Shown here one piece after another: positions 1-64,000 of a stretch of DNA of 64,000 nucleotides (the first letter of the stretch is position 1; every line of letters begins with the position of its first letter). The stretch spans positions 57,042,001 to 57,106,000 of the forward strand of contig OZ076409.1 of NCBI GenBank assembly GCA_964187785.1, in the 5' to 3' direction. Position numbers and translations under genes: made by a program. The notes beneath the pieces were generated by a model that did no database searches, was not told where the DNA came from, and was given only the letters and a program-made list of their open reading frames with translations. The DNA comes from Amphiscolops sp. MND2022 (taxonomy: Eukaryota).

Positions 1-1885
1 AATCTTTCTGGAAATCCTGGAAAATAATTCCTCCATGTTAGGAATCTGTACCCTTTTTGTGGTGATTTCATTTACCTTCCATGAATCCATGGCAATTTTT
101 ACCGACTGGTCCTTCTTCACCGTGATCACAGCCGGACTGACGAATTAATTTTCGTCAATGTTTTTTGCTTTTTTCAATATGACCTTGTTTCATGAGTTTA
201 TGGATTTTTTTTCCGGCTGATTGTTGTAAGTGGATCGGTATTTATCTTCCTTTTTGCAGTATCAATTTTGCGTCTTCCGTTTGCGGTATTTTCACTTCGA
301 GTCCGTTCGCGGTATGATTTTTGTTGAAAGTGTTTTTGAACTTCCTTTTTAGAATAGTTATGTCCGGATTTTCCTTTATGTGATTTTTCTGTTGATCGGC
401 CTTACCGGTATCCAGCGTTATTCCCAAATTCTCTATCCAGTCCAAACCTAATAAAGGATTGGTTTTCTTTGTTGTTACCACCAAGACTTCGAGGTTGTTT
501 CGCTTCACGTTTATTTCTACTGTTGCGATTGTCTTTCCTTCAAATCAAATCCGATTGTCACTTAGATCTCTATATTCAGTTTCAATTGGCTTCAGTGGCG
601 TTATTCTGTTGAATTGTGCTTTCGGTTATAGGTTACCGGTGAGCCGCTATCTGTTATAAATTTGATTGACCGATTATTGACCAATGCGGTAAGTGTGAAG
701 AATTCCGTACCATTCTTTTTCATTTGGCGTATTGAATGCATCTTTTTATTTACTGAATGCCATTCAGTAAATAAAAAAATCCATTCAATATGCCAAACTT
801 ATAACAGATGGCGGCTCACCAGTGGATTGTCTTCGGTGACCAATTGTCCTCTTCCGCACTGCTTGCCTCATTTTCTTGTATGCGGTTTACTTTTTTGTTT
901 AATCTACAGCATTTCGCGTAGAGGCCGATCTTTTTGCATTTCGCACATTTCTTTCCCCTGGCCGGGCATTCGTGCTGATTAGACCAATTAGTTGCTCCGC
1001 ATTTATTGCAGTCTAGTTTTTGGAATTTACCCGGTTTATCCAATGGTTCTTTCGTACTCCTTGTCTTTCTTTTATTGAAACATCGAATTTTCTTCTCGAC
1101 TTCTGTTTCTGGTGAGTCGTTCAATTTCTCATACATGTACTCGTGTAGTGCTTCGGTAATTGGCTCCACTGACATGTCGCTTTTTCTGATTTTTTTCTTG
1201 AGGTCATAATCGCATGTCTCGTTTCCAATTACAGATAAAAATTTTGCCGCCAAGAGTTCCGCTGCCGTTATCGTTTCGAACTCGTAGTTTCTGTCGAGTT
1301 CAAATATCCCTTTCCACACGTCTGCCGCGGACTCTCCATCTTCTCGTTTCAGGTTGAAAAAATCGGCTCTTTTATGTTAGACATTTCTCTCCGGTGTAAA
1401 ATGTAGTCGGAATAATGTGTATAATTTGTATACCAGTAATGTGCTTTTGCTCTCTTTCTCTCTAACCGCTTTGGTCATTTCCGTGATAGCACTATGTACA
1501 ATTGCCCACAAAAATATGTCTTTTATCTCTGTTTTTATTTAATCACGGTAGAGTGGCAGTTATCACGGTGTTTTTTTGCTGTTTGTCATTGTCGATAAGT
1601 CTAGATTCTTTGTCAATTTTATGTACTGTACAAACTTCCGCCACCGCATGTTTGCGTTGGAATAGTCTTGCTTTTCCAATGTTGGAATGGTGAGCTTCTG
1701 AGGTACAAGTTCGTTCATTGGTTCTGTTGAGCGTATCGTTCGCTAGCGGCTGTTCACCTGAGTGTGTTCCCGCCGACGTCCTGTTTGTGGCTCCGTTCCT
1801 TGGAAGGGTGTTTGTGCTGTCAACCATTACATTTTTTTTCGTATTGGTCCTTTGTAAGTCTTATAGTTACTCTGACTGCGCAATG
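1..1885 (-). mobile_element. Decayed Ty3/Gypsy LTR retrotransposon, 5' part (gag, protease, start of RT); runs off the window start
   Basis: Fragmented minus-strand ORFs. 816..1319 has the knuckles CNKCGATNWSNQHECPARGKKCAKCKKIG; 242..508 has PLLGLDW...QKGR. Both are homologous to the intact element at 57179. Degenerate PBS (TTGCGCAGTC on minus) at ~1874-1883. Confidence 0.85.
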
Positions 1886-2319
1886 TTGTATCTCGAATAG
1901 ACGTATAAGAAAAAGAATTCAATGAAAAATGCAATTTCTGTTACTATCCTTTTTTATCTGTTCGTACGAAGTTTCATCTGCACATATGTGGCAGGGCAGG
2001 TATTTAATCTATAAATAACAGTAGTATAAATAAACACCGACAAGAAAGCAGACTTTTTAGTTTATAGAGTCTGAATGAGTTCGTCTGTCCTCTACAAGGT
2101 CAATTCGGAAACTCACGAAAATCCACTTTCTGAGAAAGCTGTCTGTCAATTGAAACTAAATTTTCATTTTTTCGTTGTACAAATCATTTTCGTTGTAAAG
2201 TATGTACTAAAAGTCTTTCCCATATACCCATGTTTCCCCACCAGGCCGATCATAATCTGACCATATTATGGCACCATAGAAATCTTACAAATTTCATTAC
2301 TATGATCTTGCCATGATCT

Positions 2320-2432
2320 GCCTGGAATCTTATATGGTCCAGAGTATGATCGGCCTGGAATCATATATGCTCAAGAGTATGATCGGCCTGGAATCATATA
2401 TGGTCCAGAGAATGGTCAGCCTGGAATCATAA
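2320..2432. repeat. ~32-bp tandem repeat (GCCTGGAATCATATATGGTCCAGAGTATGATCG), ~3.5 copies
   Basis: Units visible directly; the same motif family recurs at 17507-17645. Confidence 0.8.
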
Positions 2433-3067
2433 ATTTTTGTTCCAAACGGGTGTTGACATGACATGCAACCCAAACAAAAATTTTCAAATTTTGGGAACAG
2501 CCAGCTTTATAGGCTAAAAGTAATGGAGCCACATTCGACCTTTTGTATCTGCGAACCATACATTGCAGGTCAGAACTCCGTTAAGCTCTAAGCGGAGTTG
2601 AAGACAAACTATAGTAACTCAATTTGTTCTCAGCCACTCCTTAGTTAATAGTAGTATATGTGCGAGCTGATCAGGTGGGGGGGGGGGGGCTGAAAGACCC
2701 TCCATGTTTTAACATAGGCTATAGCGAGCCGAGAGCCGAGAAGGGTCTTCCACCCCTTTACAAAGCTTGGGCTAATTTTTGCTCGATTCTGATTGGCTGA
2801 CGACTCGTCTTGGGTTTTTCGTGCTCGATTCTGATTGGCTGACGACTCGAGTCGTGTACTTTTGCACGATTCTGACGACTTGACTCACTGGTAATGAGCC
2901 GTGTGATTGTCAATGTATAAATATGTGTTCAATGTATAAAGATCGGGAATAGCTTCGGTAATGTTTTAAGGTAGGGAATAGGGTTTTTTGGCACTGTGCG
3001 ACATTTTCGGCACTGTGACACTTTGGGCAAAATTACAATTTTTGGGTGGCTGCCGCCGCCGCCGAGC

Positions 3068-3160
3068 AATATTTTATCCGCCCGCGCAATATTTTATCCG
3101 CCTGCGGAATATTTTATCCGCCACCGGAAAAATTTATCCGCCACGGGAATAATTTATCCG
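3068..3160. repeat. Five 20-bp subterminal tandem repeats (AATATTTTATCCGCC core), left end of Polinton
   Basis: Exact 20-bp period visible; mirrored at 16814-16906. Confidence 0.9.
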
Positions 3161-3305
3161 TCATAAAGGTTTAGCTCATTACTTGACTACTATACGTTGA
3201 GGAAAAAAATCATGTTTAAATAAAAAAAATTTAAATTATAATGTATAAATGTACTTCAATCACATGTATAAACTGCACTTTACAATAAGCATGAGTTACA
3301 TATAA

Positions 3306-3687
3306 TTACATTAACATCGAGAGTACATTAACATCGTGAACTCCTGTAAGTTGCTCTTGCTGGAACTTGAAGAGATGAAAAGCGGAATATAAGGCATAGA
3401 ATCCGCAGACGCTGGGATGTGACTGCAACTTTACTGGAACCATCTTTTGGTAGTCTTGCTTCAGAAAATTGCATGATCCACCAGGAAGAGTCTGCAAAAT
3501 ACAATTGCTGTTTAAATTTGGCAATCATTACCCAGTGCTCGCCAGACATGTAACTTGGTTCAGTATTGACAATAGCAAGTGTATCATTTGGCAGATTAGG
3601 GACACGATCAGAGTGAAATGAGCCGATGTACCGATACTTGAGGAGAGGAATACGATCAATAATCTGCCGCAATGCAATGTCATCCAT
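3306..3687 (-). pseudogene. Adenain-like cysteine protease (left arm), frameshifted
   Basis: GEHW and YFADS in one frame (3328..3747), QSHPSVCGFY in another (3306..3524). Confidence 0.85.
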
Positions 3688-3688
3688 A

Positions 3689-5031
3689 TTAGGTATTTTT
3701 ACCGACAACGCCAAACTTGTCGACTGCAACCGACGACATTCGTTCACCCAATATAATGACTTCTGTTACACTTTCAAGCGTTTCATTAAAGTTGAGTTCC
3801 AGGCGCAATGGTTCGCCAATCAATTCCGGATAGTGGCAATGTTCAGTAGCGTCTTGCATTGATGTCAAATCAAACACGAGCACATAGTGATCCTTGAAGT
3901 TGTCAATCGGGATTGATGGTAAATCGTCATGAAAGTTCATTGCTCTCATTGTTGTAACATAGAGACGGCAATTATCGGACGTGTCATAGTCAACAACAGA
4001 CTGACCGCCGCGTAGTATTCTAATGTGCCTCAATCCAAACTGTTGATACCAGTATGGAGTTTCAGTAAAGGAACCGTAAAGGCAGAATTTGTATTCATTG
4101 CTATGGCGATACGTCGCATCGGTGCATTGTTGAAAATGTTTTCTTGTATAAATTGATTCTGTCGGGCGGGAATGATAAAAGTCTTGGCAAGTGTTTCCAA
4201 GTAGTTATATTCTACTGGACTGTATGCTAGCATATCCATTCGCTTGTTGTGATAATCGTCTTTGAGTGTAATACGGCGATTATAAAGCGAACAATCTACA
4301 ATTCCAAGGCTAACGTTAGGTTTGTCACTAATCATGTAAAAATTGGGTCGAGTTCTAGTTAGTCGTATTCTAACTTTCATGTTTGGGTACGATAGCTCTG
4401 AAGTGGTGAAAAAATCAACACCCAATTTACCATACAGCATAAATCCGTCAGGTCTGGAGAACATTTTCATTCTCCTTGAAAAGAATGGATCCTCCAAGGG
4501 GTTATCCATAGCGTCTTCTGGATTTGCTTCAAAGTCATAACCTTCACAATGTAGCACTCCCTTGTACTCAGAAATGGCTCCTTTAAAAGTGTTGGAAATG
4601 TAAAATTTATGAGCATAAAGTCCATTTGAATTGTAAATTTGCTGATTGTTTATATAAACTTCCACATTGGAAAAAATGGAGTGCATAATGTTGTTCACAT
4701 GGGTAATTAAGGGAACCTCGTTGTCGTCGACGGTATCAGCCTTTTTATCTTCTCCTTCATTGTGTTCCTTTTTGGCTTCTTTTTTGTACGAATCAAATCC
4801 CCGATGCTTCACCAATTTGAGTACCAAAGACAAATACGTTTGACGCAAATCAGTGTAATTGTTGCGATTAGTTTGAAATTCAAACTCGATACTGTTTTCA
4901 TCCAATGACGTTGTAGGATAAATTTGTTGTTCATGCGACGAAAGTACGTCATCGACAACTGGGACTTTACCGCCAACACTGCCAGAAACGGCCACAAAAG
5001 GTTGGTACCGAAAATTACTTTGTGCATTCAT
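3689..5031 (-). pseudogene. Major capsid protein (double jelly-roll, Polinton PY/hexon-like), left arm, one frameshift near 4075
   Basis: ORFs 4030..5031 and 3689..4033. Motifs IYPTTSL..SIEFEF..YTDL, VNNIMHSIFSNVEVYIN, LYGKLGVDFF and VFDLT are typical of Polinton MCP. Confidence 0.85.
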
Positions 5032-5033
5032 GT

Positions 5034-5393
5034 TTAGCGTGAAATGTTTGTGAAAATGTCTCTGCGCGAGCGACTGTTTATGTTGGTGGATTTTGTAGGA
5101 ATGAATCTGCGCGTTCTTTTGCTACCGCCACCTAGTTGTTTTCTCAACGTCTTTTTGCCAACACTTGTTACAGCCGATTTTAAATTTTTCTTTCCACTAA
5201 TTACTTCTGCCATTTCAGGTACAGCATACTCCAACAAGTCAGCTCCAACTCTTCGTGCAGCTGGGACGATAAATTGTTTAACAAAAAGAACTGCGGTTCT
5301 CCCAATAACTTGAGCAAGTGCTCCAAATCCTCTTCCGCGTTGTCTTGTTACTCCTCTATAATACGGTAGTTCAATTTCTCTTGAGGCAACCAT
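5034..5393 (-). CDS. Basic Polinton core-like protein (left arm)
   Basis: 119 aa, Arg/Lys-rich, with QRGRG and QLGGG motifs; lies between the minor and major capsid genes. Confidence 0.65.
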   Translation of the reverse strand: MVASREIELPYYRGVTRQRGRGFGALAQVIGRTAVLFVKQFIVPAARRVGADLLEYAVPEMAEVISGKKNLKSAVTSVGKKTLRKQLGGGSKRTRRFIPTKSTNINSRSRRDIFTNISR

Positions 5394-5411
5394 TTCGCAC
5401 AGTGTTTATTG

Positions 5412-6215
5412 TTAGTAATGAATGTCTGAAACTTTTCTAAACATTAGCATAAGACGTGTGATTCCAACAGAGACAAATGGAATCTTTTCACCCGAGGTGT
5501 CCCTCAGATCAATATGTATACTATGAAAGGAATTTTTCAATAGGCGACGAAATTGAAGGTTACTAAAAGTTTGGTAATTCATGTATTGTCCAGTAGTGAT
5601 TACGTCTCCGGATTTCAGCTTGGAAATGAAAGGGAAGCAACGCAACAGGGGTGCTTTTGTGTCTCCAACAATGTTGTACTCCACAATATCAGTGTAAGTC
5701 ATTAGCGAATGAATACGAACAATATCGTACGCAAACTTTGGCTCATGAGGTCCCTTACCTCGCATCAAAATCCCTTTGTCGTCTCCAACATCGCCACCAA
5801 ATATATTTCCCAAGTCTGTACTGAAAATGACTAGGCTAGAGTCGTCACTAATGAGTGAAAGTTCAATTTTTTGTGTGCGACGAGATACTTTAACAGTAAT
5901 GCAATTTTCATTGTGATTGTTTCTCTCTTGTATAAGCAAATTCATTGCTTCAACAATGTCGGGTACGGATGAATACAGCCCAGGTTCCAAGTAATAGGCT
6001 GTTGTCGTTTTGGAGTAGATTGCGTCAAAAAATAGAAATTTCCCATCTGTAACATTCTGGTACATTGAAGGGTAGGAAATTTCCGAAATTGCAACCTCTC
6101 ATTGCCCTTCCAAATTGACTTGATCTGGCAAAAAGTTTGTAAATGAACTAAGTGTATTGTCAGGAAACAGTTCAGATGACGCATTAGAGACCAACTCTAT
6201 TGTAAAGGAATCCAT
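5412..6215 (-). pseudogene. Minor capsid protein (penton-like), left arm, in-frame TGA at 6099-6101
   Basis: MDSFTIELVSNAS..FPDNTLSSFTNFLP..LEGQ*EVAISEISYP continues into ORF 5412..6065 (YTDIVEYNIVGDTKAPLLR..IHIDLRD). Confidence 0.8.
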
Positions 6216-6217
6216 AA

Positions 6218-7155
6218 CTAAATGACTCTAATCAACTCCTTTTCATAAAACTTGCCTTTGATAACTTCGCCTTGTTCATCTTGTAATTTTATGTGGGCGG
6301 TTTGCGTGTAGCAAGTGCAACAATTTTAAAAATTTCGTTTGTATATTGCGGCTTGTATCCTTTTCTAAACGGTAAATCTTGCTTGGAAATTCGGACGCGG
6401 TGTCCAACGTGGAACTTTGGTTTGTTAAAGTCTCTGATTGGTTTACTGTATAGCACAGACATAAAGTCAGAGTTTTTAACATTGCTCGGGTTCATATGTA
6501 TTGATCTATTCCTTCACGTAATCAGCGTTGTAACAAATTGAGGCAACTTGTGAATATACTTGTATCCATAGTCTTCAATGTAGCGATACAAAACATTTTT
6601 CAATGAACGAATAGCTCTCTCGGCGAATGCTGCCTTTGTTTCACTCATTGTTGAATAAATCTGTATTCCTTCTCTGTCGCAAAACTTTTTAAATTCACCA
6701 GCAATTTCTTTTCCCTTGTCAACCCAAATCTTTTGTGGTCTTTTCCGCTTTGTAATCATTTGCGTAAAGGCTCTAAGTGCCTCCTTAGAGTCCTTTGTTT
6801 TCAATCCTCTCACGTTTATTGTTTTGTCAAACACGTCCTGGCGAAGTAGCAAGTACTTTATTCCTCTGTTATCCTTTGCCAGTTTATCAACATATGCCAA
6901 GTCCATGCACCAAATTTCATTCTTGTATCTAGCAAACGCTCTCATACGTTTAAACTTGCGTGTTGCAAGTGTAAATTTTGTATAAGAGTCTTTTGAATGT
7001 AAAAACTGTCTAACCTTGGAAACGGGTAGCTTGCTAGCTTTTGCCAGATTTCGCACAGAGCCATATGCTGCAGGACCATGTGTATATAGTCTTTGAAGCT
7101 TTTGTCGCTCAGATTTTGAAAGGGATCCAGTTTCCTTTCTCTTTTGCTTTGGCAT
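6218..7155 (-). pseudogene. Retroviral-like (RVE) Polinton integrase, left arm; nonsense codon at 6514 plus C-terminal frameshift
   Basis: WCMDL, VDKGKE and AERAIR DDE motifs; AGA>TGA relative to the right arm. Confidence 0.9.
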
Positions 7156-7522
7156 TCTGATTTAGGACTATACTAGGAGAAATGTCGGCTGCGTCCAGTA
7201 AAGTAAAGTAAATGTCGGGTATGTCAGCATTTTTTCTACGCAAATGTTGAGCAAAATCTTGCAACAGTACTCCAGTATCTGTACCGTCTAGCACGATAGT
7301 GTTAGAGAGAGACAACTTTATACGTGGGGATGCTAAAAGTTTATCAACCAATGAATCTGCCTTGGCAAACAACTTTTTGTTTATATCCTTTTTCAGCAAA
7401 TCAACTTGGGACGTAGGAGTTTGTTGAGGTTGATATTTGGGTAGGTCCACTTTTAACGTCGTGGACTTTGTTGTGTTTAGCTTGTTGAGAAGTGAAGCAG
7501 GTACAAGAACAAACTGTTCCAT
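7109..7522 (-). CDS. Polinton hypothetical protein upstream of integrase (left arm)
   Basis: MEQFVLVP... ORF, identical in protein to 12451..12864. Confidence 0.65.
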   Translation of the reverse strand: MEQFVLVPASLLNKLNTTKSTTLKVDLPKYQPQQTPTSQVDLLKKDINKKLFAKADSLVDKLLASPRIKLSLSNTIVLDGTDTGVLLQDFAQHLRRKNADIPDIYFTLLDAADISPSIVLNQNAKAKEKGNWIPFKI

Positions 7523-7523
7523 A

Positions 7524-7829
7524 TCAAGACAAGTGATCAATGACAAATGGGGTAATGGTATCAACCAGTTGTAAACCTCTCTCTGACGTCAAGAGATCGC
7601 GTCTCTGCTTCCAATTAGTTCGCTTTAAAGAGAGTAAGTGCAACTCTCGTTTATATTTGATAACGTGATGTCTTTTTACGTTTTGCAAGTTTCCTTTGAG
7701 TATGTTTACTATGCACTCGCATAGAAACCGAATAAATTCTTTTGGACACGATTGGAGAAATTGAATTTTGCACTTGCGGGGGGAAAATGATTGGAACGCG
7801 TGGAGAATAGAGAGATTTTGTGTGCTCAT
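7524..7829 (-). CDS. Small basic Polinton protein (CECIVNILKGN motif), left arm
   Basis: 101 aa open in both arms; resembles a small protein seen next to the ATPase in animal Polintons. Confidence 0.65.
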   Translation of the reverse strand: MSTQNLSILHAFQSFSPRKCKIQFLQSCPKEFIRFLCECIVNILKGNLQNVKRHHVIKYKRELHLLSLKRTNWKQRRDLLTSERGLQLVDTITPFVIDHLS

Positions 7830-8484
7830 CGTCCAAAATTGTCAAGTGCTTCAAACTCTCTGGCACGTAAAACTTTGATGGAGTCTTTCCACTGTTTGTG
7901 CAGTAACGTAATCTATCGTCTGTTCGCAGCGATGAATCAATGAGCAAATGACCAAAAGGAACAGACGTTGCATCTCTGTACCAATCCACGAGAGAGGAAC
8001 CTAGTCCTAGTTGAATACTAAGTGTATTTATTTGCATAACATCCCGGGGCGATTTGAACAATGCAATGTGTGTAGTTTGTAGCTCTATATCGCGTCCGAG
8101 CGTGCTCTTGTGGAACAAGTTGTGTTTAATGTATATAGTACTAAGTCCACGGTGTCTTCCAGCAGTAGCAATTTTGACAAATTCTTTGGAACTGCACACT
8201 TCCTCACAAGAATCGTCAAAAATGAGGAGATACTTTGTTCCGTTGTTTTTCAATGAATCAATCAACTCAAAATTCACTCCCTTGACAAACTCGATACAAT
8301 CAATTTCTTTTTGCATCTTGTCGTGTAGTGATTGATAATATTGGTAAAAGAAATAAATCTTGTCAAATTTGGGTTGAAATGTTCCATTAGTTAACCACTC
8401 GTAAATCAACTGAGTTTTACCAGATTCGCTCCGTCCAACCATTGACATAAATACACGGTTTTTGGTGGAAATTAACTTGTTCAT
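7651..8484 (-). CDS. FtsK/HerA (A32-like) packaging ATPase, left arm
   Basis: Walker A GRSESGKT, Walker B LLIFDD, AGRH arginine motif. Confidence 0.9.
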   Translation of the reverse strand: MNKLISTKNRVFMSMVGRSESGKTQLIYEWLTNGTFQPKFDKIYFFYQYYQSLHDKMQKEIDCIEFVKGVNFELIDSLKNNGTKYLLIFDDSCEEVCSSKEFVKIATAGRHRGLSTIYIKHNLFHKSTLGRDIELQTTHIALFKSPRDVMQINTLSIQLGLGSSLVDWYRDATSVPFGHLLIDSSLRTDDRLRYCTNSGKTPSKFYVPESLKHLTILDDEHTKSLYSPRVPIIFPPQVQNSISPIVSKRIYSVSMRVHSKHTQRKLAKRKKTSRYQI

Positions 8485-8737
8485 AGTCTCGGTGTTGGAA
8501 CAATGACTCCTGCAGCGCTACATAAAATTCCAACCCACACTGTAGATTCTTCACAACTTGTTGCCAAATGAATTCTCCAAAAGCTCCCCAAAATTATCAG
8601 CAAAATGATAAAAAAATTGGGACAGGAACACAATTAGTGACCTAGAGCAAGTTTGTCCCACGCACGTCCACGATTTTCGTTCACTGTTATTTCCGTCAAA
8701 AACAATTTTTTTCCGAGTTCAAGTTGGTCTCAGTCAT
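8481..8737 (-). pseudogene. Small two-TM protein, left arm, frameshifted
   Basis: Reverse complement of 11238..11492 with homopolymer indels. Confidence 0.65.
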
Positions 8738-8850
8738 CTAGCTTGCTAGCGTGAGTGTATATTTAGGAATGAATCTCCTGTGGAAAAAATTTTGGTTGAA
8801 CAAAAAAATTAAATTAGTATGAATGAGTAATACAAAGACGTACAATAAAT

Positions 8851-9305
8851 TTACAAATTGAAATATTGCACAGTCCATTCTCCAAACGCTTTTGCTTTCC
8901 GCTCAGCACAGTGTAGAATTGTCTTGTGTCTGCAGGGATAGCTAGTGCACAGCCAGTCAGTGTTTAAATGTTGAATCTTGGGGCAACCATAGTCATCCAA
9001 GTTTTCCACTTCCTTACCCAGTAATGTACTCAAAAATTTACACTTTTCCAATCCTTTTGCAAAGTACTCGGCTCTGTATTGTCGCAATTCAGCCAACATG
9101 GTGTTGATACGGCTATAGTCTAGTGAGCCACTTTTCCAATCATTTTTTTGTGCAAGTTTTGGGTACACCAGAGTGTTTGATGTGTTGGTTGATAATTTTT
9201 GGGCGGTTTAAAGGAATATCCAAACACTTGTCCGTCAATATAAACACCCAATTCCTTGACTACATTCTTTTCCCCAAGTTCAATATCCAACACTATAAGC
9301 GACAT
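8851..9305 (-). pseudogene. DEDD-like exonuclease, left arm, frameshift near 9145
   Basis: ORFs 9120..9362 and 8851..9168 together mirror 10671..11123. Confidence 0.6.
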
Positions 9306-9307
9306 GA

Positions 9308-9714
9308 CTAAAAGTCTACTAAATTGAAAATGGAGGGAACAAACAATTTCAAGTAGAGACAAAACAAAAGTCCAGTCACGTTACCCAATAAACACGAGTT
9401 TGGACCTCGACCAATCATATAACAGTATCCTTGACCGTTGCCGTTGTGTAAATAAACAGCGCCGGAAGCGTCATATAGTATTGCATGTAGTCTAAACACT
9501 TTGGAAAAACGGAAAATGTTGTCCAAGTGAGAGTCTCCATAACCAATCAATCCTCCAAAATGAAATTCTTGGTCCATTTCGCGTGGAGTGAAATGTTCTC
9601 GTCCAAGCAATGACATACACAAAGAAACAAATTTTTACGTACAGTATTCTTTGTAAAGCGAATTTTCAATCCAGAGTAAAAGCGAAATACTTTGACTAGA
9701 AACAGTACGTCCAT
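9308..9714 (-). pseudogene. HD-motif (PLA2-like?) protein, left arm, frameshift near 9580
   Basis: ORFs 9547..9735 and 9308..9622 mirror 10264..10683; the motif reads LYDA here. Confidence 0.5.
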
Positions 9715-9958
9715 TTCGGGTAAGAAACAACTCAATTATGAATTGTGGATTCATCCAATACGATGCATCGCTTATAGAATGTATCCAAGTAGCTTAAAAG
9801 ATACAATCGTTTAGCAAGTAGTGTCTTGTACTCTGTTAGCTTTAATTCAATTTCAGTATCCTTGAGGTACGTATTATTGCGATAACGATACACTACAATG
9901 TCTACTTTGTCTGTATCAGTTTGAAATCCTACGCAAATTTTACGTCTACCATTGTAAA

Positions 9959-10246
9959 TTGCAACAATTACCAGAGCTCGAACAATGCGAGGACGAACTT
10001 TCTTGCCTTAAATGGACAATTTACAATAGTAGACGTAAAATTTGCGTAGGATTTCAAACTGATACAGACAAAGTAGACATTGTAGTGTATCGTTATCGCA
10101 ATAATACGTACCTCAAGGATACTGAAATTGAAATAAAGCTAACAGAGTACAAGACACTACTTGCTAAACGATTGTATCTTTTAAGCTACTTGGATACATT
10201 TTATAAGCGATGCATCGTATTGGATGAATCCACAATTCATAATTGA
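9959..10246 (+). pseudogene. 5'-truncated Polinton ORF cut by the palindrome centre
   Basis: The frame runs through the 55-bp spacer (QQLPELEQCEDELSCLKW) into the right arm and has no ATG. Confidence 0.55.
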
Positions 10247-10263
10247 GTTGTTCCTTACCCGAA

Positions 10264-10683
10264 ATGGACGTACTGTTTCTAGTCAACGTATTTCGCTTTT
10301 ACTCTGGATTGAAAATTCGCTTTACAAAGAATACTGTACGTAAAAACTTGTTTCTTTGTGTATGTCATTGCTTGGACGAGAACATTTCACTCCACGAAAT
10401 GGACCACGAATTTCCTTTTGGAGGAATGATTGGTTATGGAGACTCTCACTTGGACAACATTTTCCGTTTTTCCAAAGTGTTTAGACTACATGCAATACTA
10501 CATGACGCTGCCGGCGCTGTTTATTTACACAACGGCAAAGGTCCAGGATACTGTTATACGATTGGTCGAGGTCCAAACTCGTGTTTATTGGGTCACGTGA
10601 CTGGACTTTTGTATTGTCTCTACTTGAAATTGTTTGTTCCCTCCATTTTCAATTTAGTAGACTTTTATTCATGTCGCTTATAG
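10264..10683 (+). CDS. Putative phospholipase A2-like protein
   Basis: GGMIGYGDS...RLHAILHDAAG recalls the GxG loop plus HD dyad of viral PLA2 domains; resemblance judged by eye only. Confidence 0.45.
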   Translation: MDVLFLVNVFRFYSGLKIRFTKNTVRKNLFLCVCHCLDENISLHEMDHEFPFGGMIGYGDSHLDNIFRFSKVFRLHAILHDAAGAVYLHNGKGPGYCYTIGRGPNSCLLGHVTGLLYCLYLKLFVPSIFNLVDFYSCRL

Positions 10684-11123
10684 TGTTGGATATTGAACTT
10701 GCGGAAAATAATGTAGTCAAGGAATTGGGTGTTTATATTGACGGACAAGTGTTTGGATATTCCTTTAAACCGCCCAAAAACTATCAACCAACACTTCAAA
10801 CACTCTGGTGTACCCAAAACTTGCACAAAATTGATTGGAAAAGTGGCTCACTAGACTATAGCCGTATCAACACCATGTTGGCTGAATTGCGACCATACAG
10901 AGCCGAGTACTTTGCAAAAGAATTGGAAAAGTGTAAATTTTTGAGTACATTACTGGGTAAGGAAGTGGAAAACTTGGATGACTATGGTTGCCCCAAGATT
11001 CAACATTTAAACACTGACTGGCTGTGCACTAGCTATCCCTACAGACACAAGACAATTCTACACTGTGCTGAGCGGAAAGCAAAAGCGTTTGGAGAATGGA
11101 CTGTGCAACATTTCAATTTGTAA
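10671..11123 (+). CDS. DEDD-family 3'-5' exonuclease-like protein
   Basis: N-terminal IVLDIE..VKEL, then FKPP, H.I.W.SG..DY, NLDDYGCP and C-terminal HCA. Confidence 0.6.
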   Translation: MSLIVLDIELAENNVVKELGVYIDGQVFGYSFKPPKNYQPTLQTLWCTQNLHKIDWKSGSLDYSRINTMLAELRPYRAEYFAKELEKCKFLSTLLGKEVENLDDYGCPKIQHLNTDWLCTSYPYRHKTILHCAERKAKAFGEWTVQHFNL

Positions 11124-11237
11124 ATTTATTGTACGTCTTTGTATTACTCATTCATACTATTTTAAGTTTTTTTGTTCAACCAAAATTTTTTCCACTGGAG
11201 ATTCATTATTAAATATACCCTCACGCTAGCAAGCTAG

Positions 11238-11492
11238 ATGACTGAGACCAACTTGAACTTGGAAAAAATTGTTTTTGACGGAAATAACAGTGAACAAAAA
11301 TCGTGGACGTGCGTGGGAGAAACTTGCTCTAGATCACTAATTATGTTCCTGCCCCAATTTTTTATCATTTTGCTGATAATTTCGGGGAACTTTTGGAGAA
11401 TTCATTTGGCAACAAGTTGTGAAGAATCTACAGTGTGGGTTGGAGTTTTATGTAGCGCTGCAGGAGTCATTGTTCCAACACCGAGACTATGA
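11238..11492 (+). CDS. Small two-TM membrane protein
   Basis: 84 aa with two hydrophobic segments (LIMFLPQFFIILLII; VWVGVLCSAAGVIVP); stop overlaps the ATPase ATG (ATGA). Confidence 0.7.
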   Translation: MTETNLNLEKIVFDGNNSEQKSWTCVGETCSRSLIMFLPQFFIILLIISGNFWRIHLATSCEESTVWVGVLCSAAGVIVPTPRL

Positions 11493-12322
11493 ACAAGTTA
11501 ATTTCCACCAAAAACCGTGTCTTTATGTCAATGGTTGGACCTAGCGAATCTGGTAAAACTCAGTTGATTTACGAGTGGTTAACTAATGGAACATTTCAAC
11601 CCAAATTTGACAAGTTTTTTTTCTTTCACCAATATTATCAATCACTATACGACAAGATGCAAAAAGAAATTGATTGTATCGAGTTTGTCAAGGGAGTGAA
11701 TTTTGAGTTGATTGATTCATTGAAAAACAACGGAAGAAAGTATCTCCTCATTTTTGACGATTCTTGTGAGGAAGTGTGCAGTTCCAAAGAATTTGTCAAA
11801 ATTGCTACTGCTGGAAGACACCGTGGACTTAGTACTATATACATTAAACACAACTTGTTCCACAAGAGCACGCTCGGACGCGATATAGAGCTACAAACTA
11901 CACACATTGCATTGTTCAAATCGCCCCGGGATGTTATGCAAATAAATACACTTAGTATTCAACTAGGATTAGGTTCCTCTCTCGTGGATTGGTACAGAGA
12001 TGCAACGTCTGTTCCTTTTGGTCATTTGCTCATTGATTTATCGCCGCGAACAGACGATAGATTACGTTACTGCACAAACAGTGGAAAGACTCCATCAAAG
12101 TTTTACGTGCCAGAGAGTTTGAAGCACTTGACAATTTTGGACGATGAGCACACAAAATCTCTCTATTCTCCACGCGTTCCAATCATTTTCCCCCCGCAAG
12201 TGCAAAATTCAATTTCTCCAATCGTGTCCAAAAGAATTTATTCGGTTTCTATGCGAGTGCATAGTAAACATACTCAAAGGAAACTTGCAAAACGTAAAAA
12301 GACATCACGTTATCGAATATAA
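11489..12322 (+). CDS. FtsK/HerA (A32-like) packaging ATPase, right arm
   Basis: Walker A GPSESGKT, Walker B LLIFDD, AGRHRGLS motif; 277 aa intact. Confidence 0.92.
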   Translation: MNKLISTKNRVFMSMVGPSESGKTQLIYEWLTNGTFQPKFDKFFFFHQYYQSLYDKMQKEIDCIEFVKGVNFELIDSLKNNGRKYLLIFDDSCEEVCSSKEFVKIATAGRHRGLSTIYIKHNLFHKSTLGRDIELQTTHIALFKSPRDVMQINTLSIQLGLGSSLVDWYRDATSVPFGHLLIDLSPRTDDRLRYCTNSGKTPSKFYVPESLKHLTILDDEHTKSLYSPRVPIIFPPQVQNSISPIVSKRIYSVSMRVHSKHTQRKLAKRKKTSRYRI

Positions 12323-12449
12323 ACGAGAGTTGCACTTACTCTCTTTAAAGCGAACTAATTGGAAGCAGAGACGCGATCTCTTGACGTCAGAGAGAGGTTT
12401 ACAACTGGTTGATACCATTACCCCATTTGTCATTAATCACTTGTCTTGA
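12144..12449 (+). CDS. Small basic Polinton protein (CECIVNILKGN motif), right arm
   Basis: 101 aa; overlaps the ATPase 3' end by 179 nt in another frame. Confidence 0.65.
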   Translation: MSTQNLSILHAFQSFSPRKCKIQFLQSCPKEFIRFLCECIVNILKGNLQNVKRHHVIEYKRELHLLSLKRTNWKQRRDLLTSERGLQLVDTITPFVINHLS

Positions 12450-12450
12450 T

Positions 12451-12864
12451 ATGGAACAGTTTGTTCTTGTACCTGCTTCACTTCTCAACAAGCTAAACAC
12501 AACAAAGTCCACGACGTTAAAAGTGGACCTACCCAAATATCAACCTCAACAAACTCCTACGTCCCAAGTTGATTTGCTGAAAAAGGATATAAACAAAAAG
12601 TTGTTTGCCAAGGCAGATTCATTGGTTGATAAACTTTTAGCATCCCCACGTATAAAGTTGTCTCTCTCTAACACTATCGTGCTAGACGGTACAGATACTG
12701 GAGTACTGTTGCAAGATTTTGCTCAACATTTGCGTAGAAAAAATGCTGACATACCCGACATTTACTTTACTTTACTGGACGCAGCCGACATTTCTCCTAG
12801 TATAGTCCTAAATCAGAATGCCAAAGCAAAAGAGAAAGGAAACTGGATCCCTTTCAAAATCTGA
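12451..12864 (+). CDS. Polinton hypothetical protein upstream of integrase (right arm)
   Basis: ATG 2 nt after the previous stop; open and identical in both arms. Confidence 0.65.
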   Translation: MEQFVLVPASLLNKLNTTKSTTLKVDLPKYQPQQTPTSQVDLLKKDINKKLFAKADSLVDKLLASPRIKLSLSNTIVLDGTDTGVLLQDFAQHLRRKNADIPDIYFTLLDAADISPSIVLNQNAKAKEKGNWIPFKI

Positions 12865-13755
12865 GCGACAAAAGCTTCAAAGACTATATACACATGGTCC
12901 TGCAGCATATGGCTCTGTGCGAAATCTGGCAAAAGCTAGCAAGCTACCCGTTTCCAAGGTTAGACAGTTTTTACATTCAAAAGACTCTTATACAAAATTT
13001 ACACTTGCAACACGCAAGTTTAAACGTATGAGAGCGTTTGCTAGATACAAGAATGAAATTTGGTGCATGGACTTGGCATATGTTGATAAACTGGCAAAGG
13101 ATAACAGAGGAATAAAGTACTTGCTACTTCGCCAGGACGTGTTTGACAAAACAATAAACGTGAGAGGTTTGAAAACAAAGGACTCTAAGGAGGCACTTAG
13201 AGCCTTTACGCAAATGATTACAAAGCGGAAAAGACCACAAAAGATTTGGGTTGACAAGGGAAAAGAACTTGCTGGTGAATTCAAAAAGTTTTGCGACAGA
13301 GAAGGAATACAGATTTATTCAACAATGAGTGAAACAAAGGCAGCATTCGCCGAGAGAGCTATTCGTTCATTGAAAAATGTTTTGTATCGCTACATTGAAG
13401 ACTATGGATACAAGTATATTCACAAGTTTCCTCAATTTGTTACAACGCTGAATACGAGAAGGAATAGATCAATACATATGAAGCCGAGCAATGTTAAAAA
13501 CTCTGACTTTATGTCTGTGCTATACAGTAAACCAATCAGAGACTTTAACAAACCAAAGTTCCACGTTGGACACCGCGTCCGAATTTCCAAGCAAGATTTA
13601 CCGTTTAGAAAAGGATACAAGCCGCAATATACAAACGAAATTTTTAAAATTGTTGCACTTGCTACACGCAAACCGCCCACATAAAATTACAAGATGAACA
13701 AGGCGAAGTTATCAAAGGCAAGTTTTATGAAAAGGAGTTGATTAGAGTCATTTAG
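12818..13755 (+). CDS. Retroviral-like (RVE) Polinton integrase, right arm; core open to 13684, last ~24 aa out of frame
   Basis: DDE triad WCMDL / VDKGKE / AERAIR. After PPT* the shifted frame reads KLQDEQGEVIKGKFYEKELIRVI*, a typical Polinton integrase C-terminus. Confidence 0.92.
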
Positions 13756-13757
13756 TT

Positions 13758-14561
13758 ATGGATTCCTTTACAATAGAGTTGGTCTCTAATGCGTCATCTG
13801 AACTGTTTCCTGACAATACACTTAGTTCATTTACAAACTTTTTGCCAGATCAAGTCAATTTGGAAGGGCAATGAGAGGTTGCAATTTCGGAAATTTCCTA
13901 CCCTTCAATGTACCAGAATGTTACAGATGGGAAATTTCTATTTTTTGACGCAATCTACTCCAAAACGACAACAGCCTATTACTTGGAACCTGGGCTGTAT
14001 TCATCCGTACCCGACATTGTTGAAGCAATGAATTTGCTTATACAAGAGAGAAACAATCACAATGAAAATTGCATTACTGTTAAAGTATCTCGTCGCACAC
14101 AAAAAATTGAACTTTCACTCATTAGTGACGACTCTAGCCTAGTCATTTTCAGTACAGACTTGGGAAATATATTTGGTGGCGATGTTGGAGACGACAAAGG
14201 GATTTTGATGCGAGGTAAGGGACCTCATGAGCCAAAGTTTGCGTACGATATTGTTCGTATTCATTCGCTAATGACTTACACTGATATTGTGGAGTACAAC
14301 ATTGTTGGAGACACAAAAGCACCCCTGTTGCGTTGCTTCCCTTTCATTTCCAAGCTGAAATCCGGAGACGTAATCACTACTGGACAATACATGAATTACC
14401 AAACTTTTAGTAACCTTCAATTTCGTCGCCTATTGAAAAATTCCTTTCATAGTATACATATTGATCTGAGGGACACCTCGGGTGAAAAGATTCCATTTGT
14501 CTCTGTTGGAATCACACGTCTTGTGCTAATGTTTAGAAAAGTTTCAGACATTCATTACTAA
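13758..14561 (+). pseudogene. Minor capsid protein (penton-like), right arm, in-frame TGA at 13872
   Basis: Same as the left arm; TGA stands where W is expected in LEGQWEVA. Confidence 0.8.
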
Positions 14562-14579
14562 CAATAAACACTGTGCGAA

Positions 14580-14939
14580 ATGGTTGCCTCAAGAGAAATT
14601 GAACTACCGTATTATAGAGGAGTAACAAGACAACGCGGAAGAGGATTTGGAGTACTTGCTCAAGTTATTGGGAGAACCGCAGTTCTTTTTGTTAAACAAT
14701 TTATCGTCCCAGCTGCACGAAGAGTTGGAGCTGACTTGTTGGAGTATGCTGTACCTGAAATGGCAGAAGTAATTAGTGGAAAGAAAAATTTAAAATCGGC
14801 TGTAACAAGTGTTGGCAAAAAGACGTTGAGAAAACAACTAGGTGGCGGTAGCAAAAGAACGCGCAGATTCATTCCTACAAAATCCACCAACATAAACAGT
14901 CGCTCGCGCAGAGACATTTTCACAAACATTTCACGCTAA
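14580..14939 (+). CDS. Basic Polinton core-like protein (right arm)
   Basis: 119 aa, basic, with QRGRG and QLGGG possible protease cleavage motifs. Confidence 0.65.
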   Translation: MVASREIELPYYRGVTRQRGRGFGVLAQVIGRTAVLFVKQFIVPAARRVGADLLEYAVPEMAEVISGKKNLKSAVTSVGKKTLRKQLGGGSKRTRRFIPTKSTNINSRSRRDIFTNISR

Positions 14940-14941
14940 AC

Positions 14942-16285
14942 ATGAATGCACAAAGTAATTTTCGGTACCAACCTTTTGTGGTCGTTTCTGGCAGTGTTGG
15001 CGGTAAAGTCCCAGTTGTCGATGACGTACTTTCGTTGCATGAACAACAAATTTATCCTACAACGTCATTGGATGAAAACAGTATCGAGTTTGAATTTCAA
15101 ACTAATCGCAACAATTACACTGATTTGCGTCAAACGTATTTGTCTTTGGTACTCAAATTGGTGAAGCATCGGGGATTTGATTCGTACAAAAAAGAAGCCA
15201 AAAAGGAACACAATGAAGGAGAAGATAAAAAGGCTGATACCGCCGACGACAACGAGGTTCCCTTAATTACCCATGTGAACAACATTATGCACTCCATTTT
15301 CTCCAATGTGGAAGTTTATATAAACAATCAGCAAATTTACAATTCAAATGGACTTTATTCTCAAAAATCTTACATTTGCACCAATTTTAAAGGAGCCATT
15401 TCTGAGTACAAGAAGTGCTACATTGTGAAGGTTATGACTTTGAAGCAAATCCGGAAGACGCTATGGGTAACCCCTTGGAGGATCCATTCTTTTCAAGGAG
15501 AATGAAAATGTTCTCCAGACCTGACGGATTTATGCTGTATCGTAAATTGGGTGTTGATTTTTTCACCACTTCAGAGCTATTGTACCCAAACATGAAAGTT
15601 AGAATACGACTAATTAGAGCTCGACCCAATTTTTACATGATTAGTGACAATCCTAACGTTAGCCTTGGAATTGTAGATTGTTCGCTTTATAATCGCCGTA
15701 TTACACTCAAAGACGATTATCACAAGAAGTGAATGGATATGCTAGCATACAGTCCAAGTAGAATATAACTACTTGGAAACACTTGCCAAGACTTTTATCA
15801 TTCCCGCCCGACAGAATCAATTTATACAAGAAAACATTTTCAACAATGCACCGATCGGACGTATCGCCATAGCAATGAATACAAATTCTGCCTTTACGGG
15901 TTCCTTTACTGAAAATCCATACTGGTATCAACAGTTTGGATTGAGGCACATTAGAATACTACGCGGCGGTCAGTCTGTTGTTGACTATGACACGTCCGAT
16001 AATTGCCGTCTCTATGTTACAACAATGAGAGCAATGAACTTTCATGACGATTTACCATCAATCCCGATTGACAACTTCAAGGATCACTATGTGCTCGTGT
16101 TTGATTTGACATCAATGCAAGACGCTACTGAACATTGCCACTATCCGGAATTGATTGGCGAACCATTGCGCCTGGAACTCAACTTTAATGAAACGCTTGA
16201 AAGTGTAACAGAAGTCATTATATTGGGTGAACGAATGTCGTCGGTTGCAGTCGACAAGTTTGGCGTTGTCGGTAAAAATACCTAA
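14942..16285 (+). pseudogene. Major capsid protein, right arm; frameshifts near 15413 and 15757, stop at 15730
   Basis: ORF pieces 14942..15505, 15415..15732 and 15773..16285 are collinear with the left-arm MCP. Confidence 0.85.
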
Positions 16286-16286
16286 T

Positions 16287-16668
16287 ATGGATGACATTGC
16301 ATTGCGGCAGATTATTGATCGTATTCCTCTCCTCAAGTATCGGTACATCGGCTCATTTCACTCTGATCGTGTCCCTAATCTGCCAAATGATACACTTGCT
16401 ATTGTCAATACTGAACCAAGTTACATGTCTGGCGAGCACTGGGTAATGATTGCCAAATTTAAACAGCAATTGTATTTTGCAGACTCTTCCTGGTGGATCA
16501 TGCAATTTTCTGAAGCAAGACTACCAAAAGATGGTTCCAGTAAAGTTGCAGTCACATCCCAGCGTCTGCGGATTCTATGCCTTATATTCCGCTTTTCATC
16601 TCTTCAAGTTCCAGCAAGAGCAACTTACAGGAGTTCACGATGGTAATGTACTCTCGATGTTAATGTAA
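16287..16668 (+). pseudogene. Adenain-like cysteine protease (right arm), frameshifted
   Basis: GEHW and FADS, then QSHPSVCG in a second frame; same lesion as the left arm. Confidence 0.85.
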
Positions 16669-16813
16669 TTATATGTAACTCATGCTTATTGTAAAGTGCA
16701 GTTTATACATGTGATTGAAGTACATTTATACATTATAATTTAAATTTTTTTTATTTAAACATGATTTTTTTCCTCAACGTATAGTAGTCAAGTAATGAGC
16801 TAAACCTTTATGA

Positions 16814-16906
16814 CGGATAAATTATTCCCGTGGCGGATAAATTTTTCCGGTGGCGGATAAAATATTCCGCAGGCGGATAAAATATTGCGCGGGCGGATAA
16901 AATATT
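16814..16906. repeat. Five 20-bp subterminal tandem repeats, right end of Polinton
   Basis: CGGATAAAATATT units, the reverse complement of 3068-3160. Confidence 0.9.
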
Positions 16907-17506
16907 GCTCGGCGGCGGCGGCAGTCACCCAAAAATTGTAATTTTGCCCAAAGTCTCACAGTGCCGAAAATGTCGCACAGTGCCGAAAAACCCTATTCCC
17001 TACCTTAAAACATTACCGAAGCTATTCCTTATCTTTATACATTGAACACATCTTTATACATTGACAATCACTCGGCTCAATACCAGTGAGTCAAGTCGTC
17101 AGAATCGTGCAAAAGTACACGACTCGAGTCGTCAGCCAATCAGAATCGAGCAAAAATTAGCCCAAGCTTTGTAAGGGGGTGGAAGACCCTTCTCGGCTCT
17201 CGGCTCGCTATAGCCTATGTTAAAACATGGAGGGTCTTCCAAACCCCCCCCCCCCCACCTGATCAGCACGCACATATACTACTGTTAATAACTAACTCTT
17301 TTGTTATAGCAGTACCAACTTTGCAGTATGATTTTCGATTATTTCGAGAAAAATTACCAATATTTCAGCAAAAGATGCCCAAAATTGATGATTGCTGCCT
17401 TGTTTTCAATTTGGTGATAGTATTGGACCTTTGGTTGAGGAATATCTTGTAATTTCATCAGTGTATGCGTTAATTGACTACATTATCCTAATTTTCTTTT
17501 TATGGC

Positions 17507-17645
17507 TCCAGGCTGACCATACTCTGGGCTATAAAGGTTTATGCTTCCAGGCTGATCATAGACTGAACCATATATGGTCCAGAATATGGTCAGGCTGGAA
17601 CCATAAACTTTTATGGCCCAGAGTATGATCAGCCTGGAATCATAC
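17507..17645. repeat. Imperfect ~130-bp palindrome built from the same units as the 2320-2432 repeat
   Basis: CCAGGCTGACCATACTCTGGGC...ACCATATATGGT...GCCCAGAGTATGATCAGCCTGG. Confidence 0.75.
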
Positions 17646-18248
17646 TGTGAGTATGATGGCAGAGTATGATTGACCTGCTTTTGTATGGGAGGGAAACCCG
17701 GGTAGTTAAGAATAATTTCTGAGTTAATTCTCATGAGTCACATAGTACCAAAAATAATGAAGACGTCACCCTGAGGACTTAAAAAGCGGTTTTCATTAAA
17801 AGAAAACCTCAACAAAAAAAAAACAAAATTTGTGTTTTGAAAAATTAAAAGCAGGAAACATGAAAAAAATTAAGAAATTCCACCTAGTGTTGAACAAACA
17901 CCAAAGTGGAAACCCTTTAGAGTCCCTCTGCGCTTGCAAGCTTATCAAACTTTGGTATGAAGGGGGACTCGAACCCAAATGCTCCTGCTTCATAAGCCCC
18001 ATCATCATACAGTCTGTGTTAAACGCTAGGCAAGGTGGAGACTACTTTCCAGCTCTCCAGCGATTTCAATAGCTTATGGCAAAAAGTGGTGGAAAAAAGC
18101 GTTTTTTAAATTTCGTGTTCAAATATTTTTGTTTCTTACTGAGAGTTGAAATTCTATCAAAATGTCAAGCTCCATAAAACAATAACCAAGAAGTCAACTC
18201 TGAAGTGTTTATGTACGTATTTATGTTTTTATGTTAGGTGCTATTTGA

Positions 18249-18308
18249 GGTCCCATAGCTCAGTTGGTAGTGCATCCGCCTATCAATTAGTAGGTAGTGA
18301 GTCGGATT
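18249..18308 (+). pseudogene. tRNA-derived fragment or SINE head
   Basis: GGTCCCATAGCTCAGTTGGTAGTGC (A-box/D-arm); no intact T-arm or acceptor stem. Confidence 0.45.
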
Positions 18309-19731
18309 TTTTTTAAAAGGCGAAAAATATCCCGGTGTTTAGCGGGCGTCTTGTTATTTGTTCATGTATGAAATTGTTTGCCAAACTAAAAATACACAAA
18401 AAAGTTATCAAAATGCTCATGTTCGACAAACATTTTTTTTCTGAATTCCATAAAATTGACACAGTAAATTCAACGAGGAGAATGCAAGGGCAATGTTTCT
18501 TCGTCATTAAGAAACGAAAAAAAAGAAAAGTTTAGTTTTTCGGATGTCAATGACTTCCTTATAATTTATTCTCAAGTCACAATCAGAAATTCGAAACGAA
18601 CCAGTAATGAGCATAAGTGTTCTTAGAATCCTCGCCCTCAAAAGTAATGAGGTACGGTTATATTTATTTCACAGAGGACTAATTTCTCTAATAAAAGCTG
18701 GCACTTGGGTCAAACTCAATTGTTGTATGTCTTTCGATAATAGGGTCAATCATTTCAGCCACTGAATTGTTTTGCGTCAAGTAGGTATAGCTTGACAGAC
18801 TATTATTCCTCCTACCATTGATAGCTTTCAAGCTGAGAAATTATAAGATTGAGAGATTTCAAGCTGACACATCCATCAGCTTTTTTTAGCAGCTGCTTCA
18901 AAATGTCTTCAACTATTTCAAACGGAAAAATCTCAAAACAGGAATAGTTTTTCCGAGTCAAATTTTCTCTAGGAAAAAAATTGCTCTCAGTTCGCGTGGG
19001 TTTTCAATTTTTTTTCATGATCGCTTCAACTGCTGATGCATATGCCACTAGACTTAGGCAAAGAATTCATTTGGTGAAAATATATAAATCAAAGAGGTAC
19101 GATTTCGTGGATGATTTCGAACTCTGTAAACTAGGCCGCAAAGTTTATTGAACTCACCTTAGCATATTTTATATCTTCACCGAGGGTGTCATTTGAAAAG
19201 TGATCACCTCACAGTTGTCTAAAATCACGTTTAGTTTATTTGATACGACCAGTCTGTCAAATTCTGAAGGTGAAGGTGTTTGAAGTTTTTATGCCTCAGT
19301 TGACAACATTAGTATTTTCGGCAACCGTGGCTAATTGACTAACGTCATTGGGTTGTTACAGAACTTGATGCATGACATGGAGAGAAAAGAACCTGAAATG
19401 CGAGGAACATCTGTTCATTTTTTCAAAGGTTAGGTAAGAGAATGTGTACTTTATTTCCTTTTTCGATCTCATACATCTAGCCAGAGTTACTAATGCATCT
19501 ACACAAGAACGCTTCGGCCTAAACCCATGAGGTGACGTCAACATACGTCATATCTCCTAAAACCAAAATACATGTTTTTCTCATAACCTCTAAAAATTTT
19601 CTTCGATGAAATTAAGAGATTAATTGATTTATAGTTGACTGGTTGGATCTTTCTCCTTTTCTCATCATTTCAAGGCATGTGATCTTAAAATCGTTCTCGA
19701 AGAAAAACTTAACACGTTGTAGACTAACACT

Positions 19732-20233
19732 AACAAGACGGGAACGTCTCAAGTCGGCGCTTTATCTAAGTCTCAAAAAGCGCAAAACATTTTTTTGGAA
19801 AAAACTTGAAATTTTCGAAAAAAATTTTTCTTTCGGAAAATGTCGCGTAGTGTCGAAAAATGTAAAAGGAGGGACCCTTTTTGATTTATAAACACACATT
19901 CTGTTGCAAAATAACAAAAAACTCCAAGGGGGGACCCTTTGGGGACATTAAAAAAATTTCGAAAAAAAAGTCGCACAGTGCCGAAAAAAATTCAAAGGGG
20001 GGACCCTGTAGTTCCGTCCGGTTTTGTATCTTACGTTAAAAATTGAGTACACGAAAGGGGGACCCTTTGCAGTAACTCAGATATGATTCCGCTTGCCGGT
20101 GCAGTACTTTTAGTAGTTCTGTAAAAAGTGTCCACTACGCATACATTCTGTGGTCTGACGAAAAAAAAAAAGAAAAAAAACTTGCCACTGTAATAGTCGG
20201 GCTCATTTTCTTCTAAAATGCGCCGACTAAAAA
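19732..20233 (-). mobile_element. DINE-1/Helentron-like non-autonomous element
   Basis: Subterminal IR AGTCGGCGC/GCGCCGACT, terminal hairpin GACGGGAACGTC, TAGTCGG..CCGACTA IR; near copy at 52231. Confidence 0.65.
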
Positions 20234-20934
20234 CAGAGCGCAAGATGAAGAGCTGTCACTTCGTAAGGATAGCATTACACAGCGTTTTCTTCGGACGACC
20301 GGCTAATTATCCGCAAGACGCTGCGACAAGTTTTTATCACTTTGTTGACAGCAGGATAATGGGCTACTCGAAGATGACGGAAAACGCCATGGTAAATAAG
20401 TGGAGACATAGAAGAAATCAATGTAGTGATCTTCGTTACTGAAACCTATAAGAGTTCTGAAAATAGTGCAAAAAAGTAAATTTTGAAGAAAAATTGAAGT
20501 TGAAGTTCATACAAATCAAGCATTTGAAGTGGTTATCCCTCTGACGTTTTTTTTTAGAAAATCACTTCTTCGGATTTTGAAGTTGAAATTTTTATTGTGA
20601 TTTTTTTGCATTGTTCAACACAGCTGTGTACGAATAATGTATAGAGTAGTTCAAGTTTTTCAATAAAAGCAAGGACCCAGTTGTTTCATGAACTGAGTTT
20701 ATGTTTAAAATGACAGAAATGATAAAAATGTTTTTTTTTCAAGTCTGAAGAAAAACTTCATTCAGTTCGAAATAAGCAACTCTTAATTGCCTAGCTGACG
20801 GTATTTGGTTATCCCGTTTAACAAGACAGCTGAATTTTGCACATAACTAAGTAACGATTCCTTTTATACCAACAAACGTTCTTTTTTAGATAACACATCT
20901 TGTCGTGAATACAAGTATTTGATTTCACATGCTG

Positions 20935-21403
20935 TTTTTAGTCGGAGCTTCATGAAGTAAAACGCGACTATAGTGACTCTTTTTTTTTCAATCCACACGA
21001 ACTGACCAAAAAAGTTCCTAAAAGATCTACGAAAATTTATGATTACAAATTGCATCATTTGGCTTAGCGTACTGAACCCAAAAAGGTTTTTCCTCTTTTT
21101 CCGCGTAACATATAATACCGGGAGAGACTATAGGGTCCCCCTCTCAGTTTTTTCGGCACTGTGAGACTTTTTTTCGAAAAAATTTTTCCCAAAGGGCCCC
21201 CTTCAATTTTTTGATGTTTTGCAACAATGGATGTTGAAAAATGCTAAAGGATCCCAACCTGCGCCAGTTCGGTCGTTTGGGTTTTTCGTGAGTTTGATAC
21301 TCTTTTTGTGAGTTTGAAACTTAGAATTTTTTAACACTTTCATCTCCTTTTGCTACTTTTCAGCCTTAGATATGGCGCCGACTGATGCCGGTCCCGGCTT
21401 GTT
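20935..21403 (+). mobile_element. DINE-1/Helentron-like element (related subfamily, opposite orientation)
   Basis: TAGTCGG..CGACTA at the 5' end; GGCGCCGACT, hairpin GCCGGTCCCGGC and TTGTT at the 3' end; internal TTCGGCACTGTGAGAC. Confidence 0.6.
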
Positions 21404-24400
21404 GTTATAAATAATCATTCTTCTCACCGCTGCTTTGCTCAGTCCTGAAAGAAAACTTTTGAAAAATTTGAGGGAAAATTTTGTGGAAAACTAAATCAAT
21501 TTCAATCACGGTGATAGTTCTAGAATTAATGAAGATGACTGTTTTGAAAACTCGCTTGTCATATTCGCCATCTGTTTTCATGGTTGAACAATGTTCTTAA
21601 ACAGTTCTTATTTGATAGACGCCGGCCGCAATTGAATGAAAGTGTAACGTCCGGCTAGCGGCGCACATCCAGGAAGAGGGACAATGCCTAGGGTGCTTAA
21701 ACAGGAGACCGTTGTCTTACTACACTCCTAAACACTAGTTTTTGATCCCAAAATGGTCTCCATGGGGGACTTTTCTAACGTCTAAGGAGGCTCCTCTAGT
21801 TAGAGCTCCGAGGCGACGTGCCGGCACTCTCAAAGTCCGGACACGCCCCACAAGCCTGTAAAAACGTATCCTAAGGTTTTTAGCGCGTTCCTGCCATCTC
21901 CCACATACTTCCGAGGTCCAAAAAGGTGTTTATCCGAAAAATGTCATTTCGACAGTTATGGGCATGAAATGCCGACCTAGAAGGTCAGACATGGGGAAAG
22001 TGACAAAATGCATTATAACAAATTAACAAAACAAAGGGGGATAAGCCCCGAGTGGAAATACAGTTACTGTTTGTAGATTTTCGGGGATCCAGTCACGCCG
22101 TTCTAGAATGGTTCTGCTTTCTCAGGGATGACATAGCACCGGGTAGCGTTCGTCGTATTCTGTCCCGTGTGGATCTTCATGTCATCAGTTGTTTTGCCTC
22201 TTCTCTTCATTATCTCCTGTCGTTCCTCTTATTCACGTGTTCTCTTCTTTCATTTTATGGGCTTCAAGGACCTGCCAGGTCGGCCATTTTGATTCGCACA
22301 TTTTTTGGTTCTTGATCGAATTTTTCATCGAAAATTTGGTGTTGACTGGTGGACGTTACAAAGCGTCAGTTAAAACTTCAACACTTCAAAAATTGCACAA
22401 GTGTGAAACTGTCGAGGTGTGAATTTCACTGAAGTGAATTTTTTGGGAGAAAATTGATTTTTGCCTAGTCAAAAACAGTTATTGAGCTCCGAAGCGAATC
22501 CGAGAAGAGATTAGCTTTCATTTTTCTCTGGGCGCTCTCTCTCTCTCTCGTGACACATTCTATGAAGTTGATCTATGACGCCTGTTGGATAAAATCTAAA
22601 AAATGATTTTTTCTAATAAAAAGTCGAAGAACATACTCGAAAATGTGCCTCCGCATCCACAAGTGCAGTTTGCGATAAAAGAGGTTAGTCGGCCACGTGG
22701 CAAGAAACGGCTTGTTTCAAATTATCTCGAATCTTTTTTGAAATGTTATGTATTGATTGATTAACTCCCTGAATTGAGCTCTCACTGGTGATAGGTAAAT
22801 TGTGACTTTAATAATCTCCGATGGTTGACAAACAATTACCGATTCTGTGCGTATTGATTGTGGCTGATGGTTGTCGGAAGGTACTGTTAAGCTTCGAAAA
22901 AAAAGAGCAGCTGAAAAGGTTTCGATCCTGCATATCCTGCATCGGTGATAACACAAGTAGTGAGAACTGAAGAAATATTCTAGAGCATTCAAATGCCCCA
23001 AACGAAGAACTGCTAGTAGTTACCAAACTTTTGAATGTATCACTTATTAGTTTCACTAGACAGATTCGCCAAATGACTTTACTGAAAACTTTATGAAACC
23101 CAAACCTTTTATGAAAAGCACTGGGCATAGACGTGACAACACAAATGATCACTTTAGTAGAAGTAACAAAAGCAAATAGCTCAGACAAAGGAACGACTGT
23201 TTTTAGCCAGCTGTTTAATGACTTTAGTGAACAAAACCCAAAAAGGAAGAATTTGGTTCACGAACTAACCGCAACTATTCGAACACTAAAAACATACATA
23301 CATGTTCGGAAAAAGGAGTGAAGAGATGCTAATCAGGAGAGTTAAACTGACCATTCGATCTATGCGGATGTCGGTATACATTTAAGAATCAGTGAATTTC
23401 CATTTGAATAACATTTCGGCCGAGAATCGAAAAACAGCAAATTTTAGCACCAAAAAGCGACCGACTGGTTTAAAAGTAATGTCGGTTCAGCCAATCACGA
23501 AACTCTATATGCATTTGCAATCAGGAAAACTAACTGATTGTGCTGCGCGGTATTCTCGAAAAATATAATTGCTGCTCGTACAAAGAGAAACAAAAATCCA
23601 GAAACTGTCCATTCAACGAAGAGAAAAACGAAGCAGTTATGATGTTTTTGGTTTAAAAACAACTAGTATAAAAACAACTCTCGTAAATCTTTTCGTATTT
23701 GTTGTGTTCTCTTGATACAAAACGAATTAAAAATATGGAACTGCCTTCATGCGATCTTTCTACTTTATGGGACTGTTTTCAGGCCACTGAGTAGAGTTAC
23801 ATTATCATCATGATAAGACTAGCTGGTACTTCAGACTATTTATGGTAACATCAACAACGATAACATAATAATGTCTAGAGTTTGTCCTCTAGCTATGTTT
23901 CACTCCCCCCATGACTGGACGAGAGGTGACCAATGGGGGAATATGAGCTTTATGACGGTTTTCCGTTCATGATTTGTTGTTGATAGTCGCGGTGGCCCGC
24001 GTCAGGTCCTTGTTTGCCGTCCAGTTATTGTTTGTTTTCTCCTGGACGGTCACTTCGTTTTTTCCGCTGGTTATATTTTCAGGCTGTCTTCTTTGTCCGA
24101 TTTTTCCCCCGAGCGTCCAGTCTTTTGACGGTGTTTCCTTTATTCGGTTGGTACTGAATATTCAGTATAATAATCGCATTCGTTTTTCTCAAACGTTTTG
24201 ATTAACGGAGATTATGTTTCGGTGCTATTTTGTTTCGGTGCTTGTGTTTATCTTACTAATTAGATATACTTCGGGTGTTTCTGCTTCTCAGGTGTTTTGT
24301 ACAAGGTCTCTATACCTCGGTATAGGATTTCAGTATAATTTTTAAGTACTTTACCACTGCTATCCCTGATGTGTAGCTTTGTGTTTGCCCTTCTGGCGTC

Positions 24401-26202
24401 CCCAATGACACAGTCATTTTCCGCGTCTGCCATGTTCTCCATTCCAACTGTTAACGGGCCTGTGCTGCTTTGTGGATGATCCAGTTGCATGGATGAACCC
24501 CTATATGAGCCGGAAATCTGACGGTTCCGGAATTTCGGCCGTCCTCTCGAATACTGCTTTCTTTCGTGTGTGTGTTGGTGGTTTGATTTTTTGTCTGCTC
24601 CACCGGTGTCTATCGTAGTTTCTGCAAGTGGTGTTGCTGTTGTTTGCAGAGTCGCTGTGTGATCTCGGGTAGTTGATCCGTTCTGGAGACCTTATGAACC
24701 ATCCATCCGGTCTGCACTATCTAATTCCCCTGCTGCTGGGCTCCTGTGCAAGTTCCAAATGTGTGAAGTTCTGTGTTCCCATGTAAAATATTTTTGACAG
24801 AAATAGTTATCGTAGGTTTTGTAAACAATACAGTTTGTTGTCATTTATCAGAATATGCACTGTCGATTTTTGGTTTCGATAGTTTTTTCTTCAGGAACCG
24901 AAACGGATAATTACTAACCCCTTTTGAACTTTTCTTCTGTTTCATTGGTAGCTGATCAGCTCCGTTGAGTGAGCATTCATGTACGGTATCTGGTTTTGCT
25001 GAAACACAACTCTTTGCTATGTTTTTCAACATTGCAAGGTTGAGCATGTTGTTAATTTCCGTTTTTGTTTCGCGACCGTACTGTAGATCCAAGGCGGATT
25101 CGTTAACTTTGTATGTGGTGTTTACTTCATTACGTTGAGTGCTAAGTCTAGCGCCTAACTGAATTTTTCTCCCGCGTTTATGTTCGTCAAATATGCTTCC
25201 TTCAGAGTTCTTACTCCACGTTCAACGAGTCCTGTTGTGGTATGGATATATGATGTTCCGTATTTGAGTTTTATATGGTGATTTTTGCAAAATTTTTGGA
25301 AGTTCGGCCCGTAAACGCGGTAGCTTTATCGGTCCTAAATGTTTTCGGGTTGCTGTTTAAATTTAAGTATGCTTCTTCGAGAGTAGGATAGAAAAATTTT
25401 TGGTATTTTTGGTAATTGGACCGTTTAAATCCAATTGGAGTTCTTTGTTCGGATCGATGAAAACCAGTAGCTGGTTTGATCCGTACTATGAAAGTTAGGT
25501 TGAGAATATATAATGGACAGTTTGCACGGTATACATCCGTTGCATTTTTTCTCAGTGGCCTCTGTAATCTCTGGCCGCAACAAGTCCTTGGCCGCCTTTG
25601 ACATCTTTTCGTTTGGCGTAGGGCCCTTGTGGAGGAGGCTGATGACTGTAGCGTGCAGGTTTTCAGGTACTACAATGCGGTCCGCGTAAAAAAAACTAGT
25701 CCGTATCTCGTGGACAATATTTTTCTATATAATATGTATTCGTCTGTTGATGCTCGAGTCAAACATGATGTCTTGTGTTTTGAAGAGGCTGGGATTAATG
25801 GTTGTCTCAGTCATTAGTAGCTGAAGGTCGGTGGAGGAGTTATTTTCTTTTTCTATCACCGCGTTGCCTGTTGCGGAGGTCCCAGTCAGTCGCTTCCTCT
25901 GCATTAACGCTGAGTGTTTGGCCCATCTGTATGTATTGGACGCTGTCATTGGCCACATATTTCGACCAGGTGACAGCTGGAAATTCGAGGACAGCTGGGT
26001 CTTGGTCAGTGTTCTTCCCATCCTCCATCGGTATATACTCCTTTTATATGATTCCGTGTTGCGTAATGAGGGTCCGAGTTGGTGTTCAGGTAAAATTTTC
26101 TGCTGTTGTGGGCGGTCAGGTTCAAAGAACAGGTCTATTGTCTAATGTTCAATTCTTCTGGTTTTTGGTTGGAAGCCTTCGTGTAGGTTTCGTTACCCAT
26201 TT

Positions 26203-29200
26203 CCGATATTTTCAATGGCTTGATGGAACTGCTTCTCAAATATTCTTCTTTCAATTCGAAGAAATTTGTTTGTTGTCTTTCTTCTACGGGCCACCAGTCT
26301 CGTGGAAAACACCAGGCTCCTCAATGTTTCTCCATCTGCCAATTAGGTGTCTAGTTTCGGCGGAGGGATCATCACTTTCTAAGTCAATAAAGTCAGAAAG
26401 TGAAATTGTATGTCGCTGCTGTAAAGTATGTGCAACTTGGCATTTTGTTAAGGCAATCAATAGCCACTTTTTCCACGCGTTTTGGATTGTTTTGGTTCGT
26501 TGTTAGTTTTGTGCTGCGTTGCGTTCGTTATGTTTTTGTGGACGTTTTTGCAAGTAGTTCTTCCATTTAAGGCAGTTGTGTCTTTTTTACCGGTATAATT
26601 CCTCGTTTCCGTGAATTGAAGTCAATTTTCATCCGTTTAGCCTTTCTTATGGTAGTCACCGCGGAGCTCACAAAAAAACTCACTTCAATATCTTCTGGTT
26701 TTTCCGACGTGTCCTTGATTTTTCAGTTTATCGATTTCTTTTTTAACTGCAGGTTGTCTTGCAGCTGGATGTCTACTTCTACGTTCTACAATGTGTGATT
26801 TTCCGTGAATAGTTTATGAAACATACGTTTTAGTGTTGTTATTTCCCGATCCAGTGTTTTCTCCACTTTGTTTTTGTGATTGATTTTTGGGCCAATTTTT
26901 TTCGTTACATAGGTTGATGCCAAGTGTTCCCATCCGGTCTAACCCGAGTAAGGTGTGTGTTTTCTGGTTGTTATCAGTAGCTCCAGTTGTTTCTTTGTTG
27001 TACCGTCCACTTCTATGTTGGCTGTTGTTTCACTCTCGAACTTTATTCTCTTGTCGTTTACGTCTCGTTAGTCTACAGTAACTGGTTTTACTGCTCTTGT
27101 GTTGTTAAATTTTGTCTTCGGGAAGAGAGCTACCGGCGAGCCTGTAACTACTATGAATTTTTTGGTCAGGTATTGACCAATGGCGTTAGGGTTTAGAACG
27201 GTGGTCCACTCCTATTGTTCGTTCCTATTGTTCGTTCCTATTGTTCGTTCCTATTGTTCGTTCCTATTGTTCGTTCCGATATTTTCAATGGCTTGATGGA
27301 ACTGCTTCTCAAATATTCTTCTTTCAATTCGAAGAAATTTGTTTGTTGTCTTTCTTCTACGGGCCACCAGTCTCGTGGAAAACACCAGGCTCCTCAATGT
27401 TTCTCCATCTGCCAATTAGGTGTCTAGTTTCGGCGGAGGGATCATCACTTTCTAAGTCAATAAAGTCAGAAAGTGAAATTGTCTGTCGCTGCTGTAAAGT
27501 ATGTGCAACTTGGCGTTTTGTTAAGGCAATCAATAGCCACTTTTTCCACGCGTTTTGGATTGTTTTGGTTCGTTGTTAGTTTTGTGCTGCGTTGCGTTCG
27601 TCATGTTTCCCTGTGATTTGTTGGAATGGTTGCTTATGCACACATACTTAGTTACGAATTTGTAGTAAGGCATGATGTTGTTCAGTACAGGTTCTCCGTC
27701 GTGTGCGTCATCTGCTTGTGGTGGTGTCGACTGGTTTCTGCTGAGATAACTCGTTAATGCAAAACGTTTGCCAGCTATATTTGTACGTTTTTTTGGCCTA
27801 CGGTAATTGAACAGCGTGTCAATCGATGTAGCCATCTTGTTAGCCGTGCGCTACATGTTTCTTTGAATCGGTTGCCTTCAAGCAGTGGTTCTAACGCTTG
27901 ATGGTAAGTGGGAGGTTTAGTCGAATATCAAAGATGTGTCGGCGCAAATGTTCAAGTTGCCAAATTAACGTCAAATCTCTAATTCATTATTTTGCGTCTT
28001 TTTTCCGTGTCGGAACAGAAGGGCCTGGCAGTTCACCTTGGTTTCAGTGTACCGTCTGGTTGTCTTTGTCAAAGCCCAGTAAGTTCGTACTTGCATCTGT
28101 TGTTAAGTTATTAGGGTAGTTCGAATTACAATATGCCAGATACGGTATATACGTAATTTGTTGTTTTAAGTTTTCTTGTGCTATTCATTCATGATTGCAT
28201 TAGATCATCTGTCTGGGCTGAGAGGTTTTCAATGTAATTTAACAGATTCTGAATTGCCTCCAGGAAAGATTTTGAGTTTTAGTTCTTTTGTGGCAAGTAA
28301 GTTGTCTTGCAACAATCTAAATCCATTCTAATCAGTTTTGTGGCCAATTCTTTTCTGTTTTCCATAGTTTGGATTCGCTCAGTCTATATCCGGCGTTCTC
28401 CATTTTGTTAACACATCTTTTATTTTGTCGATATGATTCTGTTTAGGGACTTTCGTTACTACTATGATGTCATCTAATCAAGCTGTGTGCTTATTTTCTA
28501 GCGTTTGGTCGTCTTTTCTTCAAATAATGTCGGTATATTAGCCAATCCACAGAAGTTTTTAAAAACTGGTAGTAACCGGTGAAATTTCATCCGGTGGTCG
28601 CAAAAATGGAAACATCCATTTCTCTTTTCGAGAGTTGAAATTGGTCGTACGCGTTGTCTAGGTCAAATTTTGATACCTTGAGTTCGTGTGCCCGCACCTT
28701 CGTTGTTTTTGTGGACGTTTTTGCAAGTAGTTCTTCCATTTAAGGCAGTTGTGTCTTTTTTTACCGGTATAATTCCTCGTTTCCGTGTATTGAAGTCAAT
28801 TTTCATCCGTTTAGCCTTTCTTATGGTAGTCACCGCGGAGCTCACAAAAAAACTCACTTCAATATCTTCTGGTTTTTCCGACGTGTCCTTGATTTTTCAG
28901 TTTATCGATTTCTTTTTTAACTGCAGGTTGTCTTGCAGCTGGATGTCTACTTCTACGTTCTACAATGTGTGATTTTCCGTGAATAGTTTATGAAACATAC
29001 GTTTTAGTGTTGTTATTTCCCGATCCAGTGTTTTCTCCACTTTGTTTTTGTGATTGATTTTTGGGCCAATTTTTTTCGTTACATAGGTTGATGCCAAGTG
29101 TTCCCATCCGGTCTAACCCGAGTAAGGTGTGTGTTTTCTGGTTGTTATCAGTAGCTCCAGTTGTTTCTTTGTTGTACCGTCCACTTCTATGTTGGCTGTT

Positions 29201-29456
29201 GTTTCACTCTCGAACTTTATTCTCTTGTCGTTTACGTCTCGTTAGTCTACAGTAACTGGTTTTACTGCTCTTGTGTTGTTAAATTTTGTCTTCGGGAAGA
29301 GAGCTACCGGCGAGCCTGTAACTACTATGAATTTTTTGGTCAGGTATTGACCAATGGCGTTAGGGTTTAGAACGGTGGTCCACTCCTATTGTTCGTTCCT
29401 ATTGTTCGTTCCTATTGTTCGTTCCTATTGTTCGTTCCTATTGTTCGTTCCCATTG
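26203..29456. repeat. Near-identical internal duplication A-B-A-C-B with (CCTATTGTTCGTT)x5 arrays
   Basis: ~26203-26528 matches ~27277-27601, and ~26531-27276 matches ~28704-29450. 13-bp arrays at 27211-27277 and 29385-29456; duplicated ORF translations in the track. Confidence 0.9.
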
Positions 29457-29919
29457 ATTAGACCTTATGGTTATTGAGTGTAGTCTGGCCGTTGTACAGT
29501 CGTCTTCATCTACACTGTATGTTTCTCCATCCGTCAAATGGTTTATTTCGCGGATTTCTTTCGTTATGACGGACAATCATACTGCTTGGACCAATTGGGT
29601 GCTCCGCATCTGTTGCAGTCCAGTCTTTGGGTTTTTCTCAGTTTGATCTTTGGTGTTTTTATTTTCCTCTTCTCCACATGTCGGATTCTCTTTTTCCTCG
29701 GTTTCTTGTCAGTCATTTAATTTTTCATACATTCATGAATAACTTCCTTTATTGCTGTGACTGACATATCACCTAGTCGGATTTTCTTCTTCAACTTATG
29801 ATTCGCTGTTGATTTTCATTCGATCTGTCTTTAGCTACTGAGTAGAGTTTACATCATCATCATAAAAAGACAGTAGCAGGTACTTCAGACTAATTGTGGT
29901 AACATCAATAAAAATACAT

Positions 29920-30146
29920 AACAAGACGCCTGCTAAGCACCGGGTGATTTTCCGCCTTCTCTGCCTTCGGTTAGTTGACTATTCACTCCATTGATTCTTT
30001 TAGTTACTTTACTATTTTATTTGTTCTTAACTAAGTGATGTGGATGGAGATCGTGAAGATTTGGGCAGAATTTGGAAAAAAACGCAACACAAAATATGAT
30101 TTTCCTCCCCCATTATATGTGGGCGGAAAATAGTGTTTATGGTTTG
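29920..30146 (-). mobile_element. Short DINE-1/Helentron-like insertion splitting the LTR
   Basis: Absent from the partner LTR; begins AACAAG; subterminal IR TTTTCCGCC/GGCGGAAAA. Confidence 0.5.
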
Positions 30147-32554
30147 AATGTCTAGAGTTTGTTCTCTAGCTATGCTTTACTATTTAACTACAATAATGAC
30201 GTTTTGGAAAATGCCGTAAACAAAAGCCAAAAAGCTGTTTCTCTCGAAATTTCGGTGTTATTTCCAACTTCAACCAGGTCGTCTCAGTATCAAGGCGGGG
30301 TTCAATTTCTGAGTATTTTTTATATTTTCCGATTAAGGTCTAGCCAAGATGAAGGCAGTGAAATTACTTTTTTTGAATGGTCTTTTTGGAATCCAATATG
30401 CAATAAATAGTCTTGGGTAGGAGCTATTTCAGTTGAAATTGTTTCGTTATTTTATTTTCGAAAATTCAAGCTTGCAAGTTTTTGATTAGCTCTCACTATT
30501 TCGCTGCTTTCACGTGACCGTCCGTCGTCACCCACTTGACCACCTTCATTTTCATAGATTATAAGCCGCCGACAGTCAACTTAGTTTTCGCAAAGAAAAA
30601 GCTGTGTTGTTTCTGGGTGAGAAAAAGACATACTACCAAAAGCAATGAAAGCCCAAAGGTTTCAGGATTTTCGAAAAAGTCTGGCATCATATTGAAAAAG
30701 CCACTCTCTGAGAGGCTAAATATATCTGAAACTAATCATTTGGTTATAAATAATTTCAACATCTACGAATAAAAACGATAGAAAATGAAAAGCTTTCTTG
30801 CCACATTCTACGTTTGCCAAACTAAAGCCAGCGACATCAAAACTCAAAAAAGCCGGCGAGAATGTTGGAACAAAAACAAAAAATATATATTCACCAACTG
30901 TCGCATCTTCTTTTAAATACAAAGGTTTATTTGACGTCTAGTATTTTCAAAGGTGTCATCTTTTCAAATCCGTCACTCTTTTTTGACAAATGCAACAAGC
31001 CAGAGTTTCTTTTCTGTCAAGCCAAACCCCTCAACCCACCACCACCATCACCATGGCCATTTTTTTAAAAAAATAGTTAATTATTAAAATGAAACGATCA
31101 AAAAGTAAATTAGAAACCTCCAATTTTATATTTTGTCAGTTTAGGATCCAGATACCAAACTTGTTCACACAATTTTCCCCTATAATGTCACTCATTCTTG
31201 ATTGGAAATCAACAACTTCCTTTATTGAGTCACAGAAAAAACAATTAGTTCGAACATCATTACAGTCCAAATGTGTGAAATATGTTTTGTTCAAGTGAAA
31301 CCACCTTGGGAGCTACAAAGAGCACAAGCCAGTAGTCACCCAATTTGTATAAAAGCTTAAAACTACTGTCGCAGGCTGCCGCCTGTGATGGCCCAGAATC
31401 ACCACTACCTCTACAGGTCAGGAATCGGTACCGGGCACGTTGCCCATATTTTAAAACTAAAACTCTCAAAACTACTGCCCTAATATTCTTGCAAATAATG
31501 TAGTACCATTGAACATTTTGCTGATTTTTTTATCATTTTGATTAGTCTGTTAAAGCCCACAATCGAAATTTCCAAGTTAGTTGTTTTGTAATAATATCGA
31601 TGCAGTTAAAATGGTAGTACAAGATGAATTGGAATACAAGCAAATGCACGCAGTATAGGAAACGAGTTCAAGTGAACGCAACTCTAATTCCGGAGACGTC
31701 ACTTGATCTCAGCATTTCAACCAATCACGTTGCTTCATTTTGCTGTACTAGTACGACTTCAATGTAGTGGCGGCCGAGTAAGGCCAATTGACTCAATGCA
31801 ATTCTTTTAATCTACGCTTTGGTCAAATGGTCGACTCCAGTCATTTCAAATAAATACGATGTTGCTGTTCTAATTGTAGCAAAAATTAACCAGTGTTACT
31901 AAAGCTATGCTTTTAGTACTAAGTAATCACATTTGTGCTGTTCTGATGACTAAATAAGACTGATGTTTCATTAATGGACGAATAAGGCATTTTACCCTTT
32001 TCCTTCCAGTGCTCATCTAATCATTTGGATCTGGCCAATTCCGGCCTTATTAAGAGAATGTTGTGTTTTGCGCTATTATAGTAAATAGTATTCTATTGAA
32101 GCGTCCATAGGACTTTACATGTATTTTCATTCTTCAGCAAACTCAACTCCACTCGCGTGGCGGCACCTGCCAACACCGTCCTATGAAAATGAATGCATTG
32201 AATTCCATTGTTGAATACTAACATTTGTTGACACCCTAATGATGATTATTTGTTAAATAGGTTGTTTAAAGTTGCGGTATGAGTTAAATACCTTTCAAAA
32301 TGTTGTCTGTTAAATTCAAAGGATATGTAAAATATTGGGAAAATGTCATGTGTATTACATACCTCATGATATTTATCTTGACTAGAAATATGTAGAAAAT
32401 GTGAGTGTCATTCACTCAAGGTTATAAATACCGGTGCTTTGCCTGAGTGGGACACAATTCAGATTTGATATGACTAGTAAAGATTGTTCCTACAAACGGT
32501 TTCACTGTTATTTTCCGAGTTGAGTAATTCATTGTTTAATTCGGACTTTTCTTA

Positions 32555-33199
32555 ATGCTCACTACTAGAAAACAGAAGAAAGCTAGGAAATCTCGAGGAA
32601 TTGAGATGCTCTCAGATATAGAAAACTTAGACATCATGCTTGTAGAAAATCACTTCGGCAGAAATGAAAGAGATGAAAGCCTCAATAGTAATTGTGCCAG
32701 AAGGCAAGAAAGCACTATAGAAGATGAGTTTGATAATAATAACGAAAATAGACAGTTAGACTCAAGGGGAATCAATCCCGAAACAAATGCCAACTACGGT
32801 CAAAACTCATCAGAAGGTAATTCCAGTGCAGAGATCAATAGACTGTCAAGTGAACTAAATTCAAGGTTGTCGAGGGAATTAGACGAAATGATGAGTAGTG
32901 TTAACACCCAGAACCAAAAGGCAATTAGTGACGCAATTGGTAATCAAATATTACCACAAATCCAAACTGCCCTAAATGCCGGATCGGGCCAAATGACACA
33001 GAACAGGTGGAACGTTCCGTCCGAGAGACCGGAAGTATATCCCGAAGAAACTTACGGCGAGAAAGTTAAGAGAACTAACAGGAATGACCAGCGCTTTGTT
33101 TACCAAAATAGTAGTCAACCTAATTTACGCTCTTACGACAACTACGTTAGCAAAAAATGGAGTGAGTTAACTAATTCTAAGTTATCCCAAGTAGAATGA
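32555..33199 (+). CDS. 214-aa ORF, possibly a truncated retroelement gag/ORF1 N-terminus
   Basis: Longest ATG-initiated ORF in the region; basic N-terminus, Asn/acidic linker, helical segment; no catalytic motif. Confidence 0.35.
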   Translation: MLTTRKQKKARKSRGIEMLSDIENLDIMLVENHFGRNERDESLNSNCARRQESTIEDEFDNNNENRQLDSRGINPETNANYGQNSSEGNSSAEINRLSSELNSRLSRELDEMMSSVNTQNQKAISDAIGNQILPQIQTALNAGSGQMTQNRWNVPSERPEVYPEETYGEKVKRTNRNDQRFVYQNSSQPNLRSYDNYVSKKWSELTNSKLSQVE

Positions 33200-34295
33200 C
33201 CGAAAAATATGACGTCACGTGAATGCGGCGTCGACATTTGTTTGCGAGTCGACACAAATTCGAGGCTTTCCATGATATATTACCCGATTTATAATTTCAA
33301 TACTTGGATTCAAAATCGCATCCAACTCCAATTCATTATTGTTCGGACAGTTAAGGTTAACAAGAGACGCAATAATACTCAGATATTTTTTTTCGTATCC
33401 TCGAACAAAAAATTTTCAGAAGAACATGGAAAACTTCCCGGAAAGTTTACAAAAAGCATCAGAACGTAATACTCAGAAAAATGGTTTTACGTGGTTAAAG
33501 AGTCTTTCATGGATACATTCCCGGGTCGATCCTCCATGGATATCTTAGTAAGATCTTGGCAAGATCTTGCCAAGATCTTGGAAAAATCTTAGCTAAGATC
33601 TTGCAACGATATTGCCAATAATTGCAAGATGTCATGGTAAGATCTTATCAAGAGAAGATGAAAAATTTTTTGTAAAATCCTATTTGGGCAGAGAAGATTT
33701 CAAAGGAACTCAACAAAAATATACATCTAAGTATCCAGATTTACATTTTTATACCTTACAATTTTCTGTCAGCAAGGTATAAAATTTGATTGAAGAGTGA
33801 TTATGCTGTATATTTAGGGAGGCACTGATTTAATTGTTCTATCAATAGTACTGAAATTGGAATTTTTAGAGCCCGAACAACCAAGAATAATAGGCAAAAA
33901 CTAATATTTTTGCCAAAATATCATCCGAACATGTTTTCTACGTCAAGTCTCGAAAAGCGATCAACATAAGGAACGTTCCTCTGCTTGCCTGAAGTTATAC
34001 ATGTTTTCCGGCAAAATTTAGATAACAAGTTTTCTAATAGGCTTTTAGTGAAAACGTTTTATCCAAAACAAACCACGGAGAAACACCTTATTTGCTCCGC
34101 GATTTTGCAAACTGTTAATATGGTTTGTGCAAAACTCTTTTCTTGTTGCATTCAACACATTTTTCAGATCATGTATCTTATTCCCATATCCCGCCCAAGG
34201 AAAACACTGTATTATTTGTAACATTGTATTATTTTGTTTCATGCTATCCAGTTAAATAAACTTCTTCTTCTTCTTCTTCATTCTTGAAAAAATTC

Positions 34296-34509
34296 TTGCA
34301 CGAATAAAAGCATTTAATATAGTTTCAAATAGTTAGAGGTTTGTCTATACAGCTCTTTTGACACTTCAGCAAAAACTATATGATACTTCATATACAAAAA
34401 CTTCATATGATACAAAAAGATTAGGGTTATTTTTGCTGAAGTGTCAAAAAAGCTGCGTAGACAAACCTCTAACTATTTGAAACTATATTAAATGCTTTTA
34501 TTCGTGCAA
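34296..34509. repeat. Inverted repeat with 80-bp arms and a 54-bp spacer
   Basis: 34296-34375 is the near-perfect reverse complement of 34430-34509. Confidence 0.9.
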
Positions 34510-34594
34510 TATTGTCCAAAATAACAAAAATTCACGCCTGAAACAATCCCAAATCATAAAGAATGTCAATCATGTCAATGCAATTTTTGGCCTG

Positions 34595-34956
34595 GCGACA
34601 ACTCATATCAGGTGACAACTCATATCACTTTGAAAAAGCGACAACTCATATCAGTTAATTCAACATCAAGTGCAATTTATAATTTGCTGCAATTAGAAAT
34701 CCCAAATTTAGTTGGAATTATTTCGCATTTAATGGTGTATAAGGTGTGATATGGTCTATAAACTGTGATGAGGAAGTGATTATCCGTTACACTGATTTTT
34801 GCTGTTAATAGTTTATTATTCTAATATTTACTTATCAATTAACTAATTTCCCCTAAAGATCTAATGAACTATTTGGAATGTATTTTAGTGTGCAGATTTT
34901 AATTTTCTGATATGAGTTTTGGTTGACATGAGTTATCGCTTGATATGAATTGTTGC
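34595..34956. mobile_element. MITE-like element with triplicated terminal motifs
   Basis: Three GACAACTCATATCA at left, three degenerate TGATATGAGTT at right. Confidence 0.55.
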
Positions 34957-35952
34957 GGTACTCCTGACTAAGTGTGGTCCCTACAAAATTTATGCAGCCG
35001 GCCTGAAAACTCCTGACTAAGTGTGGTCCCCAGCAAACAAGTGTGGACTCCCGATGAGAGAAAATATGGAGATATTCCGAATATCTTGACTTTTGCAATG
35101 AAATATATTCTAAAGAACTTTGAAATATTACATGAAAGGTCTTGCTAGCCGTTGTCTAATATTGTTTGTCACTGTTAAATGTTGTTTAAACCTATTTATT
35201 GATTATTATTGCTTTTTTGCGAGCCAAAGGCCTATTTTTGAACACGATAAAAAAGACATTTTGCCTCGATTTGTCACAGTTTATGGCCGTATTTGAAAGA
35301 TATAATTATCTAACTGCTTCTTTTCAATCAAAATCTATAGAAACCTCAGCCTATCACATGGTGGTCATAAAGAGGAAACATCTTTTTCATTGTTATCTGC
35401 TTATCCAAATTCATAAAAACGTTTATACTCAATAAAGACGCGAACTTCTCAACGAAAGCTTCTTTGGAATTCGACCCAACACCGATTGGTCAAACCCCGA
35501 AAGTGCAATCCTCAATTGAAGACAGTGCTATCTTCAAGTGAAGAGGGTGCTCCCTAATGCAGAAGGTGCATTCCTCAACCGATGAACGCGACAGCCTCAA
35601 TTGAAGAAGGCTCTACAGCGGTGCGCCTCCAAACGACAGAAGGCTATCGCAACACCTCAGAAGCTCAACACTGACCCATCCCAGACAATCCCTGACCCCC
35701 GGACGCTCATCCCTCTGCCCTGAAAATCCTTTCCCGACCCCTGGACATTTCCTGTGAACCCGTAGAGGTATTTTAGTATCAAAACTGTCCAAAACTCATT
35801 TAAAATTTTTTCCCAAGTATGTGCTTCGCTTTTGTTTTCGTATCAAATGTGTGCTAGCAAGACTTAAAAATACTCTGAAACATTCTGAAAAAGCAAATTT
35901 GAAACAAAATCCGTTTGAAAAATCAAGTGAAAACTGCAACAAAAAAACGTCA

Positions 35953-36503
35953 ATGGTTCGAATTTTGGCCGCATGTTCCTTCCACCACGCAATTGAAACT
36001 GTAAGTCCCGAAGATCAAAAAGCTCTCAGAGAAAAAGTATATTCTATTCCGAGCGTGAGTTAGAACATTAACGCAAAAAATCCTCGAAAAATAGTGCCAA
36101 ATCTGATTTAAAACAATTTCAAAAGAAAAACGAGTTTTTGATTTGGCACGACGTTATCAACAACAGTACTTGCAGACACAAAAGCAATTTTTACCGTGCT
36201 CTTTCAGTGTCTGATTTAGTAGAAGTGTTGAAATCTTATCAACAACGTACCAGGGCTCTTGTGTATTGCCAGAAACGGAACGCCTGACATTTTCTTGCAA
36301 TTGAAAGAAACGAACATAACTATTTTCAGTATTGAAAAAGATTTCATTTCTTTGCGAAAACAAAAAGATTTGAAAAATTTGCAGGAATTGAAGGCGTTAA
36401 ATTAGAGTCCTGTTATAGAATTGAAACATCTGAATCTTGTTTTTAGGTATGAAAGTGATTTATCACAAATTACTGCACGTAGTCGTCCAAAACTCCCCTC
36501 TTA
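35953..36503 (+). pseudogene. Decayed ORF with SGNH/GDSL-esterase-like motif order
   Basis: Hand translation across stops and shifts: MVRILAACS..YSIPSVS*..FLIWHDVINNS..ALVYCQ..GTPDIF..ELKALN*SP. Confidence 0.35.
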
Positions 36504-36768
36504 ATGTTCCCTAAAGGCAATAAAAACACGTTGTCTGCTGCCAACGAGTAAACTACACCCCACTTTTCGAGTTGTAACCGTGTCCAGACTTGACTGACTT
36601 TTTGACGCTGCAACCCGCTTCCTCTTTTCCTTTCTGTGCTGTGTCCGAGCTTCGCTGCTCGGTTGATGCTCAGAAGGAGCTTCCTCGGAAACAGCAGCGT
36701 ACCTTTTTTAAAACCAAGCCACTGTGACTGTCTTCTTTTAACCTAAACAACAAAACAAAACAGAAAAG

Positions 36769-39700
36769 ATGACAGATTCGAAGCAAGAAAAAGTCCAAAA
36801 ACTCCATGAAATTGTTTGAAGGCGCAGACGAAATTGAATACTCTCCAACAGAAGATACCCGACTCCATTACAGATGGAGAACAAAGGGTTCGAGTCGAAC
36901 GTCTTGTTGTAAAAACTGAAAACACATTGAGCAAAACTTTCCACAAAAACGAACAGTTGATATCGCTTGCATCTGAAACCTCTGACTCGGAAACAATTCA
37001 AACCAAATTCGAAAAGTAGTTAGGTGAGGTCACTGAGCAAAATGACGAAACTTCGGGAAAAACTGGTGATAAAATTGACAGTTTAACCGGATCCGATGTG
37101 AAGTCACACACATCAGTCGGCACAGTCAACATAGCGCCTCCAAAAGATTATCCTCTTCTGTTAAAACGAAAACATCGAGTCAGAGACAAAAAGTTCTTCT
37201 TCTAGCAACCCGCCATCGAATCGAGAAGAACTGGAACGAAAAAATGCTAATGGCTAAACAAAAACAAGAAGTTGCTCGAAAACAATTGGAACGCGAAAAA
37301 AGCGGTTGGAAGAGTAGCAAGCATTCCAATTACACGAACTGGAAGAAAAAAAACCGACGAAGACTTGCCGAAGCCAAGCTCACTGAATTGTAGTTGACTG
37401 ACGACTTGTGTGAAGCGATTGAGGAACTTCGTGAAACACTGTCTCACATTAGTAAATGCTCGAAGCAAACAACACCGACAGTTTCAAACCAACCGCAGAC
37501 CAATACTGTTGCATTGCCAATGTAGCGGGAGCGTTCAACACCGCAGTCATTCGCGCATCAATCGACGTTGTTCAAATCAGACAAGCAACGCCACCAGTGA
37601 GAGCTTTTGCTAATGTCAATATTTGGCCAGGACAAAGCCAGGTTCCCCCAACCGGCATTTGGTCTAACTTTAACATTCTGAGGCCAAACAGTACTCCACC
37701 TTCACTTGCTGCGGTTAACACACTTCCATTTTTTCAAACACAACCTGTGAACCCTACGTCGAATACTGTTTCTTCCATGATCCACAAAGTTTGACAATGT
37801 TGCAGCAAGTACAACCGTCTGTCTTTCCTACTACGACAAAGACTCAAGTCAATGTTCCGACAAGCCATGTCATACCGAACTTGTCTGCTTGGACATTTCT
37901 GGCTCCGAGTAGCTTCCCAACAGTACATACTGCAGTTCCACAGCCTGTAATAGGGCTGTTTACGTCAACGAGCTCAACTGCAGCACCGAAGTGACCAACA
38001 GCGGTGTTTTTACACTTGTTGTACTAATCGAAAGTGGAGGAACAACTTTCTACTATAATCCTCTTGCGACAACACTTCCAACAACAACTTTACCAACTCC
38101 CCAGTCTACAACAGCACCAGTGAACGTTCCTTTTCCGACGTTTCCGACTAGAGTTCAGTAAACCACTCCCCTGCAACGTCAACTGCAGTTACTCTCTAAG
38201 ATCTTGCGCAACTACTGACTGCTGCTAAAAAAACCATCTTCCTGAGTGGAAACAAGAGCAATACAACGGAGATCCACTAAAATGACACGAGTGGATTCGT
38301 CAATTTGGAAGTGTTTTTGACTCCGCACCACTCTCGAATGATCTAAAAGCCAAGTATTTGAAAACGCTTGTAACTGGCAGGGTCAAGACAGCGGTTGCCG
38401 AGTTTGCCTATTAAGGCACAATGTATCAAGAAGCCCTTAAGACTCTCGAGCGTAAACTTGGCCAGTCACACGCTATTGTAAGCGCTGACTTGGACAAACT
38501 AAGTAGAAAATGCACAACAATGAGAACGTGATTGCTTTCTCTGCAATGATTCCGGCGTTGATAGGAGTTTTTCGCTCCTTGAATTACGAACCCGACTTTT
38601 GGGCCAAGCAGTATAGAAAATTCCCCCGAACGTGAAGGAAGCTTGGTCGATGCACACTGTCAAGAAAGATTAGGTTTTGGGTTAGGTTTTGAGTGGACCA
38701 TTGCCTTCGATTTCCGAACTCGTCTCGACTTGCTTCAAAGCTGTCCTGCAAAGTGAAAATGACTCCAAGTTGGTTGATCAACTTCGGAGTTGGTATGAAA
38801 TGGAATCTTTCGCTGCAAAGAAACAAGTAGACCCGCGCTCTGCTGCCGACGCTAGAGCTTCGAAATTTTTGCACGAAACAACATATCATGACGGATGCCG
38901 AAATCAGGTCGGTATGTTGTGGGCTGATGACGAGAGTAGTCTCCCGAACAACTACTTTTCAGCCTTAAATCAAGTGAAATCTCTTGAACGGCGACTCGAC
39001 AAAACTCCCGAACTGAATGTGAGCTACGCTCAGACCTATAAAGACGACTTCGACAAAGGATATATTGTTCAAGTCGACAAGTCAGACTGTTTTAAAGTTG
39101 ACAACCCGCGTAAGTGGTATCTACCGCACCATCTAGTGTTTCACCCCCACAAGCCAGGAAAAGTACGCCGCTTACTCAATGGTGCAGCAAAAATTCATGG
39201 TCTTTCACTGAACAGCAGACTTTTAACTGATCCTTACTTGTTGCAAACGTTAATCCATGTGTTCATGCTTTTCCGACGACATCCCTACGGTGTATCCGCT
39301 GACGTCGAGGGAATGTTTTTACAAATTGGTGTGATTCCTGAAGACCGAGCGTCTCTTCGTTTTCTGTAGCTGCAGAACCCAGCAACAAACGTCGTTGTGT
39401 ACCAATACGTACGTCACATTTTCGGTTCGAAGGATTCACCAATGTGTGCCAACTATGCTTTGCAACAGACTGCTCGTGACAGCTGAATCTAGTTCCTCGA
39501 AGCAGCCAGCAGTGTCGAAAATCAATTTTAGGTGGACGATTACCTTGAGTCAAGCACAACTGTCAATGGAGCAACCAAGAAGGCTCAAGACCTCGTTGAA
39601 ATGTTAGCGAAAGATGGTTTCAAGCTAACCAAGTTTGTCAGCAATGTATCAAAATTGGTCAACAATCGACCCGAAATCTCGACTGCCTCGACCGAGAAAG

Positions 39701-41345
39701 TCTTAGCAACTGACGAAAAGAATTCTCACGTATTGTGTTTGAAATGGAACCTTAGTCGTGACACTTTGGTTGTCAGCAGAGGAATTAGACCTGACGTGAA
39801 CCGACCAGTAACACAGCGTGTTGTCCTTAGCTTAGTATCCGCAGTGTATGATCCTATTTGTCTTCTCGCGCCACTGTAACAGCCCGCCTTTTGTTGAAAG
39901 ACATTTTGCGCCTGAGCCGGCAACAATGGACAAAAATCTGCCTGACGACGTTAGCAAAAAGTTTCTTGATTGGGTCGCAGAGCTTCCCAATTTGAGTGAG
40001 ATAAAAATTCCGAGATGCTGTTTTCAGGGAACTATGTTGAGTTACACGTATTTGGGGACAGTTCTCAAGATGTCTTTTCCTGCGCGCAAGAATGAACTGC
40101 AACGAAAAGATATAAACTCAATTGGCTCTGTATTTGGGAAGGCTCGTGTTGCCCCGATGAAAGCACTCACAATTCCGGATTTGGAACTCCAAGCCGCGGT
40201 CTTAGCAGCCCGACTGAGATATGAAGTTCAACAAGCACTCACAGTACCTGTTGAGAGAACCTTCATGTAGACCGATAGTACAAGTGTTCTTCAATGGCTT
40301 CATTCCATCGACAAGAAACCCGTATTCGTCGCCAACAGAGTTGCCGAAACTCTTGAGTTGAGGACAGTTGACGAATGGAATCACTTACCAACAACCGACA
40401 ACCCGGCGGACCCGCGTACCCGCGGTCTGCCCGCGAACGCCCTTCTTGACAGTTCTTTGCTCAAAAGTCCTTTGAAGAATTCTGATTTCTATGAATTCAA
40501 CACCAAGCCAGTCTACAAAGAAAACAACAGAAAATACCGCAAGTTTATCCTCCAGTGTCCTCCTCCTCCAACTCTCGAGTGGCAAAAATATAGCTCGTAC
40601 GAGAAACTTTTGCGCATTGTAGCCGACAATTTGCGTATTTCACCGACATTCGCTTGTAGCAGATCTAAAACAGGAGCAATAACTGATTTTGTCGAGCTTG
40701 AAAATGTTGCGCAGAAACTTTTTTCTTGGTACAGTCCAAATCGTTCTCGAACGAATCGAAAAACTTGCTCAAGTTTTGTCCATTGAGCGAGCAGGCTCGT
40801 CGCTACCGTCCCATCCTAACTGTAATTTCGACCACCGCAAGCGAAATGCACGCGCTCAAGTTCGTTTCTATGCTATCTGGAACAGGTGGCTGAAAGAGTA
40901 CGTGCCGACTTTGAATCGTCGCTCAAAGTGGTTCACACAGTCTGACAGGCAATTGAAAACCGAAGATCTTGTTTGGATCGTTGAACCTATTAGCCCGAGG
41001 GCCTTCTACCCTCTCGCGCGTGTCATCAAACACAACTTTGGCAGCGATGCCGTCGCCCGTTCTGCCGAAATTAAGACCATGTCCGGAAACCCCGTCCGTC
41101 CAGTCGTGAAACTAGCACCAGTCTTTCCTTCCCCTGATTCACCTTATTTATCGTAACATTTGTACTTAACGGCTTAACGACATGTATCTTCGAAACATAT
41201 GTATCATGTGTTTTTGTACCAAACCGATCAAAAATAAATTGAGAAAAAAATACTTTTTTGTTTTGATAAAACATTCCTCATCTTCTTGGGCCCGGAGATG
41301 TTGCGCAGGAAACTAATATGGTTGGCTTTAAATAAACAAATAATC
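36769..41345 (+). mobile_element. Decayed Bel/Pao LTR retrotransposon
   Basis: LPNNY..LERRL, WYLPHH..KPGKVR, VDDYL, VYDP, KARVAPMK..TIPDLELQAA, NPAD..TRG and W.RW.KEY.PTL..RSKW. Many stops; integrase core missing. Possible 3' LTR start TGTTGCG at 41299. Confidence 0.9.
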
Positions 41346-41349
41346 AGGC

Positions 41350-41715
41350 CAAAGAGCTTAGTTAGTTAGCACCGGTCTCGGAACCATAAGATCGCCGGCT
41401 CGATTCCCGATGCCATCAATTCCTTGAGAGAAAATATGGAATTTTTCCAAAATTCTTGACTTTTGCAATAAATTAAATTCTGAGTAACCTTAAAATATTA
41501 CATGAAAGATCTTCCTAGCCGTTGTCTAATATTTTTTGCCATTGTTTAATGTTGTTTATACATGTTTATTGATCATTATTGCTCTTTTGCATGCCAAAGG
41601 CATCACTTTGAACACGATACAATTGACTTTTTGCCTCGATTTGTCACAGTTTATGACCGTATTTGAAAGATTGTGTTCAACTGCTTCTTTTCAACCAAAG
41701 TATATAGAAACCTTA
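41350..41715 (+). mobile_element. Putative tRNA-derived SINE; headless body copy at ~35056-35347
   Basis: AGCTTAGTTAGTTAGCA..GGCTCGATTCCC (A/B-box-like), followed by ~290 bp similar to 35056-35347. Confidence 0.45.
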
Positions 41716-43349
41716 GACTTTTACAGTCGTTCAAATAAAAACCTTCGAAGTGACGATTGTTCCGCAATTTCAATCTCATTTTTAAGAAAATGTTTTTTAT
41801 CAGTCTCAATATGAAAGTTTTAACATGAAATGTTTTTCTTAAAAAAATTGCCAATGAATGATGTTTAAAGCCCTTGAAATTTCACTTTTTCTGGCAAGCA
41901 CTTCCTCTACTTGTTTAAAATACATTTTTTCTGTTCAGTGTTCAGAGGAATGATTATTTCTTAAATAACTCAGAGAGTTTTGAGTGTTTGGACCCGGAAT
42001 GTCATTGTACGAGTATTCAGAATCAATATAACAAATTTCTGACGAAAACAAGAGTAAAAGTTTTTATGCTATTCAACCATCAATTACCGGAGTAGACATT
42101 AAACCTCTACCGAGTTTCGGTCATAGACATTACCTGCCTTGTGTACAAACAAAAACACTTGATATAAAACTCTGATAAATGACTTTATTTTTTGATACGT
42201 TACAATACGTTAGCTTTACAAAGAAACCATTTTAGAAAGCTCTTTCATCTTAGAAATCTAGAATACAACAAAGGTAATTTTGTGGATATCAAACTTTCGA
42301 TTGATGAATTTCAAATTCCCCAAACCCCATTCCGAGATTCCTCTTTCTGAGATTCCTATACAAGGAATTTCTTTGCATCCTTCTTCATTCTTTGTTCTTG
42401 ACTTGTTCTGAAGTCAGTGTTTTCGTTTTGTCCGAAACGAACACTTTTACATAAATATGATTATCGTTCATGTTGAATGAAACGATTTTGAATATGTTTG
42501 AGCTGTTAATAGGATTATTTTTCTTTGAAAGTGTCTTTTGAACTCATCATTTTCGTTAGCAGGATTCTTCTTTTGTCATGGATTTTGCATTCTTTGGATG
42601 AAAAAGGATTTTTTGTACTCTAAAAAAACAGCTGTTTTCACTTCTGAAATAGAACAACCAAGCGGAAAAATCGTTCCTCTTTCAACGAATGACATGTTTT
42701 TAAGGCTAAAGTCGTTTGAGGATGCTTCAAAACATTTCAGCAAAAAACACTTTCAAATAATCCTATATTTAGAATGTGAGAGACCAAATCCTTTTCACGA
42801 ATAATTATTCAATGCCAAAAATCCTTGCTCAAACTTTTTATTGACATTCTGATAAAAATGAAGCTCTGCTTTTGTGGAAATAATCTGGAATATACTAATT
42901 CCTTTTATTTGGAAATTTCTATTTTAGCGAACAAGACTCGTTTGCGTAGCTATATATAATCATATTTCATGTTTATTTGAAATGGTACCAGATGCACTTC
43001 AAAGGAAGTGTCCAGTATTATCGTTGCTTCGCGCGGAGAAGTGACAAAAATGTAACCAACTTCATGGATAAACACTTTTGTAGAGCGCATATAAAAGTTT
43101 TCTGCATATCGAAAGTTCATGTTAACTCTAAGGTTTTTACGAGTGTCAGAGAAAGGTTTTGTGATAACCAAGAGTCTTTTTCTCCAAACACAAGCCAAAA
43201 TGGGACCTTTTGGAATAAAGTCTTGTAATTCAAGCTGAAAATTAAATGAAATCATAAGCGTCAATGGCGAAGATGGCATGCTTTAGGTTAGGCGTGTAAA
43301 AAGTTTAGTTTGGGCTCGGTAGTCTTGTCAGGAGGAAAAACGAGTGACT

Positions 43350-44041
43350 CACCTAATTTCGGCTGTCAAATGGTACAATAATCGGCCAATTTACATCGCA
43401 TCAAACTATGTCAGCGCCTCACCGCCAACAATTGTCAAACGTTGGTCGAGTGATGATCATCAAGAAATCGATGTTAAATGCACAGTACTGATTCCGGAGT
43501 ACAACTCCTTTATTGTAACCTCCCTAATCCTCCCAAATTGATAACATAGGCCGTCTATTGTCGCTTTACAGAATAAAGATTGATTCAAGAAGAAGGTTCT
43601 ATTTGAAAATATTTTATCACTTTGCGGATTTAGCTGTTATCAAATCTTGGTTGTTATACCGAAGAGATACAGAACATTTAGGGCTCGGTAAAACAATGGA
43701 TCTGTGGGATTTCAAAACTTCTATTGCCTTTGAACTATGCACAACTGCAAAAGACAGACTTGACTGAAAACGTTGGCAGATCGCGTTACTCTGAGGTCGA
43801 ACATGAACATCTGATGAAAAAAATGAGAGGTCCAGCCAAACCACTGCCAAGTAAAGAGCGCAGAACCAATGGACAGTCACACTGGCCGAAACTTTTCGAA
43901 AAACCTGGTCGATGCAAAAACCCGATTTGCTCGAAAAATTCTGGTTCAGTTGGAAACACGTTCGTGGGTTGGGAACAATGCGATGTCTATTTGTGTTTCA
44001 CAGCCAACAAGAACTGTTTCAAGCAGTTTCATGAAGAATGA
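43350..44041 (+). pseudogene. piggyBac transposase C-terminal half, degenerate
   Basis: VKWYNNRPI..VKRW..IPEYN, LYRI..FYLKIFYHFADLAVIKSWLLYRR, and Cys-rich tail GRCKNPIC..CDVYLC..NCFKQFH. Confidence 0.85.
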
Positions 44042-47000
44042 TCTTAAATTTGTTGATTTTCCATGTTTTTTGGAAAGTTTGAATTGAAAATGAAATTCTT
44101 CGTTTGAATGTTTTTTTTCATAATTTAGGTCAGTTACAATTATGTAACGTACCATGAACAGGTAAAGCAAAAAAAATTTCGAGTTGGGACCATTTTTTTG
44201 GTCCAGAGCTCCGTTTAATGATTGAATGGGCAGAAAAAATAATTTCCGCGTCTTTGAAAAAGAGGGGTGTGCAGAAGAGGGTTGATTTTCCACTTTTTTA
44301 GTCACTTTTTCTTCCAAATGCGCCAACTAAAAGGAACTGTATTTCCTACCGGATGCCAGACATGTCAAAGTTTATTATAACGGAATGAGGTGCTACAATA
44401 TAGTCTTTGACTGGAACACTTACAAAGTTTTTCAAGCAAATAAATTTCGTTGTGGCTTTTCATAATTTGTTTATATATTATCTGAAGGACTAACAACTCC
44501 ACAGAGTAACTTCCCAGAATCATAATTAGCCTCGAATCCCAAAGGCAGTCTTTTTTGTGTGACGAAGTTATTTTGACCTCAGAGTGATAACTTTGGGTTC
44601 AAGCGGGTTGGAAAGTGATGTAGACTTTGGCAAAGAATTGGATTAGAAGTTGACGTGGAGTTTACCGTTGCTTCTGAGAGTGATTCTGTCAACCAGAAAG
44701 ATTGGCATTTCGAAATCTGTCAAGCTTGGTTGGTAATGGCTAACGCTCCAACTGGCGCGGACTATTTTAGATCCAAAGAAAAAGGTGAATTGTTTTTGTG
44801 ACTCTCAAGTATGATTATATTCACCACAGCTTTTAAATAGAAATAGCCAATGTAAATTACCTGATTCCCTCAGAATGCTGTATGTCAAAATAAAAAATAG
44901 AGAGCTATAACTCTCTAATAATATAACTCTCTCTCAGAGCAACTAAATAAAATAATGCTATAACTGAGCGCAATAATTTTGACCAGCTAGTTTATATAAC
45001 GAAGTAGATAGCTATCCATAAGCGTTTTGATAGTACCGGGCAAAAATTAATCGACTCCGCGGAGAAAAACTTTTATTCAATAAAAATGATAAAACTGTAC
45101 CTCTATAAAGCTTATTTTTTGTTGTTGCCAGATTTGACTTCTTCAATTACAAAGAGCACTGAATATCATTTGAGAACACATGACAGGTAAAACGAATGAA
45201 ACAGTTTTAGTCGGCGCATTTTCCAGAAAAAAAACCGACTTTTACAGTGAGTAGTTTTATTGTAAAACTACAAAACGAATGCGAATTGTCGACTTTTAAC
45301 AGAGCTTGAAACTTTGACATGTCACCCCAACAGACATGTCAAAGGGTGTCCCTTTAGAGTTTTTCGGCACTGTGCAACGTGTTTACATTATTTATTTCTC
45401 CATCTATTTGGGTTTTAATTTTGATTTTTATATAGATAAAAGCGGTTTTCAAGGCCACAGGTTGCCTATTCGGATAACTTTGCCACTCTGAGTACAAGCC
45501 ACCCTCAACATTTTGATGAGCCTTTTTTAGTCCGACTTCAGTTTTTTGCAGTGGCGTTAAGAAACGATACATTTCCTTTTTCTTCATTTTCTTTTTGATG
45601 ATCAGAACGTTTCAGGCGTGGAAGTATTGCTATTGCAATTTTTGTTTTCAGCATTAATGTACCAAAGACTGAATTATAGTAGATAATTTGATTAAAAGAT
45701 AATACTCAACTTTCATTTTCCTAAATGTGTCCTAACCAAATAAGTATAAACATCTGGCGGTTAGGCTCTGAAAATTCTCCTGTCAAGATCTTGCCAAGAG
45801 TTCCAAAAATCTCAGAGGCTGGGACATCAAGAACTTCCCATATTGCTACATGTAAGCCAAGGGACACCTAAATTCCTAAATTGTATATAATTTCCAGTCA
45901 TAGTTTACCGCGCGTTTATTGCCCCAGAAAATATTATCACTGGAAGCAACCAGAGCAAAGAAGACTGTTTGGTTTTAGTGTATTACAAAAAAGGGCCTTT
46001 GATAAGGTGTAAAACAAGAAGCCCGCTGAGAAGCGAGATATGTTCCGCCCCAAACTGTTCTACAACTACATAAATTTGAGGCTCAAGAATAGTGCACTAT
46101 AAAAACGCAAAGAAGTTCGAAGAAAAGAGAGCTTTGATTAATCTTAGCCCATTTTCACAGAAACATAATAAGTTATTATTTCTGCGATAGCTGGCCACAT
46201 TGCGTCTCTTTCGGCACTATGCAACTTGCCGAGAAAAGATAAAAATTTCAATTATTTCGTTGAGAAAAACATTTTTCGCAATTTTCAATTTTTGAGGTTT
46301 TCTGTAAAAGAAATAATTTTCCCCGAGTCTTGCGGTTGACTTCTTTGTTACTTTTGATCATATGGAACTGACGAAGTTTCTTAATGATTGTGGAAATTAC
46401 CTCATTTCAGTATTTTGGACTGGATTTGGATTTTCTGTGATTCCTGTTGGGCAAAAAGTTAAGTTGTTTCCTAGTCTCAGGCGTAATTCTCGAGGTAATT
46501 TTTGACACTGAGAAAATGGCAAAAACTTTAAATCAGGTCCTTTGCAAGTTTAGGAGAGTCGAGCGATCCCGGTTTGTTGAATAACTGCACATAATTTCAC
46601 CAGAAGTGTCAAAAATTGGAAACAGTTTTGACAACTTTGGGGTCAATTTGAGAAACTTTTCTAACATGAATCTACAGATGTCTCTTCAAAAATAGGCCTA
46701 CTGGACACCGCGTATAGTTGTTGTTGAATGTTTACACCATTCTAACCCACGAAAAAGCTCGAAACGTTTTCCTTTGGAAGGTTACTTCATATCTAATGAC
46801 TTCGCTTGAAGGTTTTTGAATAATAAAAATTGGACAAAAGAGGTCGAAACTTTCGGTTTCAAGTAAAGTTTTTGAAAGTTGTGCAAATACACTTGTCTGA
46901 TATCTTTTCGAAACACTACCCGTAGCTACACGTTTCAATCCTGAGCTTATGGTTTTTCTGATTGAAGTAAATTTTGCAAAGGGTCCAAAATTGGGACTAT

Positions 47001-47269
47001 GTTTTCTAAAATAAAGAACATTCGGGAACTTGGAAACTTTGACACCTTTGTTGTAAACTTGATGAACTTTATCCCACTTTTTCTCCAATTGCATTTTGAA
47101 TACCATATTGCTCCAAAGCTAAGGTCATTGGAAGTTCTATGTTTCAAAAACTTTCGTGGTTTGAACAAAAACTGGGATTCGCTTGTCAAACGAGTTTTTT
47201 TGTTCTTTCATGGATTTTTGTGTGTGTTTGAGCCAGTTCCAACAACAAAATTGCGGTTGAAAATAAGAA

Positions 47270-48400
47270 AATTTTGAAATTTTTTGTCGTTCTCGGTGTC
47301 AATTTGAGACATTTTCAATAAGAAAAATGTAATAAATTCTTTGGAAAAGACTACTGATTAACCAAACTTTTCCTTGTTAGCCCATTAAAAGTTTCCAGTT
47401 CACGAAGTCTTTCGAAAAAATGACGAAAAATGCGTAAACCTTTGAAAAATGGAAAAGTTTGGCGTTTTTGTCATTTTCGGTGTCAATTTGAGATTTTTTC
47501 ATTCACAACAATCCAATTATCTCCTCATAAAAATCGACTGGACAACTAATCTTTTCCTTGTTGACCCTTTACATATTTCCAATCCACAAAGTCCGTCGGA
47601 AATTTGGAAAAAAGATCCTAAAATCTTGGATAATAAAAAAAGTTAGGAATTTTTGTCATTCTCGTTGTCAGTTTAGAACATTTTCATTTTGAAAAATGCA
47701 ATAAACTCTTCGGAAAAGATTGCTGAACAACCAATTTTTTCCTTGTTGACCCTTTAAAATTTACCAATTTACGAAGTCTGTCAAAAACGAAAAAAGCGTA
47801 AAAACTTTGAAAAATGGAAATTTTTGGGGCTTTTGTCATTTTAGGTGTCAATTTCAGTTCGATTCTTGGAAAACAGCAATATTCCCTTCAGAAATGCCTG
47901 TTGAGCGGTTTCAAAATTCTAATCCACGAAGTCTATCGAAAATTTGATATAAATTGCATAAAAACCATAAAAATCGGTTTTTAAAAATAACCACAAAAAA
48001 ACCCACAAAAATTTTTGGATTTGTCATTTTTAGTGTTAGTTTGAGACTTTTTTCATCCAGAAAACTGCAATTATCTTTTCATACAAGCCTGTCGGACAAC
48101 GAATCGGTGCCATGTTGAACGTTTTCAGCATTCTAATCCACGAAGTCTGTCGAAAATTTGATTTAAAAATTGCAAAAAAATGAATAAAATCGGGAACTTT
48201 ACTTCGTCATTTTCGGTGTTAATTTGAGACATTTTTCATCCAAATAACTGCAATTATTTCTTCATAGAAGCCCATTAGACAACGAATTTGTGACTTTTTG
48301 TACGTTTTCAACATTCTTATCCTCGATATCTATCTAAAAATTGACAAAAATTGCATTAAAACGTCAAAATTGGACATTTTTGCAACTTTTTTCGTTTTTG
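47270..48400. repeat. Diverged ~185-bp tandem satellite-like array, ~6 units
   Basis: GTCATTTTCGGTGTCAATTTGAGAC-like anchors recur near 47285, 47470, 47655, 47835, 48020 and 48205. Confidence 0.8.
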
Positions 48401-49835
48401 GGGTCATTTTGGGGGCCATTCTGGGGTCCTTGACGTCAAGTAAAAAAATCCAGAAAACACCACAAATACATATCGCACGAAGCTAAATTTATGTGAGTTT
48501 AATTCTATGGGTAACACCCTTAAAGTTAAATATATATTTGGTGCTTGGCAAATTTTGTAAAAAAAACCGTTTGATTTAAATATTTTCCTTTCCCATATAT
48601 GAAATATGAGCGAAAAATAATTAGATTGTTACGCCAGCTCTTATTAGTGCTTGCTACCCTCAACGAGTCATTAAACGGCGGGAAATAAAAATCCTAAAGC
48701 TAACATGAAAAAGACTTCGTCCAATTTTTTTGACAAACATTGGCGAACCTGCTGTTTACTTAGTAGAAAATAATCCTCACCTCTTTAGGTTGTGGATTTA
48801 CTTCAGCGATTTAATAGTTCAAATCGTTCGAAACTCAGCTGATCTCTTGAAAAGAATTTTATTAACTTTCACTTTTGAGCGAAAAACACTGAACTGGAAA
48901 ACCAAATGTCACGAAAGGTGAAAACCTCAACCCCAGCGGATTCTCTCAAAAACTATTAGTCGGAGTCAGGAATATTGGCAAACCTGGAGATTGAGCACTT
49001 AGACTATCTGTTTAGAAGGACCGCGTCAGAAAACCTCGGCCCTGAGCTGTTAGCATACCAACAGCACTAAGTCGACATCCAACAAGCGGGTCGGTAGGCT
49101 ACGAAATAAGTTATACATGGAAGCGTTAGCCCATTGGATTTGAAGGTATTTCCGTAGATTTTTCAACCCCTGGGTTGAGCAGAGAGGAGGTGCGGACCCT
49201 ATAAAAACAAACCTTGAAGTTATGTGAACTTACCCAAAAAACTTCGGCAAGACACTTACCTCTCAGCCTTAAACAAAATACATGCAAGTTACATTAATCG
49301 GTTCAGCGCGCAGGAAGTACTGTTTAGTTGAGGTACCCGGGAAGGGAACCGCAAGTTTGGGAGAAAGAGATGCCCGGCCTTTGTTTGTATAATGTCAAAC
49401 GGAAGCTAGTTGGTTTCTAATGAGCATAGGACTGTATCAGTTACGCATCCGAAGCAACTGCCTTAAGTAAATGAAACATACTCAAATCTTGCAACTCATA
49501 AACCAATACCAACTAATGGCCTTTTACCATTGTATATAGGAGCATTAGACGACACGGGGAAGCTTCAAAGTCATTCAAGAAATGTCAGCGAGTAAAACGC
49601 AATAGTGTTTCCTCATCTAGTGGAACGCAATTAACTTCGCATTTAACCCTTTATTTCCCAAAAGGACATCAATGGCGGCAAGTGAGAAATTAAAATTGCG
49701 TCATAAATAAGCACGCTGCTAGTCATCAGAGATGACGTAATGGAAGTAGAACAAATACTCTAGGCGTGGCAGTGACGAATTCCCTTCCAAATAAGGCAAT
49801 AAAGAAGGGGAATTCCCACACAGCAGAAGTCTCAA

Positions 49836-50215
49836 ACAGCAGAAAATGAAAATTCGGTCCCATTCAGCAGAATATTTCTTTATGCTGCAATCTGATTGGC
49901 TGAAATTTCAAATAGAATTGAATTCACTATGATGAAAACGCGTGTCAGATTTTGTCGGAATTATTATTATAACGTAGTCAGATATGTTCACATACCCCTA
50001 GTGCCCTAAATGCAGGAGCGAAGCGAAGCGGAGCGACGTGCCATATGGCCATGCCTCAATGTTGCTACTTGGCGAAGGGAGCGAAGCGACCGAGCCATAC
50101 AACAAATATGCAAACCTTTTCAAATAAATCAAGTTTCTACATACTGGCTGTAACAACACTAAAAGCTAGTAATTTGAATTCTGCTGTATGGGACCGAATT
50201 TTCATTTTCTGCTGT
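49836..50215. mobile_element. MITE-like element with ~38-bp IRs nested in the piggyBac 5' region
   Basis: ACAGCAGAAAATGAAAATTCGGTCCCATTCAGCAGAAT at 49836-49873; its inverse (one mismatch) at 50178-50215. Confidence 0.7.
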
Positions 50216-50511
50216 ATGAATAGGTCCCATAAAGAACAGAAAGGCATGTGAAAGAAGAATACTTGTAAATATCTACAGAGTGATGCATACATGCATTTCC
50301 AAAACTTTGAAAACAGATATCTTACCACCCAGGGCAGATAAATACACGCGGTTTTCTACACACGAAAGCCTACTAACTGAACTTTCCTTCCAATTCATTT
50401 TGTTAAAACACCGGTCATTCGATCTGTTCGAAATTTAATACTGAAAGTAGTGGACATTAATGTCCACCTGGGTTCTTTAACTAATTTCAGCAAATTCTTT
50501 AATTTCAGATC

Positions 50512-51777
50512 ATGGATTTTTTAGTCGAATGGAAAGATGGAACTTCCAATATCGTCACTGGTAATGACCTTCTGCCTGCATTACGCGTTGGAAACAGTGC
50601 TTTATGGGCTTACGACATTACCTGGCGTTGTAAAATTATTTCTTTTGAAAACTTCAATTGCGTTTTGGTGAAATGGGCGAATGATGATAGTGAAAATGTG
50701 GTTTCACTAAATGATCTACAGATTTCGTCTGAAAGCCAAGAAGCTATTTGGAGATACGATTTCAACTGGGAAGGAAAAATTATAGCCCTGAATGGAAAAA
50801 TACAGAAACTCCATGAGCGCAATTATGAATTCCGGAGTAAAAAGGTTAGCAAAACATTACCAATTCCAAACGACAGTGGAAGTGAAGAGTCTGAAAGGGA
50901 TGACGAAGTAGAACCTGATGATGAAACTTCTTGCAGCGATGATTCAGACGACGATGTTCCACTACAATCATTCAGGTCAAACAATATGGGACGTTCACCA
51001 CTATGGAAACAAAAAACCGATCAACTTACTAACAGAGAGTGGAAGGGTGGTCGGAAATCTGCGGAAAAAGTTCGAAAGGCTTCGGAATACTTCCAGGACT
51101 ATTTCACTACAGAATTTATTGAGCATATATGCTATCAAACTAACTTATACGTATGTCAAAAAAATCCTGATTCTACTTTTTGTTTGTCGAAGGCCACATT
51201 CTCTAAATTTGTTGGTTGTTGCTATTGGATGTCTCTGATAGGCATGAGTAGTACAAGAAGGTACTGGTCACCTCTATCGCGATGTGCACAGGTAGCGGAC
51301 TCTCTCACTAGAAATGAATGGGATGATGTCAAGAGAAATTTGCATTTTGCTGATAACAATGAAACGATAGGAAAAAAGGATGGTAAATTCTGTTTTCTGA
51401 TTCAGCATTTCAATTCCATTGCAAACAAAATCCCATTTGATGAAATGTTGTGTGTGGATGAGCAAATAGTCCCCACTAAAACCCGCAGAACTACTCTGCG
51501 CCAGTACAACCCCAAAAAACCGAAGAAGTGGGGTTTCAAAATTTTCATGCTTTGTGGTCAAAGTGGGTTTGTTCACAATATCGAGTTCTATCTTGGAAAA
51601 GACCATAACGGACCAGGCGATCTTCGACAAGAGGCATGTGCAAGTACCCGGGTTGTGGCAGCAAAGTGTACACTATTTGCTACAAATGTTCGAACGAAGA
51701 CAACGAAATTCACTTGTGTGCTTCACAAAACGATTGTTTCTACAATTTTCATATCAACTGACTGTTCAAATCGATGA
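50512..51777 (+). pseudogene. piggyBac transposase, internally deleted, with duplicated N-terminal domain
   Basis: TNLY, LHFADN, CVDEQIVP, QYNPKKPKKWGFK and EFYLGK are present. The sequence then jumps to an out-of-frame Cys-rich domain (RGMCKYPGC..CYKC..HLC..CFYNFH). Second and third catalytic Asp regions are absent. Confidence 0.9.
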
Positions 51778-52230
51778 AAAACATATTTTTCATAATATTT
51801 TTCCTGGAAGAAGAAAATTTCAAGTTAAAGTACAACATCCCAGGTGGACATTAATGTCCGGTACCTCGAACAGTAACTGAGAATCTTCGCTCTTGATGGG
51901 ACCTTAGCAACATTGTTAATCGACCATAATTGTGTTACTCTGACGGAAAAAACTTTAGATATTGCTCGGTTAAGATACTTTGGGAAATAAAGGGTTAACG
52001 TCAAAAATTCGTATAGTATTGAAGAACTTTATTAGTGGATATATATTGAAAGCACCTAATCTCAGACCAAAAGTTAGAATTTTCAACGGTCTCAAAGTGT
52101 GGAAAAGTGTGAAAAGGGGGGCCATTTGAAATTTTCAAACATGCATTTCGTTGCAAAATATCAGAAAGTTGAAGTTGAGATCCTTTGGGAACAATAAAAT
52201 GTTTTGGGAAAAGAAGTCTAACAAAGCCGA

Positions 52231-52711
52231 AACAAGACGGGAACGTCTCAAGTCGGCGCTATATCAAAGGCTCAAAAAGCGCAAAACATTTTTTTGGAAA
52301 AAAACTTGAAATTTTTGAAAAAAAAATTCTTTCGGAAAATGTCGCACAGTGCCGAAAAATGTAAAAGTAGGACCCTTTTTGATTTATAAACACGCATTCT
52401 GTAGCAAAATAACAAAAAAACTCAAAGGGGGGAACCTTTGGGGACATTTAAAAAATTTCGAAAAAAAGTCGCACAGTGCCGAAAAAAAATCGAAAAGGGG
52501 GACCCTTTAGTCCCGTCCGGGCTTGTAGGTAACGTTTAAAAAGTAAAAAACCAAAGGGGGGATCCTTTGGAATAATTTACATGCGTTTCCCTGGTATTTA
52601 GTTTCCTTTAGTTGAACGTTAACGTTCGTCGCTTCGAGTCTGTCTTAAATGAAAAAAAAACGAGTGACTGTAATAGTCGGGCTGTTTTATTTATAAAAGC
52701 GCCGACTAAAA
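52231..52711 (-). mobile_element. DINE-1/Helentron-like element, copy of 19732-20233
   Basis: Same start AACAAGACGGGAACGTCTCAAGTCGGCGCT and end GCGCCGACTAAAAA. Confidence 0.65.
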
Positions 52712-55700
52712 AGGGGGTTTCATAGAGCCAGAAAAGTTTGAAAGTGGACCTCTAGTCTTGTCCAGTTTTTGCAAATGGACGATAAAGTTTCTGGCTGAAG
52801 TAGCGACTCGAAGCCGCGACTGCTTGTTCCCGCTAAACCGATTGACCTCTGTACTAAAAAGTGTTACATACAGGGTGAGCTCTGTGGTCTGACAAAAAAA
52901 GAAAGACATCTAGCCACTGTGATAACCGGGCTTCTTCTTTTAGGGAAAATTCGTCGACTAGAAAAAATGCGACAAAAAACAGTAATGAGCTTCTTCAAAT
53001 GAGATTTTGATCTGAAACATTGTATATTTCGATTAAATGAACAAATCGATTAATTGACAGACATTTCTATTTTCACCGGCCGAGGTATTCTGATAATCGA
53101 GAGTCTACTTTAATCGAGAGTGTAATTGTTCTGAAACTTTCGAAAAGAGAACAACTATTCAATTATAAATTTCTAAATGGGTGCCACTTCCATTTTAGAG
53201 TACCAACATTTAGTATAGCCTTTAATTTTTAAAATACGTATTTTTAAAATCATAGTGAATTCATTCGATCGAGAATTAATAAGGTCGAAAAAAAATGGAA
53301 AACAAACGTTTAGGGAGATAAAAAATTCAATGGATGACATTAAAGAAAATGAAAAGCATTGATTTTCAAAAATTTTCAGAAATTATTGAGAGTAACGCCC
53401 TCAATAGGTTGACGAAGGATTTTCCTTGCAAAAACAGACTAGCGTTCCTTAAATTCGTTAATATCTGCATTGCTTCAAAAAGGACAATACGAATTTTCAT
53501 GAGACGCTTAATAGAAATTTTATGGAAATTTCTTGTTCATTTGATTATTTAATTAGCAAATTTCCTAGCTGTACGCTTGTTAGCAGTTTCAGCTTGCGTG
53601 ACTGACTCCCTTTGCATAAGCTATTTTTTTGCCAATGTGCAATAATTCCTAGAGAAAACACCTTCAAAAGTAACATTCAGAGCAAAGCTTGATTAGGACA
53701 TTGAAAAACTGCTGAATAGTCTGAACATACGTATTTTAAGTCAGAACATTTTGCCATCAAACATTGTACCAAAAATGTTAAATTCTTCAATCATGCTCAG
53801 TAGCATTTAACTTAAAACTGAACAAAACCTTAGGATTCAAATAAACTGTTTCTCTTTCTCATGCATTTTCTCGAACAGAACATAACAAGAAGCGCAGGGG
53901 CAGACGGGAAAGATGTTTCCTGCGTTGTAAAACATTTATTTTTTTGGCAATTGGAAAAACAAATTATCTCTCAAAAGCGAATCTCGTTGTCAAAAGTATC
54001 ATTTGCCATGATTGTATTCTAAGCGTTATTCTTTCACTCTATGATTCAAACTTTGATTTTTTAAATTTATTTTATTGAAAGCGAATGAAGCAAATATGTA
54101 CGCTCTTCAAGTTCTGCGAATCCAAAAGTTGATTCTGCAAATGCAAAAATTGTTCTTGTTTGATTTCGAAAGTTGTTTTGACGTTCAATTATGACTTCTG
54201 GTCTGCCAGTGTAATGACTTGGCAAAAATGTCATTGGTTTCTTTGACATCGCTTTTTAAACTTTTTGGCCTTTACATTCCCTTTAAGCAAACGAATCGAT
54301 GTAGAATAGATTTCATAGATCAAATTCAATAATTCTTGGTCATAAATGGTTTTTGGGGATAACTGTCCAATGCATTGTCCCTTCCATTAGAAGGAGGTTC
54401 GGTTGTTTTAACGAGAAACAGTGAGTTGCCTTAAGGCTATGAAATTACGCCATCATAAATACGTTGATACCATCGTGGGTCGCCTATAAATGATAGTAGT
54501 AGACTCTGCCAATAACCCGGTTAATTCTAGGAGCTTTTAAGATGTCAAATATGAAATCTCATAATTGATGTGAATAAGATGGAAGTTGATAATTCTTTTT
54601 CTGACGAGTGAAGTTAATGATTCGGATTGTAGTTTAAATTTATCAGGGACTTGTAGGCATAACTAAAAAATCGACGGAACACAATATTCTACTTCGAGAA
54701 ATGATTGGAACAAAGTATACTTTTTTGAAATGAAAGAAATACAGTGAAACAAACAAATGAAATCAAAATTCATGAAAGAGTAGACAATTTGTAATGCTTT
54801 GTAATCTTACCCATGTTGTTGGCATCTTTATCGAGTCTTTCAAAAACGGAAGAGTACAGATTTAGGATAAAACAAAAGTGAACATTGTTGAGTTCTCACA
54901 AACTGTCCATATTTCGTCTGAAAGTTTGAAACGAGTCTGTACCCTTTTCTTTTCAGTGATAATAAAAAGCATTATTATCATGAGATCCGGTGACTGGACA
55001 CACAAATTTTCCAAAAACTCCATATCGTTTTAAAAGTACGGCTTCACTGTCCCGTCTACTTTTAGGAGACTTACAACCAGTATGGGCTAAAAACATCCCA
55101 CCATTTCCCCCCAACGAAGTTCACTGTTCAAGAAATATTTTTGTTTATTTGCAAGCTCTTTAGGATTTGGATACGTTTCAGTGATTTTTTCTTGGAATTG
55201 TTTGCCAAAATTACATTTAAAACTCTTACATATACATTACACTGTATATCCGAAATGCTTCAAGGTGAGACAATTCATTCAACCCACCATGCAATTAAGT
55301 GCAATTGCAAAAATATGTATATCTGGATTTTCAAATGAGTCTTTGTTGATAAAACACAGTAAAATGTAAAAATAAATAAATAAAATAATTTAATTATAAA
55401 ATAGAATGTTTTCGCTATTGTTACAGAGAAACCCCTGGAATCAGAGTCTGACTATTAAATGTTAGAAACACCATTCAATCTTTCAGACTGTTTATAAACA
55501 GAATTCCAAATTTAGGATGCATCTTATAGGCAGCTTGATAAATTTAAATTGCTTCAGTGAAGTTTTGATGCATGGAGGTTTCCTTGAGAGTTTTATAAAA
55601 TCATGAAAAATTAGCTTGGTAACCTACAAAAACTTGTAAAAAGTTCAAGCAGTTCCAACCAGGATAGAGTGACAAAAGTTTTCCTGAAAATTGAAGTTTT

Positions 55701-55822
55701 TTTGAACTTCGAATGTTATGAAGAAAAATATTAGGCATTGCAGAAATAAAAATGTTTCATAAAATTGTTACAGAGGATGTCCTTATCAGAAGTATATATT
55801 ATACTGAATCAGCTACTGCCTG

Positions 55823-55936
55823 AACTCAAATTTTTGTTATTGGAGTTTTAGCAATAACCGTGAAACCTAACCAAAATACGTATTTTGGTTCGGTTTCACG
55901 GTTATTGGTAAAACTCCATTAACAAAAATTTGAGTT
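55823..55936. repeat. 114-bp spacerless near-perfect palindrome
   Basis: Centred on CCAAAATAC|GTATTTTGG at 55879/55880. Confidence 0.9.
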
Positions 55937-56951
55937 TTTTGGTACCTCAGCAAGCCAGCCATTTGAAGAACTATCTAGCGAGGTACATTTGCATAACCAT
56001 GGTTGACTGCAGTCAACAACTTTCTCAACAGATTCAGTTCCTGAAGCTCAGAAATGAAGCAAACTGAGCTACAGTGTCAACTTGAAACCCATTGTCCAAG
56101 AGGGAAGAACGTCGGAAAATGAATAGCAGTTTTGGCTATTGCGACAATAGGTGACACGCCGAACTGAAATTTTTGACTTGTTTCTTTCTGGTAGTAAGTA
56201 CGTTATCCATCGATTTATTGACGTGTGAACACTTTGGAACATCGCTACTGAAATGAAGACGAGGATGAACTATTTAATTCCAAAAATTACTTCAGCGCTC
56301 AAGAGACTCCACCCTTTGTGGAATTTTCCTCCCTATGGCAAACAGAACTGATTTCGGACACCTCGGTTGAATTCAAATGGCCCAAAAATGTTCGGCCAAG
56401 ATCCAGACCATGATTTACAAAAAAAATCATTATTAGAGCCCTGCACTCAACAGATTTACTTTTTCCTTCCAAACATGGAACAATTAGAACCATGTTTTCC
56501 ATTCAAATCCAAGCGCTCTCTCAGCCGGTTCGCATAGTCGAATACACTGTGGGAACGTTATGTCTTCCTCTTGGTTCAAACATGGGGGACAGCTACCATT
56601 TTTGAGGCTGGTTTCGAAAATAGGATAAGCTGTAAAGTTTGAAACACATCGAAATGATTTTTCGATTGTTTGAAATGTATACATGACGCGTGATAGACGC
56701 GTGAATGACTTCTATAATTTCTAATTAGCAACACTTTTTTTCCAACTTTCCTTCAAGTTTTGCCTGTTTAAGGTTTTTCATACACAACCAACCATTCTTC
56801 AGAGAAGATGGTAAGCATTATTCAATATTCCACAAACCATGAAGCAAGCTCTATGGGGTCTCAATAGCAACTAAAATCAATTAAATTTACACGGAAATTG
56901 CAGCTGGTTTCCTTCAAAACTCCTCATATTAACACAAAATCTTTCTTTCAC

Positions 56952-57143
56952 TGTGGCATGAAATGGCTAAACAAACCATACTGCCAAAATGGACAGTGAA
57001 CTACCTGCCACTTTTATGACGTCATGTAACACTGATGCATATATAGAAAATGAGATGATAGATACTTTTTAGTTTTGCTTTGATCGATACGTACTTGCTT
57101 ATAATACACTGTATTTATCCTCCTGTTTCACCGAGTTACTTCA
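56952..57143 (+). repeat. 5' LTR
   Basis: TGTGGCATG...GTTACTTCA, matches 62671-62862. Confidence 0.97.
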
Positions 57144-57156
57144 TGGCGCAGTCAGC
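57144..57156 (+). promoter_or_regulatory. Primer binding site TGGCGCAGTCAGC (possibly tRNA-Ser)
   Basis: TGG directly after the LTR-terminal CA; tRNA identity inferred from similarity to known TGGCGCAGTC PBSs. Confidence 0.8.
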
Positions 57157-57178
57157 ATCTTGAACAAAAAGAAAAACA

Positions 57179-60100
57179 ATGGATAATAACAACACTGACC
57201 TCAACTCCACGGAGGACAGACCGATGTCTTCGGAACAGACAACACGGACAACCAACAATCAAACGATATCAGAAAGAGCGGAAAAAAGTAAATACAAGAT
57301 TCCCATTTTGTCTGATAGAGAAACCGATCTTACCAAAGCCAACCCAAAGATGTGGTGGGAACAAATTTCAGAATACATTCTTCTGACCTACAACCGAAAC
57401 TTGGACGAAATTACCGATGAAGGAGTAGAATACATGGACCCCCACACGGTATACCATATAAAAGGTGACGTTATATGGGCTTTAGGCCCAAAAGCCAAAC
57501 ATGAGATCATGAGAGGACAATGGGGCCGAGAAATAAAAGATGTCAAATTGCCCGAACTATTGACACTATTCAAAAAAACATTTCTCCCGGCAAGAAACGT
57601 CTTCCACAGCAGGGCCCAATTTTTCAACATGAAGCAAGACGATAACGAAACTCTAGATGAATATTGGAAGAGGCTAGTGGACATCGAAAGAAAGTGTGAA
57701 TTTGGGAACATAACGGCAGAAGAAATCATCACGTATAAATTTGCAGCCACAATTAAAGACAAACGAGCCCGGGACAAATTTATAAAGGGCCCTCTGAAAA
57801 TACAATTGGTATTGGAGACCATAGAGCTCGACAATTACAACAGAAAGTACGGTGATAAAAAATCCAAAACCAAAAAAGCCAAGAGAGATTCCACAAGTAG
57901 CTCAACAAGCACCGAACTAATCGGACATACGAACCAATCACGGAAGCGGAGGACACAAAACAACGAAAAAAAGAAATCAACGAACAAAAACTGTCGCTTT
58001 TGCGGAAAACCAAACTGGTCCATGGAACATATTTGTCCGGCACGGAGAGCACAATGCAATATTTGTAAAAAGATGGGACACTTTGCCAAGGTATGCAAAT
58101 CCAAGACCGTAAGCCGGATAGCCGAAACGGTTTCATCGGACAGTAACACCGAATCATGGCCGGAAGTGGACCACATTCAATCCGTGAACGGTATCAACCG
58201 AGTTGATTTCTACAAAACCGTCCTATTGGTCCACGGCCAGCCAATAGAATTCATTATCGATACCGGCTCTCCAGTCACAATTATTCCGCCAATTATTGAT
58301 TTGACCGAAGTGAAGAAAACGACAAAAACATTTGTGGATGTAAACAAGAACCCAATAAAATTCAAGGGGGAAGCCATGGTTGAAGTGAAAACAGAAAAAA
58401 GCAGAGAGATATTACCTATCTTAATAACAGAAAATAAAAATACTCAACCATTATTGGGCTTGGACTGGCTTGATAAATTGGAAATTGGATTACAAGGCAG
58501 CAAGAAAACAAATGTTATTCGTCATGTGACAGAAGACGAAAGAAGAAAAAGAATCCTCAACGAATACGAAGACCTATTCAAAAACAACCACACTATCAAA
58601 GACCTTACTATCGACATTCAGTTGAAGAAAGACGCCAAGCCAATCCAGCAAAAGGGACGGCCAGTCCCGATACATTTCCAGAAAATTGTCCGTGAAGAGT
58701 TAGAAAAACTAATAGACAAAGGACACCTGGAAAAGGCCGACAGAACAACTGAAAATTGCTTTGTATCACCCGCAGTCATCACCATCAAAAAGGACAAATC
58801 TGTCAAAATAGCTTTGGATTCACGAAAACTGAACGACGCATGCATAAAAAGAAAAGCCGCAATGCCAAATATGGAAGAATTGATCAGCAAAATTTCCGCA
58901 AAAATTACCAAAGGAAATGGGGATATTTGGATGTCCAAAATTGATCTAGATTATGCATACGGACAAGCGAAATTGTCGAAAGAAGCCGCAAGACATTGCG
59001 TATTTTCCATCATTGGGGGAGAATTCACCGGACACTACCGGTTCAAGAAAGGCTTCTACGGCCTATCCGACATTCCTACGGTATTCCAAGAACACATCGA
59101 CTCCGTGTTGGAATTCAAAACACCGGTCTGGCTAGACGATATCATATGCGTGACTAATGGTGACATCGAAGATCATGAAAAAGAACTGCGAGAAGTTTTG
59201 TCAAAACTGCAAGACGCCGGCTACCGGGCAAGTGAAAAGAAAACAGAATTATTCAAAAGAGAATTAACCTGGCTTGGCTACTATATCAACCAAAACGGTG
59301 TCAAACCAATCAAGGACAAAACGGAAGCAATAACCAAATTAGAAGCCCCGAAGAACGTGAAAGAATTGAAATCATTCCTGGGATCAATACAGCATTTATC
59401 AAAGTTTATCAACAATCTATCGAAGAAAACCGATGAAATGAGGAAACTCTTGAGAAAGGATACCAAATGGGAGTGGACACCCGAAATAGATGAAGACTTC
59501 GAAAAGCTGAAGAAAGAGATTACAGAGGCTCCATGCCTAGCACATTTCGATCCACAGAAGGAAAACTATATCACCACAGACGCATGCAATACCGGACTGG
59601 GCGCAACACTATGGCAGAAAGAAGGTGAAATTTTTAGACCCGTAGCATTCGCAAGTAGATTTTTAACTGATTGTGAAAAGAAATACGCAATCAATGAACT
59701 AGAATTATCAGGGGCTCTGTGGGGTTTAGAATACTTCAGGTATTTTGTGTACGGAAAAAGAGTAAATTTGTTAACAGATCACCAGGCGTTACAACCGTTG
59801 TTAAAAAAGAACCGAGCTCATAAACAATACAGCGCACGGTTAACACGCTGGCTGGATAGGTTGAGCCATTTCGACGTTAATGTCCAATACACGGCCGGTA
59901 AAAACATTCCGCTGACGGACTATTTGAGCCGTCATCCGATTATACCATCCGAGATCACCGAACTAGAAAACAAAGCGGACGGATTAATTGAAGCGGAAGC
60001 CGAAGAAGAGTTCGTCATTAATCAAATATACGGCTTATTAGAATTCAACCAAAAATGCGGCAGCATAAAACGATTCACTGAACAAAACGACACGACAGAA

Positions 60101-62539
60101 AAATTCAACCAATCACAACGCGGCTTTAACACACGCGAACGGAACCAAAATACTCATTTGCTTAAAGCCTCACCGTTACCAAACAGCAGCATTCTAAACT
60201 CATTCAAAACTTTACCACCGCCAAGCAATAAAATGGACAAAGTCAACGGAATCGATATGGATTTTATATTTAAAAAGAGGGGCCACTCACCAGAAACGAA
60301 ACGTCTATGGATTGAAAGAAACCATATCCTAAAACCGGACAAAACACGAATAGTGGGCAAGGGCAAAGAAAGCGAGAGAATTCAAGAATACAGGCCAAAT
60401 CAAGCGGGGCGAAAACGAATTGCGGAATTAAACATTGAAATTTATAACCGTTTCTTCCACTTTTGCGAAACATTAAACACGACCCCTCTACAAGAATTCC
60501 AACAGAACAATAATGAATCCTGGATCAACAACAATCAGTCCGATGGAGAAAGCCAGACGAGCCAAATAAAGCAAGACAAATGCCCCACCAACGCATTGAG
60601 ACGGTTCAAGAAGCACGAAACGGTTAATCTCATTAGACTAAAACAGACGGCCAAACTGAACACGCTAGATCCAGAGCAAAACGAAAATACCGCTAACGTA
60701 CTGAAGAAAGCTGAGAAGGATTTCGCACTGGACTTGCCCCTATTAGTGGAGGAGACAGCACGCGATATCAAAATTCTAAACACAATTGCCGCAATCGAAC
60801 AGCAACAATTGGAGAGTATATTTTACCCCTACCGCCCCCACCGCCTACATCTATCAACCAGATTCGGACTGCTATTCTATAACGACAGAATAGTCATACC
60901 GGAAAACATGCGGTCGACAATCATTGCTATGCTGCATCACGGCCATGTCTCCAAAAACAAAATGGAACAACTTGCAGAAGCCTTCTGGTGGCCCGGCCTG
61001 AACCGAGACGTGCACGAAAAAGCGGAAACATGCCCGAGTTGTAGAGCCGCAGGTAAGAACATCATTACACAAATTCCGTCAACGGAGAAAAATAATTTAG
61101 AAATTCTAACCGAGCCGAATCAAGAGATTCAATTGGATTTCGCCGGTCCAATCAAATCAAAATCACGCGGTGACGTTTACATTTTAGTAGCAGTAGACCG
61201 TTTTAGTAAATGGCCCACCGCACAAGTATGCAAAAGTGCGGATACTCGGACCGTTTTGAAATTTTTAACCGAATATTTCACGAACAACGGGACACCACAG
61301 TGCATTAGAACCGATAACGGCAGCTGCTTCAAAAGCAGCGAATTTAAAAAATTTTGCGCGGATGAAAACATAAAACGAATACGATGCACTCCGAACTTAC
61401 ATACCGGCACTGGTCTAGTCGAGCGTACGATACGGACAATTAAGTCATTAACTAGAGCGAATATGGCCGATGGATTAAAATTTGAAGACAGCATCCAATT
61501 AGCAATCAAAACAATCAGACAAACTCCACACAGTAGATTAAATATGACGCCATTTCAAATGCACTTAGGCAGAAAGCCAAGAACTGCACTTATCAACATA
61601 ATCGGTAAACCTGAATGTCTGTTATCCAATTGGAAGAATACACTAACTAATTACATTTCAGCACAACCAACAGAGTTACAAGTAGTCACCATCAACGATG
61701 CTGAAGGGGAAATGGCTGACTACCTGGTGCTCAACGATACTCGAAAAAGAAGTCGTACGGTAAGCCGGAAATTCAAAAACTATCAATTTTTAGAAAAAGA
61801 AAGCAGACCCAATTCAATGAAATGTGGTTTCAAAACGGATAAAATTTTAACGGCAACAAAAGAAACCGACCATACGGTCACTACCTCTGACGGCAGAATA
61901 ATACACAAAAAACTTGCCTCTAAACCTTTAAAATTTCAGACCCAAAGGAAACCAGACGAACCGAAGAAGGCCATCACCCGATGCAAAAGATGTGGTAAAT
62001 TCAGCAGCGATAGATACTGCGAAACACACCGACAACTAGATAACAATAACAACGATGCCGAGGAAGGACCGAGCACCAGCCGCAACTTCCCGACAATGCC
62101 CGCAAAGAAAAAATACAAACGGGTAACCGTTTACGATTCGTCCAACACAACCGACCATAGCTCAGGAGAAGACACCCCAAACTCCGATAGAGGAGAAGAG
62201 GATCCGGAAGAGGCAGACCTCAGAGCCGAGATCGGACGTGAAATCGAAAGACTGCGGGAACAGACACCGGCACCCACAACACAAGTCGGATGTAGCACCG
62301 GACGGGCCAATACTCCACCACAGCCGGATATTCAGGGCACACCGATACACCGCCAAACAACGCTCGACACTGGAATCGAAATCGCTGAACCAGGAGACGG
62401 GATAACAGGTAAAATTAGGGCGGATCAAAACTCTTACTTTGAAAAAAATCAAATAAAATCAGAACCTGAACCGCGTAGATCCGAAAGGATAAAATCAGCA
62501 CGAAGAGTAGTGAAACTAGGTGGGGTAGAATATTTTTAA
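57179..62539 (+). CDS. Gag-Pol polyprotein (Gag, PR, RT, RNase H, integrase)
   Basis: 1786 aa. Zn knuckles CRFCG..HIC and CNICKKMGHFAKVC; PR IDTGS; RT WLDD; RH TDAC/NELE/TDH/DYLSR; IN HHGH..CPSC, LDFAGP, TDNG, VER. Confidence 0.97.
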   Translation: MDNNNTDLNSTEDRPMSSEQTTRTTNNQTISERAEKSKYKIPILSDRETDLTKANPKMWWEQISEYILLTYNRNLDEITDEGVEYMDPHTVYHIKGDVIWALGPKAKHEIMRGQWGREIKDVKLPELLTLFKKTFLPARNVFHSRAQFFNMKQDDNETLDEYWKRLVDIERKCEFGNITAEEIITYKFAATIKDKRARDKFIKGPLKIQLVLETIELDNYNRKYGDKKSKTKKAKRDSTSSSTSTELIGHTNQSRKRRTQNNEKKKSTNKNCRFCGKPNWSMEHICPARRAQCNICKKMGHFAKVCKSKTVSRIAETVSSDSNTESWPEVDHIQSVNGINRVDFYKTVLLVHGQPIEFIIDTGSPVTIIPPIIDLTEVKKTTKTFVDVNKNPIKFKGEAMVEVKTEKSREILPILITENKNTQPLLGLDWLDKLEIGLQGSKKTNVIRHVTEDERRKRILNEYEDLFKNNHTIKDLTIDIQLKKDAKPIQQKGRPVPIHFQKIVREELEKLIDKGHLEKADRTTENCFVSPAVITIKKDKSVKIALDSRKLNDACIKRKAAMPNMEELISKISAKITKGNGDIWMSKIDLDYAYGQAKLSKEAARHCVFSIIGGEFTGHYRFKKGFYGLSDIPTVFQEHIDSVLEFKTPVWLDDIICVTNGDIEDHEKELREVLSKLQDAGYRASEKKTELFKRELTWLGYYINQNGVKPIKDKTEAITKLEAPKNVKELKSFLGSIQHLSKFINNLSKKTDEMRKLLRKDTKWEWTPEIDEDFEKLKKEITEAPCLAHFDPQKENYITTDACNTGLGATLWQKEGEIFRPVAFASRFLTDCEKKYAINELELSGALWGLEYFRYFVYGKRVNLLTDHQALQPLLKKNRAHKQYSARLTRWLDRLSHFDVNVQYTAGKNIPLTDYLSRHPIIPSEITELENKADGLIEAEAEEEFVINQIYGLLEFNQKCGSIKRFTEQNDTTEKFNQSQRGFNTRERNQNTHLLKASPLPNSSILNSFKTLPPPSNKMDKVNGIDMDFIFKKRGHSPETKRLWIERNHILKPDKTRIVGKGKESERIQEYRPNQAGRKRIAELNIEIYNRFFHFCETLNTTPLQEFQQNNNESWINNNQSDGESQTSQIKQDKCPTNALRRFKKHETVNLIRLKQTAKLNTLDPEQNENTANVLKKAEKDFALDLPLLVEETARDIKILNTIAAIEQQQLESIFYPYRPHRLHLSTRFGLLFYNDRIVIPENMRSTIIAMLHHGHVSKNKMEQLAEAFWWPGLNRDVHEKAETCPSCRAAGKNIITQIPSTEKNNLEILTEPNQEIQLDFAGPIKSKSRGDVYILVAVDRFSKWPTAQVCKSADTRTVLKFLTEYFTNNGTPQCIRTDNGSCFKSSEFKKFCADENIKRIRCTPNLHTGTGLVERTIRTIKSLTRANMADGLKFEDSIQLAIKTIRQTPHSRLNMTPFQMHLGRKPRTALINIIGKPECLLSNWKNTLTNYISAQPTELQVVTINDAEGEMADYLVLNDTRKRSRTVSRKFKNYQFLEKESRPNSMKCGFKTDKILTATKETDHTVTTSDGRIIHKKLASKPLKFQTQRKPDEPKKAITRCKRCGKFSSDRYCETHRQLDNNNNDAEEGPSTSRNFPTMPAKKKYKRVTVYDSSNTTDHSSGEDTPNSDRGEEDPEEADLRAEIGREIERLREQTPAPTTQVGCSTGRANTPPQPDIQGTPIHRQTTLDTGIEIAEPGDGITGKIRADQNSYFEKNQIKSEPEPRRSERIKSARRVVKLGGVEYF

Positions 62540-62657
62540 AACCTTTACGTTTAGGAGACACCTACACTTTCACCACTCCAGCTCGATTCCCGTTCACCCC
62601 CTTTCCACGAATCAAGAAAGACACTGCACGACAACAGTGGTTCCCTTAGAAGGTCCC

Positions 62658-62670
62658 GGAAGAAGGGGAA
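62658..62670 (+). promoter_or_regulatory. Polypurine tract
   Basis: GGAAGAAGGGGAA abuts the 3' LTR. Confidence 0.9.
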
Positions 62671-62862
62671 TGTGGCATGAAATGGCTAAACAAACCATAC
62701 TGCCAAAATGGACAGTGAACTACCTGCCACTTTTATGACGTCATGTAACACTGATGCATATATAGAAAATGAGATGATAGATACTTTTTAGTTTTGCTTT
62801 GATCGATACGTACTTGCTTATAATACACTGTATTTATCCTCCTGTTTCACCGAGTTACTTCA
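62671..62862 (+). repeat. 3' LTR
   Basis: Matches the 5' LTR. Confidence 0.97.
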
Positions 62863-63896
62863 TTCACGCTTCATTTTACCCTTACGGGCGCCTTCAACGG
62901 AAACGGAAACGAACCGAACCACCTGGAAACAGTCAATTAACTGCAAGCATGAATTGAAATGACAATCCACTTTCATTTTGAGTTCAAATCGCTTGCGGGC
63001 ATATCTGTGCTGATTTAGGCGCGTCAAAAAAGATTCGCATCGGCACCTCTAGAAATATCCAATATCACAGGAAGCTATCCTTTTTGCAAATTCAGTTCGC
63101 TTACCTTGTTAATTAAGATGCGGAAAATTTCCCTGGCAGACTTGAAAATTTTTGAAAAGTTTGAAAAGAGTTTGTGTTGGTGGAATTGAATGTTGGAAAA
63201 ATTTTTTAGTTCAACATGAAAGCAGTAAACAAGACTCTTTTTGAACGTTTTTTTTTCCTCCAAAAATGAGACACACTCTAAACTTCGCTCTGTTCTACTT
63301 TCAGTTAAAAGTCAGATTATCAAAACAGGTTGCTCATTTTCTACAAAATTGTTCATTGTTTTTCGCATTTGTTAACTTAATTCTTTTGTGATTTAATCTT
63401 TGTTCTAACTCGTTCCAAAACCGTCACTGTGAATTTCGAGTTTCATGTGGATAAATGTTTGGCGCATGAAAATACAGAACGGTACAGAAAGTTTACGCAC
63501 ACCTAGTTTTTTGGAGATTTCTCAATTTTTCAGCTAGAAAAACAAATTTTGTAGTCATGGTTCATTGTTTGTTTCAAGCATTTCTCGATCGAAGCATTCT
63601 ACCAACGGTACCCTATTTTAATAAACTTATCTCAAACTATTTCCCAAAATTATCTCCCACCAATGCAGAACAATGCGGAATGATTTTTGAATGATTTTTT
63701 TGCGAAAACCCAAGAGTATTAATTGACAAGAATTCGTGTTTGAAAAAGTGAGAGTCTAGATCTTCGATACCTTGATTTAACCGTGTGCAACTTTATTCAT
63801 TATATGGAATTCAGTCCGCGTACAATTATTCAGAGGTTTTCCACAATCTGAATTTAGATGGCCTCAATTTTATACTAGTTAAGCAGCCGGGGTACG

Positions 63897-64000
63897 GAAA
63901 ACCCAACACAAGAAAACTCAACACACGAAAACTCAACACAGAAAACTCAACACATAGTGAAAAGCAGAAAACTCAACACAAGAAAACTCAACACAGAAAA
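63897..64000. repeat. ~14-15-bp tandem repeat (GAAAACTCAACACA), runs off the window end
   Basis: About 6 units visible. Confidence 0.85.

Follow-up and report, generated by a model that had tools for sequence, protein, structure and literature searches.

Layout and gene content

A palindromic Polinton lies at 2650-17283 of the window (the whole 64,000-nucleotide stretch that was analysed), where the structural half of such an element is joined to an inverted copy of the same half and the polymerase is missing. Comparison of the window, which contains no N, with itself by BLAST gave one inverted match at 2822-17152 (98.4%) plus a second between 2641-2807 and 17125-17291. Aligned as far as position 9930, the arms differ by 97 substitutions and 53 gap columns, including a 42-bp indel in the TIR, and overall arm divergence is 1.35%. 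Self-BLAST and arm alignment agree on the two ~7.3-kb inverted arms and 55-bp spacer that the initial annotation had proposed (limits in Table 1), and the AGTAGT...ACTACT termini and GTTAAT TSD that it reported are present on both sides; TIRs with (AGT)2 ends and a 6-bp TSD are among the features of a Polinton/Maverick. The near-normal length also stands, as the element is 84% as long as a normal family member.

The flanks are the two halves of one host repeat. A host-repeat search with the left flank gave 1102 candidates, 40 of which were scored, and the halves overlap by exactly 6 bp at 6/6 shared paralogous empty sites, so GTTAAT is a true TSD for which paralogous empty sites exist.

Pfam matches identify the packaging ATPase (Pox_A32, E = 4.8e-6, above the cut-off) and the integrase (rve, E = 2.2e-8). 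Pfam and PDB sequence searches put no name on the MCP, and the first model of it reached a pLDDT of only 33.6; a deeper alignment was needed to model the natural homologue P0002 (96% identity to the window MCP) at pLDDT 85.7, and this model resembles the double jelly-roll capsids of PBCV-1 (E = 1.9e-15), mavirus (1.5e-13) and Sputnik (1.7e-13). The MCP gene is accordingly listed as a predicted double jelly-roll major capsid gene, and the earlier ATPase, integrase and MCP labels are borne out by these matches. The minor capsid protein is an Atlas lead (0.97; one listed cluster has Sputnik V18/19 on 59% of its members), and the protease gave a weak Peptidase_C5 match (E = 0.005, below the cut-off, with the L034 copy as query); a PDB sequence search gave no match for either of these two, nor did a Pfam search for the 119-aa "core-like protein". 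The right-arm 150-aa ORF may have an exonuclease-like fold (Atlas lead, 0.85 only). A tblastn search with the family polymerase over the whole window found nothing at E<1, and pPolB is indeed absent from the element. The integrase, minor capsid, MCP and protease genes are broken in both arms.

Table 1. Features of the palindromic element and its flanks (positions in the window)
Feature	Positions	Strand	Remark
Left half of high-copy host repeat, split by element	2440..2649	.	
Left TSD copy, GTTAAT	2644..2649	+	sequence, empty-site geometry
Left arm, inverted copy of structural half, genes outward	2650..9961	-	
Left native TIR, about 570-610 bp	2650..3260	+	closest to right TIR, 2.1% apart
Adenain-like protease (candidate)	3312..3687	-	frameshifted, break common to right arm
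Double jelly-roll major capsid gene (predicted)	3689..5031	-	one arm-specific frameshift
119-aa basic ORF	5034..5393	-	
Probable minor capsid gene	5412..6215	-	single internal stop, found in right arm too
Retroviral-like integrase	6221..7155	-	internal stops and C-terminal frameshift
137-aa and 101-aa ORFs	7109..7829	-	unbroken
A32-like packaging ATPase	7651..8484	-	frame unbroken
84-, 150- and 134-aa accessory ORFs	8484..9714	-	all frameshifted, left arm only
Fold-back switch point AATTG (putative)	9957..9961	+	one side of native 5-bp inverted repeat
55-bp spacer (loop)	9962..10016	+	native family sequence
Right arm, structural half	10017..17283	+	in native continuity with spacer
Accessory ORFs of 139, 150 and 84 aa	10264..11492	+	unbroken
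A32-like packaging ATPase	11489..12322	+	
101-aa and 137-aa ORFs	12144..12864	+	
Integrase (rve)	12818..13752	+	C-terminal frameshift also in left arm
Probable minor capsid gene	13758..14561	+	one internal stop
119-aa basic ORF	14580..14939	+	
Major capsid gene	14942..16285	+	two frameshifts and one stop, arm-specific
Protease (candidate)	16287..16662	+	frameshifted as in left arm
Right native TIR	16715..17283	-	
Right TSD copy, GTTAAT	17284..17289	+	
Right half of same split host repeat	17284..17490	.	

Relatives in the same genome

Normal family members are about 17.4 kb long, with a polymerase half, a structural half and TIRs of about 570 bp. The anticipated pPolB-bearing relatives with the same termini are present in this genome: normal-layout copies carry a 1433-1444-aa ORF in which exonuclease and PolB A/B/C motifs were read by eye, and on which Pfam and PDB sequence searches put no name. 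Other rearranged copies are a polymerase-end palindrome (L046/47; TSD AAGGTA, arms 4.15 kb, 99.66%), a member of a second family (75% nucleotide identity) with 1.72-kb capsid-end arms (98.2%), TSD CCCAAG and the polymerase end missing (L154/155; 1/4 loci fetched), and TSD-bearing hybrids of unlike halves, structural plus ALT (L044/45, L052/53, L096/97 and L098/99). Integrated copies frequently carry internal tandem duplications. All defective forms have 72-98% of unit length, and the 32 terminus pairs, the shortest of which spans 12.6 kb, include no short internally deleted derivative. The exact 20-mer markers used are lossy (both would miss 17% of pairs if each arm had 1.3% private change, and the marker of the second family did not reveal its copy-back as a pair), so the single structural palindrome counted is a minimum. 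Among viral and metagenome contigs, no related locus was confirmed.

The ALT-ALT palindromes are gene-poor and non-autonomous, and derive from the half of the Polinton genome opposite to that seen in the window element. The 66 matches of the ALT marker include 13 opposite-strand pairs 10.7-13.0 kb apart. Both ends were seen in 17 of the 24 ALT loci examined; 12 of these 17 have an exact TSD and five do not (one is off by a single base). In a tree of outer segments the two arms are sisters in 11/12 exact-TSD loci and in 0/4 clearly mismatched loci. One junction, J1, which has no obvious microhomology, occurs at 10 places with different flanks and in 0/11 non-palindromic halves; seven J1 loci group as a 100/100 clade, across which the TIR subtype differs while agreeing within each TSD-bounded locus. 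ALT-ALT arm divergence ranges from 0.11 to 3.44%, indicating insertions of many ages. These observations support the conclusion that ALT-ALT moved as a palindrome, and was re-copied and re-inserted many times.

The central junction and the separation of the arms

At the centre of the window element a native 5-bp inverted repeat, AATTG/CAATT, surrounds a 55-nt loop. The switch point falls within a 137-aa accessory ORF whose start was on the lost half, and the spacer is continuous with the right arm in 28/28 other loci fetched. (Spacer "flipping" was rejected as a reading, since in a palindrome spacer orientation merely equals insertion orientation.) Placement of the switch point on a native inverted repeat supports its reading as a fold-back signature and favours the snap-back origin first suggested. 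The junction is unique in the genome (one match allowing up to 2 mismatches; 0/39 other scored places span it), so the window copy has not visibly spread and no second replication round is shown. Mobility as a palindrome, which had also been proposed, finds support in the J1-bearing siblings but not in this element; a junction confined to one locus was among the results that the initial annotation had named as refuting it.

Is the palindrome an assembly product, in which a second structural half replaced the polymerase half or reads were mirrored? Artificial palindromes in long reads are known (available text of PMC6218980). The assembly handles the ALT palindromes badly: many of their centres hold 200-N gaps, and two ALT ends pair with arms elsewhere (L051 with L086, L067 with L158), which are probable mis-joins. 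Four matched sequencing runs (word share 0.06-0.07; none RNA) gave no read support for the window junction; against window positions 2440-10016 they contain ~93% identical relatives, with the flank uncovered, and one contig follows the normal continuation. (A joint of "opposite strands" in these runs was rejected as junction support, as it is the normal layout on a half stretch.) Against an artefact, the window is gap-free, its unlike flanks rebuild one host repeat with the exact overlap, the left arm has 35 private substitutions found in 0/65 other segments, the two TIRs are mutual nearest relatives, and six ALT loci have exact TSDs and contain no gap. We consider this explanation very improbable.

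Joining of two separate copies, by head-to-head insertion or ectopic recombination with loss of both polymerase halves, is just as hard to credit. Hybrids of unlike halves do occur (above), the arms are ~2.5% apart near the junction, and of nine sites at which a shared minor allele occurs in one arm only, two carry a subfamily allele. Against this, the element has one TSD, whose empty-site geometry is correct, recombination between two loci should leave flanks that do not match, and no sampled copy is as close to either arm or either TIR as its counterpart in the element. Fifteen older-subfamily alleles are common to both arms beside the junction, and at the sequence level both arms are shown to derive from one older subfamily. 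An intermolecular switch between two sister genomes that replicated together, ahead of integration, may instead have occurred, and would be one form of the snap-back explanation.

Divergence between the arms comes in marked patches, with a variance/mean of 5.5 per 500 bp. The diverged tracts (2621 bp) contain 66 arm-specific and 3 shared private substitutions, and the homogenised tracts (4077 bp) 11 and 34, respectively; the two classes are clustered (24 runs, mean 51 in shuffles; 0/20000 shuffles). Some of the homogenised tracts could still be a product of polishing. Because private mutations in the diverged tracts are mostly arm-specific, the pattern shows arms that appear to have separated at about insertion time, with patchy homogenisation later, and this agrees with formation at or near integration, not late in situ. 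The in situ route, in which a normal element integrated, an internal break folded back, and the structural half was copied and rejoined via the left TIR with flanks and TSD kept, has in its favour that the junction is unique to this locus, that chromosomes are known to rearrange by fold-back priming at short inverted repeats (in the text available of PMC10622511 and PMC3907307), that TIR homology offers a way to rejoin, and that integrated copies often have internal tandem duplications. A fold-back very soon after insertion would yield an identical mutation pattern; the ratio of 3 shared to 66 arm-specific substitutions confines it to roughly the first tenth of residence. It fails to explain J1 at 10 places in one clade and does not predict the size floor, and we judge it unlikely. 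Besides the unique junction, the poor assembly of the ALT palindromes and the lack of obvious microhomology at J1, it counts against the snap-back explanation that the patchiness is unlike that of the ALT palindromes (variance/mean 0.5-2.0 in 9/10 of those), and that the diverged tract is the centre-proximal one.

Proposed origin as a defective genome and its significance

The window element is best explained as an integrated snap-back defective genome of the Polinton family (probability roughly 0.7). As a fold-back derivative of the parental genome, almost entirely self-complementary, it retains both ends and is without an essential gene for replication; it is a non-autonomous derivative, not an autonomous Polinton/Maverick. 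Its origin may be pictured as follows: as the element replicated extrachromosomally by protein-primed strand displacement, synthesis begun at the structural end would have halted after about 7.3 kb, and the new strand would have folded back and served as its own template as far as the end. The resulting linear molecule would have had a working origin and an attachment end at each terminus but no polymerase, which a co-resident helper would provide. The molecule would then have integrated once and decayed, with tracts of arm-to-arm conversion. Helper-driven replication, packaging and interference are what we infer for it. The same process could have given the polymerase-end copy-back, the second-family capsid-end copy-back and the ALT-ALT lineage. 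The many mirror-image derivatives in this genome resemble fossils of defective viral genomes that intact helpers had copied. More tentatively, and at somewhat less than even odds, free linear Polintons shed snap-back or copy-back genomes from either end, a capsid size filter (~72% or more of the unit) acted before integration, and one product became a persistent palindromic satellite that swapped TIRs and halves with helpers.

Polintons have (AGT)2...(ACT)2 ends, a 6-bp TSD, integrase, ATPase, jelly-roll capsids and protease (available text of PMC8097293 and PMC6431247). Like Polintons/Mavericks (adintoviruses, polintoviruses), the window element has these ends, TSD, integrase, ATPase and capsid fold, the protease match being weak, and its size lies inside the 12.7-24.6 kb given in the same texts; it differs in lacking pPolB and having every gene doubled. 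Its 7.3-kb inverted repeat compares with 46-1,447 bp in vertebrate Mavericks (PMC8097293, in part), and with about 570 bp in its own family.

By family membership, the Polinton palindromes would share the replication chemistry of adenovirus and of terminal-protein linear plasmids. Molecules with two copies of one end are reported both from defective adenovirus genomes, whose ends are duplicated, and from such plasmids, which form long palindromes; they were reportedly described by Daniell and Mullenbach in 1978 and by Lieber in 1999. These systems have no integrase and hence leave no TSD-bounded germline record. Non-autonomous DNA transposons and Foldback elements provide examples of mobilisation in trans via intact ends and of long inverted repeats, but the arms here are former genes, not satellite-like repeats, and the minimum length is 12.6 kb.

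As in snap-back viral genomes, the window element and ALT-ALT are near-wholly self-complementary with both ends from one terminus, and L046/47 and L154/155 resemble copy-back genomes in their partial end duplication and long loop; those described in the accessible part of PMC13506859 are transient infection products, mainly of RNA viruses, whereas here they are dsDNA, TSD-integrated and inherited. AAV produces 5' and 3' snapback genomes, mirror forms of its Rep end and its cap end, which are packaged in particles (PMC8235507, in part), paralleling the polymerase-end and capsid-end palindromes here; AAV replicates as hairpin-primed ssDNA, and the Polinton palindromes are protein-primed by family membership, 12-17 kb long and chromosomal. 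No description of palindromic Polintons was found in the literature searched (Repbase lay outside the search), and an earlier mention is possible. Such forms are easily missed: they escape any search that requires both pPolB and integrase, and their centres are where assemblers break.

Polinton replication and particle-borne movement have so far been largely inferred, and viral particles had not been observed according to the available text of PMC8097293. TSD-bounded palindromes are an expected by-product when protein-primed strand displacement passes through panhandle intermediates. One junction shared by descent among several loci would indicate that helper functions were used in trans, and packaging would be expected to set a minimum size. 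How far the two arms have diverged gives the age of each insertion, much as it does for LTR pairs. If the more tentative reading above is true, the chromosome preserves dated fossils of defective-interfering dynamics and would speak, indirectly, for a virion stage when Polintons transpose.

The palindromic element and its parent family

The initial annotation had described a TSD-bounded, palindromic Polinton without a pPolB gene, and this anatomy was confirmed: in the window, which spans G000:C1:57042001-57106000 of a 1.07-Gb genome, two inverted arms that differ by 1.35% substitutions surround a 55-bp spacer, the termini are AGTAGT...ACTACT, GTTAAT lies directly outside both ends, and a search with the family polymerase found no match anywhere in the window. 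All genes in both arms point outward. Among the arm genes proposed earlier, ATPase and integrase were identified in each arm by Pfam and the major capsid gene (MCP) through a 96% identical natural homologue that models as a double jelly-roll; the second capsid gene of each arm is probably the minor capsid gene (a lead from Atlas, a source of scored gene labels), and the adenain-like protease of each arm is a weak match. Neither arm has an intact integrase, minor capsid, MCP or protease gene; three accessory ORFs are disrupted in the left arm only.

Polymerase-bearing relatives, also anticipated, were found as follows: Centre and capsid markers each have 103 matches in the genome, and among the matches listed (100 per marker, read by eye) an opposite-strand pair occurs only in the window. 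The spacer runs on into a different half in all 28 other loci fetched. Of four such halves fetched, three have a polymerase ORF no more than 10 kb away (1433 aa in one, 1444 aa in another, split in the third), and the remaining one carries a tandem duplication of 3.4 kb. A normal family member is ~17.4 kb long with a TIR of ~570 bp. Sequencing runs X1-X4 (marine metagenome and organism A) contain relatives that match the structural half at ~93% identity, and one contig among them continues normally at the switch point.

At the switch point an inverted repeat native to the family, AATTG...CAATT, encloses a 55-nt loop, the arrangement that would result from a 3' end turning back to prime synthesis on its own strand; that two copies were joined instead is very improbable. 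The junction, which the initial annotation had proposed to seek at other loci, has a single match in the genome when two or fewer mismatches are allowed.

Coordinates of features in the window and at related loci (L, fetched locus; C, contig)
Feature	Position	Comment
Inverted duplication	window 2650-17283
Left arm	window 2650-9961	inverted relative to right arm
Right arm	window 10017-17283
TIR, with related loci	window 2650-3260	highly mosaic across copies but matching at the two ends of an element; several terminal subtypes, small hairpins inside, modular blocks of 20-40 bp
Gypsy-like segments	window 816-1175, 24000-30000	T-rich, decayed, minus strand
Direct repeats	window 26201-29451	near-identical, among decayed Gypsy-like segments
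BEL/Pao-like remnants	window 38686-41156	by eye
piggyBac-like transposase remnant	window 50503-51777	by eye
Gypsy-like LTR retrotransposon	window 56952-62863	identical 193-bp LTRs; 1791-aa open frame; motifs by eye
Family polymerase	L033:391-4725	C2H2 zinc-finger-like start; exonuclease and PolB motifs by eye; not detected by Pfam organellar/viral PolB model
82-aa accessory ORF	L033:7202-7450	hydrophobic N-terminus; cysteine pattern recalling EGF-like domain (by eye); no Pfam match
Repeat-rich accessory region around 250-aa ORF	L033:7465-8906	ALT junctions cluster here; possible fold-back hot spot
Internal tandem duplications	L037; C5:72.22 Mb; C6:37.87 Mb; C11:55.26 Mb; C3:90.92 Mb; C9:6.22 Mb	1.3-4.1 kb; frequent in assembled family copies
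ALT palindrome (L048, L049, L094, L095)	G000:C3:52625552-52652996	TSD AACGTC; polymerase half and 200-N gap mid-element, either nested insertion or mis-assembly

Insertion and timing of the probable fold-back

Each flank of the window element is part of a host repeat for which about 1,100 candidates were found, and the empty-site comparison suggested earlier was made on paralogous copies: as read from coordinates, the flanks abut with an exact 6-bp overlap in all six loci common to both top-40 lists. These are paralogous, not allelic, empty sites, and the insertion is genuine at either end. The element is gap-free in the assembly; an assembly artefact is a very unlikely source of this palindrome.

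When did the arms separate? Projection of 65 other segments onto the right arm (67 tried, two unaligned; some from the same copies) gave 37 private substitutions common to both arms and 77 arm-specific ones, and these are segregated (24 runs versus a mean of 51; 0 of 20,000 shuffles). With tract limits set by eye after data inspection, the diverged tracts, 2621 bp in all, contain 66 arm-specific changes against 3 shared ones; in the homogenised tracts (4077 bp) the figures are 11 and 34. Gene breaks common to both arms fall within homogenised tracts, the centre-proximal tract escaped homogenisation, and in the junction-proximal tract both arms carry the same 15 minor alleles, which belong to an older subfamily. 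Had the fold-back occurred late and in situ, shared changes would be expected along the whole length, which is not the pattern observed. The arms therefore split at insertion or shortly afterwards; later they were homogenised in part, by gene conversion or, less likely, polishing. The alternative of folding in place after integration thus fails as a late event, and as a rearrangement soon after insertion it is unlikely. We favor formation before integration, with a probability of about 0.7.

Palindromes elsewhere in the genome

This Polinton family forms palindromes repeatedly, and odd-length terminus pairs were the lead to the others. L046/47 (two ends of one 12.6-kb element, TSD AAGGTA), the sole pair among 48 polymerase-marker matches, has 4.15-kb polymerase-end arms that are 99.66% alike. 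A second family (75% nucleotide identity to the first, 10 termini) shows a capsid-end copy-back form in one of four loci fetched: in L154/155 (13.4 kb, TSD CCCAAG) an inverted copy, 1.72 kb long, of the TIR, protease and 3' part of MCP stands in place of the polymerase end.

A third, gene-poor half-type, ALT, carries polymerase remnants riddled with stops and a paralogue of the 150-aa accessory ORF of the structural half (intact in 32 of 42 ALT arms). It is joined to the structural half at four loci with TSDs but is mostly found in ALT-ALT palindromes, for which 66 marker matches include 13 pairs spaced 10.7-13.0 kb apart; these palindromes encode no working polymerase, integrase or capsid. 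Both ends are visible in 17 of 24 ALT loci examined, with 12 exact TSDs (six loci gap-free), one differing by one base and four mismatched; a chance match has a probability of ~3e-4. Centre junction J1 occurs at 10 places and J3 at two TSD-bounded loci; in 11 non-palindromic halves there was no match to any of the four junction probes. The inner-segment tree (39 rows; six left out for poor cover) groups seven J1 loci (100/100) and the two J3 loci (99/98), three older J1 loci being outside the former clade or left out. The tree of outer segments, built from 44 rows with one omitted, joins the two arms of a locus as sisters in 11 of 12 exact-TSD loci (support 90-100) and in none of four mismatched loci; L068/69 is unresolved there. 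Arms diverge by 0.11-3.44% across the 10 TSD-matched ALT loci measured. The same junctions at unrelated target sites indicate that ALT-ALT elements were copied and re-inserted as palindromes.

Junction J2 lies on an inverted repeat of at least 9 bp. The structural-ALT hybrids L044/45, L052/53, L096/97 and L098/99 have their own TSDs, lack a working polymerase and are non-palindromic, which suggests that halves were exchanged between co-replicating genomes. All five unpaired ALT arms for which the opposite side was retrieved and proved to hold no arm stop at or beside 200-N gaps. By their flanks, two further ends match arms at other places (L051 with L086, L067 with L158). Both points suggest assembly mis-joins at ALT loci.

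Palindromic elements measure 0.72-0.98 of unit length (n = 13, some inflated by gaps), and among 32 terminus pairs of one TIR subtype none is under 12.6 kb. The range hints at a packaging floor, but ALT loci are not independent and the number of separate origins behind it is about four; the adenovirus packaging floor is roughly 75%.

A probable snap-back Polinton derivative

Polintons replicate by protein-primed strand displacement from terminal origins. Sections of PMC6431247 treat the roles of the polymerase and integrase. The palindromes would arise by fold-back or copy-back during extrachromosomal replication, before integration, with polymerase supplied in trans by a helper (an intact co-resident relative), and they may be packaged. 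No palindromic Polinton was found in a literature search that included parts of 10.1101/2024.01.15.575659, PMC6431247, PMC8504770 and PMC3185507; Repbase, supplements and some older papers were outside its scope, and prior mention is possible. Vertebrate Maverick TIRs of 46-1,447 bp (a section of PMC8097293) may be compared with the arms tabulated here.

In the way it works, the window element, a non-autonomous derivative of a Polinton, resembles a snap-back defective genome (as defined in part of PMC13506859) and is comparable to the rep-end and cap-end snapbacks of AAV (portions of PMC8235507). The defective-genome reading of the initial annotation is supported in part, more strongly for the family, where ALT junctions are inherited, than for this copy, whose junction is unique. 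At one time the window element had integrase and capsid genes of its own and would have depended on a helper for the polymerase side only; the ALT-ALT palindromes would need every function supplied.
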